A stretch of DNA of 63,628 bases, the filler included. It is 11 parts of 11 records of this genome, joined end to end, with 100 filler letters (N's around TTAATTAATTAA, not from the genome) between each part and the next. Parts side by side here need not be neighbours in the genome. Positions count along the whole stretch, not along the records: positions 30,345 to 38,936 come from SRR7504441_9587; 10 more parts are not named here. One strand, given 5' to 3'. The position numbers and the translations under genes were made by a program. This document shows, one piece after another, positions 1 to 63,628 of the stretch. How positions within the stretch are numbered: the stretch's first letter is position 1; each line of letters begins with the position of its first letter. The notes under the pieces were generated by a model that saw nothing but the letters and a program-made list of their open reading frames with translations, was not told the DNA's origin and did no database searches.

Positions 1-31
1 GTTCTCTGGGCTGCAGCACCGGGTGGCGGCG

Positions 32-832
32 ATGGACGGCATGTCACTGGATCAGCGCCTGGCCCGGGTCGAGGCTCGAATGGGGCTGGCCGACACGCCC
101 GAGAGCCGATCGACCAAGGTTCTGGTACCGTTCGGGACCGACGTTCTCAAGGAGGAGGTGCTGTTCACCGCGGACGAGCTCAAGGCGGCGGTCAAGCGGG
201 TAGCGCAAAAGATAAACCAGGACTACGCCTGGGTCTCCTCCGACAGCGAGTTGGTGCTGGTCGGCCTGCTGACCGGGGTGTTCATGTTTCAGGCATCCCC
301 GCTCGCCCGCTCCCGGCTGACCGGAGGTTGCAGGCCGATCTGGCCCGGGAAATCAACGTCCCGCACACGGTGGACTTCGTGGTGGCCAGCTCCTACGGGG
401 CCTCAACGGTCTCGGCTGGGAACGTAAAGATCAAGAAGGACCCCAACAGTGCCCCCTCCACCGCCGGCCGGCCGGCTGAGCGGGCCGGCAGTGAGCGTGA
501 AAGGCAAGCACGTGATCCTTGTGGACGAGATGTGCGACAGTGGCCGCACGATGGCCTGTCTGCGGGCGCTGATGGAGTCGCGTGAGGCTAAGTCCGTCCG
601 GACCTGCGTGATGTTTGATAAGAAAGCGCGCCGGGCTGTCGAGATTGAGTGCGGTGCGGGCCGGCCGGGGGGGCAGGCTGAGTGTGGGGCAGACTACATC
701 GGGCTGCAGTGCCCGGACGAGTTTGTGGTGGGGTATGGGATGGACTGGGGCGAGCGGTTCCGGTCAATCCCTCACGTGGCTGTGGTCAAGCCGAGCGCTT
801 ATGCGCCGGATCTGATGCAAGAATCGACCTGA
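32..832 (+). CDS. HPRT: Hypoxanthine-guanine phosphoribosyltransferase, 3 introns (293-333 GC-AG, 449-491, 654-692); start uncertain near the contig edge
   Basis: Splicing restores LVGLLTGVFMFQ|ADLAREI, VDFVVASSYG, the PRPP loop VILVDEMCDSGRT and EFVVGYGMDW. Confidence 0.93.
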
Positions 833-1193
833 GCCGGTGCAGATAGTATAGTGCAGATAGGGGTCTCGATATGGGTCTGTGACAGTCCGCTCTTGACTTG
901 TGCATGCTTAGGAAAATAAAGTATTACATGTACTGGTGGGTTTGTACAATCATCATGATCATGATCATGATCGTAATCTTACGTACTAAGGCACGAGTAC
1001 GAGTACAATCATGTAATGGTTCATTAGCGGGGTGTTTAGTGAGAAGTCTACTAGGAGTACGAATACTTACAATCGTCTTGGCTACGGAACTCGACACTCT
1101 GATTGCTGATACCGATCTTGTCAGGATCTTGTCTCCGTGTAGTCTCAATGTGCACATGAGCCCCAACACAACAATGAGTTACTGTACATTAAT

Positions 1194-2963
1194 TCAGCTT
1201 ATGGTGTAATTCGGCGGCGGCTGGTCAACACTGGTGCGAACTTCCCGACGGAGCCCACTCACCAGCCCCTCGAGCGAGGGCGAGCCCCTCCTGCGTCCCG
1301 GGCTGGCCGCCTCTGCCCGGAGCGCTTGGTACGTGTCGGGCGAGCCTTGCTGCAGCTCCCTCTGCAGGCAGTGCAGTGCGCTCGGCCCAGGCGGCGGCCG
1401 GACGGGGCTCTGTGAGCAGACCAATTGGTCCCTCAGCCTCCCGCCCGGTGCCGGCGGCTCGACAGGCACTGGCGGCGGAGCGCCGACCGCTCCAGCTGGG
1501 CCGTGGATCAGGCCGGGGCGCGGGGCTGGGAGGCACCGTGCAGGGCCTGGGACATCATTCTCAGCAACTGGGCCATCTGGGCGCACAGCGTGCCCGCAGT
1601 CCGCAGAGTGCAGTCGTGCGCCGCCGCCAGACGCGTCTGGCCCGCCGGTCAGCTCAGCCAGCACTCCGGCTACCTCGATGGAGCTGTGTGCTGGCTGGTC
1701 GAGCTTGGGCTGCGCTGCAGCGGCCAGCCCATGTGCCGCCGACACCATCGTGTCCAGCGCCTCAGCCGCCTGCCTGGCCGCTGCCCCAAGCGCCTCGCCC
1801 TCCGGCTGCTCCGCCTTAGCCAGCTGGCACAGCAGCGTCATCCTGGCCCATCCCTCCGGCCAGCCACAGGCCGGCCCACTTTTCAACCAGTCCAGCACAC
1901 GCCTCCTCCACAGGCTGGGCCATCTCTGCCAGGACACCGGCCGCCCCGCCCTGGCCCGGCCGCTCGCCCAGCCCACGACAGACGGGCGCCTGATGCAGCG
2001 AGGCCGCAGCCGTCCTCCTGAGCTCCTGGTCTTGCTCTAGCAGCTGCTGGGCCGCCGCCGCCAGGTGCGGCTGGCCCGACTCCAGGATGGCCAGCGCCGC
2101 CCGGTGCTGATGCACAGTAGCGTCTGTGAACTCGGCTAGCCCTGGGTCCGGCCTGCACTCGGCTGAGGCTTTCAGCCACCAGAGGCTGCCACCGCTTGGC
2201 GTGCAGTATCAGCGGGGCCACTTCAGTCCAGTGCACCGGCACCGTGCCCGAGGCCAAGCTGACGCACTTGCGGGCGGCCAGCGCAGCCTGCTCGATATCG
2301 GGCCACAGGTCTGCGAGGTTTAAGTCCGAGCGGACAGCGTTGGCCAGCCGATCTGTGCTTGCGGAGCAGTGCTCTGCGGCCTGCTCGAACGCCCAGAGCT
2401 GCTGGCCCTTGACCGAGCCTATCCCGCCGTGCCGGGCTGGCGATCCGTTGAGCTGAGCCAGAAGCTTGACGTCGCTGTCTAGCCCCATCTGCCACCACTG
2501 CACCAGGAGCGCCTCCCTCTGCAAGGACTCGAGCAGCAAGAGCAGGCAATCACGCTGCCCGCCGCCCGTCTGCGCACTCTCGGGCTTGGGTGCGGACAAC
2601 TCGGCCACCCGAGCCTCGAGCCCCCTGCCCGCCCACTCGCTGGACCCCGGCCAGCCGCGCACTCAATCTTTGCCCGGGCCGCACGCAGTTCAGCCGACTC
2701 GCCAGCCGGACCCACAGCGGGCTCGGGTCGCCTCAGCGGGCTCGGGTCGCGCCTCTGCGGGCTCGAGTCGCGCGGGGGCGCCAGCCGGGAGTTTAGGGGA
2801 GTGCTGGGGGCCTGGAGCGACGACTTGAGCTGGGCCAGCGACAGGGTCGGGTCGGCGGCCAGCATCCCGCGGGCCTGCCCCCAGTCGGGCGGGCGTGGCG
2901 GGCGGGCACCCGCTGCACCAGCGAGAGCACGCTGCTCTCGCCCGACTCAGCCTGGACAACCAT
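1194..2963 (-). CDS. Hypothetical alpha-helical protein, multi-exon
   Basis: ATG at 2963. Successive Leu/Ala/Glu-rich open segments join through ~35-45 nt GT/GC-AG introns and are flanked by AT-rich intergenic DNA. No family recognised. Confidence 0.55.
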
Positions 2964-3367
2964 GGACCAAATTAAATCGTATTTTCTCTTTCATCTTTCA
3001 GAAGACGTCACAGATGGCATCATGATGCCTCTGCCGGGTACCCTGCCCGAACCGCCCTTAGACCACCCTTTAGAATGACTTGCAATTACCCAGACCATTC
3101 TCAACTCACTGTAAGCCCTCATAGGGTGCAATACGACCGGTCATATGCATACAGACCTATCGTTGATTGATTGATGCGGTATTGTGTCGATTGTGTGTGT
3201 TAAATTGAACAATCTTGGAAGACGCGGATGGACGCGCAGGTCTCAAGAGGCAGGCAAGGCTGACAGGCCGAGCGTTTGAGGCTAGACAAATGTAAGCGAC
3301 GGCTTGGTTTGAGGTTTTTATGGGTGTAAAAGAGAAATGGTTAGTACATGACTTGAGCAGGCAACGT

Positions 3368-4124
3368 CTACTCGTCGTCCTCATCACCACCGGCAGCGCC
3401 GCCGGCCATGGACTTCCTCTTCACGCGGCCAGGGCGGCCGCCGCCGAATGGCGAGGAGACGGAGAACTCGATGTGGGGCTGGGACTCGACCCGGACCATG
3501 AACGAGGGCACGTCCACGATCTGATGCCCGACCCTGCAACCGGCTCAGCAGGCTGGCCGATCGTGCGGCGGGACCGGATGTGCTTCTGCTTGATCAGCAC
3601 GCGGGCGTGGTGGATGCTCTTGGCGAGTCCGCGCTTGAAGACGAGGGTCTGGAGACGCCGCTCCAAGAAGTCCTCAACCTTCAGCTCGAGCACGTAATCC
3701 AGACGCTGCCCGGCCTAGTGAACCTCCGGTCCCGGGATGTGCGCACCTGCTTGTCCTCGTCAAGGATTCCGTACCGGATCATGCGGCGCATCAAGGCCTG
3801 GCCCTGGAAGATCCGCTCCGGGTCCTGCGGCAACAAGGGTGAGGCCTCCCAGACATCCCGTGGTCCTAGAACTCCTCCGAGACGGTATGTCTGGGCCGTC
3901 TAGGGGGGGGGGGGAGCGCAAGTTACCCGCTCCTCGAGCGTGAGGAGGCGACGGGCCACGGCCCGCACTTTGGACAGGATGAGACCGACACGCCAGATCT
4001 CGCGCTTGGTCTTGAGGCCGTATGTGCCGATCATCTGGAGCTCCTTGTCCAGACGCTCCTTGTCATACGCACGCCTCGGGCTCTTGGTGGTTTTGGAGAA
4101 GTTGCGCAGCTGATACCGCACCAT
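3368..4124 (-). CDS. RPS9: 40S ribosomal protein S9 (uS4), 3 introns (one of 102 nt at 3825-3926, two of ~41 nt)
   Basis: [26 protein letters not shown]...[15 protein letters not shown]...[26 protein letters not shown]...[12 protein letters not shown] at 3368-3370. Confidence 0.97.
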
Positions 4125-4538
4125 TGCTCAACACCCTCTTGGGTTGCTCCTACGAGCGAGCGCAAGCCAACGGTAACGGACTCTACGCAAAATCGCTCCC
4201 CTGAACACCAGCTAACGCAGAGAGCGAGAGAATAGTAAGAGAGCCACCACAGAGGCACGAGATAGGCACGAGAGGCACTAGGGAAAGGCTGTCAAGGGAC
4301 ATAGAAGGGACATAGAAGGGACAAGCTTAACAAGGGACCATTGAAGTTTCATGATGAGCTTACGACTCTATAACAACCTTACCAATCTACCTAGGCGCCT
4401 TCGTACATTATTCGTACATGACATTGTAACTGAGAACTAACTGAGAACTGCCTGGGCTTTGCTAGCGTGCCGGCTGACCTGACTCAGTATCACTTTGGTG
4501 GGTTGGCCGTGACTCAGGACTCGAGTGCATGCTCATAC

Positions 4539-6844
4539 TTATTTCGCGGGAGGAGGTCCCATACTGCCGACCTTGTTGAATTTTCCGTGCATAGAGAAGT
4601 ACCTGACCCACCATTTGTCAGGTACAACTTGGCGATCTGAGCAACACACGATGCATTCGCTGCGTTCACTGCCTTCTGCTTCTCAGCATCTGGGTTGCCA
4701 AGCTCGATACCCTACGCAACATCTCTCACAAGGCTCTAACGTGGTGGCTGCGACTACAGGTTTGCCATAGGCACTAGTTGGCTGGCTGAGTGATGACCAC
4801 GCAAGGGCTGGCACCTGGATAGGAGTGAAGACGAGACTAGACGAAATGCCGGACGTGGTCCCTGCAGAAACCCGACCGCTCAGCATCCAATCGTTAGATT
4901 GGTAGCCCACCCGCACTCCGCCGACTGACATTGGTCCGAGCACCGCCAATTGCACTCCGACGGCCATCGATTGTGCTCGCCCGACCGGGCACCACGCTAT
5001 TCTTCCCGCCAATAACACTCTGGCCTCCACCCTGCCCTTGAGCCACCCGCATACGCTTGAGCGCTTTCTCTCCTGCTACTTTAATATTCTTCTCTTCTGC
5101 AGCCGACATTCTGATTTTGCCGGTTCCCTTGTGCCCTGGCAAACAACGGACTCAGCCACTGAGCAGAGGCTTGCACACGGACCGATCATCCCCAAACTTT
5201 CCATTGTATTCCCCGTGTACATCCCCTCATCCTGCGATGCGAACGCCACCCGACTCGCTTGCTTCATCAAGTCAGAAGCTTGGTACTTCTCTTTGATCTT
5301 CCGCATCCGTTTCCCACCTCTCGTCTTACGGGGCGCGTCATCCGGCGCAGGGAGCGCCTGCATCCGATGGCGCCAGGCGGATCGCTGCCTGGCACCCGGA
5401 TCTGTCGTGCTGGTGGCGGCTCAAGCCACTTCTCGATCGTTTCCTCGATTTGCTTCCTAAACTGCACCAACTGCACTCAGCTGCAGCCCCGTTGAACAAC
5501 GCACCGCTTGACCTGCTCTGCCTGAAGGGTCCTCCCTGGACTCATCTACTCGGGCAGCCAGCGTCGCCTGAGATCAGTCACTACTCTGCTCCGGCATGGA
5601 AGCGAAGCGCACCTTGCCAGCCACCAGCCGCATCACCCGGCGCTTCAGAGTAGGTTGGTTGCCGGTCACTATGTCACATTCCTGTATCACTCCGAAATGC
5701 ACCTCCGCCTGTCGAGAAGACATCCCGCCCAGGTTCTTCTTTTGGGATCCGAGCGACATTACTGTGTTCGAGGTGAGCTTGGCCAGGGCCGCCAGTCCGC
5801 CTAGCAGCAGGTCAGCCGCCGCCTAGCGCCAGCCGCGCACCAGCCACCCCGAGTAGCTTTGCAGCGACCTCTGAGCCGATGATAGCTGTCAGATTCGGCG
5901 CCACCTTGAGCAATCGGCTTTCGACAAAGCCCAGGATCTTCTGCTTGGCCGCATCCAGGTTAAACATCTCCTCGCAGCCCTCGATCGTGAGCGCCATCTC
6001 CTCGGGAGATAGTGGGCTCCCGTTGGTGGTGGATCCAGTCACCGAGACCACCTACGGCCGCTCCAGCCCGGCGCGCACAGCAGGCACCATGATGGTGGCC
6101 GAGGGCAGAATCCCGCTCAGGTCGATATTGGCCATCTCAGTCTCGTTGCCGATCCGCTTGACCACGCGCGCGTAGTCGAGTGCATTGGGCACGAGAGACT
6201 CGAGCTCGGGGAACTTGATGCAGTACCTGTCTCGGATAAACTTGTGCACGTCTTCCACCTGGCGCCGGCCGCTAGCTCGTGCTGGTCAGCAGGTCGGCTC
6301 CGCACCTCCAACGCGATCTCGTTTACCACCGCGTTGCACTCGACTATCAGCTCATACTCTGGGTCCACCTGGGGGGGGGCTCTCGTGGCCGCTGCCAGCC
6401 CGGCCGCCACCTCGTTGAGCCCAGGCGCTCCGCCCACAGGCTGCTGGCCGCCCAGGCGTTCGATTTCCTGCAGCCAGCTCCAGGCGCGCCGGCGCGCCGT
6501 GCGCACCTTGAGCAGGGTCTGGGCCCGCTCTGTTTTGAGCAGCTTGGCCACGCTGCTGACGTCGGTTTGCCTGGAACGGCTGTGAGGCCCAGCCCAGTCA
6601 GGCGCGCGGGTGCTCACTTGAGCGACTCGAGCACCAGCTCGGCGTCCTCGGGCTCCTCGACTTCCTGCGCCCGCGTCGGCCGCGCTGCTGTCGGCGCGGC
6701 GCACCATGTCGTCGATCTTCTGCGCAGCGTCCTCCTCGCCGGAGTCGTCATCCAGCTCCTCGAGATCGGCCAGGAACTCATCCGCGAGCGTAGTCTGCAC
6801 ACAGAAGCAGCGCGTCAGTCCCGAAACCCAGCTCGGCGCACCAT
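4539..6844 (-). CDS. PRPF31: U4/U6 snRNP protein Prp31 (Nop domain), about 13 short GT-AG introns, the first immediately after the ATG (6795-6841)
   Basis: TLADEFLADLE, DPEYELIVECN, HKFIRDRYCIKFPELESLV, APNLTAIIGSEVAAKLLG, IEKWLEPPP, ALPAPDDAPRKTRGGKRMRKIKE, SSLVFTPIQ|GIEL. Confidence 0.95.
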
Positions 6845-7326
6845 TTCTCGGTTGGCACACCGGCGGAGACGAAAAGCGAGAGCCTGAGACGCTCAGCAGA
6901 GAGGGTCCTGACCGCGTGTAGACCGCGTGAGGGGGCGAGGGTGCGGTGGTCGTGGGGCGCGGTCGTCGAGCTGGATACGGGCACAGTGGTGCAGATCAGC
7001 GGCCACACGCGCCAAGTGCCGTCCTAAACGTGCAAGGATCGGAGTACGATATCAATCACTTTTGGCAATTTGCACGAAGTACAAGTGTATGCACGAAGGG
7101 TGCAGTGCGAGAGTAAGCACATCCTGCAGGACCCGGCCCCAAACCAGAACAGCAATGGCTCCGTGAAGCGCAACAACCCAATATTTAAAGGCTAGGCCGC
7201 TTCAGGGTTCGGTGGACAACGCGTCAGCACTCAGTTCTTGGGATGAGAGTCCGTTGAGAGCTGGGCTCGCGACCGAGGAGGGCCACTCGCGAGCCGGACC
7301 GGGTGCTTAGTCTCGCGTCGTAAAGA

Positions 7327-10263
7327 ATGGACGAGCAGCTCTACGACGAGTTCGGCAACTACATCGGCCCGGAGCTGGACGAGGATGACGACGACGACGA
7401 GGCAGACTGGCTGGAGCACCTGCCCGACCGGCAGGGCGAGGAGGGGCAGCAGCAGCAGGACGCGCCGATGGAGGAGGAGGAGGAGGAGGAGGACCCTGGG
7501 AATCAGATTGTGCTGCATGAGGACAAAAAGTACTACCCGGACAACGACCAGGTCTACCCGGACGCCGAGACGCTGGTGATGGACGAGGACGCCCAGCCGC
7601 TCGAGGAGCCGCTGGTCGCCCCAGTCAAGTCGCGCAACTTCCTGGCCAAGGACCGGAGCCCGGTGACCACCTTCGACACGGAATTCATGGTGAGCCTGAT
7701 GGAGCACCCGCAGCTGTCCCGGTGCGTGGCGCTGGCCGGGCAGCTGCACCACGGCAAGACTGCCTTCATGGACACTCTGGTCCAACAGACCCACGACACA
7801 GAGTGGGAGGGCGACGACGCGCAGGGCAACCTAGAGAAGGACTACAGGTACACGGACACCCGTCAGGACGAGCAGTACCGCGGGTTGTCGATCAAGTGCA
7901 CTCCGATGTCGCTCGTGCTGCCGGACCTGAAGCAAAAGTCGTTCCTGATGCAGCTGATGGACTGCCCGGGCAACGTCAACTTCTGCGACGAGATGAGCGC
8001 GGCCTACCGGCTGTGCGATGGCGTGGCGGTGGTGATCGACGTGTGTGAGGGCGTGATGATGGTTACGGAGATGGCGTTGAAGGCTGCCGTAAGGGAGAAG
8101 CTGGCAATTGTGGTGGTTCTGAATAAAATCGACAGGCTGGTGACCGAGCTCAAGCTCCCACCCGCGGATGCGTACCACAAGCTCCGGCATACCATCGACG
8201 AGGTCAACAGTATCTTGTCTTTCTGCTCCAATGATGAGTCGATCCATGTCTCCCCGGAGAAGGGCAACGTGTGCTTCGCCTCATCACTCTATGGCTGGTC
8301 CTTCACTCTGAAACAGTTTGCTAAGATATACGCGGACTACTACGGCGGGTTCGATTCGCGGGAGCTAGCCCAGCGCCTGTGGGGAGATATATGGTATGAT
8401 GCCCCCGAGCGCAAGTTCCGACGCAAGTCGCCCGGAGGCGGCCTGCAGCGTACGTTTGTGCACTTTGTGCTCGAGCCGATCTACAAGGTGCACGCGCAGG
8501 TGCTGGGGGAGCACTCTGACGAGCTCGGGGATGTCCTCGGTCAGATAGGCGTGCGGCTGAACAAGAAGGAGCTGCAGGCCAATGCCAAGCCTCTGCTGAA
8601 GATGGTGATGCAGAGGTGGCTGGGTGAGGCCACAGGCTTCGTGGACATGTGTGCTGAGTTCATACCTTCACCGGTCGCAGCTGCAGAGACGAAAACCCGA
8701 CACACATACATGGGCCCGACAGACAGCAAAATCTTCCAGGATATGGCAAACTGCGATCCCAATGGCGAGCTGATGATTCAGGTGACGAAACTGTACAACA
8801 CTGCAGATGCGACTGCGTTCCATGCATTTGGGCGAGTGATGAGTGGCACTCTCCGGCCGGGAGACCGCGTGCGTGTGCTTGGCGAAGGATACTCAATGGA
8901 TGACGATGAGGACATGGCCATCAAAGACGTCGGTAGGCTGTGGGTGGCAGAGGGCAGGTATCATGTGGAGATCACCGGGGTTGTAGCTGGGAACTGGGTG
9001 CTGATCGAGGACATTGATCAGTCTATTATCAAGACCGCAACCGTCGCAGCTCGAGAGTGCCAAGACGCAGCTATCTTCAGGCCACTGCAGCATGACACAA
9101 TTGCCGTGTGCAAAGTGGCAGTTGAGCCTCTGAATCCGTCAGAGCTGCCCAAGATGTTGGAGGGCTTGCGTAAGATTAGCAAGAGCTATGGCCTGGCCTC
9201 AACCCGTGTGGAGGAATCGGGAGAGCATGTTATCCTAGGCACTGGCGAGCTGTACTTGGATTGTATCATGTACGACTTGCGGCACATGTACTCGGAGATC
9301 GAGATTAAAGTGGCTGACCCTGTGGTTGCGTTCTGCGAGACTGTGGTGGAGACTTCCTCACTCAAGTGCTTTGCTGAGACTCCAAACAAGAAGAACAAGC
9401 TGACGATGATTGCTGAACCGCTTGAAAAAGGTTTGGCTGATGACATTGAAGCAGGGGCGGTTGACATCACTTGGGGCCGGAAGAAGCTAGGTGACTTCTT
9501 CCAGTCAAAGTATGAGTGGGATCTGTTGGCCGCCCGCTCGATTTGGGCTTTCGGGCCGGAGATGAACGGCCCAAATGTGTTGGTGGACGACACACTTCCC
9601 ACAGAAGTCGACAAGAAGCTGCTGAGCACATGCCGCGAGAGCATTGTCCAGGGATTCCAGTGGGGTACGCGTGAAGGCCCTCTGTGTGATGAACCGATCC
9701 GCAATGTCAAGTTCAAGATTCTGGATGCTGTGATTGCGCCTGAGCCTATCAACCGCGGGAGCGGCCAGATCATTCCGACTGCTCGCCGTGTGGCCTACTC
9801 TGCATTCCTGATGGCCACACCTCGGATGATGGAGCCTATCTTTTCTATCGAGATCCAGTCGCCTGCTGACAGCATTGCACCAATCTACACAGTGCTAGGG
9901 CGCCGGCGAGGGCATGTGCTTCATGAGGCTGCTATGCCTGGCACACCATTGACCAAAATGAAAGCCCTCATCCCTGTGATCGACTCCTATGGGTTCGAGA
10001 CGGATTTGCGAACACACTCACAGGGGCAAGCTTTCTGTCTGCAGAAGTTTGATCACTGGGAAGTCGTACCTGGCGACCCGCTGGACCGCAGCATTGTGCT
10101 CAGGCCTCTAGAACCGTGTATGGCCAACCAGCTGGCTCGGGAATTCATGATTAAGACTCGCCGAAGGAAGGGTTTGAGCGAGGATGTCAGCGTGTCCAAG
10201 TTCTTTGATGACCCGATGCTACTCGAGTTGGCAAAGCAAGACACCGAGATGGGGTACTTTTAA
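7327..10263 (+). CDS. EFTUD2: U5 snRNP 116-kDa EF-2-like GTPase Snu114, intronless
   Basis: [11 protein letters not shown] start, [11 protein letters not shown], GTPase motifs GQLHHGKT and [41 protein letters not shown] end. Confidence 0.98.
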
Positions 10264-10381
10264 GTACTCGTACTTAAGCGAGTAGTAGTATTCCGTATTA
10301 TGAAGTCAATACACGATTGTATAATGCAAAACAATAATTTGCTCACACTGAATCTAGAGAAACTTTAATTAAGAAACTTGT

Positions 10382-11275
10382 CTATAGTGGACTAATAGTG
10401 GACACGTTGAGTAGCGGTAGAGTAGCGGTTGTCAGCTCGGAGCAGGGTTGTAGTTGATTTTGCAAGTGATGAACCGAGCTGAATGAACTGAGCTCCTGTT
10501 CAACTCGCGAGGCGAATGTCCTCCTTGAGCACAGGCACCAATCTCGTGGAAACCCCAATTGCCCAGGTTTTATTTTCTTCAGCTTTGAGAATGCGCCCGA
10601 AGCGGAGTGAAGTACCAGGTCAACAAGCGGCACCCATTTGCTTTCTTGGGCACCGTCCTGGTTGATCCACTCCAGCGACAGCAGCATTCGCTGCAGCGCC
10701 ACGTCAAAGCTGATCTCAGGCGCAGCCACAAACGCCTCCTGGATCACCCCCAGCTTGGGCCGGAAGAAGCCCACGCGCAGCCTTTCGGGCAGCCCGGCTA
10801 TGCTCACGGTGCTGGTCAGCGTTGTCTCGTGCAGGTGGTCGCTCCAGCGGCCGATCAGCCGGGCGCAGTCGGCCGCCTCGCAGCAGATCCAGCCTTCCCC
10901 GACGCTGTGCTCTACAAACTGACTGGCTTTTGGTGCGAGGCAGACGGTGCACCGGGCGGACCGTCGGGCCAGCCAGCGCCTTGGCCGGGGGATCGGGTGG
11001 TGCTGCCTGTCGGCCGGCTGGGCGACTCGGCCGGAAGGTTGCCCTGGGAGCAGTGCGGCCGCCATCCGGGCCTGCGCTGAGAGCATCTGGCTGGAGAGGA
11101 GCTGCTCGAGCGCAGCGGCCACTGACACCAGCAGCTCATTCGGCAGCGGCCCGGCCAGCGCGAGCGCCGCCAGCTTGCACCGCCAAACCTCGGGCAGCAG
11201 GCCGGCCCAGCCGGCCCGGAGCTGCGACGGGATCCGGGCGTAGTGCACCTCCTGCAGGCTCTGCTGCGGTGCCAT
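10382..11275 (-). CDS. Hypothetical protein with a Cys cluster (CTVC...WICCEAADC)
   Basis: Open frame from the ATG at 11275 (MAPQQ) to a stop next to AT-rich DNA. The ORF track's upstream extension is the antisense of the FHA gene. Confidence 0.5.
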   Translation of the reverse strand: MAPQQSLQEVHYARIPSQLRAGWAGLLPEVWRCKLAALALAGPLPNELLVSVAAALEQLLSSQMLSAQARMAAALLPGQPSGRVAQPADRQHHPIPRPRRWLARRSARCTVCLAPKASQFVEHSVGEGWICCEAADCARLIGRWSDHLHETTLTSTVSIAGLPERLRVGFFRPKLGVIQEAFVAAPEISFDVALQRMLLSLEWINQDGAQESKWVPLVDLVLHSASGAFSKLKKIKPGQLGFPRDWCLCSRRTFASRVEQELSSFSSVHHLQNQLQPCSELTTATLPLLNVSTISPL

Positions 11276-11324
11276 GCAGGTTCCTATTTTAGGTTGGTTT
11301 TTGGATGGAGGGCTCGGATCTTTG

Positions 11325-12140
11325 ATGGAGGGTGCCGGCGGAGGGGTGCCCGTGCTGCGGGGCGTGGACTCGGTGCAGCAGCTGGTGCCGGGGGCCACGC
11401 TGGTGATCGGCCGGGCCCCGGACTCCGACTTCGTAGTGGCCTCGCGCTCGGTCTCCGGCCGGCACGCGGTGATCGAGCTGCTGGTGGGCGGCGAGGCTAT
11501 GGTCCACGACCTCAACTCGCTCAACGGCACCTTCGTGAACGAGTCGCGGCTCAAGGGCCAGCGGGTGGCCCTGTGTCACGGCGACACGCTCCGGTTTGGG
11601 TACGACGCCGCCAGCTACAGGTTCGAACTGCCAGGGGCCCTGCCCTCCGACCCGGCCCCACCCGTCCTCCCAGAGCCTCAGCCCGGGCCGGTCTCCGGTG
11701 CGGCACGGCCAGCGGCTCCAGTGATGAACGAATGGCTTCCACGTGGCGCGCTCGGCTCGGCCGACGGGGTGGCGGTGGTGACCTCGACCAGCGGCCTCCG
11801 GAATCATCAGGAGCTCCCGCCAGAGAGTCAGATCCTGCCGCCCCGACCGGCCTCCACCGGCCTTGACTGCCCATCTGACGAGGATGAACCCTCGCCGCAG
11901 GCAGCGGTCCGCCCGATGGCCTCACTGGGTGCTTCGGGGCCGGCTGTGGCCACAGGTCCATCTGGGCTGATGTATCGACAGGCCGTAGACGCCCGGCCGA
12001 CCGCTAACGCGAGAACGGCAACTCGTCCAGCGCAGCCGAATGTCGAGCCCGATCGTAATCTAGCAGCACCGGCTGCACAGCGGACAGCCGAGCCAGCAGT
12101 AGAGCCAGCCGTGCAACATGCACCGCAGCCGACGGTGCAA
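11325..12140 (+). CDS. FHA-domain protein with Pro-rich tail, 3' partial
   Basis: LVIGRAPDSD...SVSGRHAVI...VHDLNSLNGTFVN...LCHGDTLRFG matches the FHA signature. Confidence 0.88.
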
Positions 12141-12240
12141 NNNNNNNNNNNNNNNNNNNNNNNNNNNNNNNNNNNNNNNNNNNNTTAATTAATTAANNNN
12201 NNNNNNNNNNNNNNNNNNNNNNNNNNNNNNNNNNNNNNNN
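12141..12240. other. Artificial contig linker N44-TTAATTAATTAA-N44; also at 16580-16679, 26162-26261, 30245-30344, 38937-39036, 43472-43571, 48260-48359, 51650-51749, 54889-54988, 60494-60593
   Basis: Identical 100-nt blocks containing a six-frame stop cassette. Confidence 0.99.
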
Positions 12241-14004
12241 TCCGTTGATGTCTTTGTGCGGATGGCACGCGTGATCGAGGTTGACCTCTATGGCTGTGTA
12301 CAGGCACTGGCTGGGCTGCCACCCTGTCGGCGCATCCCGCACGCTCATCTCTGCCCCTATCCGGCACGCCCTCCCTTGGGCCGCATCCACTGCCAGCCGG
12401 GCCGCAGCCTCGGGCGCGACCAACTCGACCAGCCGGTTGGCGTTGGCAGCAAGAGCGCCGACTAATCCCAACAGCTGCCTCCGGAGCCCAGGCTCGCACT
12501 CGCTCGAAATCGGCACCGACGGCCCACTGCACCGACCGAGCTGATTCCGCGAACAGCCGAACCCAAACCCACGCCCAAACCTTTCAGGCTGCTGCCCCTG
12601 GCAGTGAACGCACGGCAGCTCGCCTTGGAGCTGATTGTGCTGCGAAGCGAACAGCTGGGCGAGCTTGGGCGGCGACGAATCCCCCAGCGGCGCGGTACCT
12701 GGCAGCGGCGAGTCGCAAGCACCGGATGCTGGGACGGGACTGCAGATGGGCTCGGCCAGCTCGCAAGGCGGCGGGGCGCAGAGCTCGCAGACGAACTGCC
12801 GGTTGAGCAGCTGTTGGAACCAGCCGATGCTGCTGCCTCCAGACTCAAAATGGGCCAACTCGCGCTTGAGGTCGGCAAGCTCGTCGGGGGCCCAGTCGTA
12901 GCAGCCGCAGTGCGACCAGCGCCCGCACCGGCTGCACTGGATCGTGTCGGCCAGCCTCTCGATCCCCACACCGCTCAGCCCGCACTTGCAGTTGAACTGC
13001 CACTCGCCTCGCGGCAGCTTGACCCAAGTGTCCACAGCCAGCCGGGTGCGCGGGCCGAGCTCCTTTAGGTGCCGCCGGGTCTGGTTGAGCCCGATGATCT
13101 GGCCCGGCTCGATCTCAAGCTGGGTTGCTATCTGTGCTATGGTCTCGCCCTCTTGTTCGACGATCCACCAATCGTTAGACCTCACTGGCACCAGCAGCGT
13201 GGTGCCTTCCTTCAGCGGGGAGCCCTTGCGCAGCCCGGGCAGCCGCGGCGCGTTCAGCCGGAGCAGCAGCTCAGTGTCGGCTACTTGAGCGAACTTGGCA
13301 ACGGCCATCACCGTCTCGTCGTCGCCGCACCGGAACAGCTCAGCAGACTGCAGCTCGAGCCTCCTCTGCCGGAGCGCCCGCCACTGGGACTTGAGTCGGT
13401 CCAGCCAGTCAGCGCCCTGCAGACTGGCTGCTTGGGACGGGGAGTCGCGCAGCTGGCGCCATCGCCGCTTGAGCTGCTGCAGGTCGAGCGTTCGGCCGGC
13501 CAGGCTGATCAGCAACGGCCCGCTCGGGGGGACCAGCTCGGCCGGCCGGCGGGCGGATGGCCGGCTGGAAGGGGTGAAGCGCTTGCTGCAGCCGCGGCTC
13601 CGGCCCTTGCCGCAGCTGCCGAGTTGAGCGAGCAGCCGGAAGCTGTGCAGCGTGAGCAGCCGATCGGCTAGCAGCTCCTGCCATAACACCACCACCAGGC
13701 AGCTACACCCGCCCCCCGCCAGCTCCGTGTACAGCACAGCCGCTGCCTCGCCCGCCCGCCGGCTGACCATCCTGGCGCTGCCGCCGAGCGCGTCGAGAAG
13801 GCAGCTCCCTGCCGGCGGCTCCGGGTGCAATCGCTCGCAGGCTTGCCGGCAGAGCACCCGGACGGGGATAAGGCGGATTCGGGCAGGGTCAACACCCAGT
13901 CGGAGACCTAGCTGCCCGCCGAGCTCCGCGGGGCTGGCCGCCCGGTCCAGCACGGCCCGCTCGCCCACCAGCGGCTCCTGAGGGATTGGACAGCAGCCCT
14001 GCAT
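12241..14004 (-). CDS. Two LysM-like repeats, a PHD finger and the start of a 2OG-Fe(II) dioxygenase-like domain; 3' partial
   Basis: DDETVMAVAK...LLLRLNAP...LKEGTTLLVP and EGETIAQIATQLEIEPGQIIGLN...VKLP; CKC...IQCSRCGRWSHCGC...FVCELC; YTAIEVNLDHACHPHKD at the contig end. Confidence 0.7.
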
Positions 14005-14048
14005 TGGCAGCCGTTAATTTCGAGCCGTTGGGCCACTTCAGGAGCAGA

Positions 14049-14573
14049 ATGCCACGCGACGCCTACCACTGGGCAGTGGGGAGCTCAGAGGAGGCGAGCC
14101 GCTACCACTGGTGCGACTGCTTCGGCTGCTGCCGGCTAGCTCCGCACCGGCCTGCCAGCAAGATGGGCCGCTGCCCGCCAGATTGGGCGCTGAGGCTGGA
14201 TCGGGTGCTCCGCTGGGTCGAGGCCGGCAGAAGGCTCCAGCTATGGCGGGCAGCCGCGGGCTGGCCGGCAGGAGCGGCGGGAGAGCCTGGAGCCAGTCGG
14301 TTGCCGAGCATGGGGGATGCGAAAGGTTGCTGCCTCAAGTGCGGGCGCGGGGTGGGCGACGAGTGGTCGGCGGCGGACTCGCGGCTGGTGGGCCAAGTGC
14401 TGCTCCGGGGAGGAGCCCAGTGGTCGGCAGTGCGCCGGCTGATGCTCCGGGCGCTCCAGGGCGACCTCGGGCTCCGGCTCCGGCTGTGGCAACGGGCGGC
14501 GGCGTTGGGTAAGGTGGGCAGCACACTGCGCTTTATGAAGAGTTACTCAATAAGACGCGTGGTGGTGCACTAA
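14049..14573 (+). CDS. Small hypothetical Cys/Trp-rich protein
   Basis: Open frame from ATG 14049 (HWCDCFGCC, CCLKC) ending in AT-rich DNA. Confidence 0.45.
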   Translation: MPRDAYHWAVGSSEEASRYHWCDCFGCCRLAPHRPASKMGRCPPDWALRLDRVLRWVEAGRRLQLWRAAAGWPAGAAGEPGASRLPSMGDAKGCCLKCGRGVGDEWSAADSRLVGQVLLRGGAQWSAVRRLMLRALQGDLGLRLRLWQRAAALGKVGSTLRFMKSYSIRRVVVH

Positions 14574-14757
14574 TAGTAAGAGTGCCTTAAATTAAAGATA
14601 ACTTAAAGAATAAAGCACGGATCTAGCATATTGCTTACATAATGCCGGATACCGGAGGGTAGTTAGTTTACTTTACTGAACCAATTGAGCTTTACAGATT
14701 AATTAATCTTCATGATTGTACAATCATCCCAATCTGGCCCCGGTGAGGTCCCGTGGC

Positions 14758-16476
14758 TCACTCGGCGGCGGCGGCTGACTGGCTCTCTCGCTTGGCGCGG
14801 GCTGCTTCGAACTGGGCTCTCTCGGCCCGGGACCTCGGTGTGAGCATGTGGCTGGGCACCCGCGCGGCCATCAGCGACTCATCCCTGTGCACGGCCCAGG
14901 CCTGCGTGCTCAAAAAGTTGACCAGGAACGGGTCCTGCTCCGGCTGGCCCAGCTCGCCGAATAAGTTTGTCCGGGTGCGCTCCAGCATGTACCCTGTTTC
15001 TATTGCGAACCGCGCGTACTGCTCAGTCACATGGAGCACCTCACGCACAAGCGGGCCGGCCTCGTCCATCAGCGCTGGCCGCCGGTCAGGCCCGCGGGCG
15101 GCGGGGGGCGCCTTGGTTTGTGAGTGGCTGAGTGGCGGTCTGGCTCAGTTTGCGAAGCTTCTTGTACGGTGGCTCGAGCTTCTGGAATAGTTGCGGCCAC
15201 TTGGGCAGGTACGAGGAGCAGCCCTCCGGAGCCGTCACCTCGTCGTAATCGAGGAAGACGTGCACCCGGTCGGCCGAGCGCAGCTTCTTGACCCCGGACT
15301 GCATCCCGACCGCGAACGGGACTGGCGCGTCTATGAACCTGCAGCTGGGCTCGGCCGGCCACTCCAAGGCGCGCACACCCGTACATCTTCTCGGGCAGGA
15401 TGGGCGCGAGCAGCCCTTGCCAGCAGAGCGGGTAGATCAGCCCCTCGAGCGCCAGCACCGCCCCGGAGAGCAGCCCGAGCTCGCCCGAGATGAACACCAT
15501 CTGCTTCTCCATCAATGCGAATGCAAATAAATGGAGCAAGTTCCGGAGCGAGAGCGCCCGGGCCAGCAGCAGCATCGACCACTCGGCCAGCGCCAGCGGC
15601 CCGGTCGGGAGTTCCCCGCTGAGCGGGCTGGGCAAAGGGGTGGTCGGGAGCTCGATCTGCACTGGCCCTCGCCCTATCGCGCACACAGCCTGCAGCACGG
15701 CCTCGAGCACCTGGATGCCCTCCCCCAGCTCCCCGGGCCCGTCGCTCCGGGCCGCCGACCGCCGCAGGTGCTCGTGAGCCACCAGCGCGAACAGGACTTT
15801 GAACAAAATCCCCGCCTGCGGCCGCCTGCCTGCCGCTCAGGCTGGCAGCCCGGGCAATTGCCTGGTGATCACGCAGTAGCAGACCGGGGCCGACCGTATC
15901 ACCTGCGACGATTCGCCGCCGACCACCAGCTCGCGAGAGACGAAGCTCGGCGGGTTCTGCCCCCGGGCTCGGGCGGCCGCCGGGCGGAGGGGGTGCCTCG
16001 ATCGCTTCCTCGGTGAGCACGCAGAAGCCGTAGGAGGGGTCGCCTTGCTGGTTGGTCATCCGGAAGCTGAACGTGTGCGAGCTCTGGTGCACGTGCGGCC
16101 GTTGGAGCACCACCTCGTCCAGGGCCGACAGCGAGGCCGTCCGCTTCAGCTGGGCCACCGGAACCCCCTTGGGGAAGCAGAAGTGCGGGATCATCTCGGC
16201 CGGCAGGGTGGGGGTCCGTCCGCCGGGCCGGGGCCAGTGGTGCAGCACGGTCGGCTCGAGCAGCTTCTCCCCGGGCGGGCCGGCCGGGTCTGGGCCGACC
16301 AGCACGAAGTGGTCAATCAGCGGCAGCGGGGCCCCCTCCGGCTCGGCCGGCTCCTCGGCCTGCGCGCTGGCCAGCCGGCGCCGGAGCCCGGCCACCACCG
16401 TCTCCATCCCGGCCAGCGCCGCGTCGTGCCCGGCCACTAGCTGATCGGCCGCGGCCAACCGGTCAGGCTCGGCCAT
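14758..16476 (-). CDS. DENN-domain protein (Rab GEF family), 4 introns, about 3 of them GC-AG
   Basis: IDHFVLVG, IPHFCFPKG, FRMTNQQGDPSYGFC, APVCYCVIT, ALMEKQMVFIS, LIYPLCWQGLLAPILP, IDAPVPFAVG. Confidence 0.9.
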
Positions 16477-16679
16477 CGAGTCTGAAGTAACGGACGAATC
16501 AATGCCGAGGACAAGAGCGGGCAAGACGAACCAGCCGCAGCCCGCCGCCGAGGCCGCCGGGCCGGCCTTCCAGCGGCTGNNNNNNNNNNNNNNNNNNNNN
16601 NNNNNNNNNNNNNNNNNNNNNNNTTAATTAATTAANNNNNNNNNNNNNNNNNNNNNNNNNNNNNNNNNNNNNNNNNNNN

Positions 16680-19600
16680 CCGGATGCGCGAGCTGGAGGC
16701 CGAGGCGGCGGACGCGACGCACCAGTACCACAAAGCGACTGATATGATTTACTCGCTGCAGGACCAAGTCACCGAGATCAAGCAGCAGAAGGCCGACGCG
16801 CTTAAGGCCGCTCGGTCCGACCACGCCATGCTCTCCGCAGAGATCGCTTCGCAGCGGTCCGAGATTGCCACACTCACACGCGACAACGACGCTCTGAACA
16901 AAGCTGTCGATGAGCTGCGGGACAGCCTCAGCACAACCCGGTCAGAATGCGGGCTGCTCAAGGAGTCCAAGGCGCTCTCGGAGGCCGAGCTCAGCCGTGC
17001 GCGCACCAAGCTGGCGGATGCAGCCAAGGACGAGAGCCTGCTGTGCTCGCAGATCGAGCAGCTCAAGGAGACGGTTAAAATGTTCTCGACTGAGAAACAG
17101 GGCCTGCTCCAGCAGAAGTCCGGCGACAAGGAGACCTACATGGAGGAACTCCGAGTGCTCCGCGGTGCGCTCAACATCGCGCAGAACAACACAGAGGCTG
17201 CACTCACACAGGTGTCGCCGCGCCGCGACTGGCTGGGTTAAGTTGGGCGGGCCAGGTGCGCACCGAGAAGAACAGCATGGTGTGCGAGATCGCTGAGATC
17301 TCGGAACAGCTCGCGGGGGCCAAGGCTGAGGTGGCTTCTCTCTCTAAGCAGCTGGATACCACCGAGGGCGTCGTGGCGAATGTGCTGGCGGACAAGGAGG
17401 AGCTTGAGGCTGAGCGGAGGTTCCTGACCGGAGAGAAGTGCGACCTGGAGGAGGCGCTCCAGCGGGCCCGGATCGACGCCGAGACCAAGACTGTGGAGAA
17501 CAGTGAGCTGCAGGTGCTGCTGCGGTCGCAAGAGGTTGAGATTCATGACGACCGCGCCGACCTTCACCGGACCAAGGTGGACAGCGCGCTGATGCTTAGG
17601 GACCACGACGAGATCCGTACCACGTTCGAGAAACTGCGTGACGAGAACGAGCTGCTCACAGCCCAAGTGTCGCAGCTGCAGGATCACATCTCTAGCAGTG
17701 AGGTGCGGATGCGTCAGCTCGAGGTGGCCACGTCGCAGATCCCCGGGCTTCAGGCCTCTGCTGCCAATGCCCAGGCTGCTGCAACTGTAGCTACCCATGC
17801 TGCCAATGCCCAGGCTGCCACTGAGATGACTTCTGGAATCGCGGCTGCAGAGGGCCAACTGGCGGCCTCTCAGAGCGAGCTTGTCGCCACGAATGCCAAG
17901 CTGGCGGCAGATTTGGGGGCAGCCCAGGTGCAAATCGCGCAGATGCAGGCAGCGGCTGCCGTTGTACCGCCGGCTGCCGTTGTGCCGCCTGTGGATCCTG
18001 GCTTTGGGGTTGCCCACGTGGCTCCGATGCCGGGGATGCACCCAGCTCCGATGCCGGGGATGCATCCAGCTGAGCTGCAGGCTGCTCACCAGCAGGGTAT
18101 GCAAGCCATGCAAGGGCAAGTGCACCAGGCGGCACACCAAGCAGCCACCCAGGCCACTCACCAGGCCCACGCCGTCACCCAGGCGCAAGTGGCCCAGGTG
18201 CACGCTCAGGCACAGCACCAGGTCCAGATGGCCAACCATCAGACACAGATGGTCGCCCAGCAGGCGCACGCACAGGCCGCACAGCAGGCTGCACAGCTCC
18301 AGGCCACCACACAGGGAGCCCAGATGCAGATCCAGCACGCGCAAGCACAGGCCCACCAGGCACAGGTGCAGGCGGCCCATGCAACGCACCAGGCACAGCT
18401 CAGCCAGGCGGAGGCGGCAGGTCAGGTCCTGGCTGCACAGCAGCAGGCAGTGCAAGAGCAGTTCAGGGCTGCTGGCGCTGCGGCCCTAGCCGAGCAGACA
18501 GCCCTCAATGCCGCCAACGCCGTGAATGCTGCCAGCGTCGCAGCTCTCGGAGCTCCTGGCGAGGGCCAGATGCTCACTGCCTACAGCCCGGATATCAAGA
18601 TGCTGGTCGCAGAGAACGAGCGGCTGCGTGACCGAGTGATGGCACTCGAGGAGGAGCTCGCCCAGACCAAGGCGGCCACTGAGGTGGACCGGTCGATCCT
18701 TGAGGAGCAGCTGCACAACTCGGAGGCCCGCGCAGAGAAGGCCGACCTTGTCGATGAGATTGAGGACAAGCTGCGTGCCGCGCTCGAGGAGATTGCAAGG
18801 CTCGAGTCAGAGATGCTCAACACTCGGTCTGAAGCGGCCGAGCGCGACATCCAGTGGCAGTCTGAGGTGGATGCCCTTGCTGAAACGTATGCACTGCTGC
18901 AGGCTGAACTCAAGCAACGTGAGCGGGACATCGAGGAAATGAAGGAGGGCGCCTGGCTGTCTGCTGAGTTGCAGTACATGGCCAAGAAGGTCGAGGAGAT
19001 GGAGATGGAAGGCCGTGAGCACGTCGGTGACCAGAGGCGGCAGCTCGAGAAGCTGGAGGACAGTGAAGTTGAGCTCGCCAAGATGAAGGCTGAGCGCGAC
19101 GAGCTGGTCCAACAGATCCGTGCGCTGGACGAGGATCTGAACGACGAGAAGCTTGCCAACAAGGACCTGCTCTGCGAAGTGTCCAGCTTGCGGGACGAGC
19201 TCTCGCGAGCAGTTGCCGAGAAGGAGAAGGCGCTTGACGCTGCCGAGAGCTACCTCAAGCGCACTCTCGAGGGCCAGAATGCTGACCGCGACACACTCAA
19301 GGGAGCACTCAAGGAGCTCGGATCTTCGCTCGAGACTATCCGTGCCGATAAGGAGCGTGCACTTACTGAGAAAGATGAGCAGCTCGCGGCAGTCAAGGGA
19401 GAGCTGACTCGCGCCCAGGAGGAGCTGGCAGCTGCCCAGGATGCCAATGCTGAGATGGAGAAGTCGCTCGAGCTCTGCCAGCAGATGCTCAAGGCGTCGC
19501 TGATCTCCGCCTCGTCCCGTTTTGGGATCACCATTGCTAACTACCGATCCGGGATGATCCGGTTTGGGATGCAGTCATGGAAGGCGTACATGGTAGTTGG

Positions 19601-21434
19601 ACGGGCCCAGTCGAGGATTGCAGAGCTCGAGTATCGTGTGATGCTGCTGCAGGATGCTGGCAAGATGATGGCTCTCAAGAGGATCATTGGCCGGTGGAAG
19701 AACCAGCAGCTGCATGCAGGCTGGCAAGTGTGGCGCGTGTTCATGGAGGAGATGAACGCAGAGAACCGCCTGGACAAGCTGCTCGCTAGCATGACTGCTG
19801 AGCAGAGGAAGCGCGCACTGGAGCGGCTGAACGCAATCATCTCGGCCTGGCTCGGCGACCACTTGAAGGCCAAGTGGTTCGACTGGAAGCGTGAGGTGCG
19901 CGATGGCAAGCAGCGTCGTAAGACGATGAGCTACTTCATCAAGCAGATGCAGAACCGCAAGCTGGCGATCGGATTCCACACCTGGCATGACTTTGCCCTG
20001 CTCTCTTCTGAGGAGCGTGCACTGTATGAGATTAACGAGCTGCGGTGGAAGCTCAAGTACACCTACATGCAGTGGATGCGTGAGAAGCTCCAGTACGAGA
20101 CTTCCAACTGGGCTAGGTACCAGACACAGCGGCTATTTGGCAACTGGAAGAACGTGACCCACGCTGTGTCGCGTGTTGTGACCAAGGTGCACCTGATCCT
20201 TGGTTCAATCCACCGAGTCAAGAAGCAGCAAGCCTTCAAGGACTTTGTGGCCGCCTGCATGAACTCCAAGATTCAGGGGTACGAGGCCCTTGAGGGCAAG
20301 CTCCGTGCTGATGCACACAAGAAGGCACTCGAGAAGATGTCGCGTGTGATCAACCATGCCCACCATATGGCCTCTGGAGCTGCGTTCCGGACATGGACCG
20401 ACTTCACCACGTTCATGGCGGATGAGAACGCCACATCGGAGCGTGACGCTGCCCTGAAGGCTGCTGAGGAGGCAGGGTACGGCCGCGCTCGCTCCCAGTA
20501 TGAGGGCGAGATCCTCGACCTGCGTGATGCGCTCAAGCAAGAGCGGGCGCTGTCGTTCTATGCCCACCTGGACAGCGTGCTGATGGCACGAGAGAAGCAG
20601 GGCAAGACCTACGGGTTCTCGACATGGCGTCAGTGGACCTATGGCCATGCCAGCCAGGAGGATGCTGAGCATGCTAAAGACCAGGTTTCCAAGCTCAGGG
20701 CCCAGCTGGGTGTCGCCGAGTCTTCGTCCAAGGAGTACCTGGCAAAGATGAGCCTCCTGGAGAAGGAGCTGCGCCAGATGAGGGATGAGAAGCACCTCTC
20801 GGAGGATGAATATTATAATCGTGTGCGCAACTTTGAGCGCGACCTGGAGCAACTGCGAAGGGAGAAGGAGAACCAGCTGGAGAAGCTGGTGCTAGATAAG
20901 AAGCACCTGGAAGCTTCGCTGGCACATGCGCGTGCTACCAACGAAGCCCAGGCCGAGGAGCACGCTGCTCAGTTATCACGGGAGAAGAAGGGCAGGGACC
21001 GTCTTCTGGCAGACAAGTCGGATGTTGATCAGGACAGGGATACGCTGATCAATTCCAAGACGCAGCTGCAGAAGAAGAATCGTGACTTAATCACTGAGTA
21101 CGAGAGCAAGCTGGGTGACATGGAGACTGCACTGGCCAAGTCCACCTCGGAGGCCAGCCTCGCAAAGCGCGAGAATGAGGTGGTGATGAGGACCCTGGAT
21201 CAGGTCCACGGGGAGCTCGCCGAGTCCCGCGCTAGTGTGCACACACTGGAGGACCGTCTGTCGGACCAGGGCATGGAGGTCGAGCGGTATGTAAGCGAGC
21301 AGAAGCGAGTCATGCAGAGACTCAAGTCTGCCGAGGACCAGCTAGCAATATACGAGGGACAGAATCCGAGAGGCAATGCCGAATTGGCTGCACTGCGTCG
21401 GGAAGCTCAGGAGGTGAATCAAGCCTTGAACTAG
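16680..21434 (+). CDS. Large coiled-coil cytoskeletal protein with a Q/A/H-rich segment and Sfi1-like W repeats; 5' partial; one GT-AG intron near 17212-17255
   Basis: Long heptad-rich frames; repeated F/W-x-x-W-K/R motifs between about 19560 and 20640. Confidence 0.8.
17740..18550 (+). repeat. Coding low-complexity Q/A/H repeats, including tandem PMPGMHPA and duplicated GCTGCCAATGCCCAGGCTGC
   Basis: Visible directly in both the DNA and the translation. Confidence 0.8.
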
Positions 21435-21767
21435 TACAAACCATGTAAGATTAGTGTAAGAGAAGAAATCAATTATCTAGGTAGAACTCTCAACTCCACT
21501 TGGTCGCTAGTATTATTAATAATGTGCTAGGGATCAACATACACAGACATACAAAGTATTCAACGACTTCAAATATGTTAATTATGTGGTGATCACGAGC
21601 TAGCTTGGCGAGGTTGTCCTGCCCTTGTCATGTTGTTGTCCTATCCATCGGAGAACCTGGATTATTCAGCTGTTAGAACTGAACGAACTGATGCCCTCAG
21701 TTGGCTTGTGTTGTGGCGGGAAAATCAGTCTCTTCGCTCGCTGAGCGGCCGTCGAAGAGATATCAGC

Positions 21768-22779
<1,012 letters not shown>

Positions 22780-22926
22780 AGTGGTTCCGCTGCATGATCA
22801 CATGATTGCTACTGTATACTCGTACTCGTACTTAGGTGGCACACCACAATCATGGAATACACTACCAATATATGAATGAAAGTAGAATGAAAGAATCCCA
22901 TTATATGTATTTTCTCTAGCCTTTAC

Positions 22927-25900
22927 TTAGCGTAATGTATTGTGACTTGTGTGTTGATGCATGATGCCCCAGAAAGCACGATGACGGCCCATCACTGGAA
23001 GAATCAGTTTGCCCAAATCCTTTGCATACGTGACTTTCCCGTCAGCTTCAAAATCTTGGACAAAGTTCTCGTTCAAAATAGGAATTACCGCATCCGCTAA
23101 TAAGACATTGGAATACCAAATATGACTCGGCTCGTCTCTTTCAAGGGCCTTCAATTCTCCATCAATGGGAGGATCCAGTTGTTCCGACCCTTCCAAGACC
23201 TCAACACCAACTGCCATGTCGACTAGAGCCTTCCGAATATTATTGGCCAGTGTTCTTGCATCAGCGTCAGCCCAGATGAAAATCACGCGGAGTATGTCTC
23301 CCGGCGTTGACTGATCAGTGAGCACAGCAGTTTTAGGACTGGCCATCTCCCTTTCTCTGCATCCATGCAGCATGAAACCTAGCCGGGCCATTGCCCTTTT
23401 AAAGTCATCGTCAAAGTCCCCCATTGATGGAATAATTCTACACCCGCTCAGCAAACTGTTCAACTTGGGTACTCGCTGCGCCAATGTAGTCGTGTTTCCG
23501 AACCTAATCACCTTGAGTGCTGTCTCTAGTTTATCTATGTTTGTGAGGCTATCATCCTCAAAGTTCGAAGCAGAAGGCAGTCGATTTCTCCGGTTGAGTA
23601 CCGAGGCTAGAAACTGGCGGGTACCCAGCGAGTCCCCGGAGGCCAAGCTGGAGAGGCAGTTGCGCATTTCCTCGGTGTATCCATCAAAATCATGGAGCAC
23701 GGGCAAAATGTGCATCTCTTCCCTCTGTGCAGCATGAATCAGTCGTGCGGCGTCAGGCCATAACACGAATTCTCTCGACAACACTGGGACCACCAGTCCA
23801 ACACGTTGGAAAAGCGCCCTATCTAGGCAAGTCTGAGGAGCAGCATTGATCGCCCTCTCCTTGAGTCTCTGGCAGAGTGATTCCGCAAATGCAAGGTCAC
23901 TGTGCGCACAAAGAATAAGCGCATGTAAATCAGCATCTTTCGGGATGTATGAATTGAGCAAAGTGACAAGACTTGTAAATGACGAGTAAAAGTCCGTCTC
24001 AAAATCCGAGCCATCGTCAGGCACCATGGTGCTGGCTGAAGGTTCCTCCCACTTCACGTCACCCAGAAGCTCACGGTAAGCGACGTTTCTGCACATGATT
24101 TTAATCTGCGGCATATCCAATGCTAGTGCCCTTTGGGCCTCTTCACGACACGCCGCAGACTTGAGAAGCTGCGCGGTGCAGACAGGTACAAAGACAAGTG
24201 CTCGTTCAAGCTTGCCAAAGTACCAGGCTCTCCTGCGAAACAACCGATCAATGGCAAATCATGACAGATGACAGGCACCAGTCCTGACCAGGCGGCACTT
24301 GAGATCCATCTGCACTGGTTATTCCAATGGCGTTCAGGTTCCGTCGCAGTCGCCGCATTAGATACTCGTGCTTGCTTTGGTAGGAAAAGATCACTTCAAG
24401 CCGGTCTGTGTGCGCTCTCACCTTGAGAACCTCTTGCAGGCTGTTCCTCTTGGCTTCGTTCAGGTAGGGATGATCGAGAATTGCCTGCATCGAGGCTGGT
24501 CTTGCCAGGGGATCTCCCTGCAAGCACCACGCGACCAAGTCTTGGCAAACCAGTCTCTCAATCACAGCAGCATCTGTCCGACTAAGAATCTCGGCGAGCA
24601 GTTCGGGGCTTGGCTCCTTCCAGGCAGCAAGCACATCACACTGCTGCGGAGATATGAGCACGTCATCGGCTAAATCTCTCGCCAGCAGCTCAGTCCCTGT
24701 GGCAAGCTCAAACATCACCAAACCAAAGGCCCAAATATCAAATGCAGGGGTAGCCAGCAAGCGCGGATGGCCCTCGAGAGGATACCCACTGCTTCGAGTC
24801 GGCAGCAGCAGCTTCATGAATTCGGGCGGAATGAATCCTTCGGAGAATTTATGGGCGGTCGGCTGATTGAGCTTAACAGATGCATCCAGATCGATCAGCA
24901 CCCATTGATCACGGTCTTCCTCTTCTGTATGCTTCCGCATTATATTTCTGAGTTTCACATCGCCGTGGCTCAATCCAGCCTCATGAATATGACTCAGACT
25001 ACACGCCACCTGCCTCATGATGCCTCGAACCTTCGCTGGATTTCGTGGAATGCGCTCCATCGACACTGCCATCGCCAGACTCCGTGGCGCCCACGGTAAG
25101 ACCAGCACCCATTCGCCATCGTTTGATGGCTGAGGGGCCACATTCCAATCTGTCCGCCAAGCTGTGGACATTGTTTGTAACGCCTCTTGCGCTAGGGCAT
25201 CAGGAGAGATCAGCTTACCCTCGTCTGAAGGCGTGCGGACGAATGACTTCAACTCTCCGACGTGTTGCGATAAGTCATCATCAGTAGCATCCGCCAGCAC
25301 CCATTCGCTGCGGGGCACATGGCATCTCAATACCTCGAGAACAAACTGTGGTTCGAGCTGCTGGCGAGCTTCAAGTTCGTTTCGTGCGTAATCCCACTTT
25401 GATACGATTTTCAATGCAACTTGCTGGCCGCCTTTGAGCCGATCTTCAGCATGCCAAACGGCGCATGTCGCTGAGACATAATCCGGGTTACCACTCAGCA
25501 AGTGGTAACGCCCTAAAAAAGTACCGAATCCAGTTGACCACCAGGCATTAGGCGCACCCATCCCCTTGGCTGCCTCTAGCATTGTTCGACCCTGTGAATC
25601 CACCAACGTCCCTAACCTATGGGCTGACTTGAGTCTGTCTGCCAACCTTGTGGCCGCCTCTGCATCAGCTACAGATCGCCACTGCTGAGTAGCAAACCAG
25701 CATCCTGGTGGGTCCCCAGTACCTGGCATGGTGGAAGAGAGCAGCATGCAGCTTTTATCGCGCACTGCTGTACTCAGCTCTCTGTGGATGCATCCGTCCA
25801 GGATGAGCTCAACCACACGCCACAGGAATGCACCAGGGGGCCTGCTAAACCAAGAGATGAGCGCCAAATGAATCGGTAGATTGCCCTCGTTGTCCGGCAC

Positions 25901-26161
25901 GAAGCTCAAGTGGCTCGCCAACCGTTGCCCAATATCGGCATACTGGGTATACTGCTGTTGAGGTACACACGCAGGCGAATATTTGTCACCAACACAAAGC
26001 CCGAGTTGCCTATAATCTGCAGCAAGTACCGCATTCTGCACTTGAGCTTGTTCTCGCTTCAACCGTTCTGCCAGGCTTTCATGCTGGGAGTCATTCAGAC
26101 CCGCGGCGGGTACCACCAGCCCATTGGCCGGGACCTCCCGCCGGCGGATTGCGCGGCCGAA
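22927..26161 (-). CDS. Ankyrin-like repeats, Ser/Thr kinase and three TIR-like domains; 5' partial; intron near 24232-24277
   Basis: DNEGNLPIHLAL, DSQGRTMLEAA; VALK, HGDVKLRN, LIDLD, DIWAFG; TIR1 VIFSYQSKH...SAACREE plus two further TIR-like repeats. Confidence 0.8.
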
Positions 26162-26368
26162 NNNNNNNNNNNNNNNNNNNNNNNNNNNNNNNNNNNNNNN
26201 NNNNNTTAATTAATTAANNNNNNNNNNNNNNNNNNNNNNNNNNNNNNNNNNNNNNNNNNNNGAATGACCGTAAGAATTATAGTTCATTGTGATATACCCG
26301 TTGCAGTCGACGTGTTGGACGACCTGGTCTTCTGAGCAGAGCAGGAATAACGGCTTGGCAGGCGGACG

Positions 26369-27934
26369 ATGTTCGGGTGGACTGGGAGAGGCGTTGCAGC
26401 TGCGCTGGGGGTCTGTGTACAAATGCGCTGTGTGCTGCCCGCGCTGGGGGTGGACCTCGGGCCCAAGTACCACCTGACCGACGGCCGCACCATGCTCAGC
26501 GACCCGTCCGGCCCCGTGTGGCTCAACGGACACTGGGCGCTGTTTCCCGACGGCGCCCGCGCACAGAACGGCACCGTACCGGCCTTCTTCTGGAGCCGGG
26601 ACCTGGTCCACTGGGAGCGTCGGCTGACCGACATGCAGTTTGGCGAGACCGGCGGGGTGACGGTGCTCCCGGGCGGTCGGGCAGTCACCTTCGGCTCCGG
26701 AGGCCGGTGGAGTGCCACCCGGGGTGTTGCCCAACCGTTCGCGCACTGGACGGCGCTGCCGAAGGGCGGGGTCGATCCGCATACGGCCGGGAGGGCCGGG
26801 GAGCCGCCTGGGCCGCCGGACCAACGGGATTCTGGGCTGTTCAGAGTGGGGGACCCCTCAGCGCCGTTTGAATACAATGGCCGTTGGTATTTGGTGCTAG
26901 GCGGCGGCCGGAACAGCAGTGGGCCACCATACACACGGGGGGAGGCCAGACTGGTCCGGGCAACCAATGAATCGCTGGCTAGCTGGGAGTTTGTCTCAGT
27001 AATGTTCGCAAGCAATAGCACCGCTGGGCATTGGGCAGCACCCGTCAGTAACATGTTTGAGTGCCCCGACTTCTTCCGTCTGGGCGGCCGGTGGATGCTG
27101 CTCGCCTCCCAGATCTTCCAGGCCCCGCGCTGGCCGACCGGAGCGAACCATCATTGGGACCAATACCGGATAGGCAGCTTCGACGGCCAAACCTTCCTCC
27201 CGACCGATCGAGGTGTGCTCGATTACGGCTATGTGGCAGCCGGCAAGACTGGTGGCGGGCCGGGCGGCCGACGGGTCTTCTTTGGCTGGAATATGCCCTG
27301 GAGCCGGCAGAGGGCCAGTCAGCTCAGGTACCCAGTAGAAGAGCCGTTCTCTACACAAGTGCTCCCGCGAGACCTGAGCCTGGCCAAGGACGGCACACTG
27401 CGGATGGCGCCGGTGCCAGAGTTGGCCGCTCTCCGATCCCCAGACGGGCAGTTTCATGCCGAGGCCGTGACTGAGTCCCGGGGATGCGTGGCGCGTGGCC
27501 GACAGATCGAGCTGAATGTCACTGTGAGCGTGGGAACTGGCCCCGAGATGCCAGGACTGGCGATACTGAGCTCCGGAGACGGGCAGGAACGCACCTGGGT
27601 CGGCTGCAACCAGTCGCATTTGATCGTGAACCAGCTCAATTCGAGTCTTGCCCCGGACCAATCTGGTCAAGGCGCCTGGTGGTATTCAGCGTGGGTGAAC
27701 AACCATACGGTCCTTGCTGCGCCGCTACCGATCCAGGCACAGCACGTGATTCGAGTGTTCGTGGACGGGAGTAACCTGGAGGTATTTGCGGACGAGAGGG
27801 TGGCAATCAGCACCAACGTGTTCCCCACCTTGCAGTCGGCCGACTGCGTGGATTTGGAGCCGGCCACCGGTTCATTGGCCTCAGTGTCAATCTATCACCT
27901 AGTGGCCGCACCTGTGAGTGGGATTCCGCCCTAG
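26369..27934 (+). CDS. Glycoside hydrolase family 32 (beta-fructofuranosidase/levanase-like), apparently intronless
   Basis: PKYH...LSDPSG (NDPNG-type), SRDLVHWE, VGDP (RDP-type), MFECPDFF, LDYG, LPRDL; C-terminal RVFVDGSNLEVF beta-sandwich. Confidence 0.9.
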   Translation: MFGWTGRGVAAALGVCVQMRCVLPALGVDLGPKYHLTDGRTMLSDPSGPVWLNGHWALFPDGARAQNGTVPAFFWSRDLVHWERRLTDMQFGETGGVTVLPGGRAVTFGSGGRWSATRGVAQPFAHWTALPKGGVDPHTAGRAGEPPGPPDQRDSGLFRVGDPSAPFEYNGRWYLVLGGGRNSSGPPYTRGEARLVRATNESLASWEFVSVMFASNSTAGHWAAPVSNMFECPDFFRLGGRWMLLASQIFQAPRWPTGANHHWDQYRIGSFDGQTFLPTDRGVLDYGYVAAGKTGGGPGGRRVFFGWNMPWSRQRASQLRYPVEEPFSTQVLPRDLSLAKDGTLRMAPVPELAALRSPDGQFHAEAVTESRGCVARGRQIELNVTVSVGTGPEMPGLAILSSGDGQERTWVGCNQSHLIVNQLNSSLAPDQSGQGAWWYSAWVNNHTVLAAPLPIQAQHVIRVFVDGSNLEVFADERVAISTNVFPTLQSADCVDLEPATGSLASVSIYHLVAAPVSGIPP

Positions 27935-28210
27935 TAAGGCCGCGGCCGCACTGAATTACGTTACCAGAGATTCACACGGCAATTGCAAGACTTAGTGGAG
28001 TAATCGACAGTTGTAAAGTCGCTCATCATGGAGCCCAATTAAATTTAAGTAGAGGTTTATTAAACTCCACACCTATTACTGATGCTGATTAGAAAACGTA
28101 GTTTGTACGAGGGTAGTGTGGTATAAGTGCGGTGCAAGTGCCGTGTGCATGTGTGTGGGAGTGTACGGTGTGCACGGTTGCAAATAATTATGTCCACAGG
28201 TCTGCACACG

Positions 28211-29294
28211 CTATAAGTACAACTGCTCCAGAGATTCAAACGGAAAGTCGGCCACTCCAGAGAACAGCTCCGAACGGGCCGAGGTGGCTAGCTCGCTCCA
28301 CTCTGACGAGTACTTCTCAAAGTCCAGCCCTGCCCCGAGCTCAACGGCCGGCCCTACGATGGGTGCACCGTTGGACCACTGGACGAGCATCGCGGCCTCG
28401 TCGGCTTCAAACTCGAGATCGGGGTCGTGCCAGTCCGGCATCTGGTCCGGCTCGGGCGACTCGGCCGCCGCAGTCTCCTGCTGCTTGCCCTCCGCATACA
28501 TCTTTTTGAGCCACTGTCGTTTCCGCATCTTGGCCCACTGTTGCTTGTTCCGCCGGCGTTTGGTCTTGTCGTGGTGGAAGGGGATTATTCGGCACGAGGT
28601 CTCCTGGGTGATTTGATCAAACATGGCCAGTGTGCGGTCCGCCACGGGCCTCCAACCGTTGTTCTCGATCCGCTCATACCTGCCGTCACGGTGTGCACAC
28701 TGTACTGCGGCTGCCCGCACCAGCCCGAGTGATCGTTGGACGGTCGTGGGCCCTTGTTGTTCTCCTCCTTGGCCCCTCGCTGCTTGTGCTCGGTGTAGTC
28801 CCGTGGGGCGAAAGCGTTGATGTCCACAAGAGGGTTATGCAGGAATATCTTATAAAAAATAGCCGGAGGGAACTGCCCCGACCGATCGGCCGCTGGCCAG
28901 CGCTACGGCCGACCTGGTCTCCACCCAGCCTGAACCGCACGTGCACGCCGGCCGCCGCGTCTACCAGCCCGGCCTCTGCGCCCCCCCGCTGATCTCAGCC
29001 GCAGGGGTCCCCGATGCCTGCCGGGTTGATACAGCGGAGCATCAGCCCAGGGTCGCCCCTCTCCCTGAACTTGATCAGGTCCCGGTAGTACCGGTATATC
29101 CGCTGGTCCTGCCCGAGCTCCAGCCCGGCCGGGGCATGGCCGCTCACCGAGAACCGCTGCCAGGCGCGGCCCAGTCGGTGGGCCGCGGTCTGACGGCGGT
29201 CCAAGTCCTCCAGCGCAAGGTCGGCCGGTCCGCTATCCGCCAGCACCGCCTCGAATGCCGCGTCCACCCGCGCCTCCACCGCCATGTCGGCCAT
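28211..29294 (-). CDS. MFI/C11orf65-like protein, 5 introns (28976-29017 is GC-AG)
   Basis: Spliced product: RAWQRFS...GDPGLMLRCINPAEAGLVDAAAGVHVRFRLGGDQFPPAIFYKIFLHNPLVDINAFAPRDY...WYERIENNGWRP...LDFEKYSSEW. Confidence 0.8.
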
Positions 29295-29385
29295 GAACCC
29301 GCTCAGCGGGTGGTTGGCGCCATCGCCGGAAATATCGCACAATCCCTCTCAGTCGGGCACCCCGGCCGCAGGCGCGTGTGGCGAG

Positions 29386-30207
29386 ATGGGGTGTGGAAGC
29401 AGTGCCCAACCGCCCAGTGACGGGGCTGATGCCGGCACAGCAGCTGAGCAGCACTGCCTCTGGCTTTGCGGCAATCCAGGGAGTGGCAAGACCTTCCTCG
29501 GGGACTACCTGGCCTCGCGAGGCTGGCAGCACATTGACGGTGACCAAGGCAACCAAGCCACAGACCCGGAGGTCAAGGAGCGGTGGGGCAAGCTCTGGGA
29601 GGCGATGAACACGGCGCAGCAAGGCAAGCCGGTGGATGAAGCGCTGTGGCGGCCGTATTATGAGCTCCTTGTACAGCAATACAAGCAGGCGATCCAGGCG
29701 GGTAAGAACGTGGTGCTCTCATTTGCGCTGTTGGACAAGTTTGGCGAGCGGTCGTATCTGGAATCCGAGATAGCTGGACTCAAGTTCGTGCTAGTTGAGG
29801 TGTCCAAGGAATTGTTATTAGAGCGTACGCTCGCGAGGAATAAGCTCACACTCGAGAAAGCAGGCACGACAGAGGAGGAGGTGTGGAAGCAGGACTATAT
29901 GGCAGCTTACAGAGAAAGGTGTGCCGCTTAGCTCCGGCCGGCCGAACGTGTGGCCAGGTATGGCGAGGAGTACACGCCGGAGAGATATCGTCAGATGGAG
30001 GTCGATGGAATGAATGAGCAGGAATTTGTGCACATTGACGCGAGTGACAATTCGATAGTGACTATCAATAACGATGATTGGGAAAATCTTAACTCGATCA
30101 AGGAGCTTAATCGGCTTGCGGGCCTAGAGTGGGAAGATGTGAATACTGTACAGATTGCAGATGTAAACATGAAGAGGATGGAGAACCTAAACACGAGTGG
30201 CGTGTGA
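29386..30207 (+). CDS. P-loop small-molecule kinase (gluconokinase/AAA_33-like) with MGCGSS acylation motif, 1 intron
   Basis: LWLCGNPGSGKTFLG...WQHIDGD. Confidence 0.75.
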
Positions 30208-30344
30208 ACTTTTGACTGATGATCAAGCATGTTGTGAATGATTTNNNNNNNNNNNNNNNNNNNNNNNNNNNNNNNNNNNNNNNNNNNNTTAATTAATTAA
30301 NNNNNNNNNNNNNNNNNNNNNNNNNNNNNNNNNNNNNNNNNNNN

Positions 30345-33300
30345 CAAAGTGGGTGATGATCCAGGCTATCTTCACCAACAAGAGGGTGCGCGATCTGGGC
30401 CGTGAAGCTGACTGGTTGCCCAGGAGACTGTGCACGACTGGCCGCTCACGTTCGAGAACACAATGCCGTCAAATCTTGAGTGGAGCGCTCGCGACAGGTG
30501 CTTCTACGGCACTGGCTTCTACATGGGCAAGGAGCGGATACTCAAGATAGCCCCGACCGTAGAGTCGCTCGAAGTGACTCTGGCCAGCGAGCGCGAGCGC
30601 GACTCCATAATCGAGTATCTCGAGGAATTGACTACGTAAGCGTGTCTTGTCTCGCCCAACTGACTGTGGGGCGCAGCCATAACATGACGACACAGCGGGG
30701 CTGCAATCCGACGAAGTGGGAGACCTGCGCGGGGCTGCAATACAGGGACGAGAAGACCGGCCGCCTCAAGGAAATAGCGCAGCCTTCCGAGGGTACATTC
30801 ATGTACTCGGCCGCGTACGGGGGTGAAAAGCAAGAGATTGTCTGGTCAAGCCACCGACTGGAAGGTGGGTGCAGAGCGCTGGCCGGCCGACTGAGTGGTG
30901 CCGCAGCCATGTATGAGCAGGACAAGAGCCAGTTCGGGTTCCAGCCAGCGTTTCGGCTCAAGAACTGGCAAGTGTTGCGGAACCGAATCGTTGACGATTT
31001 CCCGCTCCCGGTTTGGACACCGATGATAGAGTCAGCTCCGATGCTGCCCACCGTGATCCCAGGAGCGCAGAGGGCCTATGAGGACAGGACGCATACTGTA
31101 AGCCGGCCATAAGCTTGCAGCCTCCTGAGCAGGGGCTTACATAGGTGTATGGGATACAATTCTACAGCGCCGGGCTCGATGATGACGGGATGCCCATCAA
31201 CTACACTGCCAGCATCAGATGCTCGAGCGGCATGCTCACTCTGGCGGGCACGAAGACTTATAAGTGAGTCATGCCAATGCGGTGCCAGTGCTGAGCGTGC
31301 CTCAGGCACTTTGTGAAGCCAGACGGCACGGTAGGGACGATCCCTGGGTATCGGTGGCCTTCGGGCGTGACGGTCTTGGACGGCGGCAAGGGGTTCAACG
31401 AGACGAGCATCCGGATCGCTGGGCCAGCTTCGAGCTTGGTGATAGCACTTCAGCAGTTCACCTACCTCGGTCAGCCAGATTTTAATGGGAACGACGTGAT
31501 TGAATTCAGTTACTACTCTGATGTGGAGGCTGCAAGGGCTGACTTCGAACCTACAGTGAACGAGATACCTATCAAGGTGGCAGCAGTCAACGACAGGCCG
31601 ACCATCACACAGAACTGGGGCTGGGAGGAGAAACTGGAGGGCTACGGCACCATTCTCAAGGAGGCCACCACTATCACGATGCAGGTGGCCGCGAACGATT
31701 TGGAGATCTCACGTGGCGAGAGCGAAGACACCACGGTGGAGATGTATGTGACGATTCTGAAAGGCGACGCGGGGGGCCGGATTCAGTTCACTGAATTGGA
31801 GAATGTGAACGATCTCAAGAACGCTGCTGTGGACATTAAGACTGGAAAAGTCTTCAACTCAGTGAGACTCGGGCTCTATGCCCCGCTGGCTGATGTGAAC
31901 CGGATTTTGGGCGATATGGTGTACACGGCGCCTAAAGATCCTTCGACTATCAAGGATCAGATTCGGATAGAAGTGAATGACCTGGGCAACTACGGGGAGG
32001 AGCATGAGCCGCTCAGGGCCATCCGGAACTTGGAGGTGATGATCAACTGTTACCTTGCCAGTCCACCACAGCTCCAGTCAGCGCAGTTTGACAATTCGGC
32101 TGCCAGGATCTTGATCACGTTTGACCGGGTGACAGACAAGACTATCTCGCTCTTCACTGCTGAGGAGGATCGGCTCTTGGGTATGGACTCGTGTTCAAAG
32201 ATTCTGAGAGAGGGCGCGCCGTCTGTTGCTGAGCTGGTCGAGACACAGAATTGGCTGGGGCTTGACTCAGTCTGTGCATTCCTGGACGAGCGCACGCTCT
32301 CTGCCCAGTGCGGGCCAGGCGCTACAATCTTACCATGGCAAACCATTAGGATTGTTCCCGAACTGCTTCGATCTTGCGAGAACAGTCCACACGGTGCTTT
32401 CGGCGTGGTGACTGTCCGGCCGCCAGAGATCCCCCCAGTCCCCTCAGTGGAGCTGATTGGGGCTAACAAGCTCGGAGTATGCGAAGCTGTCGTCCTGGAT
32501 GCCTCCATGAGCACAGGTGGTGGTGGCCGGCCACTTAAGTACCACTGGCGCCTGCTTGCAGTGGTCAAGGGCAATGCAGTCGAAAAGCTGCAGAAGAACA
32601 AACGGATTGGCAAGTTTTCAAACCTCAATCTTATTAATGCGAGTGCCCTAGCCAACCAACTGTCAGCTTCGGGTAAGCTTGACTTGATCACCATTGATGG
32701 GAATCTGGCCACCTCGCCGCTTCCAGCAGGTAACACCTACATCTTCCAAGTGGGTGTTATGAACTACATGAACATCAGCTCTTGCTACTATGACGAGGAG
32801 CTGATCGAGGAGAAGTGCAAGTCGCAAGGCGTGCTGATGACGTATAAGTCACATAAGAAGCTCCCAACGCTGTTTATCGACGGGAAATCTCAACGGCAGG
32901 TAGTGAAATCCAAAGACCTGATTCTGCAAGCCTCTGCGTTTCCGTCATCGTGCGGTCAACCAGGGACCATGCGTTTCACTTGGAGCTACTACGAAGCCCC
33001 AGTTGATAGACCAGACCTGGATGAGAAGACACGCACTACGCGCAACCTCAAGATTGCGAAGGACAGCCTCAGGGTTGGGCAGCGTTACACTCTCAAATTG
33101 ACTGGGCGGATGGAGAACGATCCGCCAGATATGGAGGTCGACGCCTTTGTCACGCTGGAGGTGATTCCAGGCACCCTTGTGGCAAAGATTGCCGGAGGAA
33201 ATCGCGCACTCCCCACAATTGCGCCAATTGTGCTCGATGGCTCTTACTCTCTGGATCCAGACAACAGCCCTGTCGAGTTCGTTTACACCTGGACCTGTGT

Positions 33301-36300
33301 GATCGCGCCTGATATGCTTCCATGCAAAAACAAGGTAGAAGAGCCGGTTGTGATTCCCTCAAAGCCGATCTACACAGTCCCGCCTCGCCAGTTCTGGATC
33401 GGTACTGAGCTAGTGATTACTTTGAATGTGGAGAAGCCGGGTAGTACGGTCAAGCCTGACTCGACAACTGTGGTCATCGAAATCATCCCTGCTGGTCCAC
33501 CCAAAGTGGCTATCCAACCATTGACAGTGAAAAAATCGAATTCAAACGAACGAATTGTACTCAGGGGTGGCATTGAGGAGGACTATAGATCTCCTGCCTA
33601 CGAGTGGTCGGTGCTTGCGATGGACCAGATCATATTTGATCTCGCGTCACCAATGCCAGGAGACCCGGATTCATTCAGAGACACATCGACTGGACCATAC
33701 ACGCGTAACATGGTGATCCGGCCATCGAAGCTGTCACCCGGCGTGAAATACACCTTCCAACTTTCAGCAGAGGACGACACAGGCGGCCCTGGCCGTGGAA
33801 CTATCGATGTCTTGATGAACAGTCCGCCAGGAGGCGGCACATTCGAGGTCTTTCCGAAAGAAGGTTTTGGCTGCGATACCAGATTTGAATTCCGAGCTAA
33901 GAATTGGGTGGACGACCCAGATGACTACCCACTGCAGTTCTACTTTGGATTTGTCAAGGCCCAGATGAACACGGGCAAACCTGAAGAGACCGCCCTATGC
34001 GCCAACCTGAACAAGGGCTCCTATGGGGCCTTCTTGCCTGCTGGCGACGGAGACAACGAGATCCTAATTGTCAAAGGCAATGTCATGGATAAGTATCAAG
34101 GGACTGCGACTTTTCAGAAGCGGATCACAGTCAAGCGCCATACAAAGAACATCGGGGAACTGGTACTTCGGAAGGTCGAAGAAGTAGTCGGGCCAGCGCT
34201 AAAGCAGGGAGACGCTGATGCAGTCGGCCAAATTGCAGATTGCTCATCGGATCTGCTCAATGCAATCCAAGAGGTGGATGATGACGACGACGAGGAGGAG
34301 CCTTCATTAGACTCCCCGCAGATGGTCCTGGAGAAAAGAGAGAAGGCCGAGGAGGCAAGGCTTCTAAAGATTCAGGAGAACATGGCCGCTCGTGATGCAT
34401 TGCTGAGGAGCCTTGCTGAGATGGCTGCCACAATTACAATGAATAAGGCCGCCATCGACCGTATGAGTAAGACAAGCGGCAGGATCCTAGCAGGAAATCC
34501 CGAGGAACTGTCTGAGTATGCCAAGGAACTGGCATCCAAAGAGATGGAAAAGACCATCGCATCTACTGCAGATGAAGGCTTGGGTCCCGACACTGGGCAG
34601 GCTGCAGGAACTGCACTTGGGGGTACTATGTCCGCTGTTGTGATTGAGAAGGCGGGCAATGGCACAAACACGACCGACGCTGACGAGATCGAGGCTCCCA
34701 GATACAATGTAGGTGTAGGGAAAATGTGTCACTTCAACTATCTCGCGTTGGGTCCTCTTGACGTTGAACAATGTGAATATGAATGCGATAATACCCTGGG
34801 ATGCACTGAATACTCTATTTCATGGAACGAGGAGGAGGCAGAGCATCAGTATGGTTGTCGCATTGCAAAGGACAGCCAGGGTTGCTGTGATAGAGTCCAG
34901 GGTGTTAACGTGGCTGATTTCTGCTCAGTAGCCGCAAACAGCTATCACTGCGTGTTTAACGGAACCAACGGGTGCAAGCTCTACGTCAAGTCGACAGCCA
35001 GGAGGAGTGGCGAGCTTCCCGGAGGAGGACGCCGATTTGCACACCGTCGGTTTCTCCTTGGAGTGCCGGGTTCGGCAATCAAGCCCAAGCCTGCATTGAC
35101 CGAAGAGCAGCGCGTTCAGAAAGAGCTATCTGCAAGCATCCATACCAGCACGGATGACTTGGGATCCAGTGCAAATGCAGGGGCTGTGTCTGGCGAAGCC
35201 CCAGCCCCTATCATGAGTGATGCGATCAAAGTGAATACTAAGAAGATCTATCCTGAGGATGTGGCGGCCAAACCATACGGGCCACCTATTAAGTGCCACT
35301 TTAAATGTCCTAAAGATAAGAAGTGTGATGCTCGTGGCTGTGAATATGGACCTTTATTCTACCTTCCGGCAAACATTCTCGATTATGCAGCTCCTGGATC
35401 CGAGCTGAGCTCGCAAAGCAACGGCTGGGGTGCTAACCCATTTGCCTGGGATGAAGGTGTGCTTGTGTGAGTGCGCAGACTGATTGTATGCTGGTCACAG
35501 GGAGTGCTGGTATGAGTGGCGATGTTTCTGGCTTCTCGCTCGGAATAACTGTGTCAGGGCTTCCACAGCCCATCTTGATTAAAATGCCGCTGAAGGGAGA
35601 TGACCCATCCGAGGCAAGCTGCGCATTTTGGGACAAGACAAATGAAGAATGGTCCACTCGCGGATGTGTGATTGGACAAGTAGTGCAGCCATATGTGTAT
35701 TGCTATTGCACTCACTTGACAGACTTTGGAGCAGTTGCCAAGATGGAGATGCCTGCAATGGACCTGAACAATCCCTTCGACGTTGGAAATTTGGAGCTTG
35801 AGTTCTCGCTTGGTTCACTATTGGCAATCATTGTGATAGTGACTATCTACACGTGCTACATCATGGGATGCTATTACGGGTACATGCGGGACGAAAAGAT
35901 GCGCACTGCCACGGCAATGGTAACAGGCAAGCTCATAATGAAGTCAGACGGGACGTATGAGTGGGAGACTGAGGACGATGTAATTGATCGGAAGAATTGG
36001 GAAGAAGAAGATGCGAGAAAGAAACGAGAAGAGAAAGTTGAAGAGCAAGCCAATCGAGTAGAGGCTTTAAAGAACGACATCTTTGATTCTAACACTATTC
36101 TAAATGCCAAGGCAGATCAGGCAGCCGACTGGGCCGCAATGGACGATTATGAATCCTCGTCAGGCGATGAGGTTGATGCTCACGGAAATAAGATCGAGAG
36201 CTTGAAATCCAAAAAGAAAAAGAAGCTCACAGCAATCGATCGCAAGAAGGCTGAGCTCGAGGAGTTAAAGCAAAAGATTGAGGTGGAGGCAGATAAAGAC

Positions 36301-38095
36301 AACAAGAAGGAGTTGCTTAAGAAGTTTGAGCAGGAAGACCGATCGCTGATGCTGATGATGCTTGAGAAGAAGATAGAGCGGCGGGTGTGTTGGATCTGCC
36401 TTCACGAAGCCCCTGTGAGCAAGATGGTTGCTGCGTGTGGATGCCAGGGTGCACTCGAATTTTGCCATCTCTCCTGCTTGATGCAGTATCAACGGGACTG
36501 CGCTGGGGCTGAATGGGGCGAGATGTGCATCATGTGCGGCCAGCGATACGAGCCTGTGGTGCCTCGATGGGTCCAGCTGCTCCAAGTGGAGATGCTAGAG
36601 GAACAGAACAAGCCACTCGAGATGGACGAGGAGGACCAGGAGGCCGAAAGGAAGTACAAGGAACTGCTCGATCGTGAGCTCCTGGACCTCGTCGACAAAA
36701 AGCTCTACATGTGCTTCATCTGCCTTGGTCAAGACGATTTCACTAAGCTGCTGACACCGTGCAAGTGCACTGGACTGCTCAAGTATGCTCACCAGGAATG
36801 CTTGGAGAAGTGGATGGCCAGGAACGATCAAGCCGGAGAGCAGGAGGGGAACGAGCAGGTACGGGAGTGGGGCTCTAGGTGCAACCAGTGCGGGCATGCT
36901 TACGAGCTCAAGCCAACCACAGGGCCATTGATGCTTAAGATAAAAGACAAGTGAGTGGGCTGCATACTAGTGCGCTCACATGCTGGCACAGGCTATTTGG
37001 CACCGATGCAAAGACCCGAGGCCTGGAGGTTGGCTATGAGTTTGAGGGTACCAAACTGCCACTTTTTGACAAGTGGAAGAACTTGGTCTGGAGTAATTTT
37101 GCGGTGATGCACCCTGTCCTCAACATTGCTATGATGCCACCTCAAAGCCCATACACGCGTCCAATGCGATGCACAGTGTTGCTGTGCACAATTCTTGGAG
37201 GTCTCTCTTGCCTGTGACACGAGAGTTGTGACCGTGTGCCGGTGCAGGTATGGTCGCTGGTGCAATCGTCTATGGCAAAGTGTGTCTCCCTCAGCCTGCA
37301 GGCCTCTGACAGAATTTGTGGCACAGGCGCCACCCACAGACATCCCCGGTAAAATCGTGACGGCAGTGATCCAAGCGGCGGTGATGGTTATCACTCCGTT
37401 GATCATTCGAGGCTTGTTTATCGCCGGCGCCGGAGCTCCAGCTCCTCCCAAGAAGCCGGGCCCTCCACGGCCGTCGATGGAGCGAGAGACAGCATATGCT
37501 CGGCAGCTCCGAATGGCGCATGAGGCTCGGATGGCCACGATGAACCCCATTCAGAAGAAGCTCTACCTGATCAAAAATCCGTCCGCCGCGCCGCCTGCTG
37601 ACCCAACTCCTCCCCCAGGCCGGCCAATCCCTGTGAGTATAAGCTCCCTGGCACGTTGAGCGGTTGGGCCAGATCCTCATCTACATTGCGTACGCGGCAT
37701 CCACCTGCTTCCATGTGATGTGCGCAGGCATGATCATAATGTACGCCTTGATGTTCGACCCCGACGTATCTACTGAGTGGTTGCTCATGGCTGTCTTCAC
37801 CACACTCAACGACTGGCTCGTTGCCAAACCTTTTGCCTTCCTCCAGGTGAGCGGCTTGCTTGCAGTTGCCTTTGAGATTAAACGTGGATGGCAGGCCGCA
37901 ACAATCGGGTTCTTCATGTTTGAGTTTTCAGCCGAAATAGTCGAGGGGATTGAAAGGGCCTTCGATTGGGTAAAGGGATTCTTAGCTGACAAGTGCGGCA
38001 TTGATTTACGATGGTTGGATATTAAGACTACCGCGCCGCCCCCTTCCGCAGTTGCTCTCTTGAATGAGGACAAAGATAAAAAGGAGGACGTCTAG
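30345..38095 (+). CDS. Polycystin-1-like receptor: cadherin-like segment, REJ, PAN-like, GPS/GAIN, TM1, two RING-CH fingers, TM2-5; 5' partial; multi-exon
   Basis: VAAVNDRPTI; LDGSYSLDPD, MNSPPGGGTFEVFPKEG, WVDDPDDYPLQFYF (REJ); CAFWDKTNEEWSTRGC...CYCTHLTDF (GPS); two C4HC3 fingers; SPYTRPMRCTV motif then four hydrophobic helices. Confidence 0.85.
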
Positions 38096-38320
38096 AGGAG
38101 GAGGACGACAACTATTGATCACACGCAGACGTACGAGTACAAACGTACTGAAAACTAACTGAAAACGATAATTTATACTAAAAAATCAAATTGTTTCAAC
38201 CGCGATACTATTATAGGTCCAATGCCGCGAGTGGAGAGTCTTAGGAGAGTTTTATGACAAATATGATGTATAATCATGATTGTACACAAACGGCAGCTTT
38301 CGATTGTACTTTCGCTAGTC

Positions 38321-38936
38321 TCACACGCGCCACTTAAGCGTTCTTGCGAGAAGTTGTTGAACAAGCCCATCCGGAAGCGCACAGAGCTTCTGCATCCGAG
38401 CAGTCTGCGGCGTGGCCCTTTTTTGCGCCTCCATCGTCAGCATCAGCTGCCACGCCCGCCTGCACTCCCTAGTGGCGTTATCGCTCAGCCGCCAGGCAAC
38501 GTCCGGATTCGGCTGCTGATCGGCGCTCATTCCCCCGACCACCACCACGTGCCCGGCCAGCGCCAGCACCTCAAAGCATAAGCGGGGCGACGGCCCAAGC
38601 TCAAGCAGCTCCCAGGCCAAGCTGGCCAGATCGAGACGCCAGAACGGGTCAGCGGCCACCGCCTCACCGTCGATCGAGCCGCCAGCCACAACTATCCCGC
38701 CGGCCACCGCCACAGTCCTGCAATTGAATCTGCCGCTCGGGCCAGCCTCTAGCGCAGTCCAGCTGCAGCTCGGTATGTCCAGCAGCCAACTCACATCCGT
38801 ACATGGAGTGGAGGCATCGGGATGGGCCATGTCGCGCGACTGCTCGCCTCCGAAGAGCAGCATCTGGCAGCCAGTCACAACAGTCGAGCAGCCATACCGC
38901 GGCGAGGGCCCGCCCGGGAGCGGCTCCCACTTGCCG
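38321..38936 (-). CDS. Kelch-repeat protein, 5' partial
   Basis: LLFGG...W, PSGR...VVAGG...W, PSPR...VVVGG repeats. Confidence 0.75.
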
Positions 38937-39150
38937 NNNNNNNNNNNNNNNNNNNNNNNNNNNNNNNNNNNNNNNNNNNNTTAATTAATTAANNNNNNNN
39001 NNNNNNNNNNNNNNNNNNNNNNNNNNNNNNNNNNNNAGCCGCAGCAGTCTATTGGTGTACAGCCGCGCTCGGCAATCGATTGCTGGTGGCCGAGCACCGT
39101 GCCGTTACGCAAGATAACGGAAACCGACCGCCAGGGAACAAGAGAACACC

Positions 39151-40580
39151 ATGCCGGCTGAAATTGCACTTGTCGTGGGCGGCGGGATCGGGGGGCTCTC
39201 GGCGGCGCTGGCGCTGCACAAGGCGGGCCTGGAGGTGCACGTGTTCGAGAGGGCGCCGGAGCTGGCCGAGATCGGGGCCGGGATCAACATGCTGCCGGCC
39301 GGGGCTGCGGTGCTCGACATGCTCGGGATGAGCCAACGGCTGCAGAGCGACCAGGGCGCCGACGCCGTGCTCACCTCGGAGCTGCGGTACTACGGTACCA
39401 AGGGCACGCTCATCCTAAAGGAGCCGCGCGGCCGGTTCGCTGGGTTCCGGAGCCCGCAATATTCTATCAGCCGGGCCACGATGCACACCCAGCTGCTGCT
39501 AGCAGTCCAGGAACGGCTGGGGCCGGGCAGGGTGCACCTGGACCACAGCTTTGAGCGGTTCGCTCAGGACGATGCCAGCGTCACTGCGTGGTTCACGAGC
39601 AGCGACGGGGTCACCCGGAGCTACAGCGGCAACATCCTGATCGGCGCCGACGGCCTGCGCTCTAACGTTCGGCGGCAAGTCTACCCAAACGAGGAGGCCC
39701 GGTTCACCGGGTGGCGGATCTACCGGGGGGTGGTCGAGTTGGACGCTAGGCTGCTCAACGGAAGCACGATGCTCACCACAGGGTCCGGCAAGTGCGCGTG
39801 GGTGTTTTACCCCATCTCCGCCACCAAGGCCAAGCAGGGCAAGATCCGGCTGAACTGGGGCGCCAACTGCAACGACGCGGTGCTGCCGGAGCATATCAGG
39901 GGCCGGCCCGGGCCAGAGGCTTGGAACCGGCCTGCAACCAAGGCGGAGTTTGCCCCATTGGTGAAAGACTGGCAGTTCGCGCCTGGGGTGTGGTCCGATC
40001 CGAGCATCAGCTACAGCACGATCATAGCCGCTACCCCCGCTGACCAGATCACCTGCTACTGCCTTTTTGACCGGAACCCTGTGGAGCAGTGCGCTAGCAC
40101 AGCGCGCTGTGGCTTAGCCGGGTTACAGGTGGACGTTTGGACGAGTGACACTGCTAGGCGACGCGGCGCACCCGCTGCTGCCGTTCGGATCACAAGGCGG
40201 TGGCCAGGCCATGTTGGACGTGCAGGTAAGACGCGGGCGCCGGCCAACCATTAGAGCGGGGCTGCAGGCGCTTTATGATGCATTCAGCAGCTCAAAAGAC
40301 GGCCCGGCTGCGCTTCTCGCGTATGAGAAGGCCCGTGTGGCTACCGCAGCACAGGCCCGAAGCCGCCGGGCTGGGGGCTGACACGGTGAGGCAGGTGGTC
40401 CTCAAGAACCGGCAGATGGGCCCGACTAAGCTGCTGGCCATGCTCGAGGATGCCTGTGGGCACAAGAGCAAGCAGGAGCAAGAGGCGTGGGTGGCGGAGA
40501 AATCGAGCGAACTCGAGAAGTTCAGCACAAACTACCAGACCATGACCGGCAACAAGAAGATGCTGCAGGCCAAGCTGTAG
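39151..40580 (+). CDS. FAD-dependent monooxygenase (salicylate hydroxylase/UbiH-like), 3 introns (40355-40394 is GC-AG)
   Basis: VVGGGIGGL, LIGADGLRSNVR, GRVTLLGDAAHPLLPFGSQGGGQAMLD. Confidence 0.92.
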
Positions 40581-40856
40581 CTCGACAAGCACCAAGAAAT
40601 CACGCCATATGGATGCTCTGCCTAAACGATCACGTGCCTATCACGTGCTTTAACCCTGTAACGCGGTGACCTGTCCGCAATAAACGCAATGTAATGCATG
40701 TTTACACCATGTACATACTGCCGTATGAGCCAGGCGTTCGTCTTGTACATGATTGTCTTCTCACCATGCCATGCCGTGCCAGACATCCGTGGATCGGAGG
40801 CTCCGAGATCCAGGGCCTCGAAAAATTCCAGATTGGGAGGAGTCGAGTCCCCCGCA

Positions 40857-41516
40857 ATGAGCTCGCTGCGCGGATGGCCCCAGCTGCTGGCCGGCCTGTG
40901 CCTGCTGGCGTTCTCGGCCAAGGCTCAGTCAGAAGAAGACGTGCTGGAGCCGCAGATGCTGGGCTCTACCATTGTGCGCCAGGCCCGCCGCATGGCTGGA
41001 GCGCCTTTGGCAGGTGGCCAGGACAGCCCACTCGTACCTATATCTATTCGGAGGAGCGTCCAGCAACTCGAGCACCCCTCTCAATCAAATATACGAGTTT
41101 GACATGACGCAGCGCACCTGGGCGGTCAGTCCTCGGCCTGCGGGACCGGCTGACCGCTGGCCATCTTGTTATTTGCCGGCCAACTCGTGTAATGGCCCCC
41201 TGAATCACAGTGCACGGGGCCGTTCCTCTACATAGTAACACAGGAAATGATAACAACAACACGACTAGAGCAAACACCGGGGAATGTCCGGGGGTCTCCC
41301 TTCCCACGGGGCCGCGAGGAGCGGGCGCAGCAGCTGGGTGCAAAGCTGGACAGAAGCGGGGCAGCTGAGCAGGTGCTGCCACCAGACGGCCGCCGCTGCG
41401 CAGAGCACGGCCGCGGTCCAGCCCAACGCCGCGCGCATACGGCAATGGTGTCGCAGGGGACCCGGGCAACTATCAGTTACTACGTTACCGGCTTGGCGCC
41501 GGCTTTCAACAAATAA
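40857..41516 (+). CDS. Short secreted Kelch-like protein or gene remnant; 3' structure uncertain
   Basis: Signal peptide, a 40-nt GT-AG intron, then YLYLFGG...IYEFDMTQRTW and RRAHTAMV. Confidence 0.4.
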
Positions 41517-41723
41517 TTATAAACGATGCAATTAATTGCGAGCCATTGAACTACTCGTCAGTAGTACTACAAGTCGTATTGTGCTTGGCTTCAGCACCTT
41601 CCCGAGAGCACCTTTCCGACCGATTCAAATTATTGGTGAGTTATTCGAACACTCTACAAGTCGGCTCGTATATCGAGGTGAACGTGTGGATGCATCATTC
41701 TATGAGTGCGCATCGGTTGCAGG

Positions 41724-43221
41724 TTATTCTAGCGTGTGCCCTTGGACTTTGGTAACTGCTAGGGCGGGCCGCAGCCGTGGGCTCATCCGTGTCACCAGCT
41801 GTTGCCACATGCCGTGAGTCTCGTGCACCACTTTGAGCGCAAACTCCTTGGGCATGCATGACCCTTCAAACCCGAACGAGTTTTCCTTCTTCCCCGTGCA
41901 AACCTTGTACACTCGCAGCCACTCCCGGATGTGACCCACCGCCCCAGGCAGCACACACTCGAGCTCGTCCAGCGTGTGCACCTTCTCTGCCAGAATGTCG
42001 TCCGTCCGCAAGGTGATCACCTGCCCACGCGCTGCCCACGCGCTGTTGTGTGGTCCGACCTTCCAGTCCGTCTCCCCAGAGTCTATCAACGCAAGCACTC
42101 CGAGCACCCTCACCCGCTTGACTTCTCCGATCCTCATCGGCGTAAGCCCTGCCCCGGCTTGTCAGCTGCCCCGCTGGCCTGGCCACCCATCTCAATCACA
42201 TCCAGTGGGTCGTTGTCTCCCTGCGCCCTGCTCAGCCCGAGCCATGCTGAATTTTGCCTTGGCGTGAGTCTCCTCCGAGTAATGATTGGGGTCCTCCCAA
42301 GTCTGAGGTAGCGCCCCGTAGTTGAAGGCCATGTCACCGTGCTTATATTCGCGCAGCACCCCGTGCGCCACGTCCTGCTTGATCCGGTTCAGATACTCAC
42401 CTGCCAGCCTGGCTCGCTAACCGCACCGGCCTGAGAGGACCAGTGGCGATCTCAAACTTTGCTCGCGAATACTTTGGGATCTCGCAGATAAAGTGCACCT
42501 CGTCGCTCGGCCTGTTCCACGGGAACAACGGAATGTCGTGCCACGGCGATATTGGCTGGTGCTGGTACGAGAAGGCCACTCGGAACTCAAATGTGCCAGC
42601 CACGTTAATTGAGTGCTCACGCACCTTACTCAGATCGAACTCGGCTGCCTCCGGGATCTGCTCCCCGGTGGCCAGCTCGAACCGATCCCGGTGCCGCCGC
42701 TTTTTTACGAACGGATTGCCGGGCTGGGTGTACCAGTTCAGGAACTGGTCGCAGCTGATCAGCCCGTCCTCTGTCCGGCCCATCCCCTCCAATATATCAG
42801 GCAGGTCCTCGTCCAGAATGTTAGTCCCGAGCCGGTCGTTCAGCAGCCGAATCTCCGAAACCCGCAGCTCGCCGCCCTCGGCCATCGCCGCAAACGTGTG
42901 CCGGATGATTGACTGCTCCCGGGACGAGAAAACGTCCGGGTTATCAAAGTGCTGGAGCGACTCGATGGTCCGCTTGAGCTCGGCGTTCTCGGCCTCGAGC
43001 GTCATCCGGTCGACCTTGTCCAGGCTGCCCGACGAGCCCGGCTTGGCCATCCGGCGGGCGGTGGAGAGGCCCTGCCGCACCTGCCGCCGGCCTCGTCCCG
43101 CCCCCCGGGCTGCGCGCACCTCGGGCGAGGCGCCCTGCACGTGGTTGGTGGCCGGGGTAGGTGGGAGGGCGCTCTCGGGCGGGTGGAACGCTTCCGCGGG
43201 CTCGTCGTCATACAAGCTCAT
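41724..43221 (-). CDS. EF-hand plus family I inorganic pyrophosphatase (VSP1/acidocalcisomal type), about 5 introns (42221-42257 is GC-AG)
   Basis: DGLISCDQFLNW EF-hand; ISPWHDIPL, FICEIPKYSRAKFEIATGE, YKHGDMAFNYGALPQTWED, GDNDPLDV, IDSGETDWKV. Confidence 0.92.
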
Positions 43222-43821
43222 GGTCGCCGAGGGTGGTTCCGGTCAGAGTGTCCCAGAAAGCAACGGACTTGACTTCAGTCAGCCACTGGCAGCCCGATGC
43301 GGGCGGCTGCAGTGCCCTCGATCACTCGAGCCAAGAGTACGCCCCGTTACCAACGAACGGTTGCCTTTGAAACACGTAGGATGCAGGGGTCTCCTTGCCC
43401 TTGGTATCCCAGCACAGGAGCTGGTCAAATGCGGAGGCTCCGTCGAAAATCGCTCTCATGTTGGTATTTTCNNNNNNNNNNNNNNNNNNNNNNNNNNNNN
43501 NNNNNNNNNNNNNNNTTAATTAATTAANNNNNNNNNNNNNNNNNNNNNNNNNNNNNNNNNNNNNNNNNNNNAATCCCCGCTTGGCGCCGTACGGACCAGG
43601 GGTTCGCATCCGGTGCGCCTCGCCCCGCTGAATCGGAGACCACTGACGGTGCCCCCCCACACCACGCCGTGCCGGGGACGCCCAACCTGGCGCGAAGGCC
43701 ATCACTCAATCTGGACTCGCTGCTCTATTTTTAATCTCTATTTTGAGAACTTAAACCTGTCGAGGAGCCGTTGGCAACTGCCTGGATCGTGTGATGGGGC
43801 CGAACATTGAGTCAGGCTGAT

Positions 43822-46760
43822 ATGAGCCGCGACGAGCCGGGAGACGAGCGGGCAGCCAGCCCAGCAGACGAGCCCGAGCCTGAGATGGCCGAACAGGGCA
43901 ACCCGCTCAACGGCTCCGCGGCTGGCGCCCCGGCCGAGAAGCTGGACGGTGCGGGCCACAGTCTCGCGGGGGCTGAGCTGCGGGCAGAGGACCTGGAGCA
44001 GGCGGGCGGACTGCTGCCAACGGGCGGCTCGACCGAGTTCGGGCACCTGGTGATCGAGGAGGTGCAGGAGGCTAGGCTGCACGACAGGCCGTGCAAGCGG
44101 ATCGGGCAGCAGCTGCTGTACGGGGCGCGGATGGCCGGGGCAGGCACCCTGGCCTTCGGACTGACCAACTGGGACGAGTTCAAGGACGAGATGATGCCGG
44201 CCGTCGCCTTCCTGGCCTGCGTGACCGCCGTCCTGTGCGCGGCCCCAACCCTGGGCGGCACACTCAGCCTCTCGGTCCAAGCAGCCATCGGGTCGCTGGC
44301 AGCGGCGCTGATCTCCTGGCCGATCGTGCAGGCGTTCAAGGGCCAGCGGGTGGCCTCCGCCTGCGGGCTTGCAGTCATCTCGTTCTTCTTTGGGGTTCTG
44401 GTTGCCGGGCCGGCCGTGCGCAATCTGGGGCTCGCGCTGATCAGCGTGATTGTCATCCTGTTCGCGATGGACGACAAGCTGGACGACGCACTCCCGTTCA
44501 AGATAATGCTCACGTGCATCACTGGGATCCTGTGCTCCGTGATCGCGTCGTTGCTCCCGATCCCAACCTGGGGATCGACCAGGCTAGAGAGGCTGGTCTC
44601 TCGAAGCCTGCGACACGTTGACTTGCTGATCGAACTGGTGCGAGCCTCCGGTCTGCCGCTGGTCACTGAGGGCCGCAGGCGTTCATTAAGGTGTTTGACC
44701 CACAGTTTAACGGCTATGACGAGCTGGTGGAGCTCGATGTCGAGTATGTGTTCAGCAAAGGTGCCCGCGTGGTCGGGTGCGATCCGAGTGAATCGGGTGG
44801 GCCAGCCTCGCAGGACTGGAGCGAAGCCACGAAACTGGTGTCCGCCGCCAGCTGGGAGACTCCGTGGATCGACCACTCGAGTACACTAGAGCTGCTCCAG
44901 TCTCTTCTGGCGCTTGTGACTAGCCTGAACAAGATAACTAAGCACTCGCTCCAACACAGAACCGAGCTCACCTCCGAGGTGCCTGGCAGACCACTGCGTG
45001 CAGCTGAGTGGATAGCCAGGTCGCGAATCTGATTGCTCAACGGGGCATGCAGCTGCAGCGGCAGGTGTCATACTGTCTGCTGCTGATTGCAGATTACTAC
45101 TGTCTCGAGGAGGACCTGCCGTACAAAGTCTACGGGATGCACTGCGGCCACAGCTGGATGGACCGCGAGAGTCAAACCTTCGGAGCGGAGGATGCAGAGA
45201 AATCGCCTTGGTTTGAAGGGAGGCACCAGAGTAAGGAATCCACCCAACAAGCTGAAAAGCAGAGCAAGGACGATCTTGAATCGCTTGTGAAAGCCCTGCA
45301 TGTTAGCTACGCAGACGCGAGGCAGCACCTGGTGGCTGCTGCCCTGGTGAAAGTGCGCTGATTTTATGTGTATCCTGTAGTTCTATGATGGTGCTTTTGA
45401 CAGCTCGATGATTCATGATTGCGATGAGGTACTTGAGTGTGCTTTTTTGGGCTAGTGATGGCGCGGCAGATTCTCGAAATCAACGCCATGTACGCCACCG
45501 TGCTTAAGATCACAGAAAAACTAGAAAAGCATGCCATATACGTCGACGAGGACTTTCAGGCCCGCGCAATGCGTACTGTCAAAGGCCTCTGGTCCAGCCT
45601 TGGGATCAGCGTTGTCTTTGACATCCCATCTCTAAAGTTTGCGTTCAAGGTCCAGCAGCAGCGGTGCGCCGGTTCTCATCTTGATGATGCAGGTATGTCT
45701 GGCAATGACGCTGGCCGCGTGTTGTGGCCTGATTGATGCCCTCAAGCAAACCTTCGACACAAAAGCATTTTGGACTGCGCTCACAGTTGCGTTTGTGATT
45801 TCTCCCATGGAAGGCTCTAGCCTGAAGCAGGGGTTGCTGCGCATGATGGGTACAGTGATGGGGGCCATCTTTGGGTACTTCATTCTCAAACTAACAGATA
45901 ACACCGACTGGATCATGGCCATCCTTTTGTTTTTGTGGAGTATACTTGGCGGGTGGATGCGAAGCGACCCCGAAGTGGGCTATGCAGGGATGGTCTCTAG
46001 CTTCACTGCCTTTATCATTGTGGTGGACAGCGAGGGGAGCAGCGATTATGGTTCGATTACGTTAGCTCGGATCGAGATGACCTGTTATGGGGTGGTAATC
46101 TGGGTACTGATCTGCCTTGCTGTATTTCCGGCCCGCGCGTCGCTGCAGCTGCTGGACGAATATAAAGGGTCACTGGACGCTGCTACAAATTGGCTGGAGC
46201 ACCTGATGCTGGTAGCTGCAGATATGCATCGCCATACTGTCGAGGCGGAGGTCAAGAAATGGAGTGAAGAATTTGATAAGAGGTGCGCAAAGGAGCTCAT
46301 GCTGCTTCCGCATGCCACAGCTGAGCCGAAGCTATGGTATCGTGTCTTTGCTGCAAAGGCACACACGGAGGTGGTGAATCAGATCCTTGAGATCGGCCGG
46401 TCGCTAAATTCACTAAATGTGTCAATGTTACAAGGGGAATACGTCAAGGCACTGAGAGCTGACCTATTGCCACTGCACAAGCAGCTGATCTATTCGATGC
46501 CTTCACTGGCTGTGATGCTGAACGAAGATGCAATCTTTCCAGACATTCAGATTCCAGCTCTGAAGAGTGCACTTCAGAGTTTCCACACCGCTGTATATGG
46601 CGCGATCCGACATAGGGTCGAAACCGGTCACAGAACAGCAAATCAAGATCTGCTCGACCTGTGCATCATAGTCACTGTGCTACGTCATATGGTACAAAGT
46701 ATCGAGAGCTGTCATAGGGCCGCTGAGACCATTCTATTGCAAGAGTCTCACGGGCTCTGA
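43822..46760 (+). CDS. FUSC/ArAE/ALMT-superfamily membrane protein, multi-exon
   Basis: Two hydrophobic bundles; PTLGGTL, FWTALTVAFV, GSSLKQGLLRMMGTVMGA, YAGMVSSFTA, ARIEMTCYG...FPARA, AEPKLW. Confidence 0.85.
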
Positions 46761-47066
46761 CGAGATTGTTCTCTTCAGAGTTGGGATCTGAATATCAAGG
46801 CACATGAGATATTAGTGAAGACTTCTTGCATACTTCTTGCAGGATTGGTACATGCAGCCATTTAAAGCAAGGTAAAAGCAAGGCTCCCTAGGCCTTTGAT
46901 TAAATTAAGAGACTCATTAAGCCATAATTATACACCATCGATCTTCAAGTAGTTCATTGGTTCTCCTAATACTGTAGTATATACTGTAGTATCTCCTAAT
47001 ACTGTAGTATTAGTGTGAGTTCATCAATCATCTATAATTATTATATGATCATGAATCATGGATCTA

Positions 47067-48258
47067 TCATGGATCTGAATCACTCTTGCTCCAGCACTTT
47101 TGTGCGTTACAGCCAACAGCCCATTCACCTAAAGCTGAGTGCGGCGTGTCACCACAGACTGGTGCATAATCCAGCGGATAATATCTGTTGTCGCCAACTA
47201 GTGAACATGAGCCAGCAGCCACCGTCGCACAACGCAAAGCCGTTGAGTTGAGCTGGACTCCAACAAGTGGAGCGGAGCGGATGCACCGATCGTACAGCTT
47301 CCTTTGGTTGGAAAAGTGGCTGGCTCCGGTGAAATGCAAATACCTGGACCCCGAGGTTAGTGCACTTGTGCAGAGCCCGCGACCCGTTTCACCTTGGGCC
47401 GAGCGCTGGAGGCGAGCCGAGCGCAGGCGTGGTGACGATCTTGCTCCACATGTATTCATCATACGGTCCGCCAGCGCGATACTTAAAGTATCTGCAACAC
47501 AGTGATACTCACTCGACGGGCATGTCGATCAATGGCACCGAAATACACCGAGGTTCGCTATGGTTATGTTTTGGCTGGCCAGCCCGACAACAGTGATGTT
47601 GAGTCTCCGAGCCTCCTGGACGAGCACAGCGTGCGCCCAGCCGCATTGGTAGCCCCTGAGAACGCACACGTCGCCCTGGCGCAGTCTACCACCCGCCTCA
47701 CCTGGTCTCCTCCGCGTATGCGGCTACTAGTTCCGCCCAGCTTTCGGGAGGCGGGTCCTGGTAGAATTCCATGAAAAGAGCTGCAGGGGTCGGGTCCAGC
47801 CTGGCCTTCCTCAATGCCACGCTGGGCTTGTGTGACGCCTGTGTAGCTGCTCAGCCAACGCGCCGGCTGCCCCGCAGTCGTCGTGAAACTCCCCTACGAA
47901 CCTGCGCCCGGTGGATCCCTGGCCACGGCTATAGCTCTTACAGCGCTCCGGAAATCGCCCAGAAGCCCTGCAGACCTGCTGTCGGATCTCCTCCGAGTGG
48001 TGCAGCAGCGCCCTGCTGCCCTGCTGCAGCGCTCGCGCACATCGATGCCGGCTCCGCGTCGGAGGAGGAGGCCAGACGGCTCAGGAGGCTGTGGTTCTCC
48101 GTTATCAGCACCAAAGCGGCTGTGAGCATCGCCAGCAGCAGTAGCAGCGCGACAGCGGCCAAGGTTATGAGGAGCACACCCCAGGGCCGCGCACGGCCCG
48201 AGCGTGTCTCGCCCGGATGGTCCGTCGCGCACAGCTCCACCTGGTCTTCGAGCTCCAT
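47067..48258 (-). CDS. Type II membrane protein with an EreA/ChaN/Tiki-like domain, about 5 introns (47801-47838 is GC-AG)
   Basis: N-terminal TM helix; spliced LFVGEFHDD...AALFMEFY...LVQEARRLNITVVGL...KYR...LHFTGASH. Confidence 0.55.
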
Positions 48259-48359
48259 CNNNNNNNNNNNNNNNNNNNNNNNNNNNNNNNNNNNNNNNNN
48301 NNNTTAATTAATTAANNNNNNNNNNNNNNNNNNNNNNNNNNNNNNNNNNNNNNNNNNNN

Positions 48360-49293
48360 CCATTTGATTTCGGTTATCGGGGCTGTTCAGCGGACTAAGT
48401 ATCGGCCCCTGTGGATACCACACTCCCATGAATCTGTCCATGTCGATGGGAACTTGCATAGCCGTGAGGCTTTGGTCACGATCCTGCTCACGGTCCTGCT
48501 CTGTCGCCATCATCCTCGGCGGTCTGAAGAAGTGACGGCTCAGGTCGGGCTTAGCTGCACACTGCTGGCAGCTGCGGCAGTCTTCCAGCCCAGTCCTCTT
48601 GATGCACGCCCAGTGGTAGCTGCATCCCTCATGCTGCACAGCCTCGAGCCCGCTTACACTAACCCCCAGCGCCTCGGCCGCAGCCGTCGCTTCGGCCACC
48701 ACCGAGCTCGGCGGGTTGGGCTCTCGCGTTAGAATCCAGCTCGCGTCGGCCGCGCACAGCCCAGGCTCGCGCGGCTCAGTCGGTTGGCCCTGGGTGAGCA
48801 CAGCCCACGCGTAGCAATCCCGGGTGAAGCAGTCTGGTGAACTGCTGTCGCCGCCGCCCATCGCCACCAGCCACAGCGGAGTGCCGAGCACGCCAAAGGT
48901 CCAGGGCAGCCAGCTGGGGACGGTGCGCATCTTTGCCATCTCCCCGGACGGCCCGAGCTCGGCCTTCTGTGCTTTCCGGCGCATCGAATCCAGAGAGGGC
49001 GCAAATCCCGGTCCGCCCTGGTCCACCTGGTAGTTGTAAACCGAGAGCCGCTCAGTGGCGGTGAGGTGGTCGGCCAGGCTGGTCTTGCCCTCGAACGCGA
49101 AGGTCTTGAGCGCGCACCACGGCCCGGGTCCGGGGACGGGCGGCTGGCGCTGGGTATACCAGCTGGTGCGGAGGAATCCGACCAGCTCCGCATCGGTGAC
49201 GAGTCCGGTCGTCCGGCAACGGGCGTATGTGAGCGATGGCAGAAGCGCCACGAGCAGCGACGCCAGCAGCCTGGCCGCGCCGCGCGTAACCAT
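48360..49293 (-). CDS. Secreted tandem lipocalin-like protein, 3' partial
   Basis: Signal peptide; FLRTSWYTQ, YAWAVL, WILTREP; second domain begins IDMDRFMGVWY. Confidence 0.7.
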
Positions 49294-49393
49294 CCCACGT
49301 CAGAGCTAGTGCACAGCACAGCGACTTTTGAGTCCCATTTCACAGCAATCCCAAACGTTCCAGTGGCCCAGAATCCCCAGATCCCATTTGGCA

Positions 49394-51649
49394 ATGACCC
49401 CTGTGCCGGTCAGCGCGGTGGCGGTGTCGCCGTTGGGCAAGCCGCTGCTGGACCCGAGCTCGCTCCAGTGCCCGGCGCTGCTCAGCACCGGCCGCCAGTC
49501 CTGCTGCTGCGAGCTGCTCAGCCTGCGGGTCAAGATCGAGTGCCACATCGCCACCGCGATCGTCTCGCTGGACGGCACGTGGGCCCAGGACGTCGCGGCC
49601 GGCCCGGCCGATCTGGTGTTCCAGATGCCGGTCGACTCCGATTCAACCGTCTCGTCGCTCACCATCACCTCCCAGAATCGGCCCGACCGGGTGTGGCAAA
49701 CTGCGGTGGTGCCCAACGACGACGCGCTCTCGGGCGCGCTAGACGGGGCTCGCGAGATGGGGTACGATCCTCGGTTCTTCCGGCTGCCGCTGTCGCAGGT
49801 GGGCCAGGCCGACAGGCTCCGGATCCAGATGAGCTACTTCATGCCGATGCCCTTCGAGCCGGCCACTGGATCATTTCGTCTGGCGGTCCCGTTCCGGTTC
49901 CCGCCGAGTTGCCTGAGCAACGGAACGATCCAGCAGCGCGCCGAGGTGGTGGCTGTGATCAACACGGGCACGCCGAACTGCCGTTGGAGCCACGGCTCGT
50001 TGCCGTTCGTAGAAGATCTCTCTGCAGGTGGGCGAGGCGAGCACTGCATACAGCTGGTCGCAGACAGGGCGCAGCCGTGGCCGCTGGGGGACATTGAGCT
50101 TAACTATGCGGTATGGGGCCAGGATGTGCGGGCCAGCACCGCGCTAGAATGGCCCGAGCCGGGCTCCTCCGACCGTTATGTCAAGTTCGCCACGTTCATC
50201 GCTCCGCCACAAGTCGACGCGTGCAAGGGCAGGTTCAGTCGCTCGGTGGTATTCATGATAGACTACAGCGGCAGCATGCACGGCGCCCCGCTCGAAGATG
50301 CCAAGAAAGCGCTCTCGGCCGCGGTGATGCGGCTGGATGAAGCCGATTGCTTTGGGCTAATCAAATTCAATCACCAGCATGCTTGGTTCACGCAGCACTG
50401 CAGCCCGTTCGACAACACACCTGAGCAGGCCAGCGCGCCCTGGTTTTCCAAGGCAGGAGACGCTGTGTTCTCTCGGCGTGTGTTCCAGGCCACGGCGGCC
50501 AATAAGATCCAGGCGCAGGATTGGATTAACAACATTACGTGTGCAGGCGGCACCGACATCAACACACCCACGATGGACGCTCTCTCGGTCTTGAATAAGC
50601 ACCAGATCAGCAACCCACAATTTGTCCCGTACCTCTTCCTCCTAACAGACGGCGCGGTCCGAAATGAGCGGCAGATTTGCAACAACGTACAGGCCTCGCT
50701 CGGGCAGGCGACCAGCACGACCGGCGTCTCGCCTCGGATCATGACGCTGGGAATCGGCCCGTACACCAACGGGTACTTTCTGCGGATGCTCTCCCAGATC
50801 GGGCGGGGCTTCTGCGAGCTGGTGCTCGACCCAGATAGGTTATTTGGCCAGATTGATAGCTTGGTCAGCCGGGCTTCTCTCCCGGTGCTCACCAATGTCC
50901 GGCTCCACATTGACAGCGCGACGTGCACAGAGGTTGAGCTGTACCCGCCAGTGATCCCAGACCTGTTTGTGGGCGCCCCGCTGCTCATCTGCGGCCGGTA
51001 CATCCCGGCACCCGGGACGGAGCATCAGTGGCCGAGTCCATTCATGCTCACGGGACAGTGGCCCGACGGCCAGTCAATCCTTCCGGGCGATTTCCCGATC
51101 GCGTGGCGGGACCCGCAGGTGGAGATCAATCAAGGGTACCAGAATCCTCTACCAGTGGGTAAGATGACCGCCAAGCTGCGGATCGATATGCTCACAGCAG
51201 CCGCTTGGTTGTGCGAGGAAACCGACCCCGAACGTCACGCTGAGTTGAAGCGAGTGATTGTGCAAGAGTCGTGCACGCACAAGGTCACATCGGCGTACAC
51301 AGTCATGGTGGCGGTGGAGAGCACGCCCGACAAGCTGGAGGAAAGAGACAGGAAGGACAAGGAATCCGGAAGCGTTTCGTCGGCTGTGTTTGTCGGGGCT
51401 GCGGTGGGTGGCGTGGTGCTCATTGGAGCCGGTGCGGCGGTGCTCATGTTTGGCAGCGTCGCGGCCACGGATGCCGGGTTGTCGATTGTAACGGGATTCG
51501 CGGGACTCGGGGCAGAGGCGCTAGCTCCCGCGTTTGCATTCATTGGGGATGGGGTGATGGCGGGCGGTGAGGCGGTCGGTGTGTGCTGCTGTGGGCTATT
51601 CGATGGCTGCGGCCCGCTGGGCGATTGCTGCAACGGGTTCGGAGAATGC
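49394..51649 (+). CDS. VIT-VWA (inter-alpha-trypsin inhibitor heavy chain-like) protein with hydrophobic and Cys-rich C-terminus, 3' partial
   Basis: MIDAS motif VVFMIDYSGSM, GGTDI, LFLLTDGAV, LGIGPYTN, IPDLFVGAPL. Confidence 0.88.
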
Positions 51650-51809
51650 NNNNNNNNNNNNNNNNNNNNNNNNNNNNNNNNNNNNNNNNNNNNTTAATTA
51701 ATTAANNNNNNNNNNNNNNNNNNNNNNNNNNNNNNNNNNNNNNNNNNNNCCCCCCCCCCCCCCCCCCCCCCCCCCCATTAGGGTCTGGCGGTGATGACGG
51801 GCCGCCCAG

Positions 51810-52240
51810 GCGTGGACGCGATCGTTTTTGTGGTGGACAGCGCCCGGCCGGACCGGCTCGGTAACGGACTTTTAACGGACGCGGTGTGCGGGGGTGAGTT
51901 TTTAACGGACAGATGAGGCCAAGAACGAGCTCTGGATGATGCTGGAGAGCGAGGACCTGAGGGATGCCAAGCTGCTGGTGGCGGTGCCGTTGCCGGGGCG
52001 GTAACGGACTTTAACGGACGGGGGTTCAGGCGAACAAGCAGGACCTGGTCGGGGCGCTCAGTGTGGCGGAGGTGGCGGACAGGCTGGCGCTGCATTCGCT
52101 GGAGAAACGGAAGTGGTTCATCCAAGGTGCGTTGAATTTAATTTAATTGATTTAATATTAATTCAGCCGGGCCAGGCATGTCGACGTATCAGAGCGAAGG
52201 AGTAACGGAAGGACTCGAGTGGATTGCGTACGCCCTTTGA
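51810..52240 (+). CDS. Arf/Arl small GTPase, 5' partial, missing from the ORF track; introns 51861-51912, 51984-52029, 52127-52175
   Basis: Spliced: [46 protein letters not shown]...KRKWFIQG...EGLEWI. Confidence 0.9.
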
Positions 52241-52479
52241 GCGCCCAGCTGAGCCAGGATCTTCGGATACTTATACTAGGATCATTATGATCGTCGACGT
52301 ATTGTAGATAATTATTGATTCTTTAGAGCTATTGTGCACATATTTAGATTGAAGGAATCGTTGCAGGCTTGCACGCATGGGTGCACGGAAGTCGCTATAC
52401 AAAGTAATCGGCTACTTATTAGTACAGGCACCATGCGGCTCTTCCGGTGATACAGTACAGTACCCGCATTAATCGTCGC

Positions 52480-53041
52480 TCATAAATCCGAGTCCGGATC
52501 GGCTGACGCCTTGGCCGACAGTCCAATCTCCGTTCCGTGCAGCTCCGCCAGCTCCATCTCGGCCGACCCCCGGAGCAGCACCTTCTTGCCGTTCACTGCC
52601 CCCTTCCAACGCCCGTCACCGCTCTCAACGCCTATTGTAACACGGCCGTCGTCAGCTGGTCTAACGGCTCTCCACCGCTCGAACTCCCGCGCCGCCCGTT
52701 CGGCCTTCAGACTGTCCAGCTGCGGGCTGTTCGGCCGGCGGGATAACGGCTCAGGCTCTCCAAAGCAGAGGCAGCAGCCGCGCTCGCTGGCCACAGCAGC
52801 TTCGGTGCTCGGATCGCCCGCTAGCCTGAGGCAGTCACGGCTGTGCCCACCGCGCCAGTGGCGCTTCTGACAGTCCGAACTGGCCCCGCGTCAGCTCCTG
52901 CATACCCGGCCGGCACCTGCAGTACCAGCAAGCACGCTCGGGCGGCTGTTGGCCTCGGCCGGGGATGCAGCCGCCACAGACGAACCGGCCAGGGGCGCCG
53001 CACTCGGAACATTTGAGCGGGACCGGCGCCGCATCGCTCAT
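52480..53041 (-). CDS. MYND zinc-finger protein, 1 intron
   Basis: CSEC...CGGC...WYCS|SDCQKRHWRGGHSRDC. Confidence 0.82.
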
Positions 53042-53633
53042 CAGATCGAGGCCGGTGCGCCCCTTTGGGCCCGACGGCAGACCCTACTGCCGTAGCACTA
53101 CTTGATAATACACCACTGTAGATCTACGGAGTGTCTTCCTGTCAGTGTCTATCGCTAATAATTGTAAAAGTACCATAAAATACGTAGCATTTAGAGAATT
53201 CGTAGAAACCTCGTTTCAATGGAATAGTGTCTCCTCTGCGCTCTCTCCTCCTTTGACTTCGTCCGTGTATCGTTCTCACCTCGCCGAGCACTTTCCTGGC
53301 TCTGACGAGCTGCTTCGCAATTAATGTTAGTTTCCGTTTTAATATTTCAGTGTACACGGTCTCCCGTTAGGATTCTGTTGACGACTCGACTCATGCCTAG
53401 GCTGCTTTGATCTAGGTGCCCGCCGGTGGTTCGGTCGCCTGATCTCGGTCTGGTTAGATTCATCTTTAGAATAAAGCACTCTTCAAAAGGCAATCGCTCT
53501 ACTGATCAAAGCTACACCTTCCCGGCGACCTCCGCGCAGACCTCCTCGCTTGTGCCCGCACAATAACAAATAACCGATTGAATGAAATAAGAAGAGCATT
53601 CCATTTTAATATTAAAAGCAATCATTTAAGGTT

Positions 53634-54758
53634 CTATATATGCATTAATTCTATGCCTGGCTGTGTCTGCAGCGCGTCCGAGCCACTTTGAGCCAACGGA
53701 TTCGGCTCGAGCGCGTCTATTTCTGGCTCCCCATCCACCGCGTCCAACTCCACCTCCGCCCGCCCCCCATAATCATCCCGTTCCTCCCCTCCGCCGCCCT
53801 CCTCCGCAGCCGGGACAGATCTCGCACCCATTCTCGCGACCGCCGCCTCAGCCGGATCAGCCTCCCACCCCCCTTTGGTATACGCCGGCGGCGGCTCGAA
53901 CTGTCTCACCGGCGGCGCCGGGTCGTCGCCCATGGCCGGCACCGGCGGTGGTTGCTCTCTGAGATGCCACTGAGTCCGAAATGAATTATTATTATTCGAT
54001 GTCCGTTGGAAGAGGTGATTGCCTCTGAGCAGCTCAGCCCGGCATTGATTGAGCCACTTCCTGTACGCGCACCATGTGAGCAGCAGGCACAGCGCTAGAA
54101 TCGTGATGCTCCCGGCCGCCGCCGCCGCCACGACCACCACCGTCGACCTGCCAGGCGACTCCTGTTGCTCGCCACCGGAGTAGCGCGGCGGTTGCAGAAT
54201 CACAGCTCGGGTCACTCGCTGGCCTGCCATTCCTGCACCTGCCAGCTGTGTGTTGAAAAGCTCCAAGAATCGAGCTGACCCGGCCACAGCGCTCGTGATC
54301 TCTTCGCAGACTAGGGAGGCTGACTCAACGCTGTCGGCTAGGATATGGAATCCCACCGTCGCCTTGTAAACCACCTTGCGGGTGATGTTCTCTGTGCCTT
54401 GTTGGAGCGCCCAAACCGACCGGCTAGAGATGCTATAGTCCGTTACCTCCACCCGCCAGTCTGTTACCGCCAGCAGCTGGGCCCAGCTTTCTATAAATAA
54501 ACTCTGCACTGCCGGCCCGAACGACGAGAGACCTTCGAGCAGCAGCTGGGTCTCCACCAGCTCGGCGGACGGCGGCAGCGCGGTCGGCAGCGCGGTGGCC
54601 ATGGCAGTTGGCGGTGAGCTCGACGGGGCGGCCGTTGGGGAAGCCGAGCCGTCGGCCCACGGCGCCGGTTGCCCGTCGTCCGAGGCCGGCGGAGCGGACC
54701 CGTGGGCGAGCGCGGCGACCGCGGCGATCGCCGTGAGGCGGGCCAGCCCTCGCCCCAT
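53634..54758 (-). CDS. Type I membrane protein: signal peptide, S/P/T stalk, SEA-like ectodomain, TM helix, PPAY motif in the tail
   Basis: MGRGLARLTAIAAVAALAHG; VVVVAAAAAGSITILALCLLLTWCAY; EPPPAY. Confidence 0.65.
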   Translation of the reverse strand: MGRGLARLTAIAAVAALAHGSAPPASDDGQPAPWADGSASPTAAPSSSPPTAMATALPTALPPSAELVETQLLLEGLSSFGPAVQSLFIESWAQLLAVTDWRVEVTDYSISSRSVWALQQGTENITRKVVYKATVGFHILADSVESASLVCEEITSAVAGSARFLELFNTQLAGAGMAGQRVTRAVILQPPRYSGGEQQESPGRSTVVVVAAAAAGSITILALCLLLTWCAYRKWLNQCRAELLRGNHLFQRTSNNNNSFRTQWHLREQPPPVPAMGDDPAPPVRQFEPPPAYTKGGWEADPAEAAVARMGARSVPAAEEGGGGEERDDYGGRAEVELDAVDGEPEIDALEPNPLAQSGSDALQTQPGIELMHI

Positions 54759-54988
54759 GGCTTTCCGAATCCCACCCCCCAAGCCTCTGCAGAGGGATCG
54801 GTTTCTAAAGACTTTGAGTCCTCTAGATCTAGATCTATGCGTACTCGTACATTACCTACCTGGTAAGGACAAAGATATTGGCCTCAATNNNNNNNNNNNN
54901 NNNNNNNNNNNNNNNNNNNNNNNNNNNNNNNNTTAATTAATTAANNNNNNNNNNNNNNNNNNNNNNNNNNNNNNNNNNNNNNNNNNNN

Positions 54989-57262
54989 TACCGCAATTCT
55001 CCTTAGTCGGTTGGCGATCCTCGTTGTTGCTTTTGAAATAAATCTCTTCCTTTCCAAATTCCTGTCCTTTCATCTGCTCTGAAAATTCTAAATAATCTAT
55101 CTGGCCTGCACACCAACTGTCATATAGTTGCTATCATACCGTGCTGACCTGAATTGTCCTTATCAAACAATTGAATCACTCTACCAAACTCGGGATCGCT
55201 CATCTTAATAGCCAGCCCCTGCACCTCCATATCAGTTGGTCAGCCCTATCACACAAGACCTGCTCCAGTCCTCTTCTAAACTCTGCATAGTCAAGCTTGC
55301 CACTCCAGTCATGGTCAAACCTCGCCATCAGCTTCCGCACGTTCGGTGCTCGCTGCTCCGCTTTCTCTCTAATCGCCAAGATTAATTCGCGATCCCGCTT
55401 CTCAGTCGCGGAGAGCATGTGCGGCGCAGCTGCCTGCTGAGCGTTATGGAACGCCTGTGCTCGAGGGTCAAATCGGTCAAGCATGGAGCGTCACCTGGTT
55501 GTGAATCGCAGACCCGCGCAGCTCGTCAGGATCGGCCCCGTCTGGTGCCTGGACGTGCCGGACGAACTCGCTGTAATCAACGAACCCAGTGTTGTCCTTG
55601 TCCATGCGCTGCACCAGCCGCTTGAACTCCTGCAGCCACCGGTCATTGCCCTGGCTCCAGGCAGCCCACACCGGCTGGCTCATCTCCAGCCCCACTCGCT
55701 GCAGGCCGCGCCGCAGTTCGCTCCGCGAGAGCATCGAATCGCCGTCTACATCAAACTTGCGGAACTCGTCCACCAGCGCTGCGCTTTTGCTCTGGACCGC
55801 AGAGTGCAGCTTGGAGTCGATCGAGCGATCTAGCCGCTGCTCCTCTGTCAACTCACCCGTAGGCTCTGTGCCCGCGCCCTCTATTCTAAAAGCCTGCTCC
55901 GAGCGGTCCCCGAGCGAGCGGTACTGGTACTCGTCGGGCTGCTTCATCTGGTCAGCGAATTCAACGTAGTCAATGATCCCGGACCCGTTCCTGTCGACGT
56001 GCCGGACCAGCAAATCCATCTCCGGGGTCCTGAGCGGCATCCCGAGCCCCTCAGCCAGCCCCTGCCGGAACTCCTGGTGGTTGATTGTCCCGTCGTGGTT
56101 CTTGTCGAACTTGATGAAATGATTCTTGATCTTCCCGCCCTTCTGATCCACTTTCTCCTTTACACCCCGCTCTCAGCCCGGCTCGCAGCCGGCCCTTGCC
56201 TGCATTTGTCTGGTTAGCTGCCGCACCACCGCAGCCTCCTCTCGAGCCACGCTGCCTGGAGTTTTGATTGTCGGTGGCTGCACCAGGTCCATATCCACGC
56301 TCCGGATCATCGGAGGGGCAGGTCGGCTCGGCTCGGTGGGCGCAATGTCGGAGCTGGCCTGCAGCGGTTTATACACCGGGTCGAGTGGGTTGGTGCAGCG
56401 GTCTGTCCTCATCGACCGCACCAGTGTGTTGGCTTGCGCTTTGTCGATATCGTCAGTCCGGAGCACCTGCGACGCTTCAGCCCAACCCGCGCCGCCAGCC
56501 GACCTGGCGGGTCTTGCAGCTGCTGGTGCGCTTGGTGATGAAGTCGGGCACGCAGCCCTCGATGTCCCGGCTCCGCAGCCGCAGGTCAGGGTTGTCGCTC
56601 AGCTGTCTGAACGGCGCTGGCGACGAGCCTTTAATCCGCCACGATTCGTTGGTCCCTGGGTCGTACTGGTACTCGGGATCAAGCGGGTTGGCCCCGCGCC
56701 GCTGGCTCTTGAACAGGCCCTCGCTGTTGATGTCCTGCACCCGCAAAGAGTCGTGCTCCTCTGGCTGAATCACCCGCCGCCGCCGCCGCCCGCCGCCTAT
56801 GATGTCGTCGGTGCGCATGATGTCGCGGGCTGGGGCAGCGGACAGCGACGAGAACCTGCTCATCTTTTTGTCGTTGATGTCCGCCACGGTGTGCCGGCTG
56901 TGCGGCGGCGCCAGCAAAGGCCGACCGGTCCGCGAGTGGATCTCGAGCTGCCGACGGTTAGCCCGGCCGACCTGAAGCAGGCACCTGCTCCGGGGGCGGG
57001 GCCTGGGGCAGCTGGTACTTGGGCTCGAGCGGGTCGTTGTACTGCCGGTGCGACAGAAAGGCCCCGTGCCGGTTGCTCCGGAACACCCCGTTCGGGTCCA
57101 CGTAGCCCGAGCTGGCTCCCTGGATGTCCCCCACGTGCAGCGGGTCGTGCGGTCGCCTGCCGCCAGTCAGCCCCCGCCTCGCATTCCCCGCCACCGGTCC
57201 GACTCCTTGAGCCACGATTCACGCGCCCCGAACGGAAGCGCCTCCGGCGGGACGCCAGCCAT
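54989..57262 (-). CDS. Protein with N-terminal DIxG / NPLxPxY repeats and multiple EF-hands; 3' partial; multi-exon
   Basis: GDIQGA, DPLEPKY, RTDDIIG, NPLDPEY, TNPLDPVY; DKNHDGTINHQEF, DRNGSGIIDYVEF, DVDGDSML, DKDNTGFVDYSEF. Confidence 0.8.
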
Positions 57263-57333
57263 ATCCCGCAAATAGGCTTTTCATCCGTTTTAACAACCGT
57301 TAGGACCCTGCGTGACCGTCCAGACGTGGTGTG

Positions 57334-60300
57334 ATGGGCGTGCGCGGGCTGACCGGCTGGCTGCGGGAGCACGGGCAGCTGGGCTCGGCCCGCCGGCACC
57401 CTGAGCCGGATCCGATCCCCGGGCTGGTCTCGGCCGCCCGGCCTGCCCTCAGCGGGGCCGCAGGTGATCGACGGTTACGCGCTCGGGTTCCAGATCTATG
57501 CCCGGACCGCCAGCCCCATCGGCCGGTGCCCCCCCCGGCGGCGGCCGGGAGCAGCGAGGCAGCTGCGGCGGGGCGTACGCTGGGCTGCACCGGGCGGCGG
57601 TCCGCCTGTTCACTCAGCTGCAGGCGACCGACGCAGCCGGCCAGGCGAGCGGGCGCAGGCGCTAGGGGTTCCGCTGCTGCTGCTGCTCGACGGGGTCGGC
57701 CGGCGCCGGATGGCGGGGCGAACCAGAGGCAGGTGGCGGGTCGGGCCAAGAAAGCCACCCAGACTGAGCGCGAGCGCCGGCGGGCCGACTGGATACAGGC
57801 GCCGCCCGCACTGGCCGCTCCCGATCCGCCGGGCAGCGGGTCTGGTTCGGGCCGCGATCGGCTGATGTGACGGACGAGGCGCCTGGTGGCCGTGGGCCGG
57901 CGCGAAGAGCGACAGGTGGTGGCGCCGCTGATGTTTGAAGCCGCGCTGATGGCTGCGGCGCGCGAGGCCGGGATTGAGGCGGCTGTGGAGCCCGGCGAGG
58001 CAGACAAGGCTGCGGCTGGCCCAGGGCGCCAGCTTATTTGGGGCAGGCGATCGCGGAGGTGGCGGGCGGGCGGGGCTGGCTGGTGCTGTCCAACGACTCA
58101 GACTTTGCGGTCTACCAGACACCCGGCTGGATTCCGCTGGATAGCTTGAAGGCACCGGCCCGCCCGATCCCAGCTAGACCCGGCGGCAGCTGCCAGCCGA
58201 CAGCGAGCAGCAGCTGTGGTACGGGCTGGTGCATCCGCAGGCGGTGGCCGATGCGCTGCTGGCGGGCAAGGTGGCCGCGCAGTGGCGGCGCGGGAGGCTC
58301 TGACAGGTCGAATCGCTCGGGCTGCTCGGGGCGCTGTGCGGCAACGACTATACCAGCAACCTCGGGCTGAACCAGTGGCACCAGCAGCTAGGCACGCGGC
58401 AGCTGGTTGCAGAGGTGCGACCTGGGCCAACCGACCGCTGACAGCCGGTGCAGGTGGGGCTTTGGATCCAGCAGCACCCCAACCCAGTCGAGCTGGCAAT
58501 CCAACCGAACCAGCCAATCTAACGGCAGCCAGGCGCTTCGAGCGGTCCACCCGACCCGTCGGGATGAGCTGGACGAGGCCATACGATACTGCTTGTTGGA
58601 GTATGAAACATCCAACCCATCCCAGCAGATCCCAGCGGGTGGCTCGTTGCGCACTCGACCGCTCACCAGCGGCACAGGAGAGCCAGCATCCGACCAACTG
58701 CTGCTTCATGATGGCCGGTGACCGCAGTGCAGATGGCGCCAACAGGCCGGGCAGCAAGTGGCCGGAATGGCTGGTAGATAGCTTTGCCAACGGAAACCTA
58801 GGTGGCTAGTGCCGTGATCGGAGCTGAGCCATAGCAGGGCTTGCGGCGCGGGCGGCCCTCTCGGGAGAGTTCTGGTGCAGGCGGGGCTTCGGTCGAATCG
58901 CGCTCGAGCGCGGGGACAGCTCTTCGATCGAGGACTGTCGGGGCAGCTCGCTGTGGGAGCCGTCGCGTGATATCCGGAGAGCCATCTGCACAGTGCTGTT
59001 CCCGCAGGCGAGCTTGCCAGCCGGATTCGGTCGAGATTTTTCAGGGCGGGCTGGCGGTGGAGAATTGCCGGATGGCCCGGACTGTGGAGTTCAAGCCGCA
59101 GCACACAGAGTTTGCACCGATTGGAGGTAGCCGCGCCGTGGTGTTGGAGTATGCGACGGCGAGTAGGTCGGCTGCCAGCGCTCGAGCAAGTGGACAGTCT
59201 GAGCACCCAAGAGCGCCGAGAGGCCTTGGTGGCGGTGCTGTTGCCCGGCCGAGGTCACGAGCGACTGTTAGACTCCTGGGCGAGCTTGACTTGTCAGGAC
59301 AAATGGCAATGGGGACTGTGGGCCAGCTGCCGGCCGGGCTGCAGTTGGCGGCGGTCTGTGTGTGCTTCATCGCACTTCAGTGGCAGTCCGCTGACGCGCT
59401 GCCTGCGCCCAAGGCCGTGACCGGGCTGTGTGCAGTGTTCTCAAGCCTAACACGGTGCCAAATCCTAGTTACAATTGCTGATCCTCCCGCAGCGCCGAGG
59501 AGCTGACAACCGAAGCTGATAGCTATGCAGACTGGAAGCGACCAAAGGAGTGAGTGCTCCGCTTGTGCAAGAGGCTGCTCATCGGCCAAGGCCAGTTGGA
59601 AGAGACGGGACGGCGTGCTGTGCGGGCTTCTTTCCCAGTGGCATGCAGTGCGCAGTGCCGCATGCTACTCTCAGCTTTCTGGCAGGTGATGGCTTCAGCC
59701 TCTGGGCTTAATGCAGTGCTCGGACAACCGTTTGAGCCACTCGAGCCCCGCCGGTCTGTTGGACATGGGCTGCGGCCTTAACGGCTCACAGGTTCTTTGG
59801 AGGCCTTCAGACACTGCAGGTGTTCGCCAGGGCAGTCGACGGCTCCGACTGTTCTGAGCACAATCCGAGCGAAGCCGCACTGGCTGAAATGGGCAGAGTT
59901 TGCACTAGGTGCCTGTGCTGGGGCTGTGCTGTGGCGAGTGCTCACAGGGTGTTGGCCTCTCCGGTAGCTGGACTCAAATCAGCGCATGAACTGCTGTCAA
60001 CGGGCAGTGCGTGAAGGCAGCTGCTATGCATTGACTAAGACTGGTGCAGAGGAATACACTGGAACTGCCAGCTACGATGGCGAGCAGTCCAGCTACACAT
60101 TGCTTGTTACTAGGTCCCCCAGCTAGTTGCTAGTAGAAGGACATGGCTGGCTGCCATTAGATTCTATGACACGGATGGCTGCAGTGACATGGACGAAGCC
60201 GGTCAGTGCCGCGGGCGCCACCAAATATTTGGGCAAAATCTGCCGGTGCGTATCTGGACTGAGCCAGTAGATACCGGTGAGGTGGTCGTTCGGATCGAGG

Positions 60301-60422
60301 ACGAAGATTCGCGGTTTGTGGGCACGCTCTCAGAGTCTGTGCTCAAGGGCAAGACCTTCTCGCTGGATGAAGAGCGCGGAAGTTGGCAGCTGGAGGGCGA
60401 ATTCAGAATCGATTTACCCTAG
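57334..60422 (+). CDS. ASTE1: Asteroid/XPG-like PIN nuclease family protein, intron-dense with at least 5 GC-AG introns; 3' end uncertain
   Basis: MGVRGLTGWL, VIDG, LLDG, GEADK|AIAE, VLSNDSDFAVY, LCGNDY. Confidence 0.8.
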
Positions 60423-60824
60423 GACTTCTTGAAGTCGAGACTTGTATGAAGAGAGTATAATCAGTTTTAATGCGAAATATGCCCGAGCCTAATNNNNNNN
60501 NNNNNNNNNNNNNNNNNNNNNNNNNNNNNNNNNNNNNTTAATTAATTAANNNNNNNNNNNNNNNNNNNNNNNNNNNNNNNNNNNNNNNNNNNNTTGGCAT
60601 ACAAGGCACCTCTGGCTTGGAATCTGATGCTCATACTCTCCATACCCGTCTTCCAAATCGAATTTTTTTTGCGAGCGGCGGTTAAAAGTCGTGAAAAAAA
60701 TTAAAGTGCTCAACTGCATTGGGCACCGCATGATTGCCAACGCGGGGGAGGCGGACCCGCTCGTGCTCTCCTAGTGGCCGTCGCCGCGCTTGGATCCCAC
60801 AGCTCAGCAATTGCAACGTAACTC

Positions 60825-61394
60825 GTGCCGAATCGCCGAATCGGAGAGTACCGGAGTACATCGGCCCGGGCGGCGATTGCGGCGGTGGGTGCTGACTATG
60901 ACAATGTCAGGTCGGGAAAGCAATGCCTCACAGACGCCCAGATTATGAAATTGTTCGAGCCGGCCTACCAGTCCGCCGTGGCCGAGGCGAGGCGTGTGGT
61001 CTCATCATTCTCTCGTCTTTGCTGCGGCGTGCAGGAGGTCATGATCGACATGACTTACAATCTCGGCTCGCTATCCTCGTTCACCACATTCGTCTCCCTC
61101 ATCAACCAAGGCCGGTGGGCCGATGCTGCAAGAGACGGGCGCGGCACGGCGTGGTGCAGGCAGACCGGCGGGCGGTGCACGGATGATATGCAAAGAGTGC
61201 AGGCTGGCTGCGGTGGCCCCACCCCGACACCGCCGACACCGCCGTCGCCATCGCCGCCTTCGTCGAGCTGCAAGGCCTGCGTGGCAGGCGGCGGCGGCGT
61301 GGCATGTGAGGAGAGGTGTCAAAGCTGTGACTCTGCCTGTCAAGCTTGCATCAAAGGAGGCGGGGGCAAGGCATGTGCTTCGCGATGCTGCTAG
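60825..61394 (+). CDS. Phage-type (GH24-like) lysozyme C-terminal lobe, Pro linker and Cys-rich tail; 5' end unresolved
   Basis: LTDAQIMKLF, VQEVMIDMTYNLG, FVSLINQGRWADAA, AWCRQTGGR. Confidence 0.7.
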   Translation: MPNRRIGEYRSTSARAAIAAVGADYDNVRSGKQCLTDAQIMKLFEPAYQSAVAEARRVVSSFSRLCCGVQEVMIDMTYNLGSLSSFTTFVSLINQGRWADAARDGRGTAWCRQTGGRCTDDMQRVQAGCGGPTPTPPTPPSPSPPSSSCKACVAGGGGVACEERCQSCDSACQACIKGGGGKACASRCC

Positions 61395-61721
61395 CTCCGT
61401 CTATGAAGTGACGCGTACATCTTTGGGGCCATGCAAATCTATCACGCTTTAGGACTCTTTGCAAGATTGGGTAGGTTGGCACCCCGAGAATTCATGTTAT
61501 TTAAACGTACATGTAGAGACGCACCTCATTCAAGTCAATAGAAGTTAGAGAACTCTAGATCTACATAGTACGCTCTGAACGACTCAATAAACGACTCAAG
61601 CAAGTCTTTCGTTCTATAACTCTGTATTCCTAATTGAGACCCAAAGGTCTACACACATTCTATACTTGTACATTTGAAGTCTAGATATTAAAAAAAGACA
61701 ACCCGAATCAGATGTTACGTA

Positions 61722-63467
61722 CTAGTGAGGTGCCGCCAGAATCCGCTCAGCCGCCACAGGCAGGCTGCCTGCCCGCCGGAGCTCCCTTTCGAGCTCCGAG
61801 CGCGGCAGCTGCGGGAAAAGCTCAGCCAGTTGCCCCACCTGCCCTGTCCTCGCACCGGGCGGGCGAATGCCGCTCGCACCATCTGTTCGACTGCCTGAGG
61901 GCTCTGGAAAGAAAATGGCAAGCTGGGCAGCCACGAGGCCTGCACCCCGCCGGCTCGGCCGGGCCCAAAGCGCATGCTACCAGGCCGGCTCCACCCGGCG
62001 ACTCGGGCGGCGCGGCCGGTGCAGGCGGCTCTGCTGGCTGCTCTGCCGGCGCCGCTTCGGGTTCCGCAGGCATTTCACTACTAGTGTTATTGGAGACAGT
62101 CGGGCTCGACAGCGGCGAACTCTGATCCCTGTCCTAGATGTGACGGTGGGGCGAGAGGGGCGGGCTTGTACCGGTTGTCTAGCGAGCATCGGCACTTTGG
62201 GCACGAGCGGTGATACTCTAGCCATCCAACCAGGCAGTCTAGGTGAAAGATATGGCCACACGGGGTGCGCCGGCCGGAGCTCAGCTCATCCATGCAGATC
62301 AGACACACGTCGTCGTACGCCTTGAGCTGCTCTGGGGTGGCCGCAGGGAAGCTGAGCTCTGCAGTGCTCCGAAGCCGGCAGCTGTTCCAGTGTCGCTTGA
62401 CACGGACCACCAGTCGGCCACTCACCTGCACCCACCGAGCTAGCCAGCGAGAGACCAGGCGGGTGCCTTGCGGATGTGCATGAACAGGACGATGTCAAAG
62501 AAGGAGAGGAACAGCCCGCTGTGCAGCCTGAGACAGCTCAGTGGGGACTGCGGCTGGGGCGGACCATATGTGCAAGTCGTTGCATATTCGGAGCATGAGG
62601 CAGCTGAAGTCTCGAGCGAACTCGATCTGGGTGAGTACCGGCTTCAGCTCGGTGTACGGGTGCGCCAGCTGCTTGAACACAAGTGAGCCGCCTTGAACGA
62701 GACAAATCAGCGGCTCGACAAGCAGGAAACAGAGCGTCGACGGCCTCGATTCCCAGAATAGGGCGATCAGAGCCAACAGCCACAGGGACGACAGTGCGAG
62801 CAGCCCGAGCACGAACCCGAGCAGCTGAAGCTGGACCGGGCTGTTCAGATTTGGGTCCTGCAGCAGCACCTGCCCCGCCTGAGCACGACTGCGCGCCCCA
62901 CGTGCTCACATGCTCCAGTCGCTGGCTGGCCACCGCGGTGAGCACCGACAAGAGCCCGGAGTAGGAGAGCAGCCCGGTCCAGATCACGATCTCGATCAAG
63001 CTCTGGTCCAGGACCTGCCCCGGGCTCCGGCCGGCCCGGCCGGTTGCGAACCATCCCGGCTAGTACCAGCGCCAGGACCGCCAACTCGATCAGCGTCTCG
63101 ACAAGCACCTGGCACTCAGCTCGGGCGGCGCGGGGGCTGGGCGGTACCTTGCCCTCGTCGGGTCGGAGGGTCCGGAACACTATCCCTCGGCACAGCTGCC
63201 AGCTGGCCACCAGCAGGCAAAGCCACAGGTTGAGCCCCGCCTGCGCCCGGTCAGCGCGGCGGAGGAGCGATCGGACCAGGAGGGTGAGTTTGCAGCTCAG
63301 CAGATGAGTGACCACCTGGGCCCGGACCGCCAGCGACAGCGACAGGAACTGGCGGGTGAGTGCCCCAGCGTGCAGGCTGAGCACCCCGGCCACTGTCACC
63401 CTGGTACGGCAGCAGTGAGCCCGGGGCGGGCAGGGGCTCGGCACCAGAGCCCGATCCGAGTGAGCAT
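61722..63467 (-). CDS. AMFR: ERAD E3 ligase of AMFR/gp78 type (TM domain, RING-H2, CUE), multi-exon (62426-62466 is GC-AG)
   Basis: FPAATPEQLKAYDDVCLICMDEL...TPCGHIFHLDCLVGWLE...CPKCR; QLAELFPQL...ELRRAGS...AAERIL (CUE). Confidence 0.85.
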
Positions 63468-63628
63468 CTCACCGCCCGCCCCCTTGACCCCTGCGCGTGT
63501 GGCGCTGTCGAGACTAGACCGCGGGCCCCTTGAGCAATCTTGGGGATTCTGCGGACCTCATCATCACTCTGCTGAGGAGGCCGTTACGGAGTCTCTGTTC
63601 TTTTGAGGCCAATTCTCAGGCTACTGAC

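Follow-up and report, generated by a model that had tools for sequence, protein, structure and literature searches.

Structure and transcription of the gene

The gene described here lies on the plus strand of a 63,628-nucleotide stretch of DNA (the window), which consists of 11 contigs concatenated via linkers. It is a spliced gene, and its readable part runs from an ectodomain with a REJ domain through a GPS motif, a first transmembrane helix (TM1), a charged stretch and two RING-CH fingers to four further transmembrane helices and a stop codon (Table 1). The joining linker at 30245-30344 truncates the gene at its 5' end, so the ectodomain is incomplete; it measures at least 1387 aa from the frame 31295-35456, upstream pieces not counted. 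These upstream pieces were located by tblastn with the orthologue P0154, whose residues 218-277 match at 30439-30633, residues 255-393 at 30600-31100 and residues 393 onward from 31145.

Table 1 Features of the gene and of the contig carrying it, in positions of the window
Feature	Position	Strand	Basis or remark
Contig piece holding the whole feature	30345..38936	.	bounded by N44-TTAATTAATTAA-N44 joining linkers
Upstream ectodomain coding pieces, three frames	30439..31250	+	tblastn of orthologue P0154
Large ectodomain exon	31295..35456	+	donor at 35457 confirmed
REJ domain	32948..34234	+	Pfam PF02010, E 1.2e-51
Cys-rich insert ("PAN-like" region)	34724..34993	+	without Pfam match; orthologue does not cover it
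Intron, 44 nt, GT..AG	35457..35500	+	RNA contig joint, run X1
Single exon: GPS, TM1, charged helical stretch, both RING-CH fingers	35501..36950	+	
GPS motif, C..W...W..GC...C.C.HL/T.F	35620..35727	+	Pfam GPS, E 3.1e-10
TM1	35809..35877	+	hydropathy peak 2.28; aligned with PKD1 TM1 via profile A1
Cytosolic charged stretch, 170 aa	35878..36387	+	47% K/R/E/D; helical by prediction
RING-CH finger 1, C4HC3 (CWIC...CIMC)	36388..36537	+	Pfam RINGv; KSHV K3 1vyx, E 6.5e-5; ligand spacing
RING-CH finger 2, C4HC3 (CFIC...CNQC)	36712..36891	+	Pfam RINGv; c-MIR/MARCH8 2d8s, E 2.9e-7; Doa10; spacing
Intron, 41 nt, GT..AG	36951..36991	+	RNA joint, run X4; orthologue transcript colinear
Exon: pre-TM2 segment, SPYTRPMR (37146-37169), TM2 start	36992..37200	+	
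Intron, 47 nt, GT..AG	37201..37247	+	joint in X1
32-nt exon: TM2 end	37248..37279	+	
Intron, 47 nt, GT..AG	37280..37326	+	joint in X1
Exon: TM3 (37354-37428), 68-aa Pro/Arg-rich cytosolic loop	37327..37632	+	
Intron, 40 nt, GT..AG	37633..37672	+	joint in X3
Exon: TM4 (37673-37756), TM5 start	37673..37846	+	
Intron, 48 nt, in frame, GT..AG	37847..37894	+	joints in X1 and X3
Last exon: TM5 end, 55-aa cytosolic tail, stop codon 38093-38095	37895..38095	+	

The locus is transcribed in the sea: matching contigs, at least 99% identical to it, were found in the marine metatranscriptomes of three studies. All six introns between 35300 and 38200 (40-48 nt) appear in these contigs as GT..AG joints, including the in-frame 48-nt intron that interrupts the frame 37643-38095 and is absent from the RNA contigs. 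The gene is real and expressed, and comes from a marine eukaryote. The RNA contigs are short (151-433 nt), and within the four runs none bridges the GPS to the fingers or covers 35650-35924 or 36374-36630; on its short side, the joint between the finger and TM2 exons is just 27 nt long.

The concatenation of 11 contigs via linkers and the two holes that the short RNA contigs leave within an exon could suggest that the gene is an artefact of chimeric assembly, of contig joining or of two genes read as one. We regard this as exceedingly improbable, however, as the entire feature falls within one contig piece (30345-38936), and the stop-free open frame common to GPS, TM1 and the two fingers, already reported in the preliminary description of this DNA, is a single uninterrupted exon. 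In addition, a relative's Trinity transcript of independent origin (P0154) and three metagenome-derived proteins (P0002, P0003 and P0004) carry the domains in the same order as the window. With one exon here and the relative's transcript in that order, the parts are not separate transcripts.

Ectodomain and membrane domain

In a Pfam scan of the raw reading frames the REJ domain scored 176 bits (cut-off 25) over residues 552-980 of the frame 31295-35470. The preliminary description was thus right about REJ, but its "cadherin-like" and "PAN-like" labels stay unsupported, because even at E up to 10 Pfam returned nothing in the Cys-rich insert (34694-35023), in the N-terminal 302 aa of the large exon or in the 407 aa preceding the GPS exon. 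The P0154 alignment skips positions 34675-35039, the Cys-rich insert included. PKD repeats were found below threshold only, with PKD_4 at 15.2 bits (cut-off 27) in a gene whose 5' end is missing, and K319L-like_PKD at 21.1 bits (cut-off 27) in P0001.

The GPS is intact, as first described, and includes CYCTHLTDF at 35701-35727, 27 residues ahead of TM1. Cleavage is predicted between Leu (35716-35718) and Thr (35719-35721), and the stalk after this site starts T-D-F-G-A-V. The GAIN fold was seen only in the structural model of the relative P0002, which resembles aGPCR GAIN domains (Z 9.6-13.2). A profile of 21 family sequences, window exon 3 included (profile A1), matches aGPCR GAIN at E down to 3.5e-13.

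The motif SPYTRPMR, earlier named as PKD1-type, aligns to FTRIQR of PKD1, and hydropathy places four more helices after TM1, as had been noted. In TM1, TM2 and TM3 the end that faces the cytosol is bordered by R/K residues. The reported lack of a TRP channel domain also stands: Pfam found no PKD_channel in any of the reading frames scanned or in P0001-P0003, the frame stops at 38095, 55 residues past TM5, and P0154 ends at the equivalent place. PLAT was absent from every frame of 30480-38095 (Pfam E up to 0.1) and from P0001-P0003 (E up to 1). Nor did Pfam find 7tm_2 in these frames or in P0001-P0003; what the membrane domain does align to is PKD1.

Profile A1 matches human polycystin-1 (chain 6a70_B, E 6.7e-16) in one alignment from TM1 to TM5, in which the PKD1 PLAT appears as an insertion between TM1 and the FTRxQR motif. 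Only this 21-sequence profile gave a significant TM1-TM5 match to PKD1; P0002 alone, searched against PDB sequences, did not reach PKD1. We also tried P0009 alone against PKD1 and rejected it, since it matched through PLAT only and its FTRPQR alignment was below significance. Because the AF2 model of window exon 2 (8 sequences) was poor (mean pLDDT 59.7, pTM 0.30), P0002 was used for the fold search, and the structural evidence on the transmembrane domain is therefore from this relative, not from the window protein. The P0002 AF2 model (mean pLDDT 67.8, transmembrane helices ~90) aligns to PKD1 residues ~3066-3622 in all eight of the PKD1 entries listed (Z 15.6-18.1), with 187-210 residues aligned at an rmsd of 3.2-4.8 A. 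The window tail aligns with P0002 at 8e-65.

Thus described, the window protein has in common with the polycystin-1 family (human PKD1, PKD1L1-3 and PKDREJ; sea urchin REJ proteins) the REJ domain, a GAIN/GPS with HL/T, TM1, the pre-TM2 H...P..FTRxQR motif, the TM1-TM5 bundle and an effector domain in the cytosolic TM1-TM2 loop. It differs from that family in having no PLAT and no TM6-TM11 channel-like domain, and in a loop that contains two RING-CH fingers after a charged helical stretch; in the 5'-truncated gene no PKD repeat scores above cut-off. Adhesion GPCRs likewise have GAIN subdomain B and a GPS (fold Z 9.6-13.2 for the P0002 model), but the window protein lacks their 7tm_2 and has a PKD1-type membrane domain of five helices.

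The loop from TM1 to FTRxQR/TM2 holds a 409-residue insertion, made up of the K/E-rich helical stretch and the two fingers. The preliminary description put the fingers "in place of PLAT". This holds against human PKD1, where PLAT lies in the TM1-TM2 loop, but not against three PLAT-bearing protist relatives, where PLAT follows TM2-TM3. Because of these relatives, we prefer to see the RING pair as inserted into a TM1-TM2 loop that is otherwise short, and not as a one-for-one replacement of PLAT.

The tandem RING-CH fingers

Pfam matched RINGv in two stretches of the frame 35455-36954 (E 3.5e-14), and together with the matches to solved c-MIR/MARCH8, Doa10 and KSHV K3 this identifies the fingers as RING-CH and not PHD. 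Finger 2 matches Doa10 (2m6m, E 4.7e-6) nearly as well as MARCH8, and RING-CH domains also match the P0002 model (Z 5.6-6.3). The spacing of the two fingers is C-x2-C-x12-C-x-C-x7-H-x2-C-x16/26-C-x2-C, with all 16 zinc ligands present. The RING-CH consensus is C-x2-C-x(10-45)-C-x-C-x7-H-x2-C-x(11-25)-C-x2-C, whose upper bound is exceeded by one residue in the x26 of finger 2.

The orthologue P0154, a Trinity transcript of 2456 aa that is 57% identical to the window protein, has the same order through to the C-terminal tail, and its first ~21 residues, read by eye, are signal-peptide-like. With REJ and GPS outside and exactly one transmembrane helix between GPS and fingers, the fingers are therefore cytosolic. 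With its gene truncated at the 5' end, the window protein is assigned a signal peptide on the basis of the orthologue.

MARCH/RING-CH E3 ligases (MARCH8/c-MIR, KSHV K3/K5, Doa10/MARCH6) have the same C4HC3 fingers with the family spacing, likewise on the cytosolic side and shortly before a transmembrane hairpin. The RING-CH of these ligases adjoins the hairpin; here, 71 residues separate the end of finger 2 from the TM2 motif (~70 to the TM2-TM3 hairpin). MARCH-type ligases are small 2-TM or 14-TM proteins with an N-terminal finger, whereas the window protein is a giant receptor with two in tandem, placed in an internal loop and flanked by PKD1-type helices.

The RING-bearing form is rare, with seven proteins collected in two clades that are just 27-32% identical. 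The eight zinc ligands of finger 1 and its x12/x1/x7/x2 spacing are kept in all five sequences that cover it (the window protein, P0154, P0002, P0003 and P0004), and those of finger 2, with their spacing, in six of six (the same five plus the fragment P0005). A regular expression recovered the GPS residues C-W-W-GC-C-C-HLT-F in four of five, the fifth, P0004, having its GPS by Pfam. None of the seven is named by NCBI or UniRef. Further word-index searches yielded only the fragment P0155 and no other RING-bearing protein of full length, such blanks being weak evidence, and a protein atlas search with the exon-2 protein gave no usable match. A polycystin-1-like receptor with two RING-CH fingers in its first cytosolic loop is apparently an undescribed combination of known parts.

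The canonical features C-x-I/V-C, CL/F..W and C..C are all present in finger 2. In finger 1 the helix Trp usual in RING-CH domains is replaced by Tyr (CLMQY, where finger 2 has CLEKW), in the window clade and in that of P0002. This Trp has a role in E2 binding, and finger 1 could be weaker or non-catalytic. It is conceivable, yet in our view unlikely, that both fingers are non-catalytic, being zinc-stabilised docking or scaffolding modules that, for instance, bind a partner or hold the shape of the loop in a receptor that signals or traffics otherwise. The Tyr of finger 1 in both clades would fit this, as would the tandem arrangement, which is unusual for MARCH-type ligases; the canonical finger 2, with its matches to the active ligases c-MIR/MARCH8 (2.9e-7) and Doa10 (4.7e-6), argues against it, as does the retention of every zinc ligand of both fingers across clades only ~30% identical.

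Proposed function and relation to other receptors

We consider it probable, taking both parts jointly, that the protein belongs to the polycystin-1 (REJ-GAIN/GPS) receptor superfamily, though it has no channel, and that it acts as a GPS-cleaved receptor whose loop fingers ubiquitinate the receptor itself or its neighbours. The protein would be cleaved at the GPS and reside in the surface or an endosomal membrane; its fingers would recruit ubiquitin-charged E2, and ubiquitin would be transferred to lysines of its own loop or to neighbouring membrane proteins, setting endocytic sorting and turnover. The RING-CH loop may thus do via ubiquitin what PLAT does via arrestin binding in polycystin-1. 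A bioRxiv preprint (10.1101/2025.05.21.655326) describes PLAT as mediating beta-arrestin interaction and PC1 as leaving cilia in an activity-dependent manner. The analysis establishes how the gene is built, that it is expressed, which domains it encodes, their topology and their conservation; that the GPS is cleaved, that the fingers act as an E3, on which substrates, and whether the ectodomain gates them is what we infer.

The charged stretch contains 27 Lys in 170 aa, and such a K-rich loop is an obvious cis substrate for a constitutive ligase acting on the protein's own biogenesis, for quality control or turnover in the ER/Golgi, as Doa10/MARCH6 does. Such a ligase would be independent of the ectodomain, and the protein might never be a surface receptor. 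The near-equal match of finger 2 to Doa10 and MARCH8 is compatible with this as well. We nonetheless find it quite unlikely, given that REJ and GAIN/GPS ectodomains are typical of surface receptors, as established for the PKD1 and aGPCR families, and that P0154 has a signal-peptide-like N-terminus. The E3 step is in any case common to this explanation and to the GPS-cleaved receptor that we favour, place and gating alone being different.

From the domain identities we infer that adhesion or mechanical sensing may be coupled directly to ubiquitination. Carried further, the protein might be a surface receptor that cleaves itself at its GAIN domain and switches its own tandem RING-CH ligase according to its state of activation, a reading we entertain only tentatively. 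Activation would occur when the N-terminal fragment is lost or pulled and the stalk engages the PKD1-type five-helix bundle, and an adhesive or mechanical event outside the cell would directly cause the receptor and nearby membrane proteins to be ubiquitinated, without a G protein, channel or arrestin as intermediary. The transmembrane receptor-type RING ligases RNF43/ZNRF3 and GRAIL-type PA-TM-RING proteins similarly join a ligand-binding domain outside the cell to a cytosolic RING within a single polypeptide; unlike the window protein, they are single-pass, have RING-H2 and lack GAIN/GPS and REJ.

To our knowledge, the membrane-proximal polycystin-1 module never occurs in animals without a channel-like domain fused to it and PKD2 as its partner, and because of this the stand-alone role of the polycystin-1 GAIN, stalk, TM1-TM5 and PLAT loop is debated. 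Here the PKD1 membrane-proximal module exists without the channel domain, and the loop that houses PLAT in the human protein carries a RING-CH ligase pair, an output of simple biochemistry. Should the fingers be active, ubiquitination would offer a tractable read-out of the effect that GPS cleavage and the stalk have on the TM1-TM5 bundle, and would support the first cytosolic loop as a trafficking and turnover module. If the tentative reading of an activation-controlled ligase were true, the protein would exemplify in nature a sensor of polycystin/adhesion-GPCR type that feeds directly into the ubiquitin system, and the polycystin TM1-TM2 loop would be a plug-in site for output modules.

A TM2-3 match was found in 51 of the 154 proteins collected, 14 of which also matched TM4-5. 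Protist REJ-GPS-5TM proteins such as P0009, P0015 and P0050 have the GPS-TM1 and FTRPQR-TM2-TM3 core in common with the window protein, but their TM1-TM2 loop is ~45-80 residues long, and RING-CH occurs only in the small group described here. Of 30 such proteins scanned, 3 have PLAT and 4 have IQ motifs, in each case after TM3. Protist REJ-GPS receptors appear to swap cytosolic modules, among them PLAT, IQ, kinase and RING-CH.

Domain composition and topology of the receptor

The receptor gene is a rare combination of known kinds of domains, namely those of the polycystin-1 (PKD1) superfamily and RING-CH fingers. Pfam identified REJ (E 1.2e-51), GPS (E 3.1e-10) and two stretches of RINGv (E 3.5e-14) in the window gene and found neither PLAT nor PKD_channel. 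The GPS follows the pattern C-AFW-...-W-..GC-...-C-Y-C-T-H-L|T-D-F and lies 27 residues upstream of the first transmembrane helix (TM1). The 170 residues after TM1 are predicted to be helical, with 47% K/R/E/D. Both fingers have the ligand spacing C-x2-C-x12-C-x-C-x7-H-x2-C-x16/26-C-x2-C. Among solved structures, finger 2 matched c-MIR/MARCH8 (PDB 2d8s, 2.9e-7) and Doa10 (2m6m, 4.7e-6), and finger 1 matched KSHV K3 (1vyx, 6.5e-5) over all eight ligands. This spacing and these matches to solved RING-CH domains identify the fingers as RING-CH, as first proposed, and not as PHD fingers.

A single TM helix lies between the fingers and the REJ/GPS ectodomain, TM1, TM2 and TM3 each have basic residues at their cytosolic ends, and the N-terminus of the orthologue P0154 is hydrophobic and resembles a signal peptide. 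Judged from these sequence features, the fingers face the cytosol rather than the lumen.

Gene structure, splicing and expression

The + strand carries stop-to-stop frames of 1391 aa (31295-35470), 499 aa (35455-36954) and three shorter ones reaching 38095. Contigs of four marine metatranscriptome runs were aligned to 35300-38200, with most pieces at least 99% identical, and all six inferred introns were found as GT..AG joints in these contigs (see table). The introns are 40-48 nt long (n = 6), and the smallest exon is 32 nt (37248-37279). When spliced, the coding sequence 31295-38095 comprises 6534 nt without stops until the terminal TAG. Since the last intron is in frame and stop-free, a reading from DNA only inserts 16 false residues within TM5. 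The contigs measure 151-433 nt and leave 35650-35924 and 36374-36630 without cover in the four runs; they demonstrate splicing and expression, but no single end-to-end molecule. Near the 3' end, contigs and window differ by one base at 37966, 38021, 38023 and 38033, and run X1 diverges beyond 38073; these differences are probably strain variants.

The continuity left open by the short RNA contigs is supplied by an orthologous transcript. P0001, a Trinity transcript product from EukProt, is 57% identical across 100% of the protein encoded by exon 35501-36950, and its longer isoform P0154 (2456 aa) is colinear with window positions 30439-38029. Residue 218 of P0154 aligns at 30439, thus the window gene has lost approximately 217 residues from its N-terminus at the contig edge. 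A stretch of about 120 residues in the pre-GPS (GAIN-like) region (34675-35039), including a Cys-rich segment (34724-34993), had no counterpart in the alignment with P0001/P0154 and no Pfam match.

Coordinates of features in the window (X1, X3 and X4, metatranscriptome runs)
Feature	Position	Strand	Remarks
EFTUD2/Snu114-type GTPase	7324-10260	+	Pfam
Papain-family C1 peptidase	21582-22523	+	Pfam
GH32 hydrolase	26351-27931	+	Pfam
P-loop kinase-like protein	29194-29928	+	Pfam
Intron	35457-35500	+	44 nt; joint in X1
Finger 1	36388-36537	+	RING-CH
Acidic linker	between finger 1 and finger 2	+	58 residues
Finger 2	36712-36891	+	RING-CH
Intron	36951-36991	+	41 nt; joint in X4, short side only 27 nt
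Intron	37201-37247	+	47 nt; joint in X1
Intron	37280-37326	+	47 nt; joint in X1
Intron	37633-37672	+	40 nt; joint in X3
Intron	37847-37894	+	48 nt, in frame; joint in X1 and X3
Kelch-repeat protein	38321-38935	-	Pfam; truncated by contig end
FAD monooxygenase	39118-40251	+	Pfam
ALMT/FUSC-type transporter	45636-46757	+	Pfam
EF-hand protein	55480-56172	-	Pfam
Joining linkers	12141-12240, 16580-16679, 26162-26261, 30245-30344, 38937-39036, 43472-43571, 48260-48359, 51650-51749, 54889-54988, 60494-60593		44 N + TTAATTAATTAA + 44 N

Relatives, membrane domain and possible function

A HMMER search of 1.84 billion cluster representatives with the RING-bearing relative P0002 gave 1113 matches at E <=1e-3, 4 of them at <=1e-30. 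We classified 154 collected proteins by local phmmer, with finger windows later corrected. GPS, both fingers, TM1, TM2-3 and TM4-5 were all present in 5 of the 154 (P0001, P0154, P0002, P0003 and P0004), with P0001 and P0154 being isoforms of one transcript. Two further fragments, P0005 and P0008, are of the RING-bearing type; P0008 had a finger 2 match in the first classification and the TM2-3 group only with the corrected finger windows. Thirteen were short RING-only proteins, and the remainder were GPS proteins without fingers. Two more word-index searches yielded one extra fragment (P0155) and no full-length RING-bearing member. None of the RING-bearing proteins came from NCBI or UniRef, and none had a descriptive name. 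The family forms two clades with 27-32% identity between them, one consisting of the window gene, P0154, P0008 (83%) and P0044 (59%), the other of P0002 to P0007. The zinc ligands are complete in every member covering a given finger. Among the literature matches listed (best 15 of 38 and best 20 of 790), no paper brought RING-CH or RINGv together with REJ or polycystin, weakly suggesting that this architecture has not been published.

Hydropathy revealed TM1 and four further segments. A profile of 21 family sequences, including window exon 3, matched human polycystin-1 (E 6.7e-16) in one alignment running through TM1, '...HIWLSIWDRPPRSRFTRIQRAT...' (TM2), TM3 and then TM4-TM5, with two insertions in PKD1, namely PLAT and its long loop between TM3 and TM4. 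The PKD1-type SPYTRPMR motif noted earlier is thus real. An AF2 model of P0002, built from a 28-row alignment and covering 859 aa from the GPS to the C-terminus, had a mean pLDDT of 67.8, with TM helices at ~90. It matched each of the eight PKD1 entries listed at residues ~3066-3622, with Z 15.6-18.1 over 187-210 residues and an rmsd of 3.2-4.8 A, exceeding both the chance level for helical matches and every unrelated row. Further matches of this model were to aGPCR GAIN domains at Z 9.6-13.2 and to RING-CH domains at Z 5.6-6.3, and Foldseek gave a TM-score of 0.74 to K3. The window protein itself aligns with P0002 in two blocks (3.7e-33 and 8e-65).

The fingers had been described as standing in place of PLAT. 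In human PKD1, PLAT lies between TM1 and TM2, so the RING pair does sit in the human PLAT loop. Unlike human PKD1, however, all three PLAT-bearing protist REJ/GPS relatives (P0009, P0050 and P0066) carry PLAT after the FTRPQR-TM2-TM3 block, indicating that its position is not fixed in the PKD1 superfamily. In RING-less relatives TM1 is followed by the FTRPQR-TM2 block after roughly 45-80 residues. Compared with these protist relatives, the RING pair is better viewed as an insertion of 409 residues into a loop that is otherwise short.

The cytosolic modules of protist REJ/GPS receptors seem freely interchangeable. A Pfam scan of 30 of the 150 listed relatives found GPS in 23, RINGv in 2, PLAT in 3, IQ in 4, 7tm_2 in 3, a kinase in 1 and a sub-threshold TRAF finger in 1. 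Eight GPS-bearing relatives (P0010, P0013, P0015, P0019, P0020, P0033, P0040 and P0078) have varied cytosolic or membrane modules, including IQ motifs, a TRAF-type zinc finger scoring below threshold, an LRR/protein kinase combination with two GPS stretches, and 7tm_2 receptors in which GPS occurs in 2-5 stretches.

The observation of the preliminary description is confirmed and its interpretation is right as anatomy, with the function predicted from sequence. The data show a spliced and transcribed gene, which domains it encodes and in what order, fingers located in the cytosol, and catalytic-looking features that are conserved. The receptor may self-cleave at HL|T, and its fingers may recruit an E2, whereupon the lysine-rich loop or neighbouring membrane proteins would become ubiquitinated and enter endocytic sorting. 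Finger 2 is located ~70 residues upstream of the TM hairpin, and in MARCH ligases the finger is similarly placed close to a TM hairpin. In a preprint, the polycystin-1 PLAT, which is the loop domain there, is described as mediating beta-arrestin-dependent, activity-dependent removal from cilia (bioRxiv 10.1101/2025.05.21.655326). By reasonable analogy with PLAT, the RING-bearing loop may have a role in trafficking or turnover.

Contig pieces of the window

The ten gaps in the window share one composition (see table) and are six-frame-stop linkers of the type used for contig joining. Eleven contigs of a draft or binned assembly have therefore been joined to make the window, so that synteny across gaps is meaningless and genes beyond a linker are not necessarily neighbours. 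The receptor feature lies entirely within the single piece 30345-38936. Outside the receptor gene, the eight genes identified by Pfam are ordinary eukaryotic genes, and a 1446-aa frame (17094-21431) had no match in Pfam. GC varies considerably among pieces (0.51-0.69 in 2-kb bins), and a run of ~27 C occupies a contig end (51750-51776) immediately after a joining linker.
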